DNA from: a virus
Taxonomy: Duplodnaviria; Heunggongvirae; Uroviricota; Caudoviricetes
Strand: one strand, 5' to 3'
Length of the DNA: 17,778 nucleotides
Virus record (IMG/VR): IMGVR_UViG_2711768043_000005
Coordinates: 1-17,778 of that record
The notes below the pieces were generated by a model. It was given only the letters and a program-made list of their open reading frames with translations. It was not told the DNA's origin and made no database searches. Positions within the stretch are counted from its first letter, which is position 1; the number at the start of each line of letters is the position of its first letter. Made by a program: the position numbers and the translations under genes. This document shows positions 1 to 17,778 of this stretch, piece by piece.

Positions 1-255
1 GGATTACTGGCATCAACAGGGAGTACAGGCGACTCGTATGACAACGCGATGGCTGAGAGCATCAATGGTCTTTACAAAGCGGAGGTAATACACCGTAAGA
101 GCTGGAAAAACCGTGCAGAAGTGGAACTGGCCACACTAACGTGGGTGGACTGGTATAACAATCGACGATTGCTGGGAAGGCTGGGCCATACTCCTCCGGC
201 AGAAGCAGAAAAAGCTTATTATGCTTCCATCGGAAACGATGATCTGGCAGCCTGA
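1..255 (+). CDS. IS3-family transposase (OrfB/DDE), C-terminal fragment, 5' end outside the window
   Basis: Frame 1 is open from base 1 (GLLASTGSTGDSYDNAMAESINGLYKAEV...LGHTPPAEAEKAYYA), resembling the C-terminal end of IS3-family DDE transposases; stop at 253-255. Recognition by eye, no search. Confidence 0.7.
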   Translation, partial: GLLASTGSTGDSYDNAMAESINGLYKAEVIHRKSWKNRAEVELATLTWVDWYNNRRLLGRLGHTPPAEAEKAYYASIGNDDLAA

Positions 256-370
256 GTTCACAGATAAAACACTCTCCAGGAAACCCGGGGCGGTTCAAAG
301 CCCTTTAAAAGAGTCACCAAAATCAGGTGCTTTGTATCTATTGGGCCATCACATATCAAATCAAGGAACA
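1..370 (+). mobile_element. Right end of an IS3-family insertion sequence; exact right boundary not determined
   Basis: Transposase 3' end followed by about 100-130 bp of non-coding sequence before the phage lysis genes. The inverted repeat cannot be placed without the left end. Confidence 0.4.
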
Positions 371-384
371 AAACAAAGTTAACA

Positions 385-654
385 TCATTTTTTTTGCATG
401 ATGTGACCACGCTCAACTTCAATCCTTCTGATGTCAGCTTTATCGGTATTACACTGCGCCAATGCAGACAACAAGGCGACATTCAGATCTAAGCTCGAGC
501 CCCACGTAAAATGATCAGGTAAATCAGGCTGAGGGGTTTCAGCCGTCAGGCTGGCTGGTAACGGAACTACCGGAACCTGGACGTAAACTGTTCGCGTACT
601 TCCGCAACCGGTCAGCAGCGGCAGCAGGCACAGGACGTGAAGCACAATCATCAT
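385..654 (-). CDS. Rz1-like o-spanin (outer-membrane lipoprotein); start placed at MMIVL
   Basis: Signal peptide with lipobox LLTGC followed by a Pro-rich segment (VPVVPLP...PQPDLP). Lies in a different frame overlapping the 3' end of the Rz-like gene (overlapped spanin architecture). Confidence 0.5.
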   Translation of the reverse strand: MMIVLHVLCLLPLLTGCGSTRTVYVQVPVVPLPASLTAETPQPDLPDHFTWGSSLDLNVALLSALAQCNTDKADIRRIEVERGHIMQKK

Positions 655-931
655 CCGCAACAGCCACTTTGATATCTTCCTGGGTTCTCTGTGACTCCAG
701 TGCGATCTGCTGTTTTGCATGTTGATTCGCCTCCTGAATGATGTTCGTTATTGCCATAGTACGCAGAACATTCGCGGTGATAGCCTCAGTAGAATCAGCT
801 CGCTGTTCCGCAGCATCAGCACGCTTCTGCTCCTCCAGAAACTTTCCATGATAGTGATTCGCTGACCAGACAAGACCACCAGCGACACAAGCAATAAACG
901 TTAAAATGAGCGCCCAATAACTCATCTTCAT
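539..931 (-). CDS. Rz-like i-spanin
   Basis: N-terminal transmembrane helix (YWALILTFIACVAGGLVW) then a charged, Q/E/A-rich periplasmic segment. Sits immediately downstream of the endolysin with a 4-nt overlap. Confidence 0.55.
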   Translation of the reverse strand: MKMSYWALILTFIACVAGGLVWSANHYHGKFLEEQKRADAAEQRADSTEAITANVLRTMAITNIIQEANQHAKQQIALESQRTQEDIKVAVADDDCASRPVPAAAADRLRKYANSLRPGSGSSVTSQPDG

Positions 932-1542
932 ACCAGCAGCGCCGCCCGCGCCTTGTTGTATCGGACCTTACGATCCTCAATACCGTTCAAACCGCCGTTA
1001 ATGATGCGCGTAACACGGTTAATATCGGCACCGTAGATCATGCAACCTTTAGAGGTGTAGAACCATGCAGCTGAGCGCGCAGCCTGTAGTTCCTGTTCCA
1101 GTTGTTCAGGTGAAGTCACGAGATCTAACTTCAGCGCCGCGCCACAGATGCGATAATTATGGAGGCCAGTGATTTGAATTAATCCTCTACCACGATATTT
1201 CCAGCCATCACCTGGTGCTTTGTTACCCAGTCGGTTGCTATACACCAGATTGGCAATAGCATCCTGACGAGCTGCATGTCCGGATGTTCTGCCAAGGGCA
1301 TCAGCCTGCTGCTGTGTGATCCTCTTTCCGAACGTCGCCACAAGCGCAGATGGTGTGTAGTTAAGATTTTCAACTACGGCGCTAAACCCCATCGACTCAT
1401 GGCCTACCTGAGCGATAAACATTGCCTGATCCGCTGGTGCTGTAATGCCGAATTCCTTCATCGCCGCATCAATGTGCGGAAACCAGCGCGCAGCCAGCCC
1501 GGCGCTAATACCAGCCGCCTTTTGAAATAATTGTTGGTTCAT
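928..1542 (-). CDS. Endolysin, glycoside hydrolase family 19 (chitinase-like lysozyme)
   Basis: 204 aa; sequence resembles GH19 phage endolysins (by eye); located between holin-like and spanin genes. Confidence 0.75.
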   Translation of the reverse strand: MNQQLFQKAAGISAGLAARWFPHIDAAMKEFGITAPADQAMFIAQVGHESMGFSAVVENLNYTPSALVATFGKRITQQQADALGRTSGHAARQDAIANLVYSNRLGNKAPGDGWKYRGRGLIQITGLHNYRICGAALKLDLVTSPEQLEQELQAARSAAWFYTSKGCMIYGADINRVTRIINGGLNGIEDRKVRYNKARAALLV

Positions 1543-1823
1543 TAGTGCCTCAGATGATCAACCAGACGTGCAACGTTGCCTCTGACAGCCACCAGCACGG
1601 AAAGAAAAATAGTGTTCGCCACGATAATGGGCCATGAGGAATGGGGATAAATCCCACAGAGATAGGCCAACGGAACAGCACTGTATGTAACAGTAATCAG
1701 CCAGGCTAAACGTGAAACCCAAGGACGATGCCGCGAATCACCACGACGATAAAACATCAGAGTAATAACAACACAAGCACATAACAGCGCATTTATAGTT
1801 GCTGTCGGGTCATTTAGCTCCAC
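1542..1823 (-). CDS. Small membrane protein, possible holin or antiholin
   Basis: 93 aa with at least two hydrophobic helices; overlaps the endolysin start and the upstream holin-like gene end. Confidence 0.45.
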   Translation of the reverse strand: MELNDPTATINALLCACVVITLMFYRRGDSRHRPWVSRLAWLITVTYSAVPLAYLCGIYPHSSWPIIVANTIFLSVLVAVRGNVARLVDHLRH

Positions 1824-2196
1824 CTGAACCTCCCCGGCGCGTTATGAGCGCCACCAGCGAGCCGATATCCTGATTATTCAGGAACGTCAGGATTTTAACG
1901 GCTAAAGCAGAGACGATTACGGCACCAATAGCATCCAGAGGTTTATCACTGTATCCGGTCAAGTTCGCCAGCTTGGAGCCAACCAACCCAGAGCAAAGAA
2001 TCCCGGCAATATATGACACGATAAAATATGCCAGTCGGCGCGATGCACTCAGATCTGCAGCTGTTGCTATGTAGAATACAGCCCCTGCAAATGCGCCAAA
2101 TACAACGCCGTAATCAGTTCCGGTCAGCAGTCCATAAACACTGGCACCCGTCAGGGCACCACCAGCCAGCCCAGTACCGGAAATCGGATCGGACAT
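1810..2196 (-). CDS. Holin-like membrane protein
   Basis: 128 aa, Gly/Ala-rich with multiple transmembrane segments; strong RBS (AAGAGGGGG) before the ATG; first gene of the lysis cassette. Confidence 0.55.
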   Translation of the reverse strand: MSDPISGTGLAGGALTGASVYGLLTGTDYGVVFGAFAGAVFYIATAADLSASRRLAYFIVSYIAGILCSGLVGSKLANLTGYSDKPLDAIGAVIVSALAVKILTFLNNQDIGSLVALITRRGGSGGAK

Positions 2197-2237
2197 TTAG
2201 CCCCCTCTTAATTGCTGTTGGTCCTCTCAGAACGAGG

Positions 2238-2269
2238 GGAAACAAAAAAGGCCGCATTAAGGCGGCCTT
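2238..2269 (-). terminator. Rho-independent terminator (minus strand) after the 198-aa gene
   Basis: Perfect 8-bp stem AAGGCCGC/GCGGCCTT (2248-2255 / 2262-2269) with a 6-nt loop, followed on the minus strand by a T-run (plus-strand A-run 2244-2249). Confidence 0.6.
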
Positions 2270-2286
2270 GGTAAGGTATAGTTTTT

Positions 2287-2883
2287 TTAAGATAAACTTT
2301 GATTGATATACTCATGACACCCAAAAATAAAGGCGTTTTGTGCATCAATAAATGACTTTTTTTCTTCCGGAGTAAAATACCCTTTTGTAAAACATACTTT
2401 TAGCGCTTTTTGAAGATCTGCCGTCAGGGTTATCAACTTACAACCTTCCTCATCAGGCCTTATTAATAGAAGTAATTTATTTTTACTTATTTCAGCGGCC
2501 TTTATTGGAACTTGAATCTCCTCAGGGAAAACACCCTTAGCCAATATATCCATATTCTTATTTCCGACCAGATGCCATTGCTCAAATGTGCTGGCCAACA
2601 TAATTACGTCTGTCACATGCTCAGCGCCAGCAAAACGTATTTGTTGCGCCAATTCTTTATTAGTATTCAAGTGAGCCTGTAATGTGGCTAAGGCAAAATT
2701 TTCTTTGATTGCCCTGTATGCAACCCAACCAGTTATTCCTGCGGCAATAACGCCTGCAAGAGCAGTAATGAGTGTTTCAAAAGGAAAGGAAGAACTGATT
2801 TCAATTGGCGGTAATTTTTCTATTACCAAGGTCAACTCGCCAGTAGTTTTTTCGAAAGCGTACGGTACGTTTTGCCAAGTCAT
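2287..2883 (-). CDS. Hypothetical membrane-anchored protein (AT-rich insert between Q-like gene and lysis cassette)
   Basis: 198 aa; AGGAGG RBS 4 nt before the ATG; one predicted transmembrane helix (LITALAGVIAAGITGWVAYRAI); markedly lower GC than neighbours; flanked by terminator hairpins on both sides. Confidence 0.7.
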   Translation of the reverse strand: MTWQNVPYAFEKTTGELTLVIEKLPPIEISSSFPFETLITALAGVIAAGITGWVAYRAIKENFALATLQAHLNTNKELAQQIRFAGAEHVTDVIMLASTFEQWHLVGNKNMDILAKGVFPEEIQVPIKAAEISKNKLLLLIRPDEEGCKLITLTADLQKALKVCFTKGYFTPEEKKSFIDAQNAFIFGCHEYINQSLS

Positions 2884-2911
2884 GAAGCCTCCTGAGTTTC
2901 AGAGGAATCAT

Positions 2912-2938
2912 AACAAAAAAACCCGCTCAATGGCGGGC
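2912..2938 (-). terminator. tR'-like terminator downstream of the Q-like gene (minus strand)
   Basis: Stem CCCGC/GCGGG (2922-2926 / 2933-2937) with a 6-nt loop, followed on the minus strand by a run of 7 T (plus-strand A-run 2914-2920). Confidence 0.5.
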
Positions 2939-2989
2939 TCTTAATGTTGTGTTGCTCAGTTCGCTTTAACGTCCCGAGCCTACCACAAT

Positions 2990-3568
2990 TTAAGCACTTT
3001 CTTGCTCACTCTGCAACTTAAATCTGTCGCTATTTGTGCCGAATGCGTCACAAACTGGAGCGTACAGGATCGATTCTGCAAGACTTAGCCAAGTGTCAAT
3101 GCGTCGACGACAGGTGATCAGCGGCCAGTCAGGATGTTTAGCCTGCAGTTCATTGGCCATCTGCAACTTGCTCTTACGAAGACGATACCGGTCAACAATC
3201 ACGCTATAGAGCGATCGGTAGTCATCATTCATCAGTACTGAAGCAATGACACCGTCCACTAACAACCCTTCTTCATCTGAACAGAACGCCAGGCCGCTTT
3301 TATTTTTGCTGTTGAGAATTTCACGCAGGTACGCTTCAAGTTCAGGCTTGGTGATACCCGCTATCTTCATCCGGCGTAGCGCTTCATTGATAGCTGTCTT
3401 GGTGATTTTCCCGGATGCCAGAAGCTGGTTAAACATGTTTCCACCACTACCACCGCCGATATAAGACCAGCGGCCCCACATGCGCAACTTGCCTTGTATC
3501 CAGATACTTTCCAGAGTACGAAGGCGAACCATTTCACCTGATTTGCCAACTTCAGAAGGATTAATCAT
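2990..3568 (-). CDS. Q-like late-gene antiterminator (Phage_antitermQ-type), tentative
   Basis: 192 aa; position directly upstream of a terminator and the lysis genes and directly downstream of a DUF968 gene, as in Qin-type prophages. The call rests mainly on synteny. Confidence 0.5.
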   Translation of the reverse strand: MINPSEVGKSGEMVRLRTLESIWIQGKLRMWGRWSYIGGGSGGNMFNQLLASGKITKTAINEALRRMKIAGITKPELEAYLREILNSKNKSGLAFCSDEEGLLVDGVIASVLMNDDYRSLYSVIVDRYRLRKSKLQMANELQAKHPDWPLITCRRRIDTWLSLAESILYAPVCDAFGTNSDRFKLQSEQESA

Positions 3569-3582
3569 TTAGCATTCTCCAC

Positions 3583-4578
3583 TTACGCCAGTACGCCTAT
3601 TGCCAGCGCACGATCGATAAAACGAAATATCAGCTCCAGCTGGGAGCCATACTTCTCTTCAAATGCCACGGTATCCGCATGCAGCTCGTCGTGATGCTTT
3701 CTGCACAAAGGCAACACAAAGAGGTCATGCGCTTTTGTACCCATTCCACCCTGACCGTGGCCTATCAGGTGGTGGGGATCATCAGCAGGCTTTCCACAAC
3801 ATGCACACGGCTGTGTCTTAACCCAGCGCGTGTACTTTTCATTAACCCAGCGGCGACGTTTCGGGCGTAACATAAAAGACTCCGGCGACTCCGGATCCAC
3901 TTTCAGCGCTAGCACCTTTTTCGCTTTATCCTGGATGATGCTGGTGGCAGGAACCAAAGGCACAAGGTCACTTTCCCGGGTGACAGACGGCACAACAGGC
4001 TTCGGTAATCTCAGAGCCTTACGGGCTGCACTTTCCGGTAAGGCATCCGCCAGGTCATTACGAACCAGCCACCAGCACAGTTCCGGCATTGTCATAACGT
4101 GACTATCATCAAAACCGAGATCCCGACGCACGACAGACAACACCCAGCGAGCACAGTTATCCGTTGCCATTGATTCCAGCCGTTCCGTGAACTGATCGCG
4201 CAGCTGGTTATCGCAGTGCCAGCACAGACGGATTGCGCCCGGAGCGTGTCGCATTGTGGTCATGTTCTCGCTGTGCCAGTCGGAATGAGGCCACTGGCAG
4301 CCTTTTTCACGAAGTAACCAGCTTTCAAGACATTCCACGCCACCAGCACGACGGATCACTGCCTCATTGCGGAACACGGCCCGAACGGCAGGATCATCCG
4401 CCAGCGGTTGTGATGCAGCCGGAACGGCACCACTGGCGAAAGATGAATAACGTTCCGGCTCAGGCTCCAGCAGGACACGCCCCTGCATAAACAGGGGCAT
4501 CAGCTCTGAACCTGGCCTGAACAATACGATCCCCATACGCGGGGCAATTTCAGGGGTCAGTAGTGCTCTCACGGTCAC
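3583..4578 (-). CDS. DUF968-family protein with C-terminal Cys/His (HNH-like) motif, YdfU-like
   Basis: 331 aa; C-terminal CACCGK...HHLIGHGQGG...CRKHHDELH motif; GTG start 2 nt after the KilA-N gene stop. Confidence 0.7.
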   Translation of the reverse strand: MTVRALLTPEIAPRMGIVLFRPGSELMPLFMQGRVLLEPEPERYSSFASGAVPAASQPLADDPAVRAVFRNEAVIRRAGGVECLESWLLREKGCQWPHSDWHSENMTTMRHAPGAIRLCWHCDNQLRDQFTERLESMATDNCARWVLSVVRRDLGFDDSHVMTMPELCWWLVRNDLADALPESAARKALRLPKPVVPSVTRESDLVPLVPATSIIQDKAKKVLALKVDPESPESFMLRPKRRRWVNEKYTRWVKTQPCACCGKPADDPHHLIGHGQGGMGTKAHDLFVLPLCRKHHDELHADTVAFEEKYGSQLELIFRFIDRALAIGVLA

Positions 4579-4579
4579 C

Positions 4580-5389
4580 TCAATGAACGGTATCGAGCAG
4601 CTTTAACAGCTCAGGGAATCGGGATTCGAAGAAGTGCGGCTGCGTCTCGCGCGGATTTGCGGGACTGGTGATGTTCTTGCCGAACATGCAGCCTTTCGCT
4701 GTCAGCGACCAGAATTTTTTGATGTTGTTAATCGCGGTACGGCTGTATCGTTCGCGTTGTTCAACGATCCCCAGCTTCGCCATCTGGTGATATGCCTGAT
4801 TAGCCGTCAGGCGGATACCATACTGTTTCAGCAGTGCACTCAGCGACAGCGTAGGGCGACTTGAGCCATCAGGCGCGTCAGCAGGAGCATCAATGGCATA
4901 GCGTGGTGCCAGATTCGGTAAGCCAACAGCCTCCTGGAGTTTCTGACAGGCCCCAAGCACAGATGAGTTAGACAGGTTTAACTCCCGGCGCATAAAGTCC
5001 AGCAGAATCACGCCAGCCTGCATCTTGTCAGCAGCCTGTCCGGATAATTTTTCAGGTGCGCTGGTTACCATATCGAAAGTACGGATCACCTTCAGATGGA
5101 ATGACGGGCTGATCCACATTGCATAGGCATACACCAGTTCTTTGCAGACATACGTTCCCCGTTCATTTCCCCCATGAATCACACTCACCGGGTCAACACC
5201 CAAATTCTGGGTGTTGGTCAATTCATGAACAAGTTCAACAGTTTGTTGGCTGGAAAGAAACTTTCCTGGCTCCTTGGTTCTGGCATTTGCACCAGATGCT
5301 ACTGCTGCGCGATGCAGATCGTTCAGGCTGTAACGTCCATAAGCATCACGACGAACTTCAATACCATCAATGACCATCAGATTATTCAT
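4580..5389 (-). CDS. KilA-N domain protein (N-terminal KilA-N, C-terminal uncharacterized domain)
   Basis: Start placed at MNNLMVIDG, preceded by AGAGGAG RBS; N-terminal region matches the KilA-N DNA-binding domain pattern by eye. The computed ORF extends 11 codons further upstream with no RBS. Confidence 0.7.
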   Translation of the reverse strand: MNNLMVIDGIEVRRDAYGRYSLNDLHRAAVASGANARTKEPGKFLSSQQTVELVHELTNTQNLGVDPVSVIHGGNERGTYVCKELVYAYAMWISPSFHLKVIRTFDMVTSAPEKLSGQAADKMQAGVILLDFMRRELNLSNSSVLGACQKLQEAVGLPNLAPRYAIDAPADAPDGSSRPTLSLSALLKQYGIRLTANQAYHQMAKLGIVEQRERYSRTAINNIKKFWSLTAKGCMFGKNITSPANPRETQPHFFESRFPELLKLLDTVH

Positions 5390-5408
5390 ACTTCGTTTCT
5401 CCTCTTGA

Positions 5409-5798
5409 TCAGGCGGCTGCACCCGCCGTTTTCTCGTACTTACTGATAGTGATCTCGACCTTCCCTTCCGGGATAACCGGTCCCCACTCCACCAGCATTC
5501 TTTTCACCTGACTGTCGTCTTCCCACACCCCCGCGTGGGTCAGGGCGTCAAACAACGCCTTGTTATAGTTGTCCAGATCGCGGATCCTGTTATCCGGAGG
5601 AAACAACACGATCTCCACTGAAGCAGGTGCCGACGTTGGTTTCGGCAGACGACGTAACTGTTCAACTATTGCTGCGCACGCCGCGCTCTGAAATTTTCGC
5701 CCCGCCGCGCTTATCAGGCTCTTACCTGCAAACGCCCCTTTGTTGGGGTGTCGCCAGTACGTGTTCACGCTGGGCGGGAAAGGCAGGATCAGCTTCAT
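5409..5798 (-). CDS. rusA: Holliday-junction resolvase RusA
   Basis: 129 aa; sequence closely resembles E. coli RusA (conserved RDLDN motif); 4-nt ATGA overlap with the upstream gene. Confidence 0.85.
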   Translation of the reverse strand: MKLILPFPPSVNTYWRHPNKGAFAGKSLISAAGRKFQSAACAAIVEQLRRLPKPTSAPASVEIVLFPPDNRIRDLDNYNKALFDALTHAGVWEDDSQVKRMLVEWGPVIPEGKVEITISKYEKTAGAAA

Positions 5799-6121
5799 AC
5801 TTTCAGGCCCCTCTTATGTAACCAGTGGGTTGCACGCAGCCTGGCGTTTTCCTCACCGGCAAGCAGTGAGCGGATAATCCCGACCGCCTCGCTGTCGTCG
5901 TCCTTCACCGCGGTATGAAGCGTGATGCCCCGGGCCACGCCACGCTTTATCGTGATGACGCCTTTTTTCTCCAGTGCGCGAAGATGCTCCACCGCTGCAT
6001 TCACTGAACGGTATCCCAGCATGGTTGCCACCTCCTGATTGGTTGGCGGGAAGCCACGTTCTTTCTGATAAGAAATCAGCATATCCAGCACCTGCTGCTG
6101 GCATTGAGTTAACGTCGTCAT
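5795..6121 (-). CDS. LexA N-terminal DNA-binding-domain-like winged-helix protein, no S24 peptidase domain
   Basis: 108 aa; residues 1-70 align by eye with the LexA DNA-binding domain (LexA: ARQQEVFDLI...[36 protein letters not shown]; here: QCQQQVLDMLISYQKERGFPPTNQEVATMLGYRSVNAAVEHLRALEKKGVITI). Confidence 0.7.
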   Translation of the reverse strand: MTTLTQCQQQVLDMLISYQKERGFPPTNQEVATMLGYRSVNAAVEHLRALEKKGVITIKRGVARGITLHTAVKDDDSEAVGIIRSLLAGEENARLRATHWLHKRGLKV

Positions 6122-6771
6122 GCCGCCATCTCCCTGACCAGTTTTTCCGCCTGCTGGCGAACCTGCGCCAGAAAGGCCTCACCACATGCCTCAAGTTCAT
6201 CGCGCCCGATATAGCTGATTGCCGATCCCTTCCAGGTCTTATCGAAAACAGCAATAGCACCAGCGAAGAAAGCGCCTGTCGGCACCTGCTTCTCATCCTT
6301 CGGGATAAACCAGACAGGCAGTTCAAAACCAATACGCCCGCGAATAAAAGCAATATGGTCTGCATCTTCCGGCCACCACACTTCGCTGGTGGCAGCTTTG
6401 ATCAGGAAAACATAACGCCCGCCCTTATCACGCATGGCACTGGCATGTTTCATGATGTAACGCATGCCGGTGATGTATTGCCCCTCATGCTGACTGGCGC
6501 GGCTGTATGGGGGATTACCAAAGGCAGCACCTTTAAGCTCCGCAAGACGTTCTGACCAGTCATGCGCCAGCGCGTTGTCTTCCGCCGTGTAATACGCAGC
6601 ACATTTGGTGTTATCACCGTCAGTGAACAGATCCAGAACAAACGGGCCAAACAGGGTGTTAATTCCCCAGAAAATGTTGTCCGGCGTGCGCCACTGATCG
6701 CCCACTTCCTTCAGTTCATGGGCTGGTTTGTTCCGCAGTTCCACCAGCGCCTGGCAATATTTATTACTCAT
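6118..6771 (-). CDS. Phage N6-adenine DNA methyltransferase (Dam-like)
   Basis: FGNPPYS motif (the N/DPPY catalytic motif of amino-methyltransferases). ATG at 6771 forms a TAATG stop/start overlap with the upstream gene; the longer ORF (GTG at 6804) would overlap that gene. Confidence 0.8.
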   Translation of the reverse strand: MSNKYCQALVELRNKPAHELKEVGDQWRTPDNIFWGINTLFGPFVLDLFTDGDNTKCAAYYTAEDNALAHDWSERLAELKGAAFGNPPYSRASQHEGQYITGMRYIMKHASAMRDKGGRYVFLIKAATSEVWWPEDADHIAFIRGRIGFELPVWFIPKDEKQVPTGAFFAGAIAVFDKTWKGSAISYIGRDELEACGEAFLAQVRQQAEKLVREMAA

Positions 6772-7265
6772 TAAGCCCCCACGTAATTCCCTGACAGATA
6801 CCACTCTTCACCCGATGCAGCGCGCTTGCTGCTTTTCCGTAAGCACCGCTCACGACGCACCAGAAAATTGTTTCGTTCTGGCTGGGAGTGGCTTTCACGG
6901 AATGCCGCCATCCACACGGTTGCAGCACGACGGTATAAGCCCCTGGACTCCAGTTCTTCAGCCTGGCGGGTCAGGCACAAAATCACCCGGGTGTCGTTAG
7001 TGCCGACATAGAAATTGCGCACAGGTCTGGTTTCACGAACTGGTTGTGGTTCCGGCTCCTGCGCTCTCTCAGTCAGGCGCGGGAAATGTCTGCGTGTATC
7101 CCCTTCACAACGGTGAGCCACACGCCCACTCTGACGTAACTTGCTTGCTGACTGCAGAACGCGCTGCCGTGAGTAACCTGCAAAAGCATCCGCAATGTCT
7201 CCGGAAGTACACCCCGGATGGGCTTCAATGAATTTCTGAACGTCATTTAACAGACTCATGATCAC
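6771..7265 (-). CDS. Winged-helix plus PerC-like domain putative transcriptional regulator
   Basis: 164 aa; C-terminal segment RGLYRRAATVWMAAF...FLVRRERCL resembles the PerC/Pch family signature (GLWRRAA..W...L.RR..C) as recalled; 4-nt overlap with the upstream O-like gene. Confidence 0.5.
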   Translation of the reverse strand: MIMSLLNDVQKFIEAHPGCTSGDIADAFAGYSRQRVLQSASKLRQSGRVAHRCEGDTRRHFPRLTERAQEPEPQPVRETRPVRNFYVGTNDTRVILCLTRQAEELESRGLYRRAATVWMAAFRESHSQPERNNFLVRRERCLRKSSKRAASGEEWYLSGNYVGA

Positions 7266-8203
7266 CCCCTGAATCCTGCCGGGATCTGGCTGTAGTCCAC
7301 GTTGTCGTAACTGGATTTGAAGTACGGGTCTTCGCGTTTTTCGGTGTACGTGCTTACGGACGGCGATAAGCGCAGGGAAAGCTCATCCCATTTTTCCCGC
7401 AGCTTCGACGGGCTGAGCACGTTACGGCACCAGAACGGATCGCGGCTGACGCGGCTGTACATCTCGCAGATTTGTTTGTGAGTACGACCATCCTGCACAC
7501 ACATCAGGCGAATTTCGTTTGCCCAGGCTGTCCAGTTCGGTTCTTTGGGACGAACCACCTCGCCGTCACATTCGGCAGCCAGCTCGTACAGGGCGATGAT
7601 TTTTTTCCAGAGCCACTGTGCGCAGGTCAAATCATCCTGCGTCCCCCACTGGCGCTTTTTAGGGCTGAATACAACCGCATCAGGATGGCGAGTTAAAAAA
7701 TCCTGTTCATCCGTCTGCGTGTCCGGTTGCGAAGCGTCCGGACGAGAAGGTTTTTTATCTGACGGATCATGTTTTGATTTTACTGACGGATCCCCGCCAG
7801 ATTCTGACGGGTGAAAACCCGCTTTTTTGCCAGATTTCGACGCATCAAATTTTGACGGGTCAGATTTTGATGCGTCAGATTTTGACGGGTCAGAATCTGA
7901 CAGTTGAGAAAATGCCGCTGCCTGAAGCTTCGCAACGTTAAGCTGATAAACATTCGACGCATTGCGGTTACCCTGGCGACGCGCCTTACGCGTTAACCAG
8001 CCTTCTGCTTCCAGCCGTGCGATAGCCGTTCTGACGGTACTCATCCCCGCGCCAATCTGACGGGCAATGGTTTCAATTGATGGCCAGCACACACCTTCGT
8101 CATTACTGAAATCAGCCAGGCGGGCCATAATTGCCACGCTGGATAATTTCATGCCTGACGCTGCGCAACCATCCCATACATAGCCGGTTAATTTAGTGCT
8201 CAT
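7262..8203 (-). CDS. Replication initiation protein, lambda O-like, with internal low-complexity linker
   Basis: 313 aa; N-terminal winged-helix-like region, central SDSDPSKSDASKSDPSKFDASKS linker encoded by a DNA iteron array, C-terminal domain; sits after the cII-like gene as O does in lambda. Confidence 0.55.
   Translation of the reverse strand: MSTKLTGYVWDGCAASGMKLSSVAIMARLADFSNDEGVCWPSIETIARQIGAGMSTVRTAIARLEAEGWLTRKARRQGNRNASNVYQLNVAKLQAAAFSQLSDSDPSKSDASKSDPSKFDASKSGKKAGFHPSESGGDPSVKSKHDPSDKKPSRPDASQPDTQTDEQDFLTRHPDAVVFSPKKRQWGTQDDLTCAQWLWKKIIALYELAAECDGEVVRPKEPNWTAWANEIRLMCVQDGRTHKQICEMYSRVSRDPFWCRNVLSPSKLREKWDELSLRLSPSVSTYTEKREDPYFKSSYDNVDYSQIPAGFRG
7836..7895. repeat. Iteron array (tandem ~15-bp repeats TTTGAYGSGTCAGAT) inside the O-like gene; putative origin of replication
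   Basis: Direct repeats at 7851-7865, 7866-7880, 7881-7895 plus a related unit at 7836-7850; further TGACGG motifs at 7760, 7784 and 7805. Confidence 0.5.
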
Positions 8204-8212
8204 GACCGACCT

Positions 8213-8551
8213 CTATTTCCCTGAATTTACGACGAAACTGTTCGAGCGGACTGAAGCACTCATGCTCATAGCCTTCGCGGAGGTAGATAACCCGTTGTGT
8301 TTCCGGTTCCCAACGAATGACTCTGACGGGCACTCCGTAGTGATCTTTGAACCAGCGGTTAACTTGTCGCAAAGGACTGTCTCCTTCTGCCGGTTGAAAT
8401 CACCCACAGCCCACTCTGCAAAGCTGTGGGTTACAATTTCCCTGTCACCTGGTACATTTACTGCATAGCAATACTCCACCTTCGCTTTTCCACCCGGTAC
8501 AGGAAGCGCAATCAGTTGCGAGCGACGGTAGTGTGTTGTTAAACTGTTCAT
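8213..8551 (-). CDS. Hypothetical protein
   Basis: 112 aa; ATGA start/stop overlap with the upstream cII-like gene and GGAGA about 10 nt upstream; no recognisable domain; an overlapping plus-strand ORF (8196-8468) makes the call uncertain. Confidence 0.4.
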
Positions 8552-9132
8552 GCGTTAGTTTCTCCACAGTCACGACACGCCACGGCGCCCGGAGCTGCAC
8601 ACTCGCGGGCGTCATTACTTTCTGAAATGCAAAAGATTTTGTAGACCAGTGCTGCATGCTCCTGCAGCTTCGAAATTGAGAGATATAGCTCGTCGTTAAT
8701 TGCTGTTTTCTCATGCGGTTCCACTACACCGTCTTCGATTGCTGAACGAATCTGTTTTGAATAACTGCCGATCTGTTCAATGACTTCCAGCAGACGCTGG
8801 TTAATATCGGCGTTGTCCACATCCTCGACGTCAGGAAGAGACACAAATACGCCATTTGCAGACTGCGCCACAGCATCAGCAATGAAGTGAGTGCCACCAG
8901 CACGCTGTAAAACCATTGCCCATCCCAGCGGGAAAATCTGATCGCCATCGGCACGAAGGCGGTTAAATAATGCGCTCTCTGTTACATCCAGCCAGTCAGC
9001 AGCTTCAGCGTAACCCCCCGGCAACGCTGCGATAGTTTTTCTGACAGCTTTCACGTACCACTTAGGCTGTTTTTCTACTTTCCAGTGATGCTTACCCACG
9101 GCTATCTCCTTAAAACTGTGGTTACTTTTCAT
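8548..9132 (-). CDS. cII-like / YdaT-like regulatory protein (start uncertain)
   Basis: Follows the cro-like gene; start placed at the first in-frame ATG (MKSNHSF) since the longer ORF overlaps cro by 80+ nt; family assignment is from memory and tentative. Confidence 0.45.
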
Positions 9133-9370
9133 CTGATGAATCTTTAATCTTTTGAAAAATATCTGGACGTAATTTTTCTTTTGATATGCCAGTGGTCTTT
9201 TCAATGAATATCGAGAGCTTTGCAGGGGGACGCTTTTCTCTGTTCAACCAGTTCCAGACATGTTGTTGCTTTACTAAATGACCGCTGCTGGCTGTGAGCT
9301 TCCGAGCCAATTCTGATTGACCACCAGCCAGAGCGATTGCCTCCGATAAGGCTAATTGCTCAGGTGTCAT
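9122..9370 (-). CDS. Cro-like HTH regulator (YdaS-type)
   Basis: 82 aa; AAGGAGA RBS before the ATG; HTH-like segment GGQSELARKLTASSGHLVKQ; divergent from the CI-like repressor across an operator-rich spacer. Confidence 0.65.
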   Translation of the reverse strand: MTPEQLALSEAIALAGGQSELARKLTASSGHLVKQQHVWNWLNREKRPPAKLSIFIEKTTGISKEKLRPDIFQKIKDSSDEK

Positions 9371-9505
9371 AGCTTTCTCCTTTTTAGGTAGTTAAGTTGT
9401 TACGAGTTGCAAGAATACAACATTAACAACTTTTATCACAACTTTTAGGTGTTGGAAAGCTAAAACATAAAGTTGTAACCTCATCAAAAAAGAGAGGGAT
9501 ATGTT
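9371..9505. promoter_or_regulatory. OR-like operator/promoter region between cro-like and cI-like genes
   Basis: Repeated GTTGT/ACAAC half-sites (AAGTTGT at 9394 and 9471; ACAACTT at 9426 and 9439). Candidate minus-strand promoter TTGTGA (9436-9441) / TATTCT (9412-9417); candidate plus-strand promoter TTGGAA (9452-9457) / TAACCT (9476-9481). Confidence 0.55.
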
Positions 9506-10192
9506 GTGAAAACACTGGCAGAACGATTAAAGATAGGTAGAGAGAAAGCTGGCATGAGCCAAGCTCAACTAGCTGAAAAAATTGGACTTTCACAACAATC
9601 TGTAGCCAAAATAGAGAATGGCGAAACTCTACAACCGCGCAAAATTAAAGAAATTGCAAAAGTTTTAGGTGTATCACAAAAGTGGTTACAACTTGGTATT
9701 GAAGACAACGCATCCATACCTGATCTTGTTGTAAAAGAAGCAGAAAGCACCGCATTAGACCCCGATATTTTCGTAAACATTCCTGTTTTAGATGTCGAGT
9801 TATCGGCAGGTAACGGATGTCTGGCTGAAATAGTTGAATCAGCTATTGACTGGTTTCCGTTAAGAAGAGCAGATTTGAGAAAATCTGGCGTATGTGCATC
9901 TAATGCCAAGATCGTAAAAATATGGGGGAACAGTTTATTACCGGTTCTCAATAATGGAGATCTTGTTGCCGTTGATATTTCTCAAACCGTTCCTATTCGT
10001 GATGGCGATCTTTATGCCGTACGAGATGGTGTATTGCTAAGGGTTAAAATACTTATCAACTTACCTGACGGTGGCTTGATTCTTAGAAGCTTCAACAAAG
10101 ATGAGTACCCAGATGAAATACTCACCTTTGAAGATAGACGAGCCAGAATTCATGTGATAGGTAGGGTATTCTGGTCATCGCGAACTTGGTAA
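9506..10192 (+). CDS. CI-like prophage repressor (N-terminal XRE-type HTH, C-terminal S24 LexA-like peptidase domain)
   Basis: 228 aa; GTG start with AGAGAGGG RBS; HTH (MSQAQLAEKIGLSQQSVAKIENGE); Ala-Gly cleavage-site context (LSAGNG); S24-like Ser (GNSLLP) and Lys (LRVK). Confidence 0.85.
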   Translation: MKTLAERLKIGREKAGMSQAQLAEKIGLSQQSVAKIENGETLQPRKIKEIAKVLGVSQKWLQLGIEDNASIPDLVVKEAESTALDPDIFVNIPVLDVELSAGNGCLAEIVESAIDWFPLRRADLRKSGVCASNAKIVKIWGNSLLPVLNNGDLVAVDISQTVPIRDGDLYAVRDGVLLRVKILINLPDGGLILRSFNKDEYPDEILTFEDRRARIHVIGRVFWSSRTW

Positions 10193-11065
10193 TGCATCGA
10201 AAAGCATTTCTTCAGAAATAATTTTAAGTTTTGCACCATTATCATCCCTATAAGATATAGCCTTTTCGATCTTCCTTCCGTGACTTGAGAATTTCCAATC
10301 ACGGGAGGAAAGCGTCCCAATTACTAAAAAATCCAACTTTTGAGTAATTCCACTACTGATGTTCCCACCAGCATTTTTAATCAAATTTTCAACTACGGCT
10401 CTCTTTCCTGCAACAAAAGTGCCTGTAAGACAATAGGTTTTACCCTCTAACTCTATCGAAGCCCCTACATCAATAGGCAGCCTGGTCGCCAAACCATCCA
10501 CCACCCCACTTTCCAAGTCACATCCTGTGAAGTCTACTAATGCCTTATGTAGAGTTAAACTCTCATCTTCAGTAATAACACCATCTTTAAGAATTTCCTT
10601 TACAAGTGCATAAAGTTTTTTTCCTGGGTAGTTGTTCTTCAAAGCTCCATTTTGCTCAAGCCACCAATTAAGATATCTTATTTCTTCTTGAGTTAAGTTC
10701 CGATCAGCAATTAATCCTTTACATAGTCCATTAAGTAAATGGACATCTACATCCTTGGAGTAAAAATCAATTTCAGGGATATCAAGAATTTCCCTCTGTA
10801 TTTGGAGAAGGCTATTTTTAAGGTCATCACGTTCTTCTGATGTGATTATTCCATCCGCAAGAATATCCGACACCCGTGCTGATAGACTTTTTATAACTCC
10901 ATTATTGATAATCTGCTTTGCTTCAAGTAACCATGTATCTAAGTAAAGAACCTCCTCTTCACGGACAACTCCATCTGCAATGATTCCATCAATGATGCTA
11001 ATCAAGTTAGCAAATAACTTGTCCCGGTTCTGTGTGTAATTAAAAGCGTAAAGCGCGTCTTCCAT
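10175..11065 (-). CDS. Protein with tandem TerB-like ADG-x-IT-x-EE helical repeats and a C-terminal BRCT domain
   Basis: 296 aa from ATG at 11065 (GGAGG RBS 4 nt upstream); four repeats of the form [IL]xDG[VI]ITxEExxxL; C-terminus GKTYCLTGTF...GGNISSGITQKLDFLVIGT...AKLKIISEEMLFDAL resembles the ligase-type BRCT fold; AT-rich; 3' end overlaps the cI 3' end by 18 bp. Confidence 0.75.
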   Translation of the reverse strand: MEDALYAFNYTQNRDKLFANLISIIDGIIADGVVREEEVLYLDTWLLEAKQIINNGVIKSLSARVSDILADGIITSEERDDLKNSLLQIQREILDIPEIDFYSKDVDVHLLNGLCKGLIADRNLTQEEIRYLNWWLEQNGALKNNYPGKKLYALVKEILKDGVITEDESLTLHKALVDFTGCDLESGVVDGLATRLPIDVGASIELEGKTYCLTGTFVAGKRAVVENLIKNAGGNISSGITQKLDFLVIGTLSSRDWKFSSHGRKIEKAISYRDDNGAKLKIISEEMLFDALPSSR

Positions 11066-11099
11066 ACAACCTCCTTTTTTTGATAATCCTTGCACTCCT

Positions 11100-11200
11100 T
11101 GGCTACTCGTTCAAACCACATAAAGTTGTTGACAACATTCAAAACCACAACTAAATTACAACTTAAAGGTGTTAAAACAACGAACAGGCAGGACGCCCAC
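11100..11200 (+). promoter_or_regulatory. OL/PL-like operator-promoter region
   Basis: Candidate promoter TTGACA (11129-11134), 17-nt spacer, TAAATT (11152-11157); operator-like motifs shared with the OR region: CATAAAGTTGT (11120 vs 9468) and ACAACTTwwAGGTGTT (11157-11172 vs 9439-9454). Confidence 0.55.
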
Positions 11201-11267
11201 GAAGTAGCCGCCGGTGGCGTATGAATGACCGGATGATTCGTTAAATACTATGTGTAAGAGAGCGCAA

Positions 11268-11471
11268 ATGAACCGTTATTTCACATGCTCGTTTTGTGGC
11301 GCAAACGAGCTGCAGGCAAAAAAAATCATCGCCAAAGGCGGAAAAGATGAAGTTGCTATCTGCTCTGAGTGCGTAGTCTTGTGTGTCGGGGCATTAATCA
11401 ATATCAGCACAACTATTCAGTTCACACCAAATGAGAATGCGCCTTTAGATGCGCGGAAATCTGGAGGTTAA
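11268..11471 (+). CDS. ClpX-type zinc-ribbon (ZBD-like) small protein
   Basis: 67 aa; YFTCSFCGANELQAKKIIAKGG...AICSECVVLC aligns by eye with the E. coli ClpX N-terminal zinc-binding domain ([32 protein letters not shown]); AAGAGAG RBS. Confidence 0.7.
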   Translation: MNRYFTCSFCGANELQAKKIIAKGGKDEVAICSECVVLCVGALINISTTIQFTPNENAPLDARKSGG

Positions 11472-11479
11472 AGAACAAA

Positions 11480-11755
11480 ATGAAAGTCCAGATTTTAAAC
11501 AATAGTGGTGAAGTCGTTTGGTCATACGACATAGCCGCTCCTGTAGATCAGAGCGGCGATAGCTGGACCAATGGAAAACATCAGATTATGGCTGGAGTTG
11601 TGTTCTCTTTACGCCGTGCTTTAGAACAGGCTGAAGTCTTTCCATCAGACCCTGAATGGAAATGGCCTTTTTCTATTTGTCCAAATTCGGAGAGTACATT
11701 TCAGAAAATTGGTCAGAAAGTCGCACTCGAAGAGCATCAGCCAACTGTTTCCTGA
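11480..11755 (+). CDS. Hypothetical protein
   Basis: 91 aa; GGAGG RBS 8 nt upstream; its 3' end overlaps the convergent 81-aa ORF, so the true stop or reality of one of the two is uncertain. Confidence 0.5.
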   Translation: MKVQILNNSGEVVWSYDIAAPVDQSGDSWTNGKHQIMAGVVFSLRRALEQAEVFPSDPEWKWPFSICPNSESTFQKIGQKVALEEHQPTVS

Positions 11756-11918
11756 TTTTTTCAGGTAACTCGTCGGCATCGCAGAAACAACAACGCTCGA
11801 TCATGTTGAAAGCCGATTCGTAGAACTGTTTTTGCTGAGTGTCGCTGAGACAGGAAAAGAGCGACGTTACGATGATTTTATTAATTGCATTATCAAGTTC
11901 TTTTTCATCAAAAGTCAT
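11673..11918 (-). CDS. Hypothetical protein (antisense to the early-left operon)
   Basis: 81 aa; AAGGAAAA RBS-like sequence before the ATG at 11918; no recognised domain. Confidence 0.45.
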   Translation of the reverse strand: MTFDEKELDNAINKIIVTSLFSCLSDTQQKQFYESAFNMIERCCFCDADELPEKIRKQLADALRVRLSDQFSEMYSPNLDK

Positions 11919-12173
11919 TTGATTTTCCTTTTATGTATACGGGCTTAAAAGGATACCACCGAGCCTGAAGTGGTGAAAAGACAGGCACATAACAGCTAAG
12001 TATTTTCAACCAAAGAGAATCCTTAGCGTTGTGGTGAATGCGGCTCAGCGCACGCGGGTTAAGGTTGAGGCTGACAGTCGACCTTCTGTGGATACCCACC
12101 CGTCTGGTGTGCAACCTTCGCCAGGCACCGGGAGGCACCCGGCACCACAACTTTATGCTGTGTGTAGTCCTGG

Positions 12174-12218
12174 CGGTACCAGTTTGTACCCTTGCTTCCG
12201 GCTGGTACCGTCCTTTTT
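12174..12218 (+). terminator. Candidate intrinsic terminator within a GC-rich non-coding island
   Basis: Perfect 9-bp stem CGGTACCAG (12174-12182) / CTGGTACCG (12202-12210), 19-nt loop, followed by TCCTTTTT. Confidence 0.45.
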
Positions 12219-12355
12219 ACAAAACAGAGAAGAGCATCACCGGACGACGGGCTCATAACCCAATCCATCCGGGCGGCTGCCACCGCAGGTGTTCTTCTCT
12301 GTTTTGTGGAGAAACTAATCGGCCTTGCAGGGTCGATATGATGAGGAGCAGCAAA

Positions 12356-12718
12356 ATGGCTAGCGAACGCAGTACTGATGTGCAGGCATTTATCGGGGAG
12401 CTGGACGGCGGCGTATTTGAAACCAAAATCGGCGCAGTTCTCAGTGAAGTCGCTTCCGGTGTGATGAACACGAAAACCAAAGGTAAGGTCTCACTCAACC
12501 TGGAAATCGAACCATTTGATGAGAACCGTGTGAAAATCAAACACAAACTCTCATATGTTCGCCCGACTAACCGTGGGAAAATTTCCGAAGAAGACACCAC
12601 CGAAACGCCGATGTATGTCAATCGCGGTGGTCGCCTGACTATTCTGCAGGAAGACCAGGGACAATTACTGACTCTTGCCGGTGAGCCTGACGGAAAACTC
12701 CGCGCAGCAGGTCATTAA
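12356..12718 (+). CDS. Hypothetical protein, YfdP-like (120 aa)
   Basis: GAGGAG RBS 7 nt before the ATG at 12356; the upstream in-frame extension to 12038 is Arg/Pro/Cys-rich and lacks an RBS. Confidence 0.6.
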   Translation: MASERSTDVQAFIGELDGGVFETKIGAVLSEVASGVMNTKTKGKVSLNLEIEPFDENRVKIKHKLSYVRPTNRGKISEEDTTETPMYVNRGGRLTILQEDQGQLLTLAGEPDGKLRAAGH

Positions 12719-12783
12719 TATCATTCTTAATTAACTAATTATTTATCTCATCACTGAATATCTTAATATAGTGAGGACTTATT

Positions 12784-13608
12784 ATGTCTCAGAACTTAGA
12801 CGCAACCGCAATTAATCAAATCCATGCCCTTATTTCTGCTCAGGGTGTTAATGAAATTATCAGTAAGATTGGTGCCGATGCTGTGGCATTGCCTGAGAAT
12901 TTCCGCATTCATGATCTGGAAAAATTTAATTTAAATCGCTTCCGTTTCCGTGGTGCGCTTTCCACTGCCAGCATCGATGACTTTACCCGTTATTCTAAAG
13001 ATCTTGCAGATGAAGGCACCCGCTGCTTTATCGATGCTGATAATATGCGTGCCGTCAGTGTGCTTAACCTGGGTACTATTGATGAACCAGGTCACGCAGA
13101 TAACACCGCCACTCTCAAACTGAAAAAGACAGCACCGTTCTCTGCCCTGTTGTCTGTTAACGGCGAGCGTAACTCCCAGAAATCACTGGCAGAATGGATT
13201 GAAGACTGGGCCGACAACCTTGTGGGCTTTGATGCTAATGGTGACGCCATTCAGGCAACAAAAGCGGCTGCGGCAATCCGTAAAATCACGATTGAAGCAA
13301 ACCAGACCGCTGATTTTGAAGATAATGACTTCAGCGGCAAACGCTCCCTGATGGAATCTGTCGAAGCGAAGACCAAAGACATTATGCCAGTGGCATTTGA
13401 ATTTAAATGCGTTCCGTTTGAAGGTCTGAAAGAACGTCCGTTTAAATTACGCCTCAGCATTATCACTGGCGATCGTCCTGTACTGGTTCTGCGCATTATT
13501 CAGCTGGAAGCGGTGCAGGAAGAAATGGCTAACGAATTTCGTGATCTGCTTGTTGAGAAATTCAAGGACAGCAAAGTAGAAACCTTTATTGGTACTTTCA
13601 CCGCCTGA
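12784..13608 (+). CDS. DUF2303-type protein, YfdQ-like (CPS-53 family)
   Basis: 274 aa, acidic; sequence and length resemble E. coli YfdQ as recalled; RBS-like GAGGA upstream. Confidence 0.7.
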
Positions 13609-13620
13609 TTTCATTACTGC

Positions 13621-13642
13621 AAATGCCCCTGCGGGGGCATTT
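13621..13642 (+). terminator. Hairpin, possible weak terminator or RNA processing site after the YfdQ-like gene
   Basis: AAATGCCCC-TGC-GGGGCATTT perfect 9-bp stem with a 3-nt loop; only a short T-stretch follows. Confidence 0.35.
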
Positions 13643-13735
13643 ATGGAAACGTAATTTACTCAATAATCGCCGGATGGTGAGGGATTCTTTTTACCAGAAT
13701 TCAGCGCGGTGCAGCGCATATACGTGGAGAACAAA

Positions 13736-14272
13736 ATGTCATTTATTAAAACTTTTTCCGGGAAGCATTTTTATTATGACAGGATAAATAAAGACGACAT
13801 CGATATTAACGATATCGCGGTTTCCCTTTCAAATATCTGTCGCTTTGCCGGTCATCTTTCGCACTTCTACAGCGTCGCCCAACATGCGGTTCTTTGCAGC
13901 CAGCTGGTGCCGCAGGAATTTGCTTTTGAAGCGTTAATGCATGATGCAACAGAAGCGTATTGCCAGGACATTCCCGCACCACTGAAACGCCTTCTTCCTG
14001 ACTATAAACAAATGGAAGAAAAAATAGACTCCGTAATCCGTGAGAAATACGGATTACCCCCAGTTATGAGTACGCCCGTGAAATATGCCGATCTCATCAT
14101 GCTGGCAACCGAACGCCGCGATCTCGGGCTTGATGATGGCTCTTTCTGGCCTGTACTGGAAGGTATCCCGGCAACAGAGATGTTCAACGTGATTCCACTG
14201 GCACCGGGCCATGCCTACGGGATGTTTATGGAACGCTTTAACGAGTTATCGGAGTTACGCAAATGCGCATGA
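13736..14272 (+). CDS. HD-domain phosphohydrolase, YfdR-like (5'-deoxynucleotidase-type)
   Basis: 178 aa from ATG at 13736 (GGAGA RBS); metal-binding H...HD motif (ALMHDATEAY) and upstream His residues. Confidence 0.7.
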   Translation: MSFIKTFSGKHFYYDRINKDDIDINDIAVSLSNICRFAGHLSHFYSVAQHAVLCSQLVPQEFAFEALMHDATEAYCQDIPAPLKRLLPDYKQMEEKIDSVIREKYGLPPVMSTPVKYADLIMLATERRDLGLDDGSFWPVLEGIPATEMFNVIPLAPGHAYGMFMERFNELSELRKCA

Positions 14273-14625
14273 ATGTTTTCGAAATGGAAGGGTTTCTTCG
14301 TGGGAGATGTGTACCGCGAGATCTGAAAGTAAATGAAACAGATGCTGAATACCTGGTGCGTAAATTCGATGCGCTTGAAGCTAAATGTGCAGCACAGGAA
14401 AACAAAGTAATACCAGTGTCAACTGAACTGCCACCAGCAAATGAAAGTGTTTTGTTATTCGATGCTAACGGAGAAGGCTGGCTAATTGGTTGGCGTTCTC
14501 TCTGGTACACCTGGGGACAAAAAGAAACCGGAGAATGGCAGTGGACATTTCAGGTCGGGGACCTTGAAAACGTCAATATCACTCACTGGGCAGTAATGCC
14601 AAAAGCACCGGAGGCTGGAGCATAA
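14263..14625 (+). CDS. Hypothetical phage protein (Trp-rich C-terminus, possibly DUF551-like)
   Basis: 120 aa; start overlaps the upstream gene stop; compact operon spacing. Confidence 0.55.
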   Translation: MRMNVFEMEGFLRGRCVPRDLKVNETDAEYLVRKFDALEAKCAAQENKVIPVSTELPPANESVLLFDANGEGWLIGWRSLWYTWGQKETGEWQWTFQVGDLENVNITHWAVMPKAPEAGA

Positions 14626-14930
14626 TGACCACTTTTACCGACAAAGAACTGATTAAAGAAATTAAAGAGCGTATCAGCAGCCTTGACGTGCGAGACGATA
14701 TTGAGCGCCGTGCTTATGAAATCGCACTCCTATCTCTGGAAGTAGAACCAGATGAACGCGAAGCTTATGAATTATTCATGGAAAAGCGTTTCGGTGACTT
14801 AGTAGATCGTCGGAGAGCAAAAAACGGCAATAACGAATACATGGCATGGGATATGACTCTCGGTTGGATCGTCTGGCAGCAACGAGCTGGTATCCATTTT
14901 TCAACAATGTCACAGCAAGAGGTGAAATAA
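14625..14930 (+). CDS. Hypothetical phage protein
   Basis: 101 aa; ATGA-type overlap with the upstream gene and 1-nt overlap with xis. Confidence 0.55.
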   Translation: MTTFTDKELIKEIKERISSLDVRDDIERRAYEIALLSLEVEPDEREAYELFMEKRFGDLVDRRRAKNGNNEYMAWDMTLGWIVWQQRAGIHFSTMSQQEVK

Positions 14931-15280
14931 TGGAGCCATACAGCCTCACACTCGATGAGGCCTGTCATTTTCTCAAGATATCCAGACCGACTGCCATTAA
15001 CTGGATACGCACAGGGCGTCTTCAGGCAACACGCAAAGATCCCACTAAGAATAAATCTCCTTACCTCACAACACGACAAGCCTGCATTGCGGCTCTTCAG
15101 TCTCCGCTGCATACTGTCCAGGTGAGCGCGGGTGATGGCATAACAGAGGAAAGAAAATGTCACTCTTCCGCAGAGGTGAAATATGGTACGCCAGTTTCAC
15201 ATTGCCGAACGGTAAAAGATTTAAACAGTCTCTTGGAACAAAGGACAAAAGGCAGGCGACAGAACTCCATGACAAGCTAA
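14930..15280 (+). CDS. xis: Excisionase-like HTH protein (AlpA/Xis type)
   Basis: N-terminus [28 protein letters not shown] is a typical excisionase/AlpA HTH; immediately upstream of and overlapping int by about 124 nt in another frame; 3' end uncertain. Confidence 0.55.
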
Positions 15281-16320
15281 AGGCTGAAGCATGGCGGGTC
15301 AGCAAACTTGGTGAAATACCTGATATAACGTTCGAGGAAGCGTGTGTCAGGTGGCTTGAAGAGAAAGCACATAAAAAATCACTGGACGATGACAAAAGCC
15401 GGATCGGATTCTGGCTTCAACATTTCGCAGGAATGCAACTAAGAGACATTACTGAATCAAAAATTTATTCAGCAATGCAGAAAATGACGAACCGGCGTCA
15501 TGAGGAAAACTGGAAACTCAGGGCAGAAGCATGCAGAAAAAAAGGGAAACCTGTTCCAGAATACACGCCAAAACCAGCGTCCGTTGCAACGAAGGCTACG
15601 CATCTTTCATTTATAAAGGCCCTACTAAGAGCCGCAGAGCGTGAATGGAAAATGCTGGATAAGGCACCAATTATTAAAGTGCCTCAACCAAAGAATAAAC
15701 GGATCCGCTGGCTGGAGCCCCATGAAGCACAAAGGCTGATTGATGAATGTCCGGAGCCATTAAAGTCTGTTGTTGAATTTGCACTGGCAACAGGCTTAAG
15801 ACGCTCGAACATCATCAACCTTGAATGGCAACAAATAGATATGCAGCGCCGGGTGGCATGGATAAACCCGGAAGAGAGTAAATCAAACCGCGCAATTGGC
15901 GTTGCGCTGAATGATACTGCATGTCGCGTATTGAAAAAACAAATCGGGAATCATCACCGTTGGGTATTTGTGTACAAGGAAAGCTGTACCAAACCAGACG
16001 GAACGAAAGCGCCAACAGTAAGGAAGATGCGGTATGACGCAAACACAGCCTGGAAAGCGGCGCTGAGACGGGCTGGTATTGATGATTTCAGATTTCACGA
16101 CTTGAGACACACCTGGGCAAGTTGGCTGGTTCAAGCCGGAGTCCCGTTGTCAGTTTTACAGGAAATGGGAGGCTGGGAGTCTATCGAAATGGTTCGTCGA
16201 TATGCTCACCTTGCACCTAATCACCTTACCGAACACGCACGGCAAATAGACTCGATCCTGAACCCATCGGTCCCAAATTTGTCCCAGTCAAAAAATAAGG
16301 AAGGTACTAATGATGTGTAA
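15157..16320 (+). CDS. int: Tyrosine-type site-specific integrase
   Basis: 387 aa; C-terminal catalytic region [39 protein letters not shown] (R..H..Y signature); abuts the tRNA 3' end. Confidence 0.9.
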
Positions 16321-16334
16321 CTTATTGATTTTAA

Positions 16335-16410
16335 TGGTGCCGATAATAGGAGTCGAACCTACGACCTTCGCATTACGAATGCGCTGCTCTACCAACTGAG
16401 CTATATCGGC
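16335..16410 (-). tRNA. thrW: tRNA-Thr (anticodon CGU)
   Basis: Minus-strand 76-nt sequence GCCGATATAGCTCAGTTGGTAGAGCAGCGCATTCGTAATGCGAAGGTCGTAGGTTCGACTCCTATTATCGGCACCA with D-loop, anticodon loop TTCGTAA, T-loop GGTTCGA and CCA end. Confidence 0.9.
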
Positions 16411-16524
16411 CCTGAAAGGACATGTTCACAAACGTGAATCACGGTGGACAAGGTTAAAACTAACCGGGCGATGCGTCAATGGCCTTGTGAATCAAATGGC
16501 TACTTTTGCATCACCCGGTTTTAT

Positions 16525-17778
16525 TTACGCACGAATGGTGTAATCACCAATGCCGATCCACTTGTAAGTGGTCAGTGCTTCCAGCCCCATTGGGCCACGC
16601 GCGTGGAGTTTTTGTGTGCTTACCGCCACTTCCGCACCCAGACCAAACTGGCCGCCGTCGGTAAAACGCGTAGAGGCGTTAACGTAAACAGCGGACGAAT
16701 CCACTTCGTTAACAAAACGCTGGGCGTTGCGCATATCGCGGGTCAGGATCGCATCGGAGTGTTGTGTGCCGTGTTCACGAATATGGGCGATGGCATCGTC
16801 AAGATCGCTGACGATTTTGACGTTCAAATCTAATGACAGAAACTCATCGTCATACTCTTCGGCTTTAACAGCAACCACCTTCGCAGGGCCTGCCTGCAAC
16901 TGCGCCAGTGCAGCTGCATCTGCGTGTAATGTCACGCCGCTTTCCGCCATTTGTTTGCTTAATGCGGGCAGGAAGCTATCGGCGATGTTTTTATTCACCA
17001 GCAACGTTTCAACCGTATTACATGTGCTCGGACGCTGAGTTTTCGCGTTGACGATCACTTTTAATGCTTCAGCGATCTCTACACTTTCATCAACGTAAAT
17101 ATGGCATACGCCTATACCACCTGTGATCACCGGGATTGTCGACTGTTCACGGCACAGTTTATGCAAACCAGCGCCACCACGCGGGATCAGCATGTCGATG
17201 TATTTATCCATACGCAGCATTTCACTGACCAGCGCACGGTCAGGATTATCAATCGCCTGCACGGCACCCGCCGGTAAGCCGCAGGATTTCAGGGCGTCCT
17301 GAATCACCGCCACCGTTGCAGCGTTAGTGCGACACGTTTCTTTGCCACCGCGCAGGATCACCGCATTACCGGTTTTCAGGCACAGCGAAGCGACATCAAC
17401 CGTCACGTTCGGGCGCGCTTCATAAATCACGCCAATAACCCCCAGCGGTACGCGACGACGCTCAAGACGCAGGCCGCTGTCCAGTACGCCGCCATCGATT
17501 ACCTGCCCCACCGGATCGGCGAGGTTGCACACCTGACGTACATCGTCGGCAATGCCTTTCAGCCGTGCGGGCGTCAGTGCCAGACGGTCAAGCATCGCTT
17601 CGCTAAGGCCATTGGCTCGCGCGTCAGCAACATCCTGGGCGTTAGCGTTGAGGATGATTTCGCTTTGTGCTTCCAGTTCATCGGCGATTTTTTCCAGCAC
17701 GCGATTTTTTTCGCGGCTGGAGAGTTGCGCTAATTTATACGAGGCTTGCTTCGCGGCAATGCCCATTTGTTCCAGCAT
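16525..17778 (-). CDS. proA: Glutamate-5-semialdehyde dehydrogenase (gamma-glutamyl phosphate reductase)
   Basis: 417-aa ORF starting exactly at the window end ([21 protein letters not shown]...) and ending ...GDYTIRA; recognised as enterobacterial ProA. Confidence 0.95.

What the first reader, a model, noticed from the sequence alone, without database searches (positions are those of the whole stretch)
2238..2938. Terminator-bracketed AT-rich gene between Q-like antiterminator and holin
The 198-aa gene (2287-2883) has a perfect AGGAGG RBS, a single transmembrane helix and a soluble C-terminal domain. It is flanked by a tR'-like hairpin plus T-run upstream (2912-2938) and a strong intrinsic terminator downstream (2238-2269). 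This is the architecture and location of late-region cargo genes in lambdoid phages (where stx and bor-type genes sit). Composition is clearly more AT-rich than the neighbouring Q-like and lysis genes. Function is unknown; it could be a defence, exclusion or virulence cargo gene.
Basis: partly seen in the sequence, partly recalled or inferred. Interest (0 to 1): 0.6.

Follow-up and report, generated by a model that had tools for sequence, protein, structure and literature searches.

The report
Membrane-protein cargo gene behind phage Q
This is a real accessory ("moron") gene, inserted between the late-gene antiterminator and the lysis genes of an E. coli lambda-like prophage, that encodes an uncharacterised single-pass membrane protein; it is an ordinary kind of feature, but the protein family is unstudied and its function is unknown.

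Summary
On the minus strand there is a 198-codon ORF (2287-2883) with an AGGAGG ribosome-binding site. A strong hairpin plus T-run lies upstream (2915-2942) and an intrinsic terminator lies downstream (2240-2269). The gene is 38% GC; its neighbours are 48-55%.

Related prophages share the Q side only up to about 2912-2916 and the holin side only up to about 2241. The roughly 670-bp block between those points is therefore a discrete cassette in a variable slot. The upstream hairpin belongs to the Q/late-promoter module, so it is tR'-like. The downstream terminator travels with the gene.

The protein matches no Pfam, NCBIfam, PADLOC or PDB family. It belongs to a small family confined to Enterobacterales prophages, plus a sister family detectable only by profile comparison. 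In every informative context examined, the gene lies between a Q-like gene and the lysis genes, whichever Q or holin family is present.

The model shows a disordered acidic N-terminal tail, one transmembrane helix and a four-helix bundle. Flanking charges predict that the bundle is cytoplasmic.

A conserved TGnTATGAT box abuts the tR' T-run. It reads as an extended -10 promoter. It is also the 5' arm of a hairpin that masks the ribosome-binding site and start codon.

Function is unproven. My best guess is a membrane-level exclusion or defence protein.

The parts
2990..3568 (-). Q-like late-gene antiterminator gene (192 aa, DUF1133 type)
   Evidence: Pfam DUF1133 at E 3e-92 and Phage_antitermQ at E 2e-8; PHROG 753 'anti-termination protein Q-like'.
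2988..3016 (-). Candidate late promoter (pR'-like): -35 TTGCAG at 3016-3011, 17-nt spacer, -10 TTAAAT at 2993-2988 overlapping the Q stop codon. A -10-like TAGGCT at 2982-2977 sits where lambda has its pause-inducing AACGAT.
   Evidence: Read by eye. The block is conserved in six DUF1133-type loci. The layout is compared with lambda pR'. The tool's promoter scan did not flag it. Inferred.
2943..2987 (-). Conserved leader between the candidate pR' and the hairpin. If transcription stops at the hairpin, this yields a short RNA of about 68 nt.
   Evidence: In the printed alignment it is almost unchanged between the E. coli and Klebsiella loci (identity not computed), while the nucleotide matches that include the Q gene are about 77% identical. 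The analogy is to the tR'-terminated short RNAs of lambdoid phages (PMC7547250).
2915..2942 (-). tR'-like intrinsic terminator: stem 2942-2917 with its T-run (2921-2915) forming the 3' arm
   Evidence: Terminator scan. Fold -16.4 kcal/mol, z -5.0. Conserved with the Q module whatever cargo follows, with homology ending right after the T-run.
2907..2915 (-). TGTTATGAT box (TGnTATGAT). It is either an extended -10-like promoter element of the cassette, or the anti-start-codon arm of the hairpin listed next, or both.
   Evidence: The 13-mer TTTTTGYTATGAT occurs once in the window, against 0 of 200 shuffles. It occurs once per locus, 24-40 nt before the family start codon, in six subfamily contexts. 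It is absent from the four DUF1133 loci with other cargo. It is also found before the sister family and before a STAND NTPase cargo.
2879..2914 (-). Predicted RNA hairpin masking the ribosome-binding site and the start codon. Outer helix: UAUGA with UCAUG. Inner helix: CCUCU (2905-2901) with GGAGG (2892-2888).
   Evidence: Minimum-energy fold -11.4 kcal/mol, z -2.3. The start codon is paired in the predicted fold in 15 of 16 contexts, and the hairpin itself is clear in 14. On a 13-sequence alignment 84.6% of cells pair, against 41-66% when the partner is slid; 4 pairs change on both sides; 1 of 500 shuffles reaches the paired fraction. RNAalifold finds the same hairpin.
2888..2893 (-). Shine-Dalgarno AGGAGG
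   Evidence: Sequence.
2287..2883 (-). Cargo gene, 198 aa: acidic N-tail (1-35), transmembrane helix (37-56), four-helix bundle (about 60-197). Identical to WP_000220228.1, annotated 'hypothetical protein'.
2240..2269 (-). The cassette's own intrinsic terminator (stem 2269-2248, T-run to 2240)
   Evidence: The Enterobacter orthologue, in a different phage background, has a clearly similar 3' UTR and terminator. Other cargos in the slot bring their own different terminators.
2197..2241 (-). Conserved leader of the holin gene. Homology with cassette-less prophages resumes here.
   Evidence: Megablast matches to the holin side end at window 2241. The leader is conserved in every Phage_holin_8 locus aligned.
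1810..2196 (-). First holin gene (Phage_holin_8), the start of the lysis cassette
   Evidence: Pfam E 1e-34; PHROG 198 holin.

Best explanation
Window 2242-2914 (minus strand) is a self-contained accessory cassette, a "moron". It sits exactly between the tR' terminator of a DUF1133-type Q/late-promoter module and the leader of the holin gene of a lambda-like E. coli prophage.

**What is shown**
- The gene is real and under purifying selection.
- The cassette has sharp boundaries at two terminator T-runs.
- The slot holds unrelated genes in sister phages.
- The gene belongs to an uncharacterised superfamily restricted to Enterobacterales prophages. That superfamily lies between Q and the lysis genes whatever the Q or holin family.

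**What is predicted**
- The protein is a single-pass inner-membrane protein.
- Its acidic N-tail of about 35 residues faces the periplasm.
- Its four-helix bundle faces the cytoplasm.

**What is inferred about expression**
- In the lysogen, RNA polymerase from the constitutive late promoter stops at tR'.
- Any expression in the lysogen then comes from terminator leak or from the TGnTATGAT box acting as an extended -10 promoter.
- The cassette's own terminator keeps that transcription out of the holin gene.
- After induction, Q-modified polymerase reads through both terminators, so the gene becomes the first late gene.
- In these read-through transcripts the ribosome-binding site and start codon are masked by a hairpin, which should keep translation low.

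**Function**
This is the weakest step, at about 0.35. I take it to be a non-essential membrane protein that acts in phage-phage or phage-host conflict at the inner membrane. The candidates are superinfection exclusion at DNA entry and an abortive-infection-type membrane effector. I do not think it is a component of the lysis machinery.
For: **Gene and signals:**

**Purifying selection and AT-richness, here and in nine homologous loci:**

**Cassette boundaries**
- Of 269 E. coli complete genomes that match the Q-to-holin interval, only 32 carry the gene.
- Holin-side matches end at 2241 and Q-side matches end at 2912-2916.

**Slot variability:** unrelated occupants sit between the same or related flanks.

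**Hairpin belongs to the Q module:**

**Terminator and ribosome-binding site travel with the gene**
-.
- Two loci show recombination scars, with a holin_8 leader carried along into phages that use another lysis cassette (L027, L148).

**Family and position**
- 36 representatives at 50% clustering, about 190-230 aa apart from a few shorter, fragment-length ones.
- Sister family at hhalign probability 95.4%, E 1.7e-8.
- About 20 distinct contexts all lie in the late region, either next to a Q-like gene or upstream of lysis genes (or both), or in a prophage remnant. These involve DUF1133, PF06323, PF03589 and PF06530 Q types and holin_8, 2_1, 3_1 and 3_3 cassettes.

**Retention without lysis genes:** two degraded prophage remnants keep the gene but have no lysis genes (L019, L025).

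**Structure and topology**
- pLDDT 83.8 with the 33-sequence alignment.
- Positive-inside count over 33 members: N-flank 32 K/R against 64 D/E; C-flank 93 K/R against 34 D/E.

**Promoter-like box and masking hairpin:**

**Slot company:** typical conflict genes share the slot, namely a STAND/AAA_16 NTPase, orphan DNA methylases, an Endonuclease_NS protein and a TerB-like protein.

**Precedents**
- Late promoter constitutive and terminated at tR' in lysogens: PMC7547250.
- A single-pass, N-out/C-in anti-phage membrane protein acting at DNA entry (SNIPE): PMC13190303.
Against: - There are no expression data of any kind.
- The TGnTATGAT box has no -35 partner, and the promoter scan did not flag it. 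Its conservation may be fully explained by the RNA hairpin.
- About half of the family contexts lack the box. In several of those the ribosome-binding site abuts the T-run, leaving no room for a promoter (L012, L149, L150, L155). This suggests expression only by read-through.
- A family confined strictly to the late-operon slot is not what a generic lysogen-expressed defence gene predicts. It would fit a late function.
- There is no hit to any model in PADLOC and no homologue of known function.
- Topology rests on the positive-inside rule alone.
- The gene is not always the first ORF after Q. Other cargo or a gap of about 1.2 kb lies between in most of the 11 loci from the motif-independent scan.
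Confidence: 0.55

Rival explanations
1. The protein is a late-phase accessory made only after Q antitermination. It tunes lysis timing or the membrane state before holin triggering. It could act as a generic antiholin-like or proton-motive-force modulating factor, or it could block wasteful re-infection of the lysing cell.
For: - The family is confined to the late operon between Q and the lysis genes in every informative context.
- A terminator sits directly upstream of the gene in most contexts. This holds even when other cargo separates it from Q (L150, L155), and in several cases there is no room for a promoter.
- Masking of the ribosome-binding site and start codon resembles the fine translational control seen at lysis genes.
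- The layout, a single-pass protein of about 200 aa with a large domain after the helix, recalls T4 holin T. That comparison rests on my own knowledge.
Against: - The gene is absent from 237 of the 269 E. coli genomes that match the Q-to-holin interval; most of those keep the same holin genes at 87-99% identity.
- It is found with at least four unrelated holin families.
- It is kept in two prophage remnants that have lost the lysis genes.
- It brings its own terminator, which serves no purpose for a gene read only by terminator-resistant polymerase.
- It matches no holin or antiholin family.
Confidence: 0.22
2. The gene is a lysogenic-conversion factor unrelated to phages. On this reading the membrane protein changes host physiology, for example envelope stress tolerance, colonisation or virulence, as other lambdoid morons do.
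For: - It has moron architecture and atypical composition.
- It persists in prophage remnants.
- It occurs in E. coli from many hosts and pathotypes.
Against: - It has no similarity to any known virulence or stress protein.
- It is rare, present in 32 of 5426 complete E. coli genomes.
- Its strict position in the late operon is not explained by this reading.
Confidence: 0.13
3. The topology is reversed, with the N-terminus in the cytoplasm and the bundle in the periplasm. The four-helix bundle is then a periplasmic sensor-like or decoy domain, related in fold to the ligand-binding domains of chemoreceptors and histidine kinases.
For: - In this protein the first bundle helix continues directly from the transmembrane helix, which to my knowledge is also how those sensor domains are joined to their first transmembrane helix.
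Against: - Charge distribution across 33 members strongly favours a cytoplasmic C-terminal domain.
- There is only one transmembrane helix.
- Foldseek finds nothing below E = 0.02.
- No Pfam sensor-domain model matches.
Confidence: 0.07
4. The ORF is a decaying or non-functional passenger with no selected function.
For: - A frameshifted allele (P0002, 224 aa) occurs in 16 member sequences on 31 contigs.
- In phage LLS the gene is annotated as two overlapping ORFs.
Against: - pN/pS is 0.19 with synonymous sites saturated.
- Length and motifs are conserved across seven genera.
- The structure is predicted with confidence.
- The regulatory flanks are conserved.
Confidence: 0.03

Closest known systems
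Morons of lambdoid phages (HK97/HK022 definition; example HK97 gp15, a membrane superinfection-exclusion protein)
   Same: It is an extra gene present in some and absent from other closely related phages. It has sharp boundaries, atypical AT-rich composition and its own intrinsic terminator. It encodes a small membrane protein. The HK97 gp15 paper appears in the reference lists seen.
   Different: It shows no recognisable similarity to any family in the libraries searched; gp15 itself was not compared directly. Its own promoter is unproven. HK97 gp15 lies among the tail genes, not in the Q-lysis slot (own knowledge). Exclusion activity was not tested.
Cargo of the Q-to-S interval in lambdoid prophages (Shiga toxin genes downstream of pR'/tR')
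   Same: It occupies the same slot, directly behind the constitutive late promoter and its terminator, so it is expressed at high level only after Q antitermination (PMC7547250; PMC6266700 is listed).
   Different: The product is an unrelated protein, membrane-bound rather than secreted. The Q here is the DUF1133 type, and the leader is about 68 nt rather than 258 nt. The cassette adds a second terminator before the holin gene.
SNIPE, a membrane-bound nuclease defence protein of E. coli (PMC13190303)
   Same: Both have the same predicted topology: periplasmic N-terminus, one transmembrane helix and a cytoplasmic remainder. SNIPE acts at the inner membrane during phage DNA injection.
   Different: The window protein has no DUF4041 or GIY-YIG domain and no detectable homology. 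Its cytoplasmic part is a bare four-helix bundle with no catalytic motif.
Four-helix-bundle sensor domains of chemoreceptors and histidine kinases (Tar, Tsr, TorS, QseE, NarQ)
   Same: They are the best structural matches, and the bundle follows directly on a transmembrane helix.
   Different: The resemblance is in fold only (4-13% identity, non-significant Foldseek E-values). The window protein has one transmembrane helix instead of two. Its predicted location is cytoplasmic. It has no output domain.
T4 holin T and antiholin RI (single-pass lysis proteins)
   Same: It is a single-pass membrane protein of about 200 aa encoded next to lysis genes.
   Different: It matches no holin or antiholin family in Pfam or PHROGs. 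It is not co-inherited with any lysis cassette. Its predicted orientation is opposite to that of T. Across the family the helix is not of the releasable, weakly hydrophobic type.

Membership tests
Moron (accessory cassette of lambdoid phages) | Present in some and absent from other closely related phage genomes, with sharp boundaries | tested here: met
   32 of 269 matching E. coli genomes carry it. Homology breaks fall at 2241 and 2912-2916. Unrelated genes occupy the slot in SKA5, 118970_sal3, FAM21845, Ec42, TST3 and Klebsiella phages.
Moron (accessory cassette of lambdoid phages) | Own factor-independent terminator downstream | tested here: met
   Hairpin 2269-2248 plus T-run. A recognisably similar terminator travels with the Enterobacter orthologue. 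A terminator was found after the stop codon in 10 of 12 contexts by the scan, and an eleventh was seen by eye in L031.
Moron (accessory cassette of lambdoid phages) | Own sigma-70 promoter upstream | tested here: inconclusive
   A conserved TGnTATGAT box lies on the cassette side of the boundary. It has no -35 element, and its conservation can also be explained by the RNA hairpin. Several family contexts have no room for a promoter.
Moron (accessory cassette of lambdoid phages) | Nucleotide composition unlike the surrounding phage genes | tested here: met
   38.4% GC against 47.5-55.4% for the neighbours. The same bias is seen in nine homologous loci.
Moron (accessory cassette of lambdoid phages) | Expressed from the repressed prophage | not testable with these tools
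   Needs transcript or protein data from a lysogen.
Lambda-type late control module (Q, pR', tR') | Q-family antiterminator gene immediately upstream | tested here: met
   DUF1133 at E 3e-92, Phage_antitermQ at E 2e-8, PHROG 753. DUF1133 is called a Q antiterminator by HHpred in PMC8136144.
Lambda-type late control module (Q, pR', tR') | Intrinsic terminator shortly downstream of the late promoter, conserved with the Q module | tested here: met
   The hairpin and T-run are conserved in six DUF1133 loci whatever cargo follows. Fold z is -5.0.
Lambda-type late control module (Q, pR', tR') | Late promoter with a -10-like pause element in the initially transcribed region | tested here: inconclusive
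   TTGCAG-17-TTAAAT followed by TAGGCT has the same spacing as lambda TTGACT-17-TAAATT followed by AACGAT. It was identified by eye only, and the scan did not flag it.
Holins and antiholins (lysis accessory proteins) | Sequence membership in a holin or antiholin family | tested here: not met
   No Pfam, PHROG or NCBIfam lysis family matches. PHROG 18859 is 'unknown function'.
Holins and antiholins (lysis accessory proteins) | Co-inheritance with a particular lysis cassette | tested here: not met
   The gene is absent from most prophages carrying the same holin genes. It is present with four different holin families. It is present in remnants without lysis genes.
Holins and antiholins (lysis accessory proteins) | Effect on lysis timing | not testable with these tools
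   Needs induction curves of a deletion mutant.
Known anti-phage defence systems (PADLOC-DB 2.0) | Match to a defence-protein model | tested here: not met
   The window protein gives no hit. Across 33 family members only weak matches appear (best E 5e-4, seen in 2 members), and no model is shared by more than 4 members.
Four-helix-bundle sensor domains (chemoreceptor or histidine-kinase ligand-binding domains) | Sequence match to a sensor-domain family | tested here: not met
   No Pfam hit for the window protein or for any of the 33 members. The PDB profile search finds only E > 0.05.
Four-helix-bundle sensor domains (chemoreceptor or histidine-kinase ligand-binding domains) | Periplasmic bundle between two transmembrane helices | tested here: not met
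   There is one hydrophobic segment only, and flanking charges predict a cytoplasmic bundle.
Four-helix-bundle sensor domains (chemoreceptor or histidine-kinase ligand-binding domains) | Fold similarity | tested here: inconclusive

The most novel reading that the evidence does not exclude
The family (A plus its sister B) would be a new class of prophage-encoded inner-membrane effector that is hard-wired to the Q-lysis junction and expressed in two modes. In the first mode, a transcript started at the TGnTATGAT box lacks the 5' arm of the masking hairpin and is translated in the lysogen. In the second, Q-dependent read-through transcripts carry the arm and are translationally damped. One DNA element would therefore serve both as a promoter and, in RNA form, as a translational repressor. 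The protein itself would exclude or abort superinfecting phages at the inner membrane.
Probability: 0.2. Interest if true: 0.65.

Novelty: new member of a known kind. Interest (0 to 1): 0.4.

Why it matters
Cargo genes in the Q-to-lysis slot of lambda-like prophages include Shiga toxin, so the slot has medical and ecological weight. This work defines a previously undescribed protein superfamily that lives only in that slot across Escherichia, Enterobacter, Citrobacter, Salmonella, Hafnia, Providencia, Pectobacterium and relatives. It also gives exact cassette boundaries and a testable regulatory layout: terminator, promoter-like box, masking hairpin, gene, terminator.

If the protein proves to block or abort phage infection, it would add a compact single-gene membrane system to the known prophage defences. 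If instead it tunes lysis, it would be a holin-independent lysis modulator. Either result can be reached with simple plating, induction and fusion experiments.

Tried and rejected
- **Family libraries.** Single-sequence and family-wide scans of Pfam, NCBIfam, PADLOC and PDB sequences gave nothing meaningful. PHROGs gave only family 18859, of unknown function.
- **Cultured phages.** tblastn against 50,697 cultured phage records found no match for the window protein or for the sister family. A family member (P0025) gave only a remote match, in phage LLS.
- **Structure prediction.** The first AlphaFold run, with 10 close sequences, was unusable at pLDDT 41. The run with 33 diverse sequences was good.
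- **Fold searches.** The afdb50 fold library was unavailable. BFVD and Foldseek-PDB gave no significant match.
- **Rfam.** Only sub-threshold attenuator-like hits appeared on the two terminators.
- **Releasable signal-anchor (SAR) idea.** The window helix is 58% Gly/Ala/Ser/Thr, but the family mean is 42% and the sister family 30%, so I dropped it.
- **Other 198-aa slot occupant.** The idea that the 198-aa gene in strain Ec42 is the same gene inverted was rejected.
- **"Always the first gene after Q".** This held in the first contexts but failed in a motif-independent sample. I weakened it to "always in the Q-to-lysis slot".
- **Locus searches.** The search for related loci with the full alignment failed for lack of a conserved stretch. 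The genome-collection scan returned one locus.
- **Literature.**
  - No paper mentions WP_000220228 or phrog_18859.
  - The supplements of the DefensePredictor paper do not list it.
  - The Brenes and Laub 2025 prophage-defence paper is not held.
Full report
**Setting.** The window is part of a lambda-like prophage of E. coli. It is 100% identical over the region of interest to many complete E. coli chromosomes. In strain D10 the prophage lies next to a tRNA-Thr gene and proA. The late region runs on the minus strand in this order:
- a DUF968 gene (3583-4578);
- a Q-like antiterminator of the DUF1133 type (2990-3568);
- the gene in question (2287-2883);
- two holin genes (1810-2196 and 1542-1823);
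- a family-19 glycosidase endolysin (928-1542);
- a spanin gene.

**Checking the observation.**
- The ORF has 198 codons and starts at ATG 2883. AGGAGG lies at 2893-2888.
- The upstream hairpin 2942-2917, with seven T's, folds at -16.4 kcal/mol (z -5.0). The downstream hairpin 2269-2248 folds at -14.3 kcal/mol (z -4.2). In both cases none of 200 shuffles folds as well.
- The gene is 38.4% GC (GC3 32.7%), against 47.5-55.4% for its neighbours.
- It is a real gene. Against the Enterobacter orthologue (72% nucleotide identity) the non-synonymous to synonymous ratio is 0.19, with synonymous sites saturated.

**It is a discrete cassette in a variable slot.**
- Among 5426 complete E. coli genomes, 269 match the Q-to-holin interval but only 32 contain the gene.
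  - Matches on the holin side stop at window 2241.
  - Matches on the Q side stop at 2912-2916.
  - Both stops fall exactly at the ends of the two T-runs.
- Phages SKA5 and 118970_sal3 share the lysis cassette and the DUF968 gene at 97-99% identity. They carry a different Q and an unrelated 85-aa ORF in this position.
- With the same DUF1133 Q, other genomes carry other cargo:
  - a 249-aa protein;
  - an unrelated 198-aa protein on the other strand;
  - a 141-aa protein annotated 'TciA' with a partial TerB match (E 2e-6);
  - a 79-aa protein;
  - an insertion sequence.
- An alignment of six DUF1133 loci shows the 3' end of Q, a leader of about 45 nt, the hairpin and its T-run all conserved. 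Sequence then diverges completely. The upstream hairpin therefore belongs to the Q/late-promoter module, as a tR' should.
- On the other side, every cargo brings its own terminator and then joins a conserved holin leader. The Enterobacter orthologue sits behind a different Q family and ahead of a different lysis cassette. It nevertheless has a 3' UTR and terminator clearly similar to the window's, and the same AGGAGGCTTCATG start region.
- Two loci carry a fragment of the holin_8 leader after the cassette terminator although their lysis genes are of another type (L027, L148). These are recombination scars and show that the cassette moves.

**The protein family.**
- The word-indexed search found only 11 clusters, from E. 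coli and Enterobacter.
- The exhaustive profile search found 36 representatives. Most are about 190-230 aa, and a few are shorter fragments.
- Members come from Escherichia, Enterobacter, Citrobacter, Salmonella, Hafnia, Providencia and Pectobacterium. All are annotated as hypothetical.
- The conserved features are an N-terminal MxWxGxPF motif, a K-I-P motif, FSWE just before the transmembrane helix, and an arginine about 25 residues after it.
- No Pfam, NCBIfam, PADLOC or PDB sequence family matches either the window protein or the family as a whole.
- A scan of viral contigs for the boundary motif revealed a sister family of 220-231 aa, starting MDILNLLEVLKP, with the same layout. Profile-profile comparison links the two at 95.4% probability (E 1.7e-8) over 173 columns. 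Its members are also all hypothetical and come from Enterobacter, Citrobacter, Klebsiella and Buttiauxella.

**Position across the family.**
- In about 20 distinct contexts the gene lies in the late region between a Q-like gene and the lysis genes. In a few loci only one of the two flanks could be identified.
- Four recognised Q families are involved (DUF1133, PF06323, PF03589, PF06530), plus an unassigned 200-aa protein after NinG.
- The lysis cassettes start with holin_8, holin_2_1, holin_3_1 or holin_3_3.
- In most of the first contexts looked up it is the first ORF after Q. In a motif-independent sample, most loci had other cargo or a gap of about 1.2 kb between Q and the gene. So "first after Q" is frequent but not a rule.
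- Two degraded prophage remnants keep the gene although the lysis genes are gone (L019, L025).
- Other genes sharing the slot include orphan DNA methylases, an Endonuclease_NS protein, a DUF726 protein, a partial TerB-like protein and a 468-aa STAND/AAA_16 NTPase.

**Structure and topology.**
- With a 33-sequence alignment the AlphaFold model reaches pLDDT 83.8. Residues 1-34 are disordered. One long helix spans 35-106, covering the transmembrane segment plus the first bundle helix. Helices 121-140, 145-167 and 172-197 complete a four-helix bundle.
- Across 33 members, the 15 residues before the helix hold 32 K/R and 64 D/E. The 15 residues after it hold 93 K/R and 34 D/E. By the positive-inside rule the bundle is cytoplasmic and the acidic N-tail periplasmic. 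This is the same topology that was shown experimentally for the unrelated defence protein SNIPE (PMC13190303).

**Regulatory anatomy.**
- *Late promoter.* Upstream of the hairpin, TTGCAG (3016-3011), a 17-nt spacer and TTAAAT (2993-2988) are followed by TAGGCT (2982-2977). This reproduces the spacing of the lambda late promoter and its pause element. It was identified by eye and is a candidate only. If correct, the lysogen makes a short RNA of about 68 nt ending at the hairpin, like the tR'-terminated RNAs of other lambdoid phages (PMC7547250).
- *The boundary box.* Directly after the T-run lies TGTTATGAT (2915-2907).
  - The 13-mer TTTTTGYTATGAT occurs once in the window (0 of 200 shuffles).
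  - It occurs once per locus, 24-40 nt before the start codon, in six subfamily contexts.
  - It is absent from the four DUF1133 loci with other cargo.
  - It also precedes the sister family and the STAND NTPase cargo.
- *Two readings of the box.*
  - It fits an extended -10 promoter (TGnTATAAT), which would make the cassette a classical moron.
  - It is also the 5' arm of an RNA hairpin. UAUGA pairs with UCAUG at the start codon, and CCUCU pairs with the Shine-Dalgarno sequence.
- *Evidence for the hairpin.*
  - The start codon is paired in the predicted fold in 15 of 16 contexts. The two-helix hairpin itself is clear in 14 of them, with z between -1.1 and -4.2.
  - On a 13-sequence alignment 84.6% of cells pair, against 41-66% with slid partners. 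Four pairs change on both sides, and 1 of 500 shuffles reaches the observed pairing.
  - RNAalifold predicts the same hairpin independently.
  - These sequences are related and the structure was derived from them, so the support is moderate, not proof.
- *Consequence.* A transcript that starts about 7 nt after the box would lack the 5' arm and leave the ribosome-binding site free, at 0 to -4 kcal/mol. Read-through transcripts from the late promoter would carry the masked form.
- *Limits.* Other subfamilies have different -10-like boxes (L008, L019) or none at all, with the ribosome-binding site abutting the T-run (L012, L149, L150, L155). An own promoter is therefore not a family-wide feature.

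**Interpretation.**
- The cassette status, the tR' assignment, the travelling terminator and the membrane-protein nature are well supported.
- Four points favour a role in the lysogen:
  - the cassette's own terminator, which is pointless for a gene read only by terminator-resistant polymerase;
  - the promoter-like box;
  - retention of the gene in remnants that lack lysis genes;
  - conflict-type genes sharing the slot.
- Three points favour a purely late role:
  - strict confinement to the late operon;
  - a terminator directly upstream of the gene in most contexts;
  - the masked start region.
- The lysis-component idea is weakened in three ways. The gene is absent from most prophages with the same holin genes. 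It is associated with four holin families. It lacks any lysis-family signature.
- I therefore commit, at modest confidence, to an accessory inner-membrane protein acting in phage conflict, either exclusion at DNA entry or an abortive membrane effector. A late-phase lysis or re-infection modulator is the main rival.

**Novelty and score.** A cargo gene in the Q-to-lysis slot is a known kind of feature. The protein superfamily, its fidelity to that slot and the dual-reading boundary element are, as far as I could find, undescribed. I file it as a new member of a known kind, of moderate interest.

Noticed in passing
window 2943-3016 (minus strand): The leader between the end of Q and the tR' hairpin looks better conserved between E. 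coli and Klebsiella than the Q coding sequence, judged by eye from the alignment. It contains a small extra hairpin. It may yield a stable RNA of about 68 nt in lysogens, comparable to lambda 6S RNA or StxS.
   Followed up: partly
window 2197-2241 (minus strand): The conserved holin leader contains CCCCTC, which can pair with the holin ribosome-binding site GAGGGGG. This suggests translational masking of the holin start as well. The fold z-score is only -2.0.
   Followed up: no
L034, L046, L047, L104, L105, L110, L117, L121 (just after the GGGTTTTTTGYTATGAT motif): A sister family of 220-231 aa membrane proteins (MDILNLLEVLKP...) occupies the same position behind Q in Enterobacter, Citrobacter and Klebsiella prophages. 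It is related to the window protein only at profile level.
   Followed up: yes
L057 1759-3300: A 468-aa STAND/AAA_16 NTPase (nSTAND1, weak PADLOC mad8 match) sits behind a DUF1133 Q with the same terminator-plus-TATGAT junction. It is a likely defence gene in the same slot.
   Followed up: partly
L027 about 4640-4680 and L148 about 3640-3700: Fragments of the holin_8 leader, and in L148 a degenerate holin_8 start, follow the cassette terminator in phages whose lysis genes are of another type. These are scars of cassette transfer by recombination.
   Followed up: partly
L019 5001-5663 and L025 4001-4573: Two degraded prophage remnants retain a family member while the lysis genes are gone. One remnant consists of integrase, excisionase-like and Gp157 genes. 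The other has a truncated Q plus an IS3-family element.
   Followed up: partly
P0002 (for example E. coli UPEC-245U, hit H55): A frameshifted allele replaces the last 24 or so residues and extends the protein to 224 aa. It is found in 16 member sequences on 31 contigs.
   Followed up: no
L147 2969-3603 (phage LLS, PQ299149): Phage LLS, isolated on E. coli K-12, is the only cultured phage that gave a match in the three protein queries run (one of them a family member). The gene is annotated there as two overlapping ORFs (genes 49 and 50). It is followed by a DNA methylase and then a pinholin cassette.
   Followed up: partly
window 15157-17778: The right end of the window holds the prophage integrase and the host proA gene. 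In strain D10 a tRNA-Thr gene lies between them, so the tRNA-Thr gene is probably the attachment site.
   Followed up: no

Follow-up and report, generated by a model that had tools for sequence, protein, structure and literature searches.

The 17,778-nt stretch of DNA analyzed here (hereafter the window) represents a lambdoid prophage of the SfV-like kind. Its early-right operon carries a real, selected and very widespread gene, the product of which combines a full LexA-type winged helix with a conserved helical hairpin in place of the self-cleaving S24 domain. The identity of this gene is already on record, and the proposal of the initial annotation that it encodes a non-cleavable LexA-like DNA binder stands. 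As a tentative interpretation, to which we assign somewhat less than an even chance, the 108-aa protein would be a RecA-proof repressor of the LexA type that is made during lytic growth and binds CTGT-type (SOS-box) sites.

The features of the window that bear on the LexA-like gene are collected in Table 1. The ORF is intact, starts with ATG and agrees exactly in its coordinates with the ORF list. By reading of the sequence, its start codon was found to overlap the TGA of the upstream methyltransferase gene (6120-6118), while its stop codon overlaps the ATG of the downstream rusA gene (5798-5796). The early-right operon runs in the order CII-like gene, 112-aa ORF, replication gene, PerC/YfdN-like gene, dam, LexA-like gene, rusA, KilA-N gene, DUF968/HNH gene and Q-like antiterminator gene, with moron and lysis genes lying beyond the terminator. 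The stretch from the replication gene to the Q-like gene is nin-like and contains the LexA-like gene, as had been stated from the sequence at the outset. The prophage is integrated at a tRNA-Thr(CGU) gene (16335..16410) adjoining proA, and this tRNA was the sole match in an Rfam scan of the window.

Table 1. Features of the window around the LexA-like gene, in order of position.
Feature	Position	Strand	Remarks
Terminator-like hairpin	2917..2942	-	Directly after the Q-like gene; downstream limit of the early-right operon
Q-like antiterminator	2990..3568	-	Early-right operon; last gene listed before the terminator
DUF968/HNH protein	3583..4578	-	Early-right operon, after the KilA-N gene
KilA-N protein	4580..5422	-	Early-right operon, after rusA
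RusA Holliday-junction resolvase	5409..5798	-	Downstream neighbour; PF05866, E 6e-15
LexA-like gene	5795..6121	-	108 aa; ATG 6121-6119, TGA 5797-5795; ORF list and sequence reading
Helical hairpin, codons 75-103	5813..5899	-	Helices 75-87 and 93-103; pLDDT ~88; in place of the S24 domain
Flexible linker, codons 69-74	5900..5917	-	Low confidence; pLDDT <50 at residues 71-74
LexA-type winged helix-turn-helix, codons 1-68	5918..6121	-	Helices 6-22, 28-35 and 40-52; strands 56-58 and 66-68
Recognition helix VNAAVEHLRALEK, codons 40-52	5966..6004	-	Together with S39, keeps N41, A42 and E45; E44 of LexA is V here
Phage Dam-type N6-adenine methyltransferase, 228 aa	6118..6804	-	Upstream neighbour; PF05869, E 4.8e-45; TIGR01712, E 5.8e-76
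Shine-Dalgarno-like AGGGAG	6130..6135	-	8 nt 5' of the LexA-like ATG, within the end of the methyltransferase gene; sequence reading
PerC/YfdN-like gene	6771..7265	-	Early-right operon, between the replication gene and dam
Replication protein	7262..8203	-	Early-right operon
112-aa ORF		-	Early-right operon, between the CII-like and replication genes
CII-like gene	8548..9204	-	Pfam; first in the early-right operon order, which also includes a cro-like gene
Divergent immunity region	9205..9505		Between the cI-type repressor and the early-right operon; AAGTTGT/ACAACTT operator-like repeats read here
cI-type repressor, HTH_3 + Peptidase_S24	9506..10192	+	Pfam

Between the immunity region and the LexA-like gene, no promoter-like site was seen on the minus (coding) strand, and start/stop overlaps between genes are the rule in the operon. 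We therefore assign the gene to the early-right operon, and the transcript that carries it is presumed to originate in the immunity region. An internal promoter for dam-orf-rusA, annotated as such in SfV, was rejected because the coding strand of the window offered no promoter-like site for it. The S24-bearing, lambda CI-type role is filled by the separate cI-type gene on the opposite strand, 3.4 kb away from the LexA-like gene in the lytic operon, and late control in this prophage belongs to the Q-like antiterminator. A PADLOC search matched the Dam-type methyltransferase to Type II MTase models and gave a weak, irrelevant match for the LexA-like protein, on which ground its membership in a defence or anti-defence system was rejected.

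Residues 1-68 of the protein constitute a full winged helix of the LexA type. The Pfam LexA_DNA_bind profile (PF01726) aligned with residues 1-65 over all 65 of its positions (E 2.9e-19), scoring 69 bits where the cutoff is 23.7. The similarity to LexA noted initially is therefore genuine, not a spurious profile match. A phmmer search of PDB sequences returned LexA proteins only (E 7e-16 to 5.5e-06), and BLASTP aligned 90 aa of the protein with E. coli LexA at 43% identity (E 7e-22). An AF2 model, built from a shallow alignment of 22 sequences, had a mean pLDDT of 80.7. By Foldseek, residues 1-68 of this model superposed on the LexA structures 1lea and 3jso (the latter a DNA complex) with an rmsd of 1.1-1.3 Å over 67-70 residues (~1.1 Å for chains of LexA-DNA complexes), so that the structure prediction, which had been proposed as a check, bears out the assignment.

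The remainder of LexA is missing. No Peptidase_S24 (PF00717) match was found in the 108-aa protein by Pfam, the lexA equivalog model TIGR00498 was matched over positions 1-91 of 203 only (70.7 bits, under its cutoff of 110.95), and the chain ends at residue 108, all of which agrees with the original observation that the autocleaving domain is lacking. As the protease/dimerisation domain and a conserved cleavage site are both absent, the protein does not qualify as an orthologue of LexA. Its likeness to the N-terminal domain (residues 1-84) of E. coli LexA extends to approximately 50% identity over 68 residues, a flexible linker after the wing and sequence similarity reaching into the cleavage region. 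It differs from E. coli LexA in having a hairpin after the linker and ending in LKV, whereas the N-terminal fragment of LexA ends in VAA. Furthermore, the window gene resides in a phage early lytic operon, whereas LexA is autoregulated from an SOS-box promoter.

The term "DNA-binding-domain-only", used when the gene was first described, is incomplete, since a conserved helical hairpin (residues 75-103) replaces the S24 domain. This hairpin follows the family consensus EAVxxxRxLLAxxxxARxRAxxxLxxxG, in which A97 and L101 are invariant; it is kept in relatives down to approximately 40% identity and is under purifying selection. Neither a Pfam match nor a convincing PDB or Foldseek match to the hairpin was obtained. 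Searches with the whole chain gave weak Foldseek matches to YtrA-type GntR regulators (6sbs, 3by6, 4r1h and 3tqn; E ~0.04), in which a winged helix likewise precedes a tail of about two helices. With no GntR match in Pfam and an rmsd of ~10 Å, however, these regulators provide an analogy for dimerisation through a two-helix tail and not a family assignment. The hairpin is a possible dimerisation or partner-binding module. The hydrophobic moment of its helices was no greater than that of shuffled sequences, which leaves the dimerisation step a weak one.

The DNA-contacting residues of the winged helix bear on the question of specificity. In E. coli LexA, direct readout of the CTGT half-site is attributed to S39, N41, A42 and E45 in the account given in PMC11442139, and the contact list in PMC13416735, which cites an NMR model, adds E44. 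In the phmmer and BLASTP alignments, S39, N41, A42 and E45 of the window protein were identical to those of E. coli LexA, as was the RGI of the wing, whereas position 44 is V. Across the family, S39 and wing residues R64-G65-I66 are invariant and N41 nearly so, down to 38% identity. Given the retention of the four base-contacting residues and the wing, the protein most likely recognises LexA-type sites. The alignments support LexA-type half-site recognition by the sub-type that carries S39/N41/A42/E45, and make SOS-box binding by the protein plausible. Position 44 is V, T, A, F, L or Y in the family and never Glu, while E45 gives way to D, S, L or I in several sub-types whose phages are related and have the same kind of module; in related enterobacterial-type phages, positions 44-46 of the recognition helix read VEH, TDM, ASH, FEH or AEH according to sub-type. 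Since E44 is never kept and E45 varies between sub-types, specificity appears to have drifted and need not be that of LexA.

Candidate binding sites were sought in the window by several scans. An exact-match scan of the whole 17.8 kb, including the region upstream of the LexA-like gene, found no CTGT-N8-ACAG box, as the initial annotation had also reported. The 10 matches to the box with one mismatch did not significantly exceed the expected 6.2; CTGT/ACAG dyads were not enriched at any spacing from 0 to 16, and a consensus-score scan for 20-nt SOS boxes yielded nothing above shuffled controls. An operator of the LexA type within the window was accordingly rejected, with the box, dyad and consensus scans all falling within shuffled controls, and any target of this copy must therefore be located in the host genome or in another part of the prophage.

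A different picture was obtained for related phages. Amongst 147 related viral loci carrying the gene, 57 contain near-consensus SOS boxes, including TACTGTAAAAATAAACAGTG, TACTGTATGTAAAAACAGTA and TACTGTATTTATGAACAGTG. These boxes occur at three accessory positions: among the codons for the linker in a different type of cI allele, where a methyltransferase moron located after Q (orf48 of SfV) begins, and in the gap between rusA and a KilA-N-type gene. Their presence indicates that the SfV-like phage group is wired to host LexA. An obligatory link between the gene and phage-borne boxes was nevertheless rejected, because the other 90 of the 147 loci have no box nearby and the gene is absent from 10 of 39 contigs that have the post-Q box.

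The foremost alternative to a repressor acting at SOS boxes is a phage-specific regulator that has its own operator, for example at a late or accessory promoter, and for which LexA ancestry has merely supplied the scaffold. We consider this reading to be on the unlikely side. A precedent for it exists in gp6 of the Bacillus phage GIL01, a truncated LexA homologue that binds the palindrome GaCACAnnTGTGaC, not the host LexA box, and activates the late promoter P3; its site overlaps the -35 element of that promoter and K38 is its key residue (PMC6182141). The variation of recognition-helix positions 44-46 between sub-types is likewise what diversifying specificity would give, and the occurrence of the gene in loci without an SOS box is in keeping with a private operator. 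Set against this are the four LexA base-contacting residues, all of which are kept in the window's copy. In addition, the rest of the 17.8-kb window yielded no repeat or palindrome that could be a candidate site, the AAGTTGT/ACAACTT repeats between cI and cro having the appearance of cI/Cro operators, and none was noticed on reading the Q-to-lysis interval by eye. The operon of overlapping genes also leaves few intergenic stretches that could serve as targets.

GIL01 gp6 is the only characterised functional analogue that we found, and thus the closest functional precedent. Like the window protein, it has the DNA-binding domain of LexA but no protease, and it is specified by a phage early operon, beside replication genes. 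In contrast to the window protein, gp6 comprises 66 aa, has no C-terminal hairpin and belongs to a Tectivirus that infects a Gram-positive host; no counterpart of K38 or of its palindrome was found here. No pairwise sequence similarity between the two was detected, as a BLASTP comparison with GIL01 ORF6 (L151:4350-4550) produced no alignment at E <= 100. This lack of similarity, together with the absence of a hairpin from gp6, suggests that the N-terminal domain of LexA was captured separately, from different LexA lineages, in GIL01 and here.

A second alternative concerns the neighbouring gene. The LexA-like protein might be a DNA-binding accessory of the recombination module that targets or modulates RusA, and not a transcription factor; we rate this as very unlikely. 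The LexA-like gene and rusA were both found in 145 of the 147 loci compared. In 127 of these 145, including members with 46-60% identity, the LexA-like stop and the rusA start overlap as ATGA, with the gene lying directly 5' of rusA. The overlap persists in a 158-aa variant, in which the winged helix is joined to an unrelated C-terminal domain of ~90 aa, and the LexA-like-rusA order recurs in mEp390. RusA does not depend on the LexA-like protein, however: 234 phage records have RusA relatives and only ~61 have the LexA-like gene. In Salmonella phage 118970_sal3, whose RusA is 81% identical, and in Yersinia phage YeP1, the module is otherwise near-identical but dam is ATGA-coupled straight to rusA, with no LexA-like gene or sequence in either. 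The genes after a Klebsiella relative are a small ORF and DUF968 and not rusA, and start/stop overlap is in any case a general property of the operon.

The upstream side is less constant. In 78 close loci, the neighbour is dam in 52 and PerC/YfdN in 24, and in divergent loci other genes intervene. With regard to the translational coupling to the methyltransferase and RusA genes that had been claimed, start/stop overlaps are thus present on both sides in the window and the one with rusA is conserved, but the link to dam is not. The LexA-like gene is best described as an optional cassette of the early-right operon, usually situated just 5' of rusA.

The end of the first hairpin helix retains a trace of LexA. 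Both HMMER and BLAST align RSLLAGE of the window protein with GRVAAGE of LexA, placing A88-G89 opposite the Ala84-Gly85 cleavage site. A third alternative builds on this alignment and on the extent of the TIGR00498 match to position 91: the protein might act on the host SOS system by protein contact, whether through mixed dimers with LexA, as a decoy for RecA* or ClpXP, or through cleavage in trans at Ala88-Gly89. We regard such action as highly improbable. The stable dimer interface of LexA is formed by its C-terminal domain, which is absent here, and the mixed dimers with LexA envisaged in the initial annotation are therefore not upheld, only a weak N-terminal contact on DNA being conceivable. 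Ala88 is replaced in relatives, in which the segment reads LLANE, LLVGE, MVEGE, LVNGE or IDDQP, and a conserved self-cleavage site at A88-G89 was rejected for this reason. In the AF2 model, moreover, the segment is a helix end and turn with no exposed strand-loop. We take RSLLAGE to be left over from the linker of lexA and to serve now as the close of a helix and the turn after it, not as a cleavage site.

The gene is already catalogued. Residues 1-108 align with positions 1-106 of the 106-position profile of PHROG 362, a phage group with LexA_DNA_bind as its only domain ("transcriptional repressor"; E 1.3e-59), and RefSeq names the protein "LexA family transcriptional regulator"; both annotations are by homology only. 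The members of this group, i.e., SfV orf42 and its homologues in mEp460, SfII, cdtI and Stx2c phages, are the same protein as that of the window, with no difference. Small phage proteins of 65-150 aa with the LexA DNA-binding-domain fold are also common amongst predicted viral structures, and several are annotated as such. A literature search of limited extent found no experimental study of the LexA-like protein.

Its distribution is broad. Of 5426 complete E. coli genomes, 2233 (41%) were found to carry the gene, in up to four copies per genome, and it is present at >95% identity in 50 phage records, including those of SfV, mEp460 and both Stx2a and Stx2c phages. A protein-level search added SfII, SfIV and cdtI at 96-97% identity, and the copies in phage records and E. 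coli genomes are 96-99% identical. Fifteen Stx2c-converting and three Stx2-converting (Stx2a-named) phage records carry it. Host range was taken from source names and phage records only; the source names of matches also include Citrobacter, Salmonella salamae and Hafnia, and relatives with 40-50% identity occur in mEp390 and Klebsiella phages.

Across 43 distinct alleles from 80 close loci, pN/pS was 0.074 overall; the winged helix had the lowest value (0.02), followed by the linker (0.14) and the hairpin (0.20). The LexA-like gene is thus under strong purifying selection and, with the 327-nt allele intact in all 80 of the close loci recovered, is functional. The truncation of the protein relative to LexA, and the frameshifts or truncations in some of its database entries, might point to a decaying, functionless remnant of a captured lexA. 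The selection data effectively refute this view, and the conservation of the tail and family to ~40% identity and the presence of the gene in so many E. coli genomes also speak against it.

Returning to the tentatively favored reading of a RecA-proof repressor at CTGT-type sites, the following course of events can be proposed. It builds on the observed fold, missing S24 domain, retained contact residues, purifying selection and operon position, while the timing of expression, the dimerisation, the DNA target and the repressive effect are inferred. A small, sequence-specific DNA-binding regulator would have arisen from the winged helix and linker region at the N-terminal end of a LexA of gammaproteobacterial type, with the self-cleaving S24 domain swapped for a short helical hairpin. 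Given the delayed-early position of the gene in the rightward operon and the lack of a promoter-like site of its own, expression is expected only after derepression. The protein would then appear once the cI-type repressor has been inactivated, at a time when RecA* is destroying host LexA. As it lacks both a protease domain and a conserved Ala-Gly site, it could not itself be removed by RecA*, and the original claim that RecA cannot inactivate it is borne out to the extent that its sequence predicts insensitivity to RecA*.

Such a repressor would be likely to act at the SOS boxes of the host and at the near-consensus boxes of many sister phages. As a RecA-proof surrogate of LexA, it would keep SOS-box promoters closed, or close them again, during lytic growth. 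The hairpin would probably provide the dimerisation or partner contact that the C-terminal domain otherwise supplies in LexA. The N-terminal domains of operator-bound LexA also contact each other over an extensive interface (PMC3159453), and for this reason two domains of the N-terminal type may pair on a box without the C-terminal domain of LexA.

A more far-reaching version of this proposal holds that the surrogate re-closes SOS boxes upon prophage induction and so acts as a phage-encoded brake on SOS cross-induction, which could affect the competition between prophages and the output of toxin phages. We judge this version to be distinctly unlikely. Were it true, the surrogate would shut the host SOS regulon, colicins, and the LexA-controlled antirepressors and morons of co-resident prophages.

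Should the protein instead serve an operator of its own, it would be one more lambdoid early regulator. Differences between Stx phage types in induction and toxin yield have been linked to variation in the early region, as a correlation only (PMC4645166). If SOS boxes are bound, a sizeable share of E. coli lysogens would harbour a LexA look-alike that RecA cannot remove, and with it a phage-controlled layer of SOS regulation. This layer could affect cross-induction between prophages of the same cell as well as SOS mutagenesis in the course of induction, and possibly also the differences in induction and toxin yield between Stx phage types.

Related viral loci carry another cI-type allele, whose coding region contains a near-perfect SOS box, i.e., a close match to the LexA site CTGT-N8-ACAG; we identified this box in 28 loci in all. 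The box occupies linker codons ~71-77 of these alleles, with the HTH on one side and the S24 domain on the other. Two of the alleles, in loci L008 and L094, have diverged and differ in local protein sequence, yet the intragenic SOS box is retained in both. The cI-type gene of the window itself has no SOS box of this cI-linker type.

A second location was seen in five relatives, in which a 150-bp gap separating RusA from the KilA-N-type gene contains the SOS box TACTGTATTTATGAACAGTG. The KilA-N-type gene that follows this box has the appearance of an antirepressor-type gene under LexA control. The window's own KilA-N gene (4580..5422, minus strand) overlaps RusA, and both the gap and the box are absent there.

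In 23 loci, a moron encoding a 350-aa DNA methyltransferase, located after the Q terminator and before the holin, has the near-consensus SOS box TACTGTAAAAATAAACAGTG at its start. Among divergent (non-type-A) loci, variant post-Q boxes were present in L084-L088, L126, L148 and L107. Amongst the 39 viral contigs that had a post-Q box and enough upstream sequence, the LexA-like gene was present in 29 and absent from 10. The window carries a 198-aa AT-rich ORF at this moron position, bounded on one side by the terminator at 2917-2942, which follows the Q-like gene, and on the other by a further terminator-like hairpin, which precedes the holin; this ORF gave no match in Pfam or PADLOC.

Locations of SOS boxes in related loci (locus coordinates), of a LexA-like variant and of neighbouring window genes
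Feature	Location	Strand	Remarks
SOS box in cI-type allele	L008 2043-2062		inside cI-type ORF 1579..2271 (-); coding strand TACTGTATGTAAAAACAGTA
SOS box in cI-type allele	L094 2189-2208		inside ORF 1722..2423 (-); coding strand TACTGTATATAAAAACAGTA
RusA/KilA-N gap box	L054 5765-5784		likewise L029, L056, L069, L079
Post-Q SOS box	L007 (= SfV) 8907-8926		at orf48 start
158-aa LexA-like variant	L084-L091, match at 6001..6477
198-aa AT-rich ORF	window 2287..2883	-	moron position that in SfV holds the SOS-box methyltransferase
PerC/YfdN-like ORF, 164 aa	window 6771..7265	-	PerC domain, E 5e-09
BRCT protein, 306 aa	window 10175..11095	-	C-terminal BRCT domain, E 1.4e-06; weak PADLOC PDC-S48 match
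tRNA-Thr(CGU)	window 16335..16410	-	adjoins integrase gene 15157..16320 (+)
proA	window 16525..17778	-	beside tRNA-Thr(CGU)

The same LexA winged helix, here with the recognition helix SPNAAASHLKAL, also occurs in a 158-aa variant. The C-terminal ~90 aa of this variant are unrelated and gave no Pfam match, but its ATGA coupling to RusA is retained. Two tandem LexA_DNA_bind domains per chain, with S24 absent, were found in the metagenomic proteins P0131, P0132, P0149, P0152, P0153 and P0156, amongst others, the Pfam check covering P0131 and P0149; such a chain would be a covalent route to a two-headed LexA-type binder. The database alleles P0024 and P0034 contain an internal out-of-frame stretch (e.g., KKRRHHDKAWRGPGITL), after which the frame is restored. 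This stretch matches the alternative reading frame represented by window ORF 5853..6365, and the alleles probably reflect sequencing errors or frameshifts that have been compensated. In Klebsiella phage ST846-OXA48phi9.1 (L150, 1-969), a 40%-identical relative has a dinI homologue two genes upstream and is followed downstream by a 67-aa ORF and DUF968, not by RusA.

The PerC/YfdN-like ORF shares 34 nt with the start of the methyltransferase gene, and in 24 of 78 close loci a gene of this type replaces the methyltransferase as the upstream neighbour of the LexA-like gene. In pathogenic E. coli, PerC homologues activate virulence genes. The BRCT gene and the cI-type repressor gene converge, with an 18-nt overlap of their 3' ends; the BRCT gene may have an accessory or defence role and be expressed in the lysogen. 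The end of the prophage and its attachment site are marked by the tRNA-Thr(CGU), integrase and proA genes, an arrangement also seen in the best-matching E. coli chromosomes.

Finally, the LexA-like gene was found in 15 Stx2c-converting phage records, as well as in three Stx2-converting phage records, named Stx2a_1447 and Stx2a_WGPS2. In Stx2 phages, the level of toxin production has been linked to early-region variation (PMC4645166).

Follow-up and report, generated by a model that had tools for sequence, protein, structure and literature searches.

Predicted operators of a lambda/434-type CI-Cro switch in an SfV/CPS-53-like prophage

In an E. coli prophage, the spacer between the divergent cro and cI genes shares short motifs with a second region beyond cI, upstream of a PL-like promoter. 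The question is whether these motifs are the operators of an immunity switch and, if they are, which protein reads them and which promoters they control. Regions 9371-9505 and 11066-11180 of the window (the whole stretch of 17,778 nucleotides that was analysed) are very probably OR and OL of a lambda/434-type CI-Cro switch in an SfV/CPS-53-like prophage at thrW, with operators predicted from sequence. The shared motifs are most likely CI binding sites that would keep the prophage silent. A first-pass annotation of the same DNA had seen in them the OR/OL logic of lambda with a different operator sequence, and both halves of that reading are refined here.

Four dyad sites in two spacers

The shared motifs resolve into a 15-bp dyad, ACAnC-N5-GnTGT, with ACAACTTnAAGTTGT as its ideal form. 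Positions A1, C5, G11 and T13-G14-T15 of the dyad are invariant and position 4 varies. With up to three mismatches allowed, the dyad ACAACTTNAAGTTGT has seven matches in the window versus 0.82 expected. Five of them carry at most two mismatches, namely the four sites in the two spacers and one at 12147. A position-weight matrix, built from the same sites that it scores, gives the four sites 19-23 bits and all other window positions at most 11.6 bits, with the exception of 12147. The cro-cI spacer contains two full sites 24 bp apart: O_R-a (9438-9452, ACAACTTTTAGGTGT), a predicted operator by the dyad, the weight matrix and conservation in 87 loci, and O_R-b (9462-9476, AAAACATAAAGTTGT). The PL-like promoter is bracketed by O_L-a (11115-11129, ACCACATAAAGTTGT) and O_L-b (11158-11172, ACAACTTAAAGGTGT), 43 bp apart; none of the four is assigned to a strand. 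The predicted strong class (O_R-a and O_L-b) pairs an ACAAC half with an ACAyC half, and the predicted weak class (O_R-b and O_L-a) the word CATAAAGTTGT (9466-9476 and 11119-11129) with a degenerate left half. The first-pass annotation had picked out this word, and a string search found every string it had quoted in its place. ACAACTTttAGGTGTT begins at 9438 and ACAACTTaaAGGTGTT at 11158, and the 16-bp elements ACAACTTTTAGGTGTT and ACAACTTAAAGGTGTT occupy 9438-9453 and 11158-11173. The full word common to both spacers is the 12-mer ACATAAAGTTGT, of which a reverse-complement copy lies at 12147.

The full sites are accompanied by isolated half-sites. Alignment places AAGTTGT at 9394-9400 (no strand), about +6 to +12 of the putative PR; its core AGTTGT is invariant and its start lies 52 bp from that of O_R-a (53 in one locus). 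Conserved ACAAC half-sites occur at 9417-9421 and 9426-9432, inside the putative PR. A third full operator in OR at 9394-9400 was rejected, as the partner half is not conserved and no more than 2 of the 87 loci reach 13 bits. For the ACAAC words at 9417, 9426 and 11147 a dyad partner is absent, and they were likewise rejected as full operators. A simple model of one dimer per dyad does not account for two full dyads per region together with invariant isolated half-sites (9394, 9417, 9426 and 11147). The site at 12147-12161 (ACAACTTTATGCTGT, 17.4 bits) was considered as a third operator region and discarded, because the segment recurs unchanged in SfV (100% identity) and at 97-98% identity in other heteroimmune phages; as a switch operator it also fails in that a match to the sRNA family STnc100 encloses it.

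Promoters and the proposed switch

A sigma-70 scan of 9000-11600 returns a single strong match, TTGACA (11129-11134), a 17-bp spacer and TAAATT (11152-11157) on the plus strand, agreeing with the consensus at 10 of 12 positions. This is the PL-like promoter (11129-11157) of the first-pass annotation, recovered independently. Its -35 element is kept in 83 of the 87 loci, and the 33 distinct spacer sequences are each 17 bp long. It heads the early-left operon, which runs from a ClpX-zinc-finger gene at 11250 onward to the integrase. A conserved element after PL was rejected as a put site of the HK022 kind, as its primary sequence does not resemble the HK022 region in which PL and put are expected, and no Rfam family was found for it. 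PR, PRM and the promoter of the BRCT gene, all weak matches to the consensus, went uncalled in the sigma-70 scan and were placed by conservation. The putative PR (9412-9441, minus strand) has a -35 TTGTGA (9441-9436), an 18-bp spacer and a -10 TATTCT (9417-9412), the latter being TATAAT in 53 of 87 relatives. Both hexamers are conserved and the spacer is fixed at 18 bp over 18 distinct sequences. The putative PRM (9453-9481, plus strand) has a -35 TGGAAA (9453-9458), identical in 86 of 87 loci, and a -10 TAACCT (9476-9481) with the variants TAAyCT, TAAAAT and TAGTCT; its 17-bp spacer is kept in 85 loci and measures 18 bp in two.

The predicted operators overlap or abut core elements of PL and of PR and PRM, as these two are placed by conserved hexamers and fixed spacing. 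O_R-a is centred near -40 of PR and near -43 of PRM and overlaps the PR -35 by 4 bp, while O_R-b lies within the PRM spacer and touches the PRM -10. O_L-b starts directly after the PL -10 and covers the predicted PL start site; some 6-9 bp separate its end from the mosaic junction on the right (about 11178-11181). O_L-a is flanked by two -35 elements, that of PL and that of the BRCT promoter; since it overlaps the PL -35 by 1 bp only, its role in repression is uncertain. In the proposed switch a CI dimer would recognise the 15-bp dyad. At low CI the strong sites O_R-a and O_L-b would fill first and, as one overlaps the PR -35 and the other covers the PL start, both lytic promoters would be shut. 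CI at O_R-a, at about -43 of PRM, would stimulate cI transcription in the manner of CI at OR2 in lambda and 434, and once CI is abundant the weak O_R-b, which lies within the PRM spacer, would be occupied as well and limit cI transcription. CI at O_L-a probably helps to close PL, since a spacing of 43 bp puts this site and O_L-b in helical phase; bound at about -43 of the BRCT promoter, it may also turn on the BRCT gene in lysogens. Cro presumably competes for the same four sites, and RecA-stimulated self-cleavage of CI would lift repression.

The BRCT gene beside OL

The accessory gene (10175-11065, minus strand, 296 aa) is convergent with cI, which it overlaps by 18 bp. It belongs to phrog_3989, and tblastn finds it in the cassette of all relatives bar one lineage, where it is deleted. 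The N-terminal region of the protein is helical and contains four DG-x-x-T/S-x-EE repeats, and a BRCT domain follows at the C-terminus (Pfam BRCT, residues 206-290, E 1.3e-6). A Foldseek search of the PDB with an AF2 model of moderate confidence (pLDDT 71.6) returns the BRCT domains of LigA, RFC1 and XRCC1, and BRCT only. The gene had been labelled TerB/BRCT, and the first half of that label finds no support: the N-terminal 181 aa have no Pfam TerB match even at E up to 10, nor is TerB supported by Foldseek. A known defence system was rejected as well, the only PADLOC match, to the candidate PDC-S48, being weak and partial (E 2.4e-7).

The putative promoter of this gene (11086-11114, minus strand) consists of a -35 TTGAAC (11114-11109), a 17-bp spacer and TGc with AAGGAT (11094-11086). 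Its hexamers are conserved, and all 25 distinct spacer sequences measure 17 bp; in the lineage without the gene the hexamers have decayed. Its -35 adjoins O_L-a in exactly the way that the PRM -35 adjoins O_R-a. That this promoter may be under repressor control, as suspected at first pass, agrees with its conservation next to O_L-a. The direction of control is another matter, as a promoter lying beside an OL site the way PRM lies beside an OR site suggests activation by CI, and hence expression in the lysogen, rather than repression; the argument is one from geometry. It is possible, if doubtful, that CI at OL instead represses the BRCT promoter and that the gene serves an early lytic function and is not expressed in the lysogen. 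The BRCT promoter stands back-to-back with PL and has O_L-a in common with it, a repressor sitting immediately upstream of a -35 element can prevent contacts with the UP element or alpha-CTD, and two in-phase bracketing sites could close both promoters at once. However, O_L-a does not overlap the core hexamers of the BRCT promoter, and its placement reproduces that of O_R-a at PRM (15-bp site, hexamer, 17 bp, hexamer). The weak -10 AAGGAT is typical of activator-dependent promoters, the homologue of the gene in Vibrio phage K139 is co-transcribed with cI, and a place beside cI is usual for accessory genes expressed in lysogens.

Activation by CI can be taken further in a tentative scheme. O_L-a would be a CI-activated site of a second lysogenic promoter that drives the BRCT gene convergently into cI, and the lytic promoters would be closed by in-phase bracketing pairs (43 bp at PL, and 52 bp from O_R-a to the isolated half-site at PR) instead of adjacent operators. 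If true, the repressor would be the direct activator, from OL, of a candidate host-benefit or defence gene. We know of no characterised lambdoid switch in which the repressor activates an accessory gene from OL.

The repressor and its immunity cassette

The cI gene (9506-10192, plus strand, GTG start) encodes 228 aa with Pfam HTH_3 and Peptidase_S24 domains. The HTH is 434-like with the helix QQSVAK, and the S24 autocleavage domain has an LSA/GNG site, Ser143 and Lys181. The best solved relative of the DNA-binding domain is the N-terminal domain of 434 repressor (E 4.2e-13), and the alignment, GLSQQSVAKIENG versus GTTQQSIEQLENG, keeps Gln28-Gln29-Ser30 and places Lys where 434 has Gln33. The recognition helix is conserved in seven diverse CIs, and QQ is invariant in all seven. 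In the 434 co-crystal structures a Gln-Gln-Ser recognition helix reads ACA, and the Gln-Gln-Ser helix of the prophage CI fits the invariant outer ACA/TGT of the predicted sites. On the other side of the 135-bp spacer is the cro-like gene (9122-9370, minus strand, 82 aa), the leftmost gene of the cassette. Its product is of the YdaS HTH type (Pfam YdaS_toxin, E 7.8e-15) with a weak match to the all-alpha Cro 3BD1. Its recognition helix, KQQHVWNW, also begins with Gln-Gln, the sites are co-inherited with cro as much as with cI, and the isolated half-sites of the same orientation might suit a different mode of binding. Nevertheless, it is improbable that Cro alone, or some other regulator of phage or host, binds the sites while CI recognises something else. 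CI has the 434-type helix suited to the outer bases of the sites, no other repeated dyad was found in either spacer, and in characterised lambdoid switches the operators are common to CI and Cro.

The layout resembles that of 434, in which cI and cro are divergent, a second operator set lies at PL and one operator abuts the PRM -35. According to the titles of references cited in PMC3317979, 434 repressor activates 434 PRM. The 434 operator is 14 bp, ACAA-N6-TTGT (PMC1636474), whereas the prophage site has one extra central base pair. The operator sequence is not wholly different, as the first reading would have it: the outer ACA/TGT is common to 434 operators. The prophage further departs from 434 in its Lys at the Gln33 position, in a Cro of the YdaS/all-alpha type that is not a homologue of 434 Cro, in a pair of full operators per region where 434 has three (OR1-3, OL1-3) and in the extra convergent BRCT gene between cI and OL. 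With lambda it shares a cleavable CI (HTH and S24) and a Cro, dyad operators that overlap PR, PRM and PL, a 24-bp spacing of adjacent OR sites, a site at about -42/-43 of PRM for activation and a weaker site over PRM for negative autoregulation. The distance from OR to OL (about 1.7 kb) is comparable in the two. In contrast, the lambda operators are 17 bp long, have another sequence and number three per region, as do those of P22. The lambda logic holds for the layout, kept in 87 loci, and not for the number of full dyads. PL is bracketed by two sites and not covered by adjacent ones, the accessory gene has its own promoter at OL whereas lambda rexAB uses PRM, and no counterpart of lambda N was identified downstream of PL. 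Phage K139 also carries a BRCT-protein homologue next to cI, orf2 (33% identity over 95% of the length). K139 is P2-like, however, and orf2 is co-directional with cI in a cI-orf2-glo-int lysogenic operon; a search of K139 found none of the prophage sites, its operators being unrelated, and the K139-family paper is silent on the function of orf2.

The layout of two sites at OR and two at OL, with its spacings, is present in 87 of 87 related loci from E. coli, Serratia, Proteus and Providencia, with CI identities of 58-100%, although many are close relatives and the independent lineages number about 15-20. In each, one pair of sites is found at -68/-44 from the cI start, and the members of the second pair are 43 bp apart. 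Footprint alignments give conserved blocks at the operators and hexamers with variable spacers between them. The degenerate half of O_L-b changes sides between lineages and the dyad is kept (ACAAC..GGTGT versus ACACC..GTTGT). The 7-mer ACAACTT/AAGTTGT occurs eight times in the window, six of them within the 319 bp of the two spacers (0.04 expected, Poisson P ~3e-12), and elsewhere in the window it is at random expectation. The first-pass annotation had also noted multiple GTTGT/ACAAC half-sites at promoter elements, and the two spacers indeed hold 11 (0.88 expected, P ~3e-9). By itself the sharing of a 12-mer is moderately unusual: 13 of 2000 spacer shuffles and 7 of about 1740 random pairings of segments from the window share at least 12 bases. 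It is very hard to sustain that the shared words have no regulatory function and stem from chance, a biased composition or the remains of an old duplication: a 12-mer common to two AT-rich spacers arises in about 0.5% of shuffles and a fifth good match lies in unrelated sequence at 12147, but the half-site enrichment, the invariant position and spacing of the sites while the spacers drift, the side-swapping half of O_L-b and the lack of the sites in heteroimmune relatives with identical flanks all speak against it.

Those relatives, the thrW-integrating Shigella/E. coli phages SfV, SfII and SfIV, share the backbone and both flanks of the cassette at 91-100% identity, cII/ymfL on the left and a conserved 62-nt element with the yfdP-yfdT genes on the right. 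They differ in cro, cI and operator words and have no BRCT gene. None of the four sites was found at the OR and OL positions of SfV and SfII, nor is the 7-mer present there, which removes the concern that the motifs are common background words of related genomes. Other repeated motifs occupy these positions, GTAC-rich repeats such as TGTACC in SfV and words of the TTGCGCAA/TCACGCAA type in SfII. Homology to the heteroimmune phages resumes on the left at about 9110, so that the exchangeable cassette spans about 9111-11180 with cro, OR, cI, the BRCT gene and OL. This comparison shows that the predicted sites and the three genes are inherited together, as one cassette exchanged whole among mosaic phages. 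Beside the next most similar phage CI (41% identity, helix SQPAIQK), repeats of the ATAAC/GTTAT type take the place of the dyad. The words thus change with cI and are kept down to 58% CI identity, in line with the first-pass proposal that they define immunity specificity.

The immunity type is new, though of a known kind, and its predicted operators are previously undescribed: the literature searched contains none of the 15-mers, nor any BRCT/prophage/TerB combination. In the phage collection searched, the best CI match is 44.5% identical and none exceeds 45%, 434 is not among the top matches listed, and no isolated phage has this immunity type. It is found in 72 of 5426 complete E. coli genomes (about 1%, with the 87% and 73% variants counted) and in many other Enterobacterales. 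The operators, promoters and exact exchangeable cassette of an immunity type are thereby defined at the level of prediction. They offer a testable repressor-operator pair related to 434 with a 15-bp site and Lys for Gln33. The pair is of use as an orthogonal switch part and for work on the recognition code and the spacing of half-sites. The cassette predicts which prophages are homoimmune and which are heteroimmune, and the conserved BRCT-domain gene that travels with the repressor may be activated by it.

The repressor cassette and its probable operators

The region belongs to an SfV/CPS-53-type prophage of E. coli whose integration site adjoins tRNA-Thr and proA; the corresponding region of strain 1409 is 99.9% identical. 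A cII/ymfL-like gene (8548-9099, - strand) and a cro-like gene with a YdaS-type HTH (9122-9370, -) are followed by a cro/cI spacer of 135 bp. cI (9506-10192, +), with HTH_3 and Peptidase_S24 domains, is convergent with a BRCT-domain gene of 296 aa (10175-11065, -), which a 184-bp spacer separates from a rightward operon running from a ClpX-zinc-finger gene at 11250 to the integrase gene. The 3′ ends of cI and the BRCT gene overlap by 18 bp (10175-10192), as they do in the relatives checked; no convincing terminator was found between them, and their expression could be coupled through convergent transcription.

The first-pass annotation described lambda-like operator regions, OR in the cro/cI spacer and OL at PL, sharing two motifs, and all of the strings it quoted occur where it placed them. 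The 12-mer common to both spacers is only moderately unusual (about 0.5% of shuffles). The stronger signal is the half-site ACAACTT/AAGTTGT, six of whose eight copies in the 17.8 kb fall inside the two spacers (319 bp; 0.04 expected, P ~3e-12). Underlying the motifs is a 15-bp dyad with the ideal form ACAACTTnAAGTTGT, matched with up to two mismatches at 9438-9452 (O_R-a), 9462-9476 (O_R-b), 11115-11129 (O_L-a), 11158-11172 (O_L-b) and 12147-12161; up to three mismatches give seven matches against 0.82 expected. The two motifs prove to be two site classes of this dyad. The ACAACTTwwAGGTGT class (O_R-a and O_L-b, the predicted strong sites) has one half ACAAC and the other ACACC, and in the class containing the word CATAAAGTTGT (O_R-b and O_L-a, the predicted weak sites) the right half is good and the left degenerate (AAAAC or ACCAC). 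The 16 distinct site sequences all keep A1, C5, G11 and T13-G14-T15, and C2 and A3 are almost invariant.

Among solved structures, CI is closest to the N-terminal domain of 434 repressor (E 4.2e-13). Gln-Gln-Ser at the start of the recognition helix is kept in 434 repressor and in seven of seven diverse CIs, but Gln33 of 434 repressor is Lys in this CI. In 434 complexes the recognition-helix glutamines read the outer ACA, which the invariant ACA/TGT here fits. In contrast to the 14-bp 434 operators, ACAA...TTGT (PMC1636474), the present site is 1 bp longer, with position 4 free and position 5 fixed. Cro differs from CI in fold class, matching the all-alpha Cro 3BD1 weakly, and its recognition helix starts KQQ. 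CI also carries an Ala-Gly site (LSA/GNG), Ser143 and Lys181, as expected for RecA-stimulated self-cleavage. The CI of a Serratia microhaemolytica prophage (locus L005, ~4280-4310) lacks the LSAGNG stretch holding the presumed cleavage site, and this repressor may not be SOS-cleavable.

Conservation and limits of the cassette

No phage CI more than 45% identical to this one was present in the phage collection searched. The cassette occurs in 72 of 5426 complete E. coli genomes, counting 87%-identical and 73%-identical variants, on 80 IMG/VR contigs, and in species representatives of Serratia, Proteus and Providencia as well as an assembly labelled Pseudomonas lundensis. In that assembly (L002, strain I31, a 760-kb contig) CI, Cro and the BRCT protein are 71%, 74% and 77% identical, and the cassette is a typical enterobacterial version that shares these sites and the conserved element 3′ of PL, indicating that the assembly is mislabelled or contaminated, or else that the cassette was transferred recently.

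The motifs hold up across related prophages. A position-weight scan of 87 related loci places the OR pair at -68/-44 from the cI start in every one, spaced by 24 bp (25 bp in Proteus and Providencia), and a second pair beyond the BRCT gene, at a spacing of exactly 43 bp, again in 87 of 87; almost no other positions score. When 45 distinct OR and 55 distinct OL sequences are aligned, the operators and neighbouring hexamers prove conserved, and the intervening spacers are fixed in length and variable in sequence (33 distinct PL, 25 BRCT-promoter and 18 PR spacers). The degenerate half of O_L-b lies on opposite sides in different lineages (ACAAC..GGTGT vs ACACC..GTTGT), so that what is retained is a dyad with one imperfect half.

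That the shared motifs might be common background words of related genomes is countered by heteroimmune phages SfV and SfII. These share the left flank (to ~9110) and the right flank (from ~11178-11181) at 88-100% identity, but between them carry a different cro, a different cI and different repeated words, and none of the operator sites. A Stx1 phage whose CI is 41% identical, with the helix SQPAIQK, has ATAAC/GTTAT repeats instead. Since the sites are kept in relatives and replaced in these phages, they travel with this cI/cro pair. Comparison of the flanks delimits a predicted exchangeable immunity cassette of cro, OR, cI, the BRCT gene and OL at ~9111-11180.

Half-sites and conserved elements beyond the dyads

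An AAGTTGT half-site with an invariant AGTTGT core lies 52 bp from O_R-a throughout (53 in one locus), at about +6 to +12 of PR, and isolated ACAAC words occur at 9417, 9426 and 11147. In most lineages AAGTTGTG overlaps the cI GTG start; the version here is ATGTTGTG (9500-9508). These conserved isolated half-sites are not explained by one dimer per dyad. The fifth operator-like dyad, ACAACTTTATGCTGT at 12147-12161 (17.4 bits), was rejected as part of the immunity switch: SfV and SfII carry the same sequence, which makes it incidental to immunity, although CI might bind there incidentally. It lies inside a region (12006-12221, +) that matches the Rfam sRNA family STnc100 with 39.5 bits (E 8.6e-7), short of the gathering score of 47. 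RefSeq labels this region "frameshifted hypothetical protein"; judging from the match, it is probably an sRNA gene rather than a broken CDS.

Directly 3′ of PL and O_L-b lies a conserved element of ~62 nt (11178-11241, +), common to the heteroimmune phages SfV, SfII, SfIV, ST64B, ZF40, mEp460 and phiNP and found in 53 phage records, nearly all without annotation at that position. Its fold combines an outer stem with an inner hairpin; it has compensatory changes in both (CCGG/CCGG, CCTGG/CCAGG, CCCGA/TCGGG, CCCCA/TGGGG, CCGAT/ATCGG; ACGAA..TTCGT vs GCGAA..TTCGC) and a conserved GGCRTAYGAA loop. Rfam gives no match, and in sequence the element does not resemble the part of HK022 where put is expected. 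Given that it occupies the place of putL or nutL and that no N gene was found in the window, it may represent an antitermination or leader RNA not yet characterised.

Promoters, the proposed switch and the BRCT gene

PL is unambiguous in a promoter scan (+; TTGACA 11129-11134, 17-bp spacer, TAAATT 11152-11157). The last base of O_L-a is the first base of its -35, and O_L-b starts directly 3′ of its -10 and spans the start site. The other three promoters are predicted from conserved hexamers at fixed spacing: PR (-; -35 TTGTGA 9441..9436, 18 bp, -10 TATTCT 9417..9412, which is TATAAT in most relatives), PRM (+; -35 TGGAAA 9453-9458, 17 bp, -10 TAACCT 9476-9481) and the BRCT-gene promoter (-; -35 TTGAAC 11114..11109, 17 bp, TGc-AAGGAT 11094..11086). 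O_R-a overlaps the PR -35 by 4 bp and lies directly upstream of PRM, centred at about -43, with O_R-b inside the PRM spacer. O_L-a likewise lies directly upstream of the BRCT-gene promoter, centred at about -43, and both promoters have the same layout of 15-bp site, hexamer, 17 bp and hexamer.

In the switch suggested by this arrangement, the strong sites would close PR and PL, and CI on O_R-a would boost PRM, like CI on OR2 in lambda and 434. Negative autoregulation would act through the weak O_R-b. O_L-a, which is in helical phase with O_L-b, would help to close PL; it may also switch on the BRCT gene in lysogens.

The BRCT gene, a phrog_3989 member, had been labelled TerB/BRCT; its C-terminal BRCT domain is confirmed and TerB finds no support. 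Source annotations across Enterobacterales give only "BRCT domain-containing protein" or, wrongly, DNA ligase, and the sole PADLOC match, to a candidate family, is partial and weak. Its expression in lysogens is favoured by a homologue in the cI-orf2-glo-int operon of Vibrio phage K139, by the weak -10 of its promoter, typical of activator-dependent promoters, and by decay of the promoter hexamers, TGCAAGGAT to GGCAAGGGT, in the sole gene-deleted lineage (16 loci). This lineage, comprising L007 4573-4740 (E. coli FDAARGOS_1058) and 15 further loci, has lost the interior of the gene and left both ends and an intact OL.

The OR/OL reading is right in its essentials. The cassette encodes a putative new specificity among immunity systems of the lambda/434 kind, in which a predicted 434-like reading head is combined with an operator of 15 bp and sites laid out 2+2. 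The predicted PRM-like promoter at OL, serving the cassette-linked BRCT gene, is possibly the twist of interest.

What the first reader, a model, noticed from the sequence alone, without database searches (positions are those of the whole stretch)
10175..11065. AT-rich antisense gene in the immunity region encoding TerB-like repeats fused to a BRCT domain
A 296-aa protein sits between the CI-like repressor and the OL/PL-like region, on the opposite strand, with a 3' end overlapping cI by 18 bp. This is the position where lambdoid phages carry lysogen-expressed exclusion genes (rexAB, sieB). It combines four TerB-like repeats with a C-terminal BRCT domain, a fold that binds DNA ends or phosphopeptides in ligases. 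I do not recognise this combination as a characterised defence or exclusion protein. Its low GC relative to flanking genes suggests horizontal acquisition. It could be a single-gene superinfection-exclusion or abortive-infection factor.
Basis: partly seen in the sequence, partly recalled or inferred. Interest (0 to 1): 0.75.

Follow-up and report, generated by a model that had tools for sequence, protein, structure and literature searches.

The report
Prophage repressor-linked BRCT sensor protein
A real but uncharacterised prophage gene sits next to the repressor gene and encodes two helical repeat units plus a phosphate-binding BRCT domain with no enzyme domain; it is most likely a lysogen-expressed protein that recognises DNA ends or nicks, perhaps to exclude other phages, but its function is untested.

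Summary
The gene is real: 10175-11065 (-), 296 aa, strong Shine-Dalgarno, under purifying selection. The window is an E. coli lambdoid prophage at tRNA-Thr/proA.

The family is large (2857 clusters). Its prophage members sit beside the repressor gene in three phage lineages and next to three repressor types. All 80 examined enterobacterial viral contigs show the window's convergent, overlapping arrangement.

A conserved promoter (TTGAYY-N17-TGnAAGGAT) abuts an OL operator centred near -43, the geometry of lambda PRM. This suggests expression in the lysogen.

The unit+BRCT module is shared with nuclease- and helicase-bearing defence candidates (PADLOC PDC-S48, PDC-S37/Hhe-like), but this protein has no effector domain.

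Best reading (confidence ~0.4) is a lysogen-expressed binder of DNA ends or nicks acting in superinfection exclusion. The main rival is a DNA-damage sensor of the lysis-lysogeny switch. No phenotype is known.

The parts
10175..11065 (-). Coding sequence, 296 aa (WP_000389078.1, 'BRCT domain-containing protein'; PHROG 3989)
   Evidence: ORF. The ATG has AAGGAGG 5 nt upstream. RefSeq annotation agrees. PHROG 3989 matches full length, E 1.5e-128. dN/dS ~0.055.
10772..11044 (-). Helical unit 1 (residues ~8-98): a four-helix bundle with two [A/S]DGxhxxxE loops (D31/E38, D71/E78)
   Evidence: AF2 pLDDT 93.6, helices 10-28, 36-48, 56-69, 76-93. Internal repeat hhalign 99.7%. E38 is conserved in 74/74 and D31 in 70/74 sequences.
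10511..10759 (-). Helical unit 2 (residues ~103-185), a duplicate of unit 1 (D121/E128, D161/E168). Together with the BRCT it forms the ~185-aa core found alone in the ~205-217-aa short forms.
   Evidence: (short forms align to residues ~105-290). The PDC-S48 match covers residues 119-251.
10193..10459 (-). BRCT domain (residues ~203-291) with conserved phosphate pocket T214, G215, R222, K265 and a family-specific insert 253-262 (SSRDWKFSSH, W257 invariant)
10175..10192 (.). 18-bp convergent overlap of the 3' ends of this gene and cI
   Evidence: Coordinates. The same convergent arrangement, with the ends overlapping by 8-17 nt in nearly all, is seen in 80/80 related viral contigs.
11070..11076 (-). 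Shine-Dalgarno AAGGAGG
   Evidence: Read directly from the sequence. Conserved in relatives.
11086..11094 (-). Putative extended -10 of the gene's own promoter: TG(C)AAGGAT
   Evidence: Phylogenetic footprint. TGnAAGGAT is conserved at a fixed 17-nt distance from the -35 in 11 of the 15 sequences aligned (69-92% protein identity), while the spacer varies. Three more keep a variant -10: TGnAAATAT in L160, TAGAGGAT in L018, and only a poor TATCGA in L016. The simple consensus scan missed it. Inferred, not mapped.
11109..11114 (-). Putative -35 TTGAAC (TTGATT in most relatives)
   Evidence: Spacing to the -10 is exactly 17 nt in all compared loci.
11115..11129 (.). Operator O_B (minus strand ACAACTTTATGTGGT). 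It lies between the back-to-back -35 hexamers of PL and of this gene's promoter, centred at about -43 of both.
   Evidence: 13/15 identical to the OR site AAAACATAAAGTTGT, 9462-9476. Invariant in relatives. CI binding is inferred, not shown.
11129..11157 (+). PL-like promoter TTGACA-17-TAAATT, driving the ClpX-zinc-finger gene and the early-left genes
   Evidence: Conserved in relatives on the opposite strand.
11158..11172 (.). Operator O_A (ACAACTTAAAGGTGT on the + strand), just downstream of the PL -10
   Evidence: Near-identical to the OR site ACAACTTTTAGGTGT, 9438-9452. Conserved in relatives.
9506..10192 (+). CI-like repressor (HTH_3 + Peptidase_S24), the strictly linked partner gene of the cassette
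   Evidence: Pfam. It co-occurs with the target in 47 of 47 E. coli genomes that carry the target and in 80/80 viral contigs.

Best explanation
The gene encodes a cytoplasmic, non-enzymatic sensor or adaptor protein that belongs to the prophage immunity cassette (cro - OR - cI - this gene - OL/PL) and is made in the lysogen. Two duplicated four-helix units carry four conserved acidic [A/S]DGxhxxxE loops, which may bind a metal or a partner. They are packed onto a single BRCT domain of the LigA/RFC1/PARP1 class whose phosphate pocket is intact.

The most likely job is to recognise 5'-phosphorylated DNA ends or nicks, for example the ends or annealed cos nicks of incoming phage DNA. By capping them, or by recruiting or blocking host enzymes such as ligase or nucleases, it would stop a superinfecting phage without harming the integrated prophage. 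That would be a Rex/Sie-like accessory function carried out by binding rather than by catalysis.

Shown: the gene, the fold, the conserved pocket, the linkage to repressor genes, and the conserved promoter and operator layout. Inferred: CI-dependent expression, DNA-end binding, and the exclusion phenotype.
For: 1. Real, conserved gene. PHROG 3989 matches full length. There are 2857 clusters at E<=1e-3. dN/dS is ~0.055.

2. Structure. AF2 gives pLDDT 93.6 and pTM 0.90. The BRCT is confirmed. Its best sequence matches are the RFC1 and LigA BRCTs. From my own knowledge, the RFC1 BRCT binds 5'-phosphorylated DNA ends through residues T415, G416, R423 and K458. The equivalents T214, G215, R222 and K265 are conserved in 70-73 of 74 diverse relatives.

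3. Lysogenic context in independent lineages.
- In Vibrio phage K139, the homologue Orf2 lies in the mapped lysogenic PL operon cI-orf2-glo-int, and glo is annotated as involved in phage exclusion.
- P0121 lies directly downstream of an HTH_3+S24 repressor.
- P0135 lies in cI-orf-BRCT-int.
- About 40 of 53 Pseudomonas prophage loci have it 23-134 nt downstream of a CI-like ORF on the same strand.
- In 80/80 enterobacterial viral contigs it is convergent with cI.

4. The adjacent repressors are of three unrelated kinds: S24-type, 186-type (Phage_CI_repr/CI_C) and short HTH_3-only. The constant is therefore the lysogenic transcription unit, not one repressor chemistry.

5. Promoter. TTGAYY-N17-TGnAAGGAT is conserved with a variable spacer. 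The -35 abuts operator O_B, centred near -43, and no operator lies within the promoter itself. This is the geometry by which lambda CI at OR2 activates PRM (my knowledge).

6. The same unit+BRCT module is fused elsewhere to DNA-acting or defence-type effectors. These are DEDDh exonuclease (the PADLOC candidate PDC-S48), LigA-type HhH2+BRCT, and a 2042-aa helicase + MTES_1575 nuclease that matches PDC-S37, Hhe and MkoA.

7. It looks dispensable, as accessory genes are. It occurs in 0.9% of E. coli genomes. E. coli RMDEC465 has a natural clean internal deletion that keeps cI and OL. L115 and L116 carry a truncated allele.
Against: No phenotype or expression data exist for any member. I found no paper on it.

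The protein has no effector domain, so any killing or blocking step must be indirect.

The PDC-S48 match is partial, and PDC-S48 is itself only a candidate.

Non-phage short forms in many phyla have heterogeneous neighbours with only a few defence-like genes. The family as a whole is therefore not obviously a defence family.

A protein that caps nicks should also disturb host replication unless it is regulated, and that regulation is hypothetical.

In this lineage the gene is antisense to cI rather than co-transcribed. The promoter is inferred from conservation only, and its -10 is weak.
Confidence: 0.4

Rival explanations
1. It is a DNA-damage-sensing accessory of the lysis-lysogeny switch. 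The BRCT domain detects nicks, gaps or ends produced by damage, and the helical units transmit this to the repressor or to the induction machinery. It would tune prophage induction or its stability rather than exclude other phages.
For: It sits beside the repressor gene in most prophage loci from three phage lineages. The cassette is inherited as a unit (47/47 E. coli genomes, 80/80 viral contigs). Its promoter is built into OL. A pure binding protein with no effector suits a regulator. A 2026 preprint notes cI- and BRCT-encoding modules replacing quorum-sensing modules in Roseobacter prophages and reads them as damage-responsive regulators (PMC13345283). Non-S24 repressors (186-type, P2 C-type) cannot sense RecA themselves and could use such a sensor.
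Against: It also accompanies S24 repressors, which sense damage on their own. About a quarter of the Pseudomonas loci place it next to the integrase among moron-like genes, about 2 kb from the nearest CI-like ORF. RMDEC465 keeps cI and OL after losing the gene. Many family members are not in prophages at all. I did not check whether the Roseobacter BRCT proteins belong to this family, and that paper's reading is an inference.
Confidence: 0.25
2. It is a lysogenic-conversion factor that helps the host's own DNA metabolism. It would protect nicks or ends, or act as a repair adaptor working with LigA or exonucleases. It would give the lysogen stress tolerance rather than phage resistance.
For: The family is widespread outside prophages. 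ligA is the immediate neighbour in 3 of about 62 distant loci. There are fusions to LigA-type HhH2+BRCT and to DnaQ-like DEDDh exonuclease. The best BRCT matches are to ligase, RFC1 and DnaQ-BRCT proteins.
Against: The chromosomal contexts are not syntenic even within one genus. The five Marinobacter loci all differ, which fits an accessory gene rather than a repair gene. The prophage members sit in the classic exclusion slot. The DEDDh fusion is the form PADLOC flags as a defence candidate.
Confidence: 0.15
3. The main role is at RNA level. Convergent transcription into cI (18-bp overlap, no strong terminator) tunes repressor levels by transcriptional interference or antisense pairing, and the protein is secondary.
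For: The 3' ends are convergent and overlap by 8-17 nt in nearly all of the 80 related viral contigs. Only a weak terminator-like site lies downstream of the stop, inside cI (10143-10120).
Against: The protein sequence is under strong purifying selection: dN/dS ~0.055, and pN 0.12-0.21 where synonymous sites are saturated. In other lineages the homologue is on the same strand as the repressor, so the antisense layout is not the conserved feature.
Confidence: 0.05
4. It is an anti-defence or decoy protein that protects the phage's own DNA ends from host nucleases or defence systems early in infection.
For: It is a DNA-end-binding type BRCT with no enzyme domain.
Against: The homologue lies in the K139 lysogenic operon. 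It lies downstream of repressor genes. In this lineage it diverges from PL rather than lying within the early operon. All of this points to expression in the lysogen, not early in lytic growth.
Confidence: 0.05

Closest known systems
PADLOC candidate system PDC-S48 (PDLC05027, 411-aa profile)
   Same: Profile positions ~225-411 correspond to the second helical unit plus the BRCT of this protein (E 2.4e-7, residues 119-251 against profile 239-377). Other family members hit the same part.
   Different: PDC-S48 begins with a DEDDh 3'-5' exonuclease (profile 1-164; P0227 matches both DEDDh and PDC-S48 1-164). The window protein has a second helical unit there instead and no nuclease. PDC-S48 is a candidate, not a validated system.
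Vibrio phage K139 Orf2 (AAD22066.1) and the Kappa / VPUSM8 / 919TP homologues
   Same: Same architecture and length: 33% identity over 95% of the protein, E 1e-38. It lies next to the repressor. In K139 it is inside the mapped lysogenic operon, followed by the exclusion gene glo.
   Different: It is on the same strand as cI and co-transcribed with it. The repressor is 186-type, not S24. The phage is P2-like, not lambdoid. I found no reported function for Orf2.
Lambda rexAB and P22 sieB (immunity-region exclusion genes)
   Same: It occupies the slot between cI and OL/PL. It is probably expressed in the lysogen and looks dispensable.
   Different: There is no sequence or fold relationship: no Pfam or PHROG hit to Rex or Sie families. 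It is on the opposite strand with its own promoter. It is soluble, not membrane-associated. No phenotype is known.
Single BRCT domains of NAD+-dependent DNA ligase LigA, RFC1 (p140) and PARP1
   Same: The fold and the T-G...R...K phosphate pocket are shared. NCBIfam LigA and DnaQ-BRCT models hit residues 202-289.
   Different: This BRCT carries a 10-residue insert (253-262) with an invariant W257, next in sequence to the pocket lysine K265. It is attached to helical repeat units rather than to a catalytic core.
TerB / DjlA-N / DUF533 (TerB-like) domains
   Same: The [A/S]DGxhxxxE(x)3L loop-helix signature recurs four times. 12/74 relatives give weak Pfam TerB hits and 3/74 give DUF533 hits.
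   Different: The window protein has no hit at E<=1. hhalign to a DjlA TerB alignment gives 2%. Among solved structures, only generic four-helix bundles reached the lists I could read. The motif also resembles the second half of an EF-hand loop, seen in weak KChIP/calsenilin hits.

Membership tests
BRCT (Pfam PF00533) | Profile score above the curated cut-off | tested here: met
   29 bits against a 21.3 cut-off, residues 206-290. 69/74 relatives also hit.
BRCT (Pfam PF00533) | BRCT alpha/beta fold | tested here: met
BRCT, phosphate-binding class (RFC1/LigA/BRCA1-type pocket) | Conserved Ser/Thr-Gly after strand 1, Arg in helix 1, and Lys at the start of helix 2 | tested here: met
   T214 70/74, G215 72/74, R222 72/74, K265 73/74. 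The alignment to RFC1 ITG...R is. I placed K265 against RFC1 K458 by hand, via the motifs GRKIEKA and QSKSDKA. Ligand binding itself cannot be tested here.
TerB (Pfam PF05099) | Significant profile match | tested here: not met
   No hit at E<=1 for the window protein. 12/74 relatives hit weakly, best E 9.5e-5. hhalign against a DjlA TerB alignment (PF05099 confirmed for its members) gives probability 2%.
TerB (Pfam PF05099) | Fold similarity to solved TerB-like structures | tested here: inconclusive
TerB (Pfam PF05099) | Acidic ADGxxxxxE signature loops | tested here: met
   Four copies: D31/E38, D71/E78, D121/E128, D161/E168. E38 and E128 are invariant.
PADLOC PDC-S48 | N-terminal DEDDh exonuclease domain | tested here: not met
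   The match covers only profile 239-377. The DEDDh part is profile 1-164. Pfam finds no RNase_T or exonuclease domain.
PADLOC PDC-S48 | Helical unit + BRCT C-terminal module | tested here: met
   E 2.4e-7.
PHROG 3989 (phage protein family, unknown function) | Full-length profile match | tested here: met
   E 1.5e-128, residues 2-295 against profile 2-295 of 296.
Immunity-region exclusion genes (lambda rexAB, P22 sieB type) | Located between the repressor gene and OL/PL | tested here: met
Immunity-region exclusion genes (lambda rexAB, P22 sieB type) | Expressed in the lysogen | not testable with these tools
   Support is indirect only: the PRM-like promoter and operator geometry, and co-transcription with cI in K139 and other lineages.
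Immunity-region exclusion genes (lambda rexAB, P22 sieB type) | Excludes superinfecting phages | not testable with these tools
   No experiment was possible, and no literature was found.
Moron (independent accessory transcription unit in a prophage) | Own promoter and terminator, base composition unlike its neighbours | tested here: inconclusive
   The promoter is inferred from conservation. Only a weak terminator-like site is present. GC is 0.38 but cI is 0.40. The gene and cI always travel together.

The most novel reading that the evidence does not exclude
The helical-unit + BRCT protein is the founding member of a widespread, non-enzymatic class of prophage immunity factor. It would be wired into the repressor's operator, with CI at OL turning it on as CI at OR2 turns on PRM. 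It would recognise the 5'-phosphorylated ends or cos nicks of incoming DNA through a BRCT pocket, blocking circularisation or flagging the DNA for host nucleases. The same sensor module would have been reused by nuclease- and helicase-bearing defence proteins (PDC-S48, PDC-S37/Hhe-like). That would make BRCT-based DNA-end sensing a bacterial antiviral principle parallel to its role in eukaryotic damage signalling.
Probability: 0.25. Interest if true: 0.8.

Novelty: new variant of a known kind. Interest (0 to 1): 0.6.

Why it matters
Genes beside prophage repressors (rexAB, sieB, BstA and others) have repeatedly turned out to be phage-exclusion systems. This family is large and occurs in many bacterial groups. 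It is tied to repressor genes of three different kinds. It also has a confident predicted structure with a clear, mutable ligand pocket.

If it excludes phages, it would be a defence protein that works by recognising DNA ends without any enzyme domain. It would also explain the sensor part of several candidate defence proteins. If it instead tunes induction, it would be a new input to the lysis-lysogeny switch.

Either way, the predicted CI-dependent promoter at OL, a PRM-like arrangement on the left operator, is directly testable.

Tried and rejected
- **PDC-S48 membership.** Rejected, because the DEDDh domain is absent.
- **A dedicated partner of S24 autocleavage.** Weakened, because the family also sits next to 186-type and short HTH-only repressors.
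- **A conserved partner gene among non-phage short forms.** None was found. Neighbours are heterogeneous: 3 LigA and a few defence-like helicases or SngC.
- **Stable RNA structure in the conserved PL leader.** The fold is no better than shuffles, z 0.17.
- **Literature.** Searches on TerB+BRCT, BRCT+anti-phage, BRCT protein+prophage, PDC-S48 and K139 orf2 found no functional study. The 1999 K139 control-region paper could not be retrieved.
- **Tool failures.** A genome scan with the diverse alignment A1 failed for lack of a conserved stretch, so I used the closer set A2. AFDB Foldseek was unavailable. Two metagenome context look-ups returned contigs too short to be informative.
- **The GTG start at 11095.** Rejected in favour of ATG 11065, which has the Shine-Dalgarno and matches the start of the homologues.
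Full report
**What is in the window.** The window is an E. coli lambdoid prophage integrated at tRNA-Thr next to proA. A near-identical region in strain ECCHD184 is annotated from terminase through integrase to tRNA-Thr and proA. ARAGORN finds tRNA-Thr at 16335-16410.

Around the finding the layout is as follows:
- a CII-like gene at 8548-9204 (-)
- a Cro/YdaS-like gene at 9122-9370 (-)
- an OR region
- a CI-like repressor with HTH_3 and Peptidase_S24 domains at 9506-10192 (+)
- the target ORF on the minus strand
- an OL/PL region
- a small ClpX-zinc-finger gene at 11250-11471 (+), followed by early-left genes

**Checking the observation.** The mechanical ORF runs 10175-11095 from a GTG. The ATG at 11065 has a perfect AAGGAGG 5 nt upstream. 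It is also the RefSeq start (WP_000389078.1, 'BRCT domain-containing protein') and the start shared by homologues. So the 296-aa reading is right.

The 3' end overlaps cI by 18 bp (10175-10192). GC is 0.38 and GC3 0.31, against 0.484 for the window. However, cI is equally AT-rich (0.40 and 0.29), so the whole immunity cassette is AT-rich, not this gene alone.

The gene is not a chance ORF:
- It matches PHROG 3989 end to end (E 1.5e-128).
- It has 354 word-indexed homologues.
- It has 2857 50%-identity clusters at E<=1e-3 and 1596 at E<=1e-10.
- It evolves under purifying selection. dN/dS is ~0.055 against a 92% relative. Against more distant relatives pN is 0.12-0.21 while synonymous sites are saturated.

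**Domain anatomy.** Pfam places a BRCT domain at residues 206-290, scoring 29 bits against a cut-off of 21.3.

The residues that form the phosphate pocket in this BRCT class are almost invariant across the family:
- T214 in 70/74
- G215 in 72/74
- R222 in 72/74
- K265 in 73/74

A family-specific 10-residue insert (253-262, SSRDWKFSSH) carries an invariant W257 and lies next in sequence to the pocket lysine K265. That RFC1 T415, G416, R423 and K458 bind a 5' phosphate is from my own knowledge, not from a tool result.

**The N-terminal half.** This half is a tandem duplication. Residues 16-93 and 106-183 align with hhalign probability 99.7% (E 3.9e-27). Each unit is made of two more weakly related helix-loop-helix halves. 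Each repeat has an [A/S]DGxhxxxE loop, and E38 and E128 are invariant.

Calling these repeats TerB-like holds only at the motif level:
- The window protein has no TerB hit even at E<=1.
- 12 of 74 relatives give weak TerB hits (best E 9.5e-5), and 3 give DUF533 hits.
- hhalign against an alignment of DjlA TerB domains gives 2% probability, over the 24-column motif only.
- A profile search of PDB sequences picks up only EF-hand loops weakly.

I therefore describe the units as duplicated four-helix bundles with TerB/EF-hand-like acidic loops. I do not call them TerB domains.

**The family and its fusions.** There are two main architectures. One is ~295 aa with two units plus BRCT. The other is ~205-217 aa with one unit plus BRCT, equivalent to residues ~105-290 here.

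The unit+BRCT core is also fused to other domains:
- DEDDh 3'-5' exonucleases (P0189, P0221)
- LigA-type HhH2+BRCT modules (P0161, P0209)
- a 2042-aa AAA_11/AAA_12 helicase with an MTES_1575 nuclease and DUF3320 (P0236)

PADLOC's candidate PDC-S48 matches the window protein only partially (E 2.4e-7, residues 119-251 against profile positions 239-377). Scanning fusion proteins shows that PDC-S48 is the DEDDh-unit-BRCT form, with profile positions 1-164 being the exonuclease. P0236 matches PDC-S37, Hhe and MkoA models.

So the window protein shares a sensor-like module with candidate defence proteins but lacks any effector. It is not a PDC-S48 member.

**Genomic context, the strongest result.**

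In E. coli complete genomes the gene occurs in 47 of 5426 genomes. This cI allele occurs in 48, and the two co-occur in 47.

The 48th genome, RMDEC465, has an 83%-identical cI with the same OL. There, window positions 10318-11032 (codons ~12-250 of the target) are cleanly deleted. The cassette therefore persists without the gene.

In IMG/VR, 154 contigs carry close relatives (69-100% identity). All 80 I examined have a CI-like gene convergent with the target, with the 3' ends overlapping by 8-17 nt in nearly all. Five species-representative genomes show the same arrangement.

Other lineages place the homologue on the same strand as the repressor:
- In Vibrio phage K139, Orf2 lies in the mapped lysogenic operon PL-cI-orf2-glo-int, and glo is annotated as an exclusion gene.
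- A 45%-identical relative lies 57 nt downstream of an HTH_3+S24 repressor.
- A short form lies in cI-orf-BRCT-int.
- Six enterobacterial genomes have repressor-X-BRCT-int.
- About 40 of 53 Pseudomonas prophage loci have the short form 23-134 nt downstream of a CI-like ORF. Most of the rest have it beside the integrase.

The adjacent repressors are of three unrelated kinds:
- HTH_3+S24
- 186-type Phage_CI_repr+Phage_CI_C (K139, L020)
- short HTH_3-only proteins (L012, L221)

The constant feature is membership of, or adjacency to, the lysogenic transcription unit. It is not one repressor chemistry.

By contrast, about 62 distant short forms from many phyla have heterogeneous, non-syntenic neighbours. 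Immediate neighbours include ligA in 3 loci and a few defence-like proteins such as SngC, BrxH-like helicases and PD-Lambda-1.

**How it is probably expressed here.** The OL region carries a strong PL-like promoter on the + strand, TTGACA-17-TAAATT at 11129-11157.

It also carries two 15-bp sites shared with OR:
- O_A at 11158-11172 (ACAACTTAAAGGTGT), matching OR 9438-9452 (ACAACTTTTAGGTGT)
- O_B at 11115-11129 (ACCACATAAAGTTGT), matching OR 9462-9476 (AAAACATAAAGTTGT)

I aligned the region upstream of the start codon from 15 sequences whose proteins are 69-92% identical. Three conserved blocks appear, separated by variable sequence:
- O_A with the PL -10
- the PL -35, O_B and TTGAYY
- TGnAAGGAT

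The spacing between TTGAYY and AAGGAT is exactly 17 nt in every locus, although the spacer sequence differs. This identifies a sigma-70 promoter with a weak, extended -10.

In the window its elements are, on the minus strand:
- -35 TTGAAC at 11114-11109
- TG at 11094-11093
- -10 AAGGAT at 11091-11086

The simple consensus scan missed this promoter.

O_B sits exactly between the back-to-back -35 hexamers of PL and of this promoter, centred near -43 of both. No operator lies inside the new promoter. This is the geometry by which lambda CI at OR2 represses PR and activates PRM (my knowledge). I infer that the gene is transcribed, and probably stimulated, when CI occupies OL, that is, in the lysogen. 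This has not been mapped experimentally.

**Best explanation and rivals.** The protein has no catalytic domain, an intact phosphate-binding BRCT of the DNA-end or nick-binding class, and duplicated acidic-loop bundles. Its gene is tied to lysogenic expression in several unrelated temperate phages.

- **Leading reading (confidence ~0.4).** A lysogen-expressed binder of 5'-phosphorylated DNA ends or nicks that interferes with incoming phage DNA. A specific and speculative version is that it caps annealed cos nicks or linear ends, so host ligase cannot circularise the genome. That would spare the integrated prophage, which excises as a circle.
- **Main rival (~0.25).** The protein is a damage sensor that feeds into the lysis-lysogeny decision. 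The tight coupling to repressor genes, its regulator-like lack of an effector, and a 2026 preprint support this. The preprint reads cI/BRCT modules in Roseobacter prophages that way (PMC13345283). Several points weigh against it: the protein also accompanies self-sufficient S24 repressors, some loci lie next to the integrase, and RMDEC465 keeps cI and OL without the gene.
- **Host DNA-repair or conversion role (~0.15).** The LigA and DnaQ-type fusions and neighbours fit this reading.
- **Purely RNA-level antisense role.** This is unlikely given the purifying selection and the same-strand layouts elsewhere.

**Comparison with what is known, and novelty.** The closest relatives are:
- K139 Orf2, with the same architecture and no reported function
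- PADLOC candidate PDC-S48, which shares the module but has a nuclease
- the LigA/RFC1 single BRCTs, which share the pocket

The gene is positionally analogous to lambda rexAB and P22 sieB but unrelated in sequence and fold. I found no functional study of any member.

I rate it a new variant of a known kind, namely a prophage immunity-region accessory gene and candidate defence module, rather than categorically new. It matters because it is widespread, structurally well defined, has obvious point mutants, and comes with a directly testable prediction of CI-dependent transcription from OL.

Noticed in passing
window 12006-12221 (+): Full-length match to the Rfam sRNA family STnc100 (RF02076), 39.5 bits, below the gathering score of 47, E 1.2e-5. 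It lies in a locally GC-rich patch (0.545) between early-left genes, where the ORFs look frameshifted (a 226-aa ORF at 12038-12718 whose C-terminal half matches PHROG 204). ECCHD184 annotates a frameshifted hypothetical protein in this part of its early-left region.
   Followed up: partly
window 11250-11471 (+): The first gene of the PL operon, where lambda has N, is a 73-aa protein consisting of a ClpX-type C4 zinc finger (Pfam PF06689, E 1.4e-10; PHROG 5259). It could be a decoy or modulator of ClpX substrate recognition.
   Followed up: no
window ~11185-11216 (minus-strand reading GGCGGCTACTTCGTGGGCGTCCTGCCTGTTCG): This sequence in the PL leader is conserved in many related prophages even where the flanks differ. 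Folding the + strand RNA gives no structure better than shuffles (z 0.17). Its role is unexplained; it might be a nut- or put-like site or a protein-binding site.
   Followed up: partly
L237 (E. coli RMDEC465, NZ_CM177019.1 2502285-2507953): A natural variant of the same immunity cassette: cI 83% identical with the same OL operators. Window 10318-11032, most of the target gene, is cleanly deleted, leaving the first ~11 and last ~46 codons.
   Followed up: yes
L115 and L116 (IMG/VR contigs): A 92%-identical allele is truncated to 241 aa, losing the C-terminal part of the BRCT. The CI-like gene lies 148 nt away instead of overlapping.
   Followed up: no
window 11480-11755 (+) and 11673-11918 (-): Two small ORFs, both with strong PHROG matches (3195, E 8e-64; 3311, E 3e-55), converge and overlap by 83 nt. 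This is a second convergent overlapping gene pair in the same region.
   Followed up: no
L002 (phage K139), L020, L012, L221: Repressors next to family members are of three unrelated types: 186-type CI (Phage_CI_repr + Phage_CI_C), short HTH_3-only, and HTH_3+S24. In the repressor-X-BRCT-int loci an unannotated ~200-207-aa protein X with no Pfam hit always lies between the repressor and the BRCT gene.
   Followed up: partly
L022-L086 (distant short forms): ligA (the complete NAD-dependent ligase) is the immediate neighbour in 3 of ~62 loci, and the Shango component SngC in 2. The numbers are too small to interpret.
   Followed up: no

Follow-up and report, generated by a model that had tools for sequence, protein, structure and literature searches.

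Two conserved RNA modules, one of them a divergent relative of STnc100, in the GC-rich island upstream of yfdP in an SfV-type lambdoid prophage

What is the role of a GC-rich island of about 415 bp that separates the early-left promoter region of a lambdoid prophage from yfdP? We addressed this question for positions 11940-12355 of a viral DNA sequence of 17,778 nt (IMG/VR record IMGVR_UViG_2711768043_000005, positions 1 to 17,778), which is referred to in its full length as the window. Since the right end of the window carries an integrase gene (15157-16320), followed by tRNA-Thr (16335-16410) and proA, it can be assigned to an SfV-type lambdoid prophage at thrW. The Shigella phage SfV is 100% identical over 11900-12400. 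Of 5426 complete E. coli genomes, 2864 contain prophages that match the same segment, and at least 80% of it is present in 1362 of these 2864.

On the plus strand, a cI-type repressor gene (9506-10192) is followed by the early-left promoter PL, the island and then yfdP, yfdQ, yfdR, yfdS, yfdT, xis and int. An ORF with a BRCT domain is inserted on the opposite strand between the repressor gene and PL, and two small ORFs lie between PL and the island. The only good plus-strand promoter detected upstream of the island (TTGACA-17-TAAATT, 11129-11157) is surrounded by operator-like ACAAC...GTTGT repeats, and as the same repeats fill the cro-cI intergenic region, it is read here as the presumably repressor-controlled PL. 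On the other side of the island, a small plus-strand hairpin predicted by RNAfold (12318-12337), in the place of which ST64B, phiNP and other genera have a hairpin with another sequence, and the ribosome-binding site GAGGAG (12344-12349) precede the ATG of yfdP at 12356. K-12 CPS-53 keeps yfdP and lacks the entire island, so that transcript data from K-12 are uninformative in this respect.

The explanation that accounts best for our observations is that the island is probably a non-coding part of the early-left transcription unit, consisting of an STnc100/PasD-like small RNA (module A) and a separable second module that would be released by RNase III (module B). The sequence family, the folds and their covariation, the strand and the genomic contexts that underlie this explanation are direct observations. 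The island is thus not a single element, as the earlier note on this DNA had it, but harbors two independent RNA modules on the plus strand.

The basic features noted earlier were all recovered. The GC content is 0.56-0.585 within 12000-12299 compared to 0.38-0.45 in both flanks. A perfect 9-bp stem (CGGTACCAG, 12174-12182, with CTGGTACCG, 12202-12210) is followed by TTTTT at 12214-12218, and the two arms of a perfect 15-bp inverted repeat (ACAAAACAGAGAAGA, 12219-12233, and TCTTCTCTGTTTTGT, 12293-12307) enclose 59 nt. The distance of the right arm to the yfdP start, estimated before at about 50 nt, is 48 nt with the ATG at 12356 and not at 12357. According to our own arithmetic, only about 0.002 perfect 15-bp inverted repeats within approximately 100 nt would be expected by chance per 17.8 kb. 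A repeat search extends this repeat to 25 nt at 84% complementarity, and RNAfold extends it to 25 bp (12214-12238 with 12288-12312) if G-U pairs and the T-run are counted. The region 11990-12360 has a predicted folding energy of -159 kcal/mol (z = -5.8), and none of 100 shuffled sequences folded as well.

Does the island encode a protein? The earlier note had seen no convincing coding frame, and our results agree with this assessment. The frame of yfdP extends without a stop over 12038-12718, and it is open as well in 33 of 37 close relatives. This ORF might represent an N-terminally extended YfdP or a separate small protein; moreover, PGAP calls a gene over the island, albeit only a "frameshifted" pseudogene. 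However, the translation of 12038-12355 matches no family in Pfam or PHROG, and the frame is interrupted by frameshifts or stops in 4 of the 37 near-identical relatives. Some near-identical relatives have 1-nt indels. In ST64B, the equivalent frame closes after only 7 codons despite the RNA fold being kept, and substitutions track helix pairing rather than codon position. The putative start codon at 12038 falls within a conserved RNA block (GGUGAAUGCGG), yfdP possesses its own strong ribosome-binding site, and in K-12 yfdP begins at the equivalent ATG with unrelated DNA upstream. A coding function of the island is therefore extremely improbable, and its present label as a frameshifted pseudogene is a mistake of the annotation pipelines.

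The suggestion that the island might contain a small RNA gene proved correct for its left two thirds, where 12028-12218 on the plus strand aligns end to end with the STnc100 model and ends in a terminator. This module A is a divergent, sub-threshold new member of the STnc100/PasD family of prophage small RNAs. In an 801-nt search in E-value mode, the Rfam model RF02076 (STnc100) matches 12006-12221 over model positions 1-206 with 39.5 bits (E 5e-7), which is below the gathering threshold of 47 bits, and the match is absent in gathering mode. Both conserved blocks of the family are present, namely GGUGAAU at 12033-12039 and the 22-mer CACCGGGAGGCACCCGGCACCA at 12126-12147. The latter is identical to the consensus of Rfam and was seen in more than 120 viral contigs with 80 distinct cores. 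We also built a covariance model, R1, from 27 diverse cores, from which the subfamily of the window was deliberately excluded. R1 recovers the core of module A (12028-12151) end to end with 53.5 bits (E 2e-11), next to copies in ST64B (54.8 bits) and HK639 (84.7 bits), and detects nothing in HK022.

The R1 alignment displays all helices in the order typical of the family: P1 (12028-12036 with 12143-12151), P2 (12039-12052, UGCG/CGCA), P4 (12103-12109 with 12119-12125) and P5 (12128-12142, located within the invariant 22-mer). R1 misplaces P2 in the subfamily of the window, and the position of this helix was assigned by eye. Among 85 distinct copies, 92.4% of the cells in the nested helices are paired, compared to 79.5% after column shuffling and 39-46% with slid partners, and 16 pairs are altered on both sides, whereby these pairing figures are somewhat inflated because the alignment was fitted to its own model. 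The analysis of folding and covariation across homologs that had been proposed for the island thus revealed conserved pairing with compensatory changes, and this is true for module A as well as for module B (see below).

Next to the nested helices, a 7-bp pseudoknot (AAGGUUG/CAACCUU) was found by eye in module A, in which 12061-12067 pairs with 12112-12118 in the loop of P4. Throughout the STnc100 family, the 6-10 nt that follow directly after P2 are complementary to the P4 loop. In 80% of 82 copies, this segment forms at least 6 bp with the loop of its own copy, compared to 12% with shuffled loops and 25% with loops from other sequence classes, and the pairing is maintained by 40 different sequences. 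In a few variants, the two helices are nested rather than pseudoknotted. The consensus structure that cmscan prints for the Rfam family lacks this pairing, which appears to be a new structural feature of the family. A plain base-pairing small RNA would not usually have a core that is both pseudoknotted and nearly invariant, and this hints at another role; the covariation of the pseudoknot across the family likewise argues that STnc100 RNAs do more than base-pairing via a seed.

How is module A expressed? The promoter scan found no promoter of its own, and the best candidates seen by eye have only 7-8 of 12 matches. A hairpin predicted by RNAfold, P0 (GCUAAG-U-AUUUUC / GAGAAU-C-CUUAGC, 11995-12027, plus strand), lies directly 5' of the module. 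As ST64B has a hairpin of other sequence at this position, the transcript is expected to begin upstream of P1. With P0 ahead of the closing helix and no promoter of its own, module A is probably part of a longer transcript driven by PL, which is located about 0.9 kb upstream. For the same reason, a lysogen with repressed PL may produce only little of it. Within the family as a whole, a promoter of the sigma-70 type lies just ahead of the closing helix, with which the copy exactly begins, in 25 of 84 distinct copies, as opposed to 2% of random positions. The copy in HK639 (44778-44981) is located between the genes for the Q antiterminator and the holin, as are some others, while some copies are found downstream of cI like the one in the window. 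Tandem arrays of up to six copies exist as well.

The core is followed by a single-stranded linker (12152-12171, plus strand), which is unpaired in the fold of the full region and contains the block UGCUGUGUGUAGUC. This block is conserved in ST64B, phiNP, Buttiauxella and Enterobacter wuhouensis, although the terminators differ in all four relatives and the core differs as well in phiNP. A seed or a site for protein binding would be conserved in just this manner; a search for the complement of the block across the window revealed no site. The linker leads into the intrinsic terminator of module A (12172-12218, plus strand), a GC-rich stem of 11-13 bp with UUUUU, and terminators of unrelated sequence take its position in ST64B and other genera.

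Relatives of module A are known to be expressed. There are 11 expressed STnc100 copies in EDL933, one of which was confirmed by Northern blot, and relatives accumulate as discrete terminated RNAs of approximately 160-210 nt (PMC5331693). Downstream of stx2B, an STnc100 copy overlaps with the Hfq-bound small RNA EcOnc27 (PMC12711010). The stability of PasD1 and PasD2 requires Hfq, and both have many partners in RIL-seq (PMC8550237), and PasD and STnc100 have a common structure (bioRxiv 10.64898/2026.05.13.724894).

It might be assumed instead that the whole island serves the control of transcription in cis. Module A and its terminator would then bar unmodified polymerase from yfdP-xis-int, and only polymerase that has become terminator-resistant would pass; module A would have no function in trans or would itself act on the polymerase. 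The location of the island between PL and the first conserved gene of the left operon is in accordance with this idea, as are the 740-890 nt without an annotated gene between PL and yfdP in ST64B and phiNP and the many module A copies ahead of lysis genes that are flanked by a promoter and a terminator. Phages of this group have no homolog of N, and a put-like RNA has been guessed for them; LLS is described as a phage that lacks an N homolog, may use such an RNA and possesses an early-left operon closest to those of ST64B and phiNP (PMC12315714). Resistance to the terminator could be conferred by a conserved two-hairpin leader of approximately 60 nt, leader L (11181-11240, plus strand), directly after PL. 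Its position, size and two-hairpin build are put-like when compared to putL of HK022 (PMC9378689), whereas it shares no sequence similarity with put RNA. A 23-mer of leader L occurs in more than 120 viral contigs, it follows a promoter in the inspected upstream variants, which belong to many different immunity types, and its second hairpin covaries.

However, the relatives of module A are discrete terminated RNAs, which argues that module A does not suppress its own terminator, and a self-sufficient antiterminator at constitutive late promoters would express the lysis genes in lysogens. The island is not similar to the put RNAs of HK022 or HK639 either, and the right operon lacks a second copy, since no paralogs of leader L, module A or module B were detected there. 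For these reasons, control in cis as the sole role of the island is possible but rather unlikely. As a transcriptional barrier and a small RNA are compatible with each other, this explanation is only partly a rival of the small RNA reading. The sole match obtained in the right operon is a 14-nt sequence of the GGAGAAAC type at a gene junction, which resembles a ribosome-binding site. Leader L and the island are concrete candidates for elements of early transcription control in the N-less phages SfV, ST64B, phiNP and LLS, and for LLS this control was a question left open by the recent description of the phage.

The second module of the island, module B, is an RNA with a three-way junction (12214-12312, plus strand). 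The 25-bp closing helix (12214-12238 with 12288-12312) includes the 15-bp inverted repeat and encloses helix A (12240-12244 with 12268-12272) and hairpin B (12273-12286). When 24 diverse long-stem copies were aligned, 96.1% of the cells were paired, a value that none of 500 shuffles reached and that compares to 35-50% in slid controls; 10 pairs are altered on both sides and there is covariation in all three helices. The 23-nt core of module B (ACGGGCUCAUAAYCCAAUCCAUC) is found in more than 120 viral contigs. A looser 19-mer occurs in the genomes of about 23 enterobacterial species from the genera Escherichia, Shigella, Citrobacter, Enterobacter, Kosakonia, Leclercia, Klebsiella, Raoultella, Mixta, Erwinia, Pantoea and others. 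For nine matches in other phyla, the similarity is limited to the 19-mer itself, and they are attributed to chance. One copy of module B is present in a contig labelled Chryseobacterium, and we suspect this label to be wrong.

Module B is independent of module A, as many phages share only the part of the window from 12171 to 12400. This is the case for mEp460, in which the RNA upstream of the point equivalent to 12171 differs, and for several Stx2 phages. In addition, module B was found where module A and yfdP are missing. A terminator T-run marks the start of each of the 24 aligned long-stem copies, and the hairpin of this terminator is highly variable in sequence. Since the closing helix starts with the U-tract of the terminator, it can only form on read-through transcripts. 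The inverted repeat had been considered as part of a terminator/antiterminator-type leader or as a binding site for a regulatory protein. Neither proposal is supported by our data: the repeat is no alternative to the hairpin of the terminator and takes in only its U-tract, it covaries as an RNA helix, and it closes a separate conserved RNA.

A site that acts at the level of the DNA, be it the operator of a protein or a site of recombination, could draw on the perfect, palindrome-like 15-bp repeat near the immunity region and on an operator-like 15-mer at 12147-12161. However, the recurrent G-U pairs of module B are compatible with the plus strand alone, and the covariance model of module B, R2, scores 112.7 bits on the plus strand in comparison to 40.8 bits on the minus strand. 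Furthermore, the arms of the repeat change in a compensatory manner among phages of different immunity types. The operator-like 15-mer is judged to be coincidental, because it consists of the conserved P1 strand plus linker of module A and is kept in phages with other operators. A DNA site is thus a very improbable explanation of the repeat.

Does module B belong to an already known class of RNA? The Rfam scan, which gave the sub-threshold but full-length STnc100 match for module A, assigned no family to module B and yielded only noise from microRNA precursors and hairpin ribozymes far below the threshold. In the literature on tRNA-like RNAs or initiator-tRNA mimics in prophages and on yfdP/yfdQ, we found no description of it. 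The invariant 23-nt core includes a segment (CGGGCUCAUAACCC, 12248-12261, plus strand) of three G-C pairs and the loop CUCAUAA, which is identical in 14 of 14 nt to the anticodon stem-loop of the E. coli initiator tRNA (K-12 metZ), with the two outer pairs of the stem mismatched relative to this tRNA. Klebsiella phages such as GZ7 (16059-16135) carry a variant in which this core, together with the two inner helices, is closed by a shorter stem of 6-7 bp (GGCCUG/CAGGCC), followed by A or G and then CCA, that is, by an NCCA end. This Klebsiella form is located between Q and the lysis genes. According to our own reading of the upstream flanks, most of its copies start 6 nt past the 3' end of a tRNA gene, which is tRNA-Asn or tRNA-Arg in two annotated phages. 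One contig contains both the long-stem and the Klebsiella form. A true tRNA was nevertheless rejected by both tools applied: ARAGORN made no call at module B in the window or at 33 other loci, and the Rfam tRNA model gave no match even at E-values up to 10. The likeness to tRNA consists only in the loop, the three G-C pairs, the NCCA end and the position of the genes.

Module B could then be an inert remnant of a phage tRNA gene of the Met or Ile2 type (anticodon CAU), with the inverted repeat as an accident of its decay. The identity of the anticodon loop and stem to those of a tRNA fits such an origin, and so do the tRNA arrays, the acceptor-like stem and the NCCA end of the Klebsiella form. 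However, the 23-nt core is invariant in at least 15 genera while the three helices flanking it change in a compensatory way, which argues for selection on the fold of module B. In addition, the closing helix has been lengthened to 20-25 bp, hairpin B shows structured expansions, and neither a D arm nor a T loop is left. An inert remnant is therefore improbable. Module B rather appears to be a motif of tRNA-mimicking RNA, so far uncatalogued, with a wide distribution among phages of enterobacteria. The exact anticodon loop of the initiator tRNA tentatively suggests a decoy or a ligand for a factor that recognizes this loop. A more far-reaching proposition is that module B constitutes an undescribed class of small phage RNAs, which mimic the anticodon loop of initiator/Met-tRNA without a D arm, are excised from early transcripts by RNase III or from late tRNA arrays by enzymes of tRNA processing, and target MetRS, TilS, the P site of the ribosome or a VapC-type anticodon nuclease of the host. 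It further holds that the STnc100 core, which in some copies occupies +1 of a late promoter, interacts with a protein or with the polymerase in addition to any base pairing. This proposition is speculative and, taken as a whole, unlikely.

Coming back to the preferred reading of a small RNA followed by a separable module, the following sequence of events can be envisaged, in which we infer termination, processing, Hfq binding and any tRNA-mimic activity, and with them the roles of modules A and B, from the features described above. As module A has no promoter of its own, it would be made by transcription from PL or from further upstream, and its 5' side would be trimmed. Transcripts that stop at 12218 would carry a hairpin and a U-tail, the standard 3' end of small RNAs of the Hfq type, and by analogy to its Hfq-bound relatives, module A may act in trans as a small RNA. 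Read-through of the terminator, on the other hand, would allow the 25-bp helix of module B to form, a putative substrate of an RNase III-type enzyme that is arranged like the tI/sib pair of lambda. Cleavage of this duplex by RNase III would presumably detach module A from the yfdP-xis-int mRNA, and the same cut would free a small three-way-junction RNA that displays the initiator-tRNA-like anticodon loop. For the Klebsiella form, a similar product might arise via RNase P and the processing of tRNA 3' ends.

These results are of broader relevance in two respects. Module A extends a known but functionally obscure family of prophage small RNAs into the early-left operon. Module B is present in over half of the complete E. 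coli genomes searched and is strongly conserved in the lambdoid phages of enterobacteria, and owing to its exact copy of the initiator-tRNA anticodon loop, a role as tRNA mimic or decoy is directly testable.

The closest known systems for module A are STnc100 (RF02076), PasD1 and PasD2 of EPEC and EcOnc27/sRNA103 of EHEC. They have the blocks GGUGAAU and CACCGGGAGGCACCCGGCACCA in common with module A and are alike in the order of the helices, the intrinsic terminator at the 3' end and the location in lambdoid prophages. However, the sequences of P2 and of the pseudoknot strands differ, and the score of module A is below the Rfam threshold. Module A also lacks a promoter of its own and is situated in the early-left operon downstream of cI, whereas the relatives are found near Q, stx or lysis genes. 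There is a further parallel to StxS and the 6S RNA of lambda, short transcripts that extend from the late promoter pR' to tR', since some copies of module A likewise run from +1 of the promoter between Q and holin to the terminator, as in HK639. Unlike StxS and 6S RNA, module A of the window is not located in the late region.

The island also resembles the put sites of HK022 and HK639, since in each case an N-less lambdoid phage has a structured RNA ahead of terminators in its early-left leader. A put RNA of the HK022 type has two hairpins within about 70 nt shortly after an early promoter, and the read-through that it confers depends on the zinc-binding domain of the polymerase subunit beta'. 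In contrast to put, modules A and B do not adjoin PL but start 0.87 and 1.06 kb after it, respectively, and the terminator after module A is functional in relatives. A comparison of modules A and B with the annotated putL of HK639 and with the HK022 genome revealed no sequence similarity. The put-like candidate in the window is leader L, which lies outside of the island.

For module B, two other comparisons are instructive. The sib/tI region of lambda and the RNase III site of the N leader both feature a long duplex near a terminator on the PL transcript, which is formed upon read-through only. Like sib/tI, module B has a duplex of at least 20 bp (25 bp in the window), forms on read-through only and starts at the U-tract of a terminator. 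However, its duplex closes a conserved three-way junction, while sib/tI and the N leader are simple hairpins; module B is located upstream of the first gene of the left operon and sib beyond int, and the cleavage of module B is putative. Mimicry of an anticodon arm has a precedent in the thrS operator. Module B resembles such tRNA mimics in its exact initiator-tRNA anticodon loop and the three G-C pairs, and its Klebsiella form additionally has an acceptor-like stem (G2:C71, C3:G70) with A or G and CCA thereafter, within an array of tRNA genes. It differs from tRNA in the lack of a D arm and a T loop and in the asymmetric internal loop beneath the three G-C pairs.

In the SfV-type prophage of E. 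coli FORC_031, a pseudogene to which PGAP gives the label 'frameshifted hypothetical protein' corresponds to positions 12031-12341 of the window and spans both the STnc100/PasD-family RNA (module A) and the three-way-junction RNA upstream of yfdP (module B); this call is probably an annotation artefact. The 15-mer ACAACTTTATGCTGT (12147-12161) agrees at 12 of 15 positions with two operator-like 15-mers, one at 9438-9452 and the other at 11158-11172. It is made up of one conserved strand of P1, the closing helix of module A, together with the single-stranded linker, and its likeness to an operator is therefore probably a coincidence.

Elsewhere, in IMG/VR contigs L057, L026, L018 and L010, three to six STnc100-family RNAs stand in tandem, every copy having a terminator to itself, and across the family a sigma-70-type promoter ends 1-14 nt ahead of the closing helix in 25 of the 84 distinct copies. 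In phage HK639 (L123, 44980-45165) and at a further group of loci, a second conserved non-coding stretch, which contains …GGUGGUUCUCCUGAACC…AAUAGUCACUCAUUAGCCCGCC… and has a terminator of its own, lies 3' of the STnc100-type RNA and ahead of the holin gene.

At the position of module A, the divergent relatives mEp460 and phiNP carry other structured RNAs with the same closing helix, GUUGUGG. Upstream of this helix, several divergent relatives (mEp460, L233 2340-2500; phiNP, L234 2310-2460; L080; L060) have in common (C/A)AGUGCUCUC, which resembles the boxA core (GCUCU). The gene-free left-operon leader of phiNP (L234 2225-2300) also contains the T-arm-like strings GGTTCGATTCC and GTTCAATTCGG, perhaps additional fragments of tRNA origin.

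Between the repressor gene and the early-left promoter PL, an ORF whose 306-aa product has a BRCT domain at its C-terminus (10175-11095, - strand; phrog_3989) is inserted on the opposite strand; SfV and FORC_031 lack it at the corresponding place. The first gene downstream of PL (11250-11471, + strand) encodes a 73-aa product that matches PF06689, the C4 zinc finger of ClpX type, at E 1e-10. For 11480-11918, PGAP and the SfV record list only the + strand gene, a 91-aa ORF (11480-11755; phrog_3195), and not the antisense 81-aa ORF (11673-11918, - strand), which overlaps its 3' end by 83 nt, matches phrog_3311 over its full length and has a good ribosome-binding site. A search for a clear promoter of this antisense ORF found none; a - strand hairpin with a T-run lies upstream of it at 11974-11955.

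About 17 nt downstream of PL (11129-11157) starts a conserved leader RNA (11181-11240, + strand), some 60 nt long, that forms two hairpins, the second of which displays covariation. A 23-mer of this leader has matches in more than 120 viral contigs, and in the inspected upstream variants, whose immunity types are many, a promoter precedes it. The leader is like the put antiterminator RNAs in position and build, although it shares no sequence similarity with those of HK022 and HK639.
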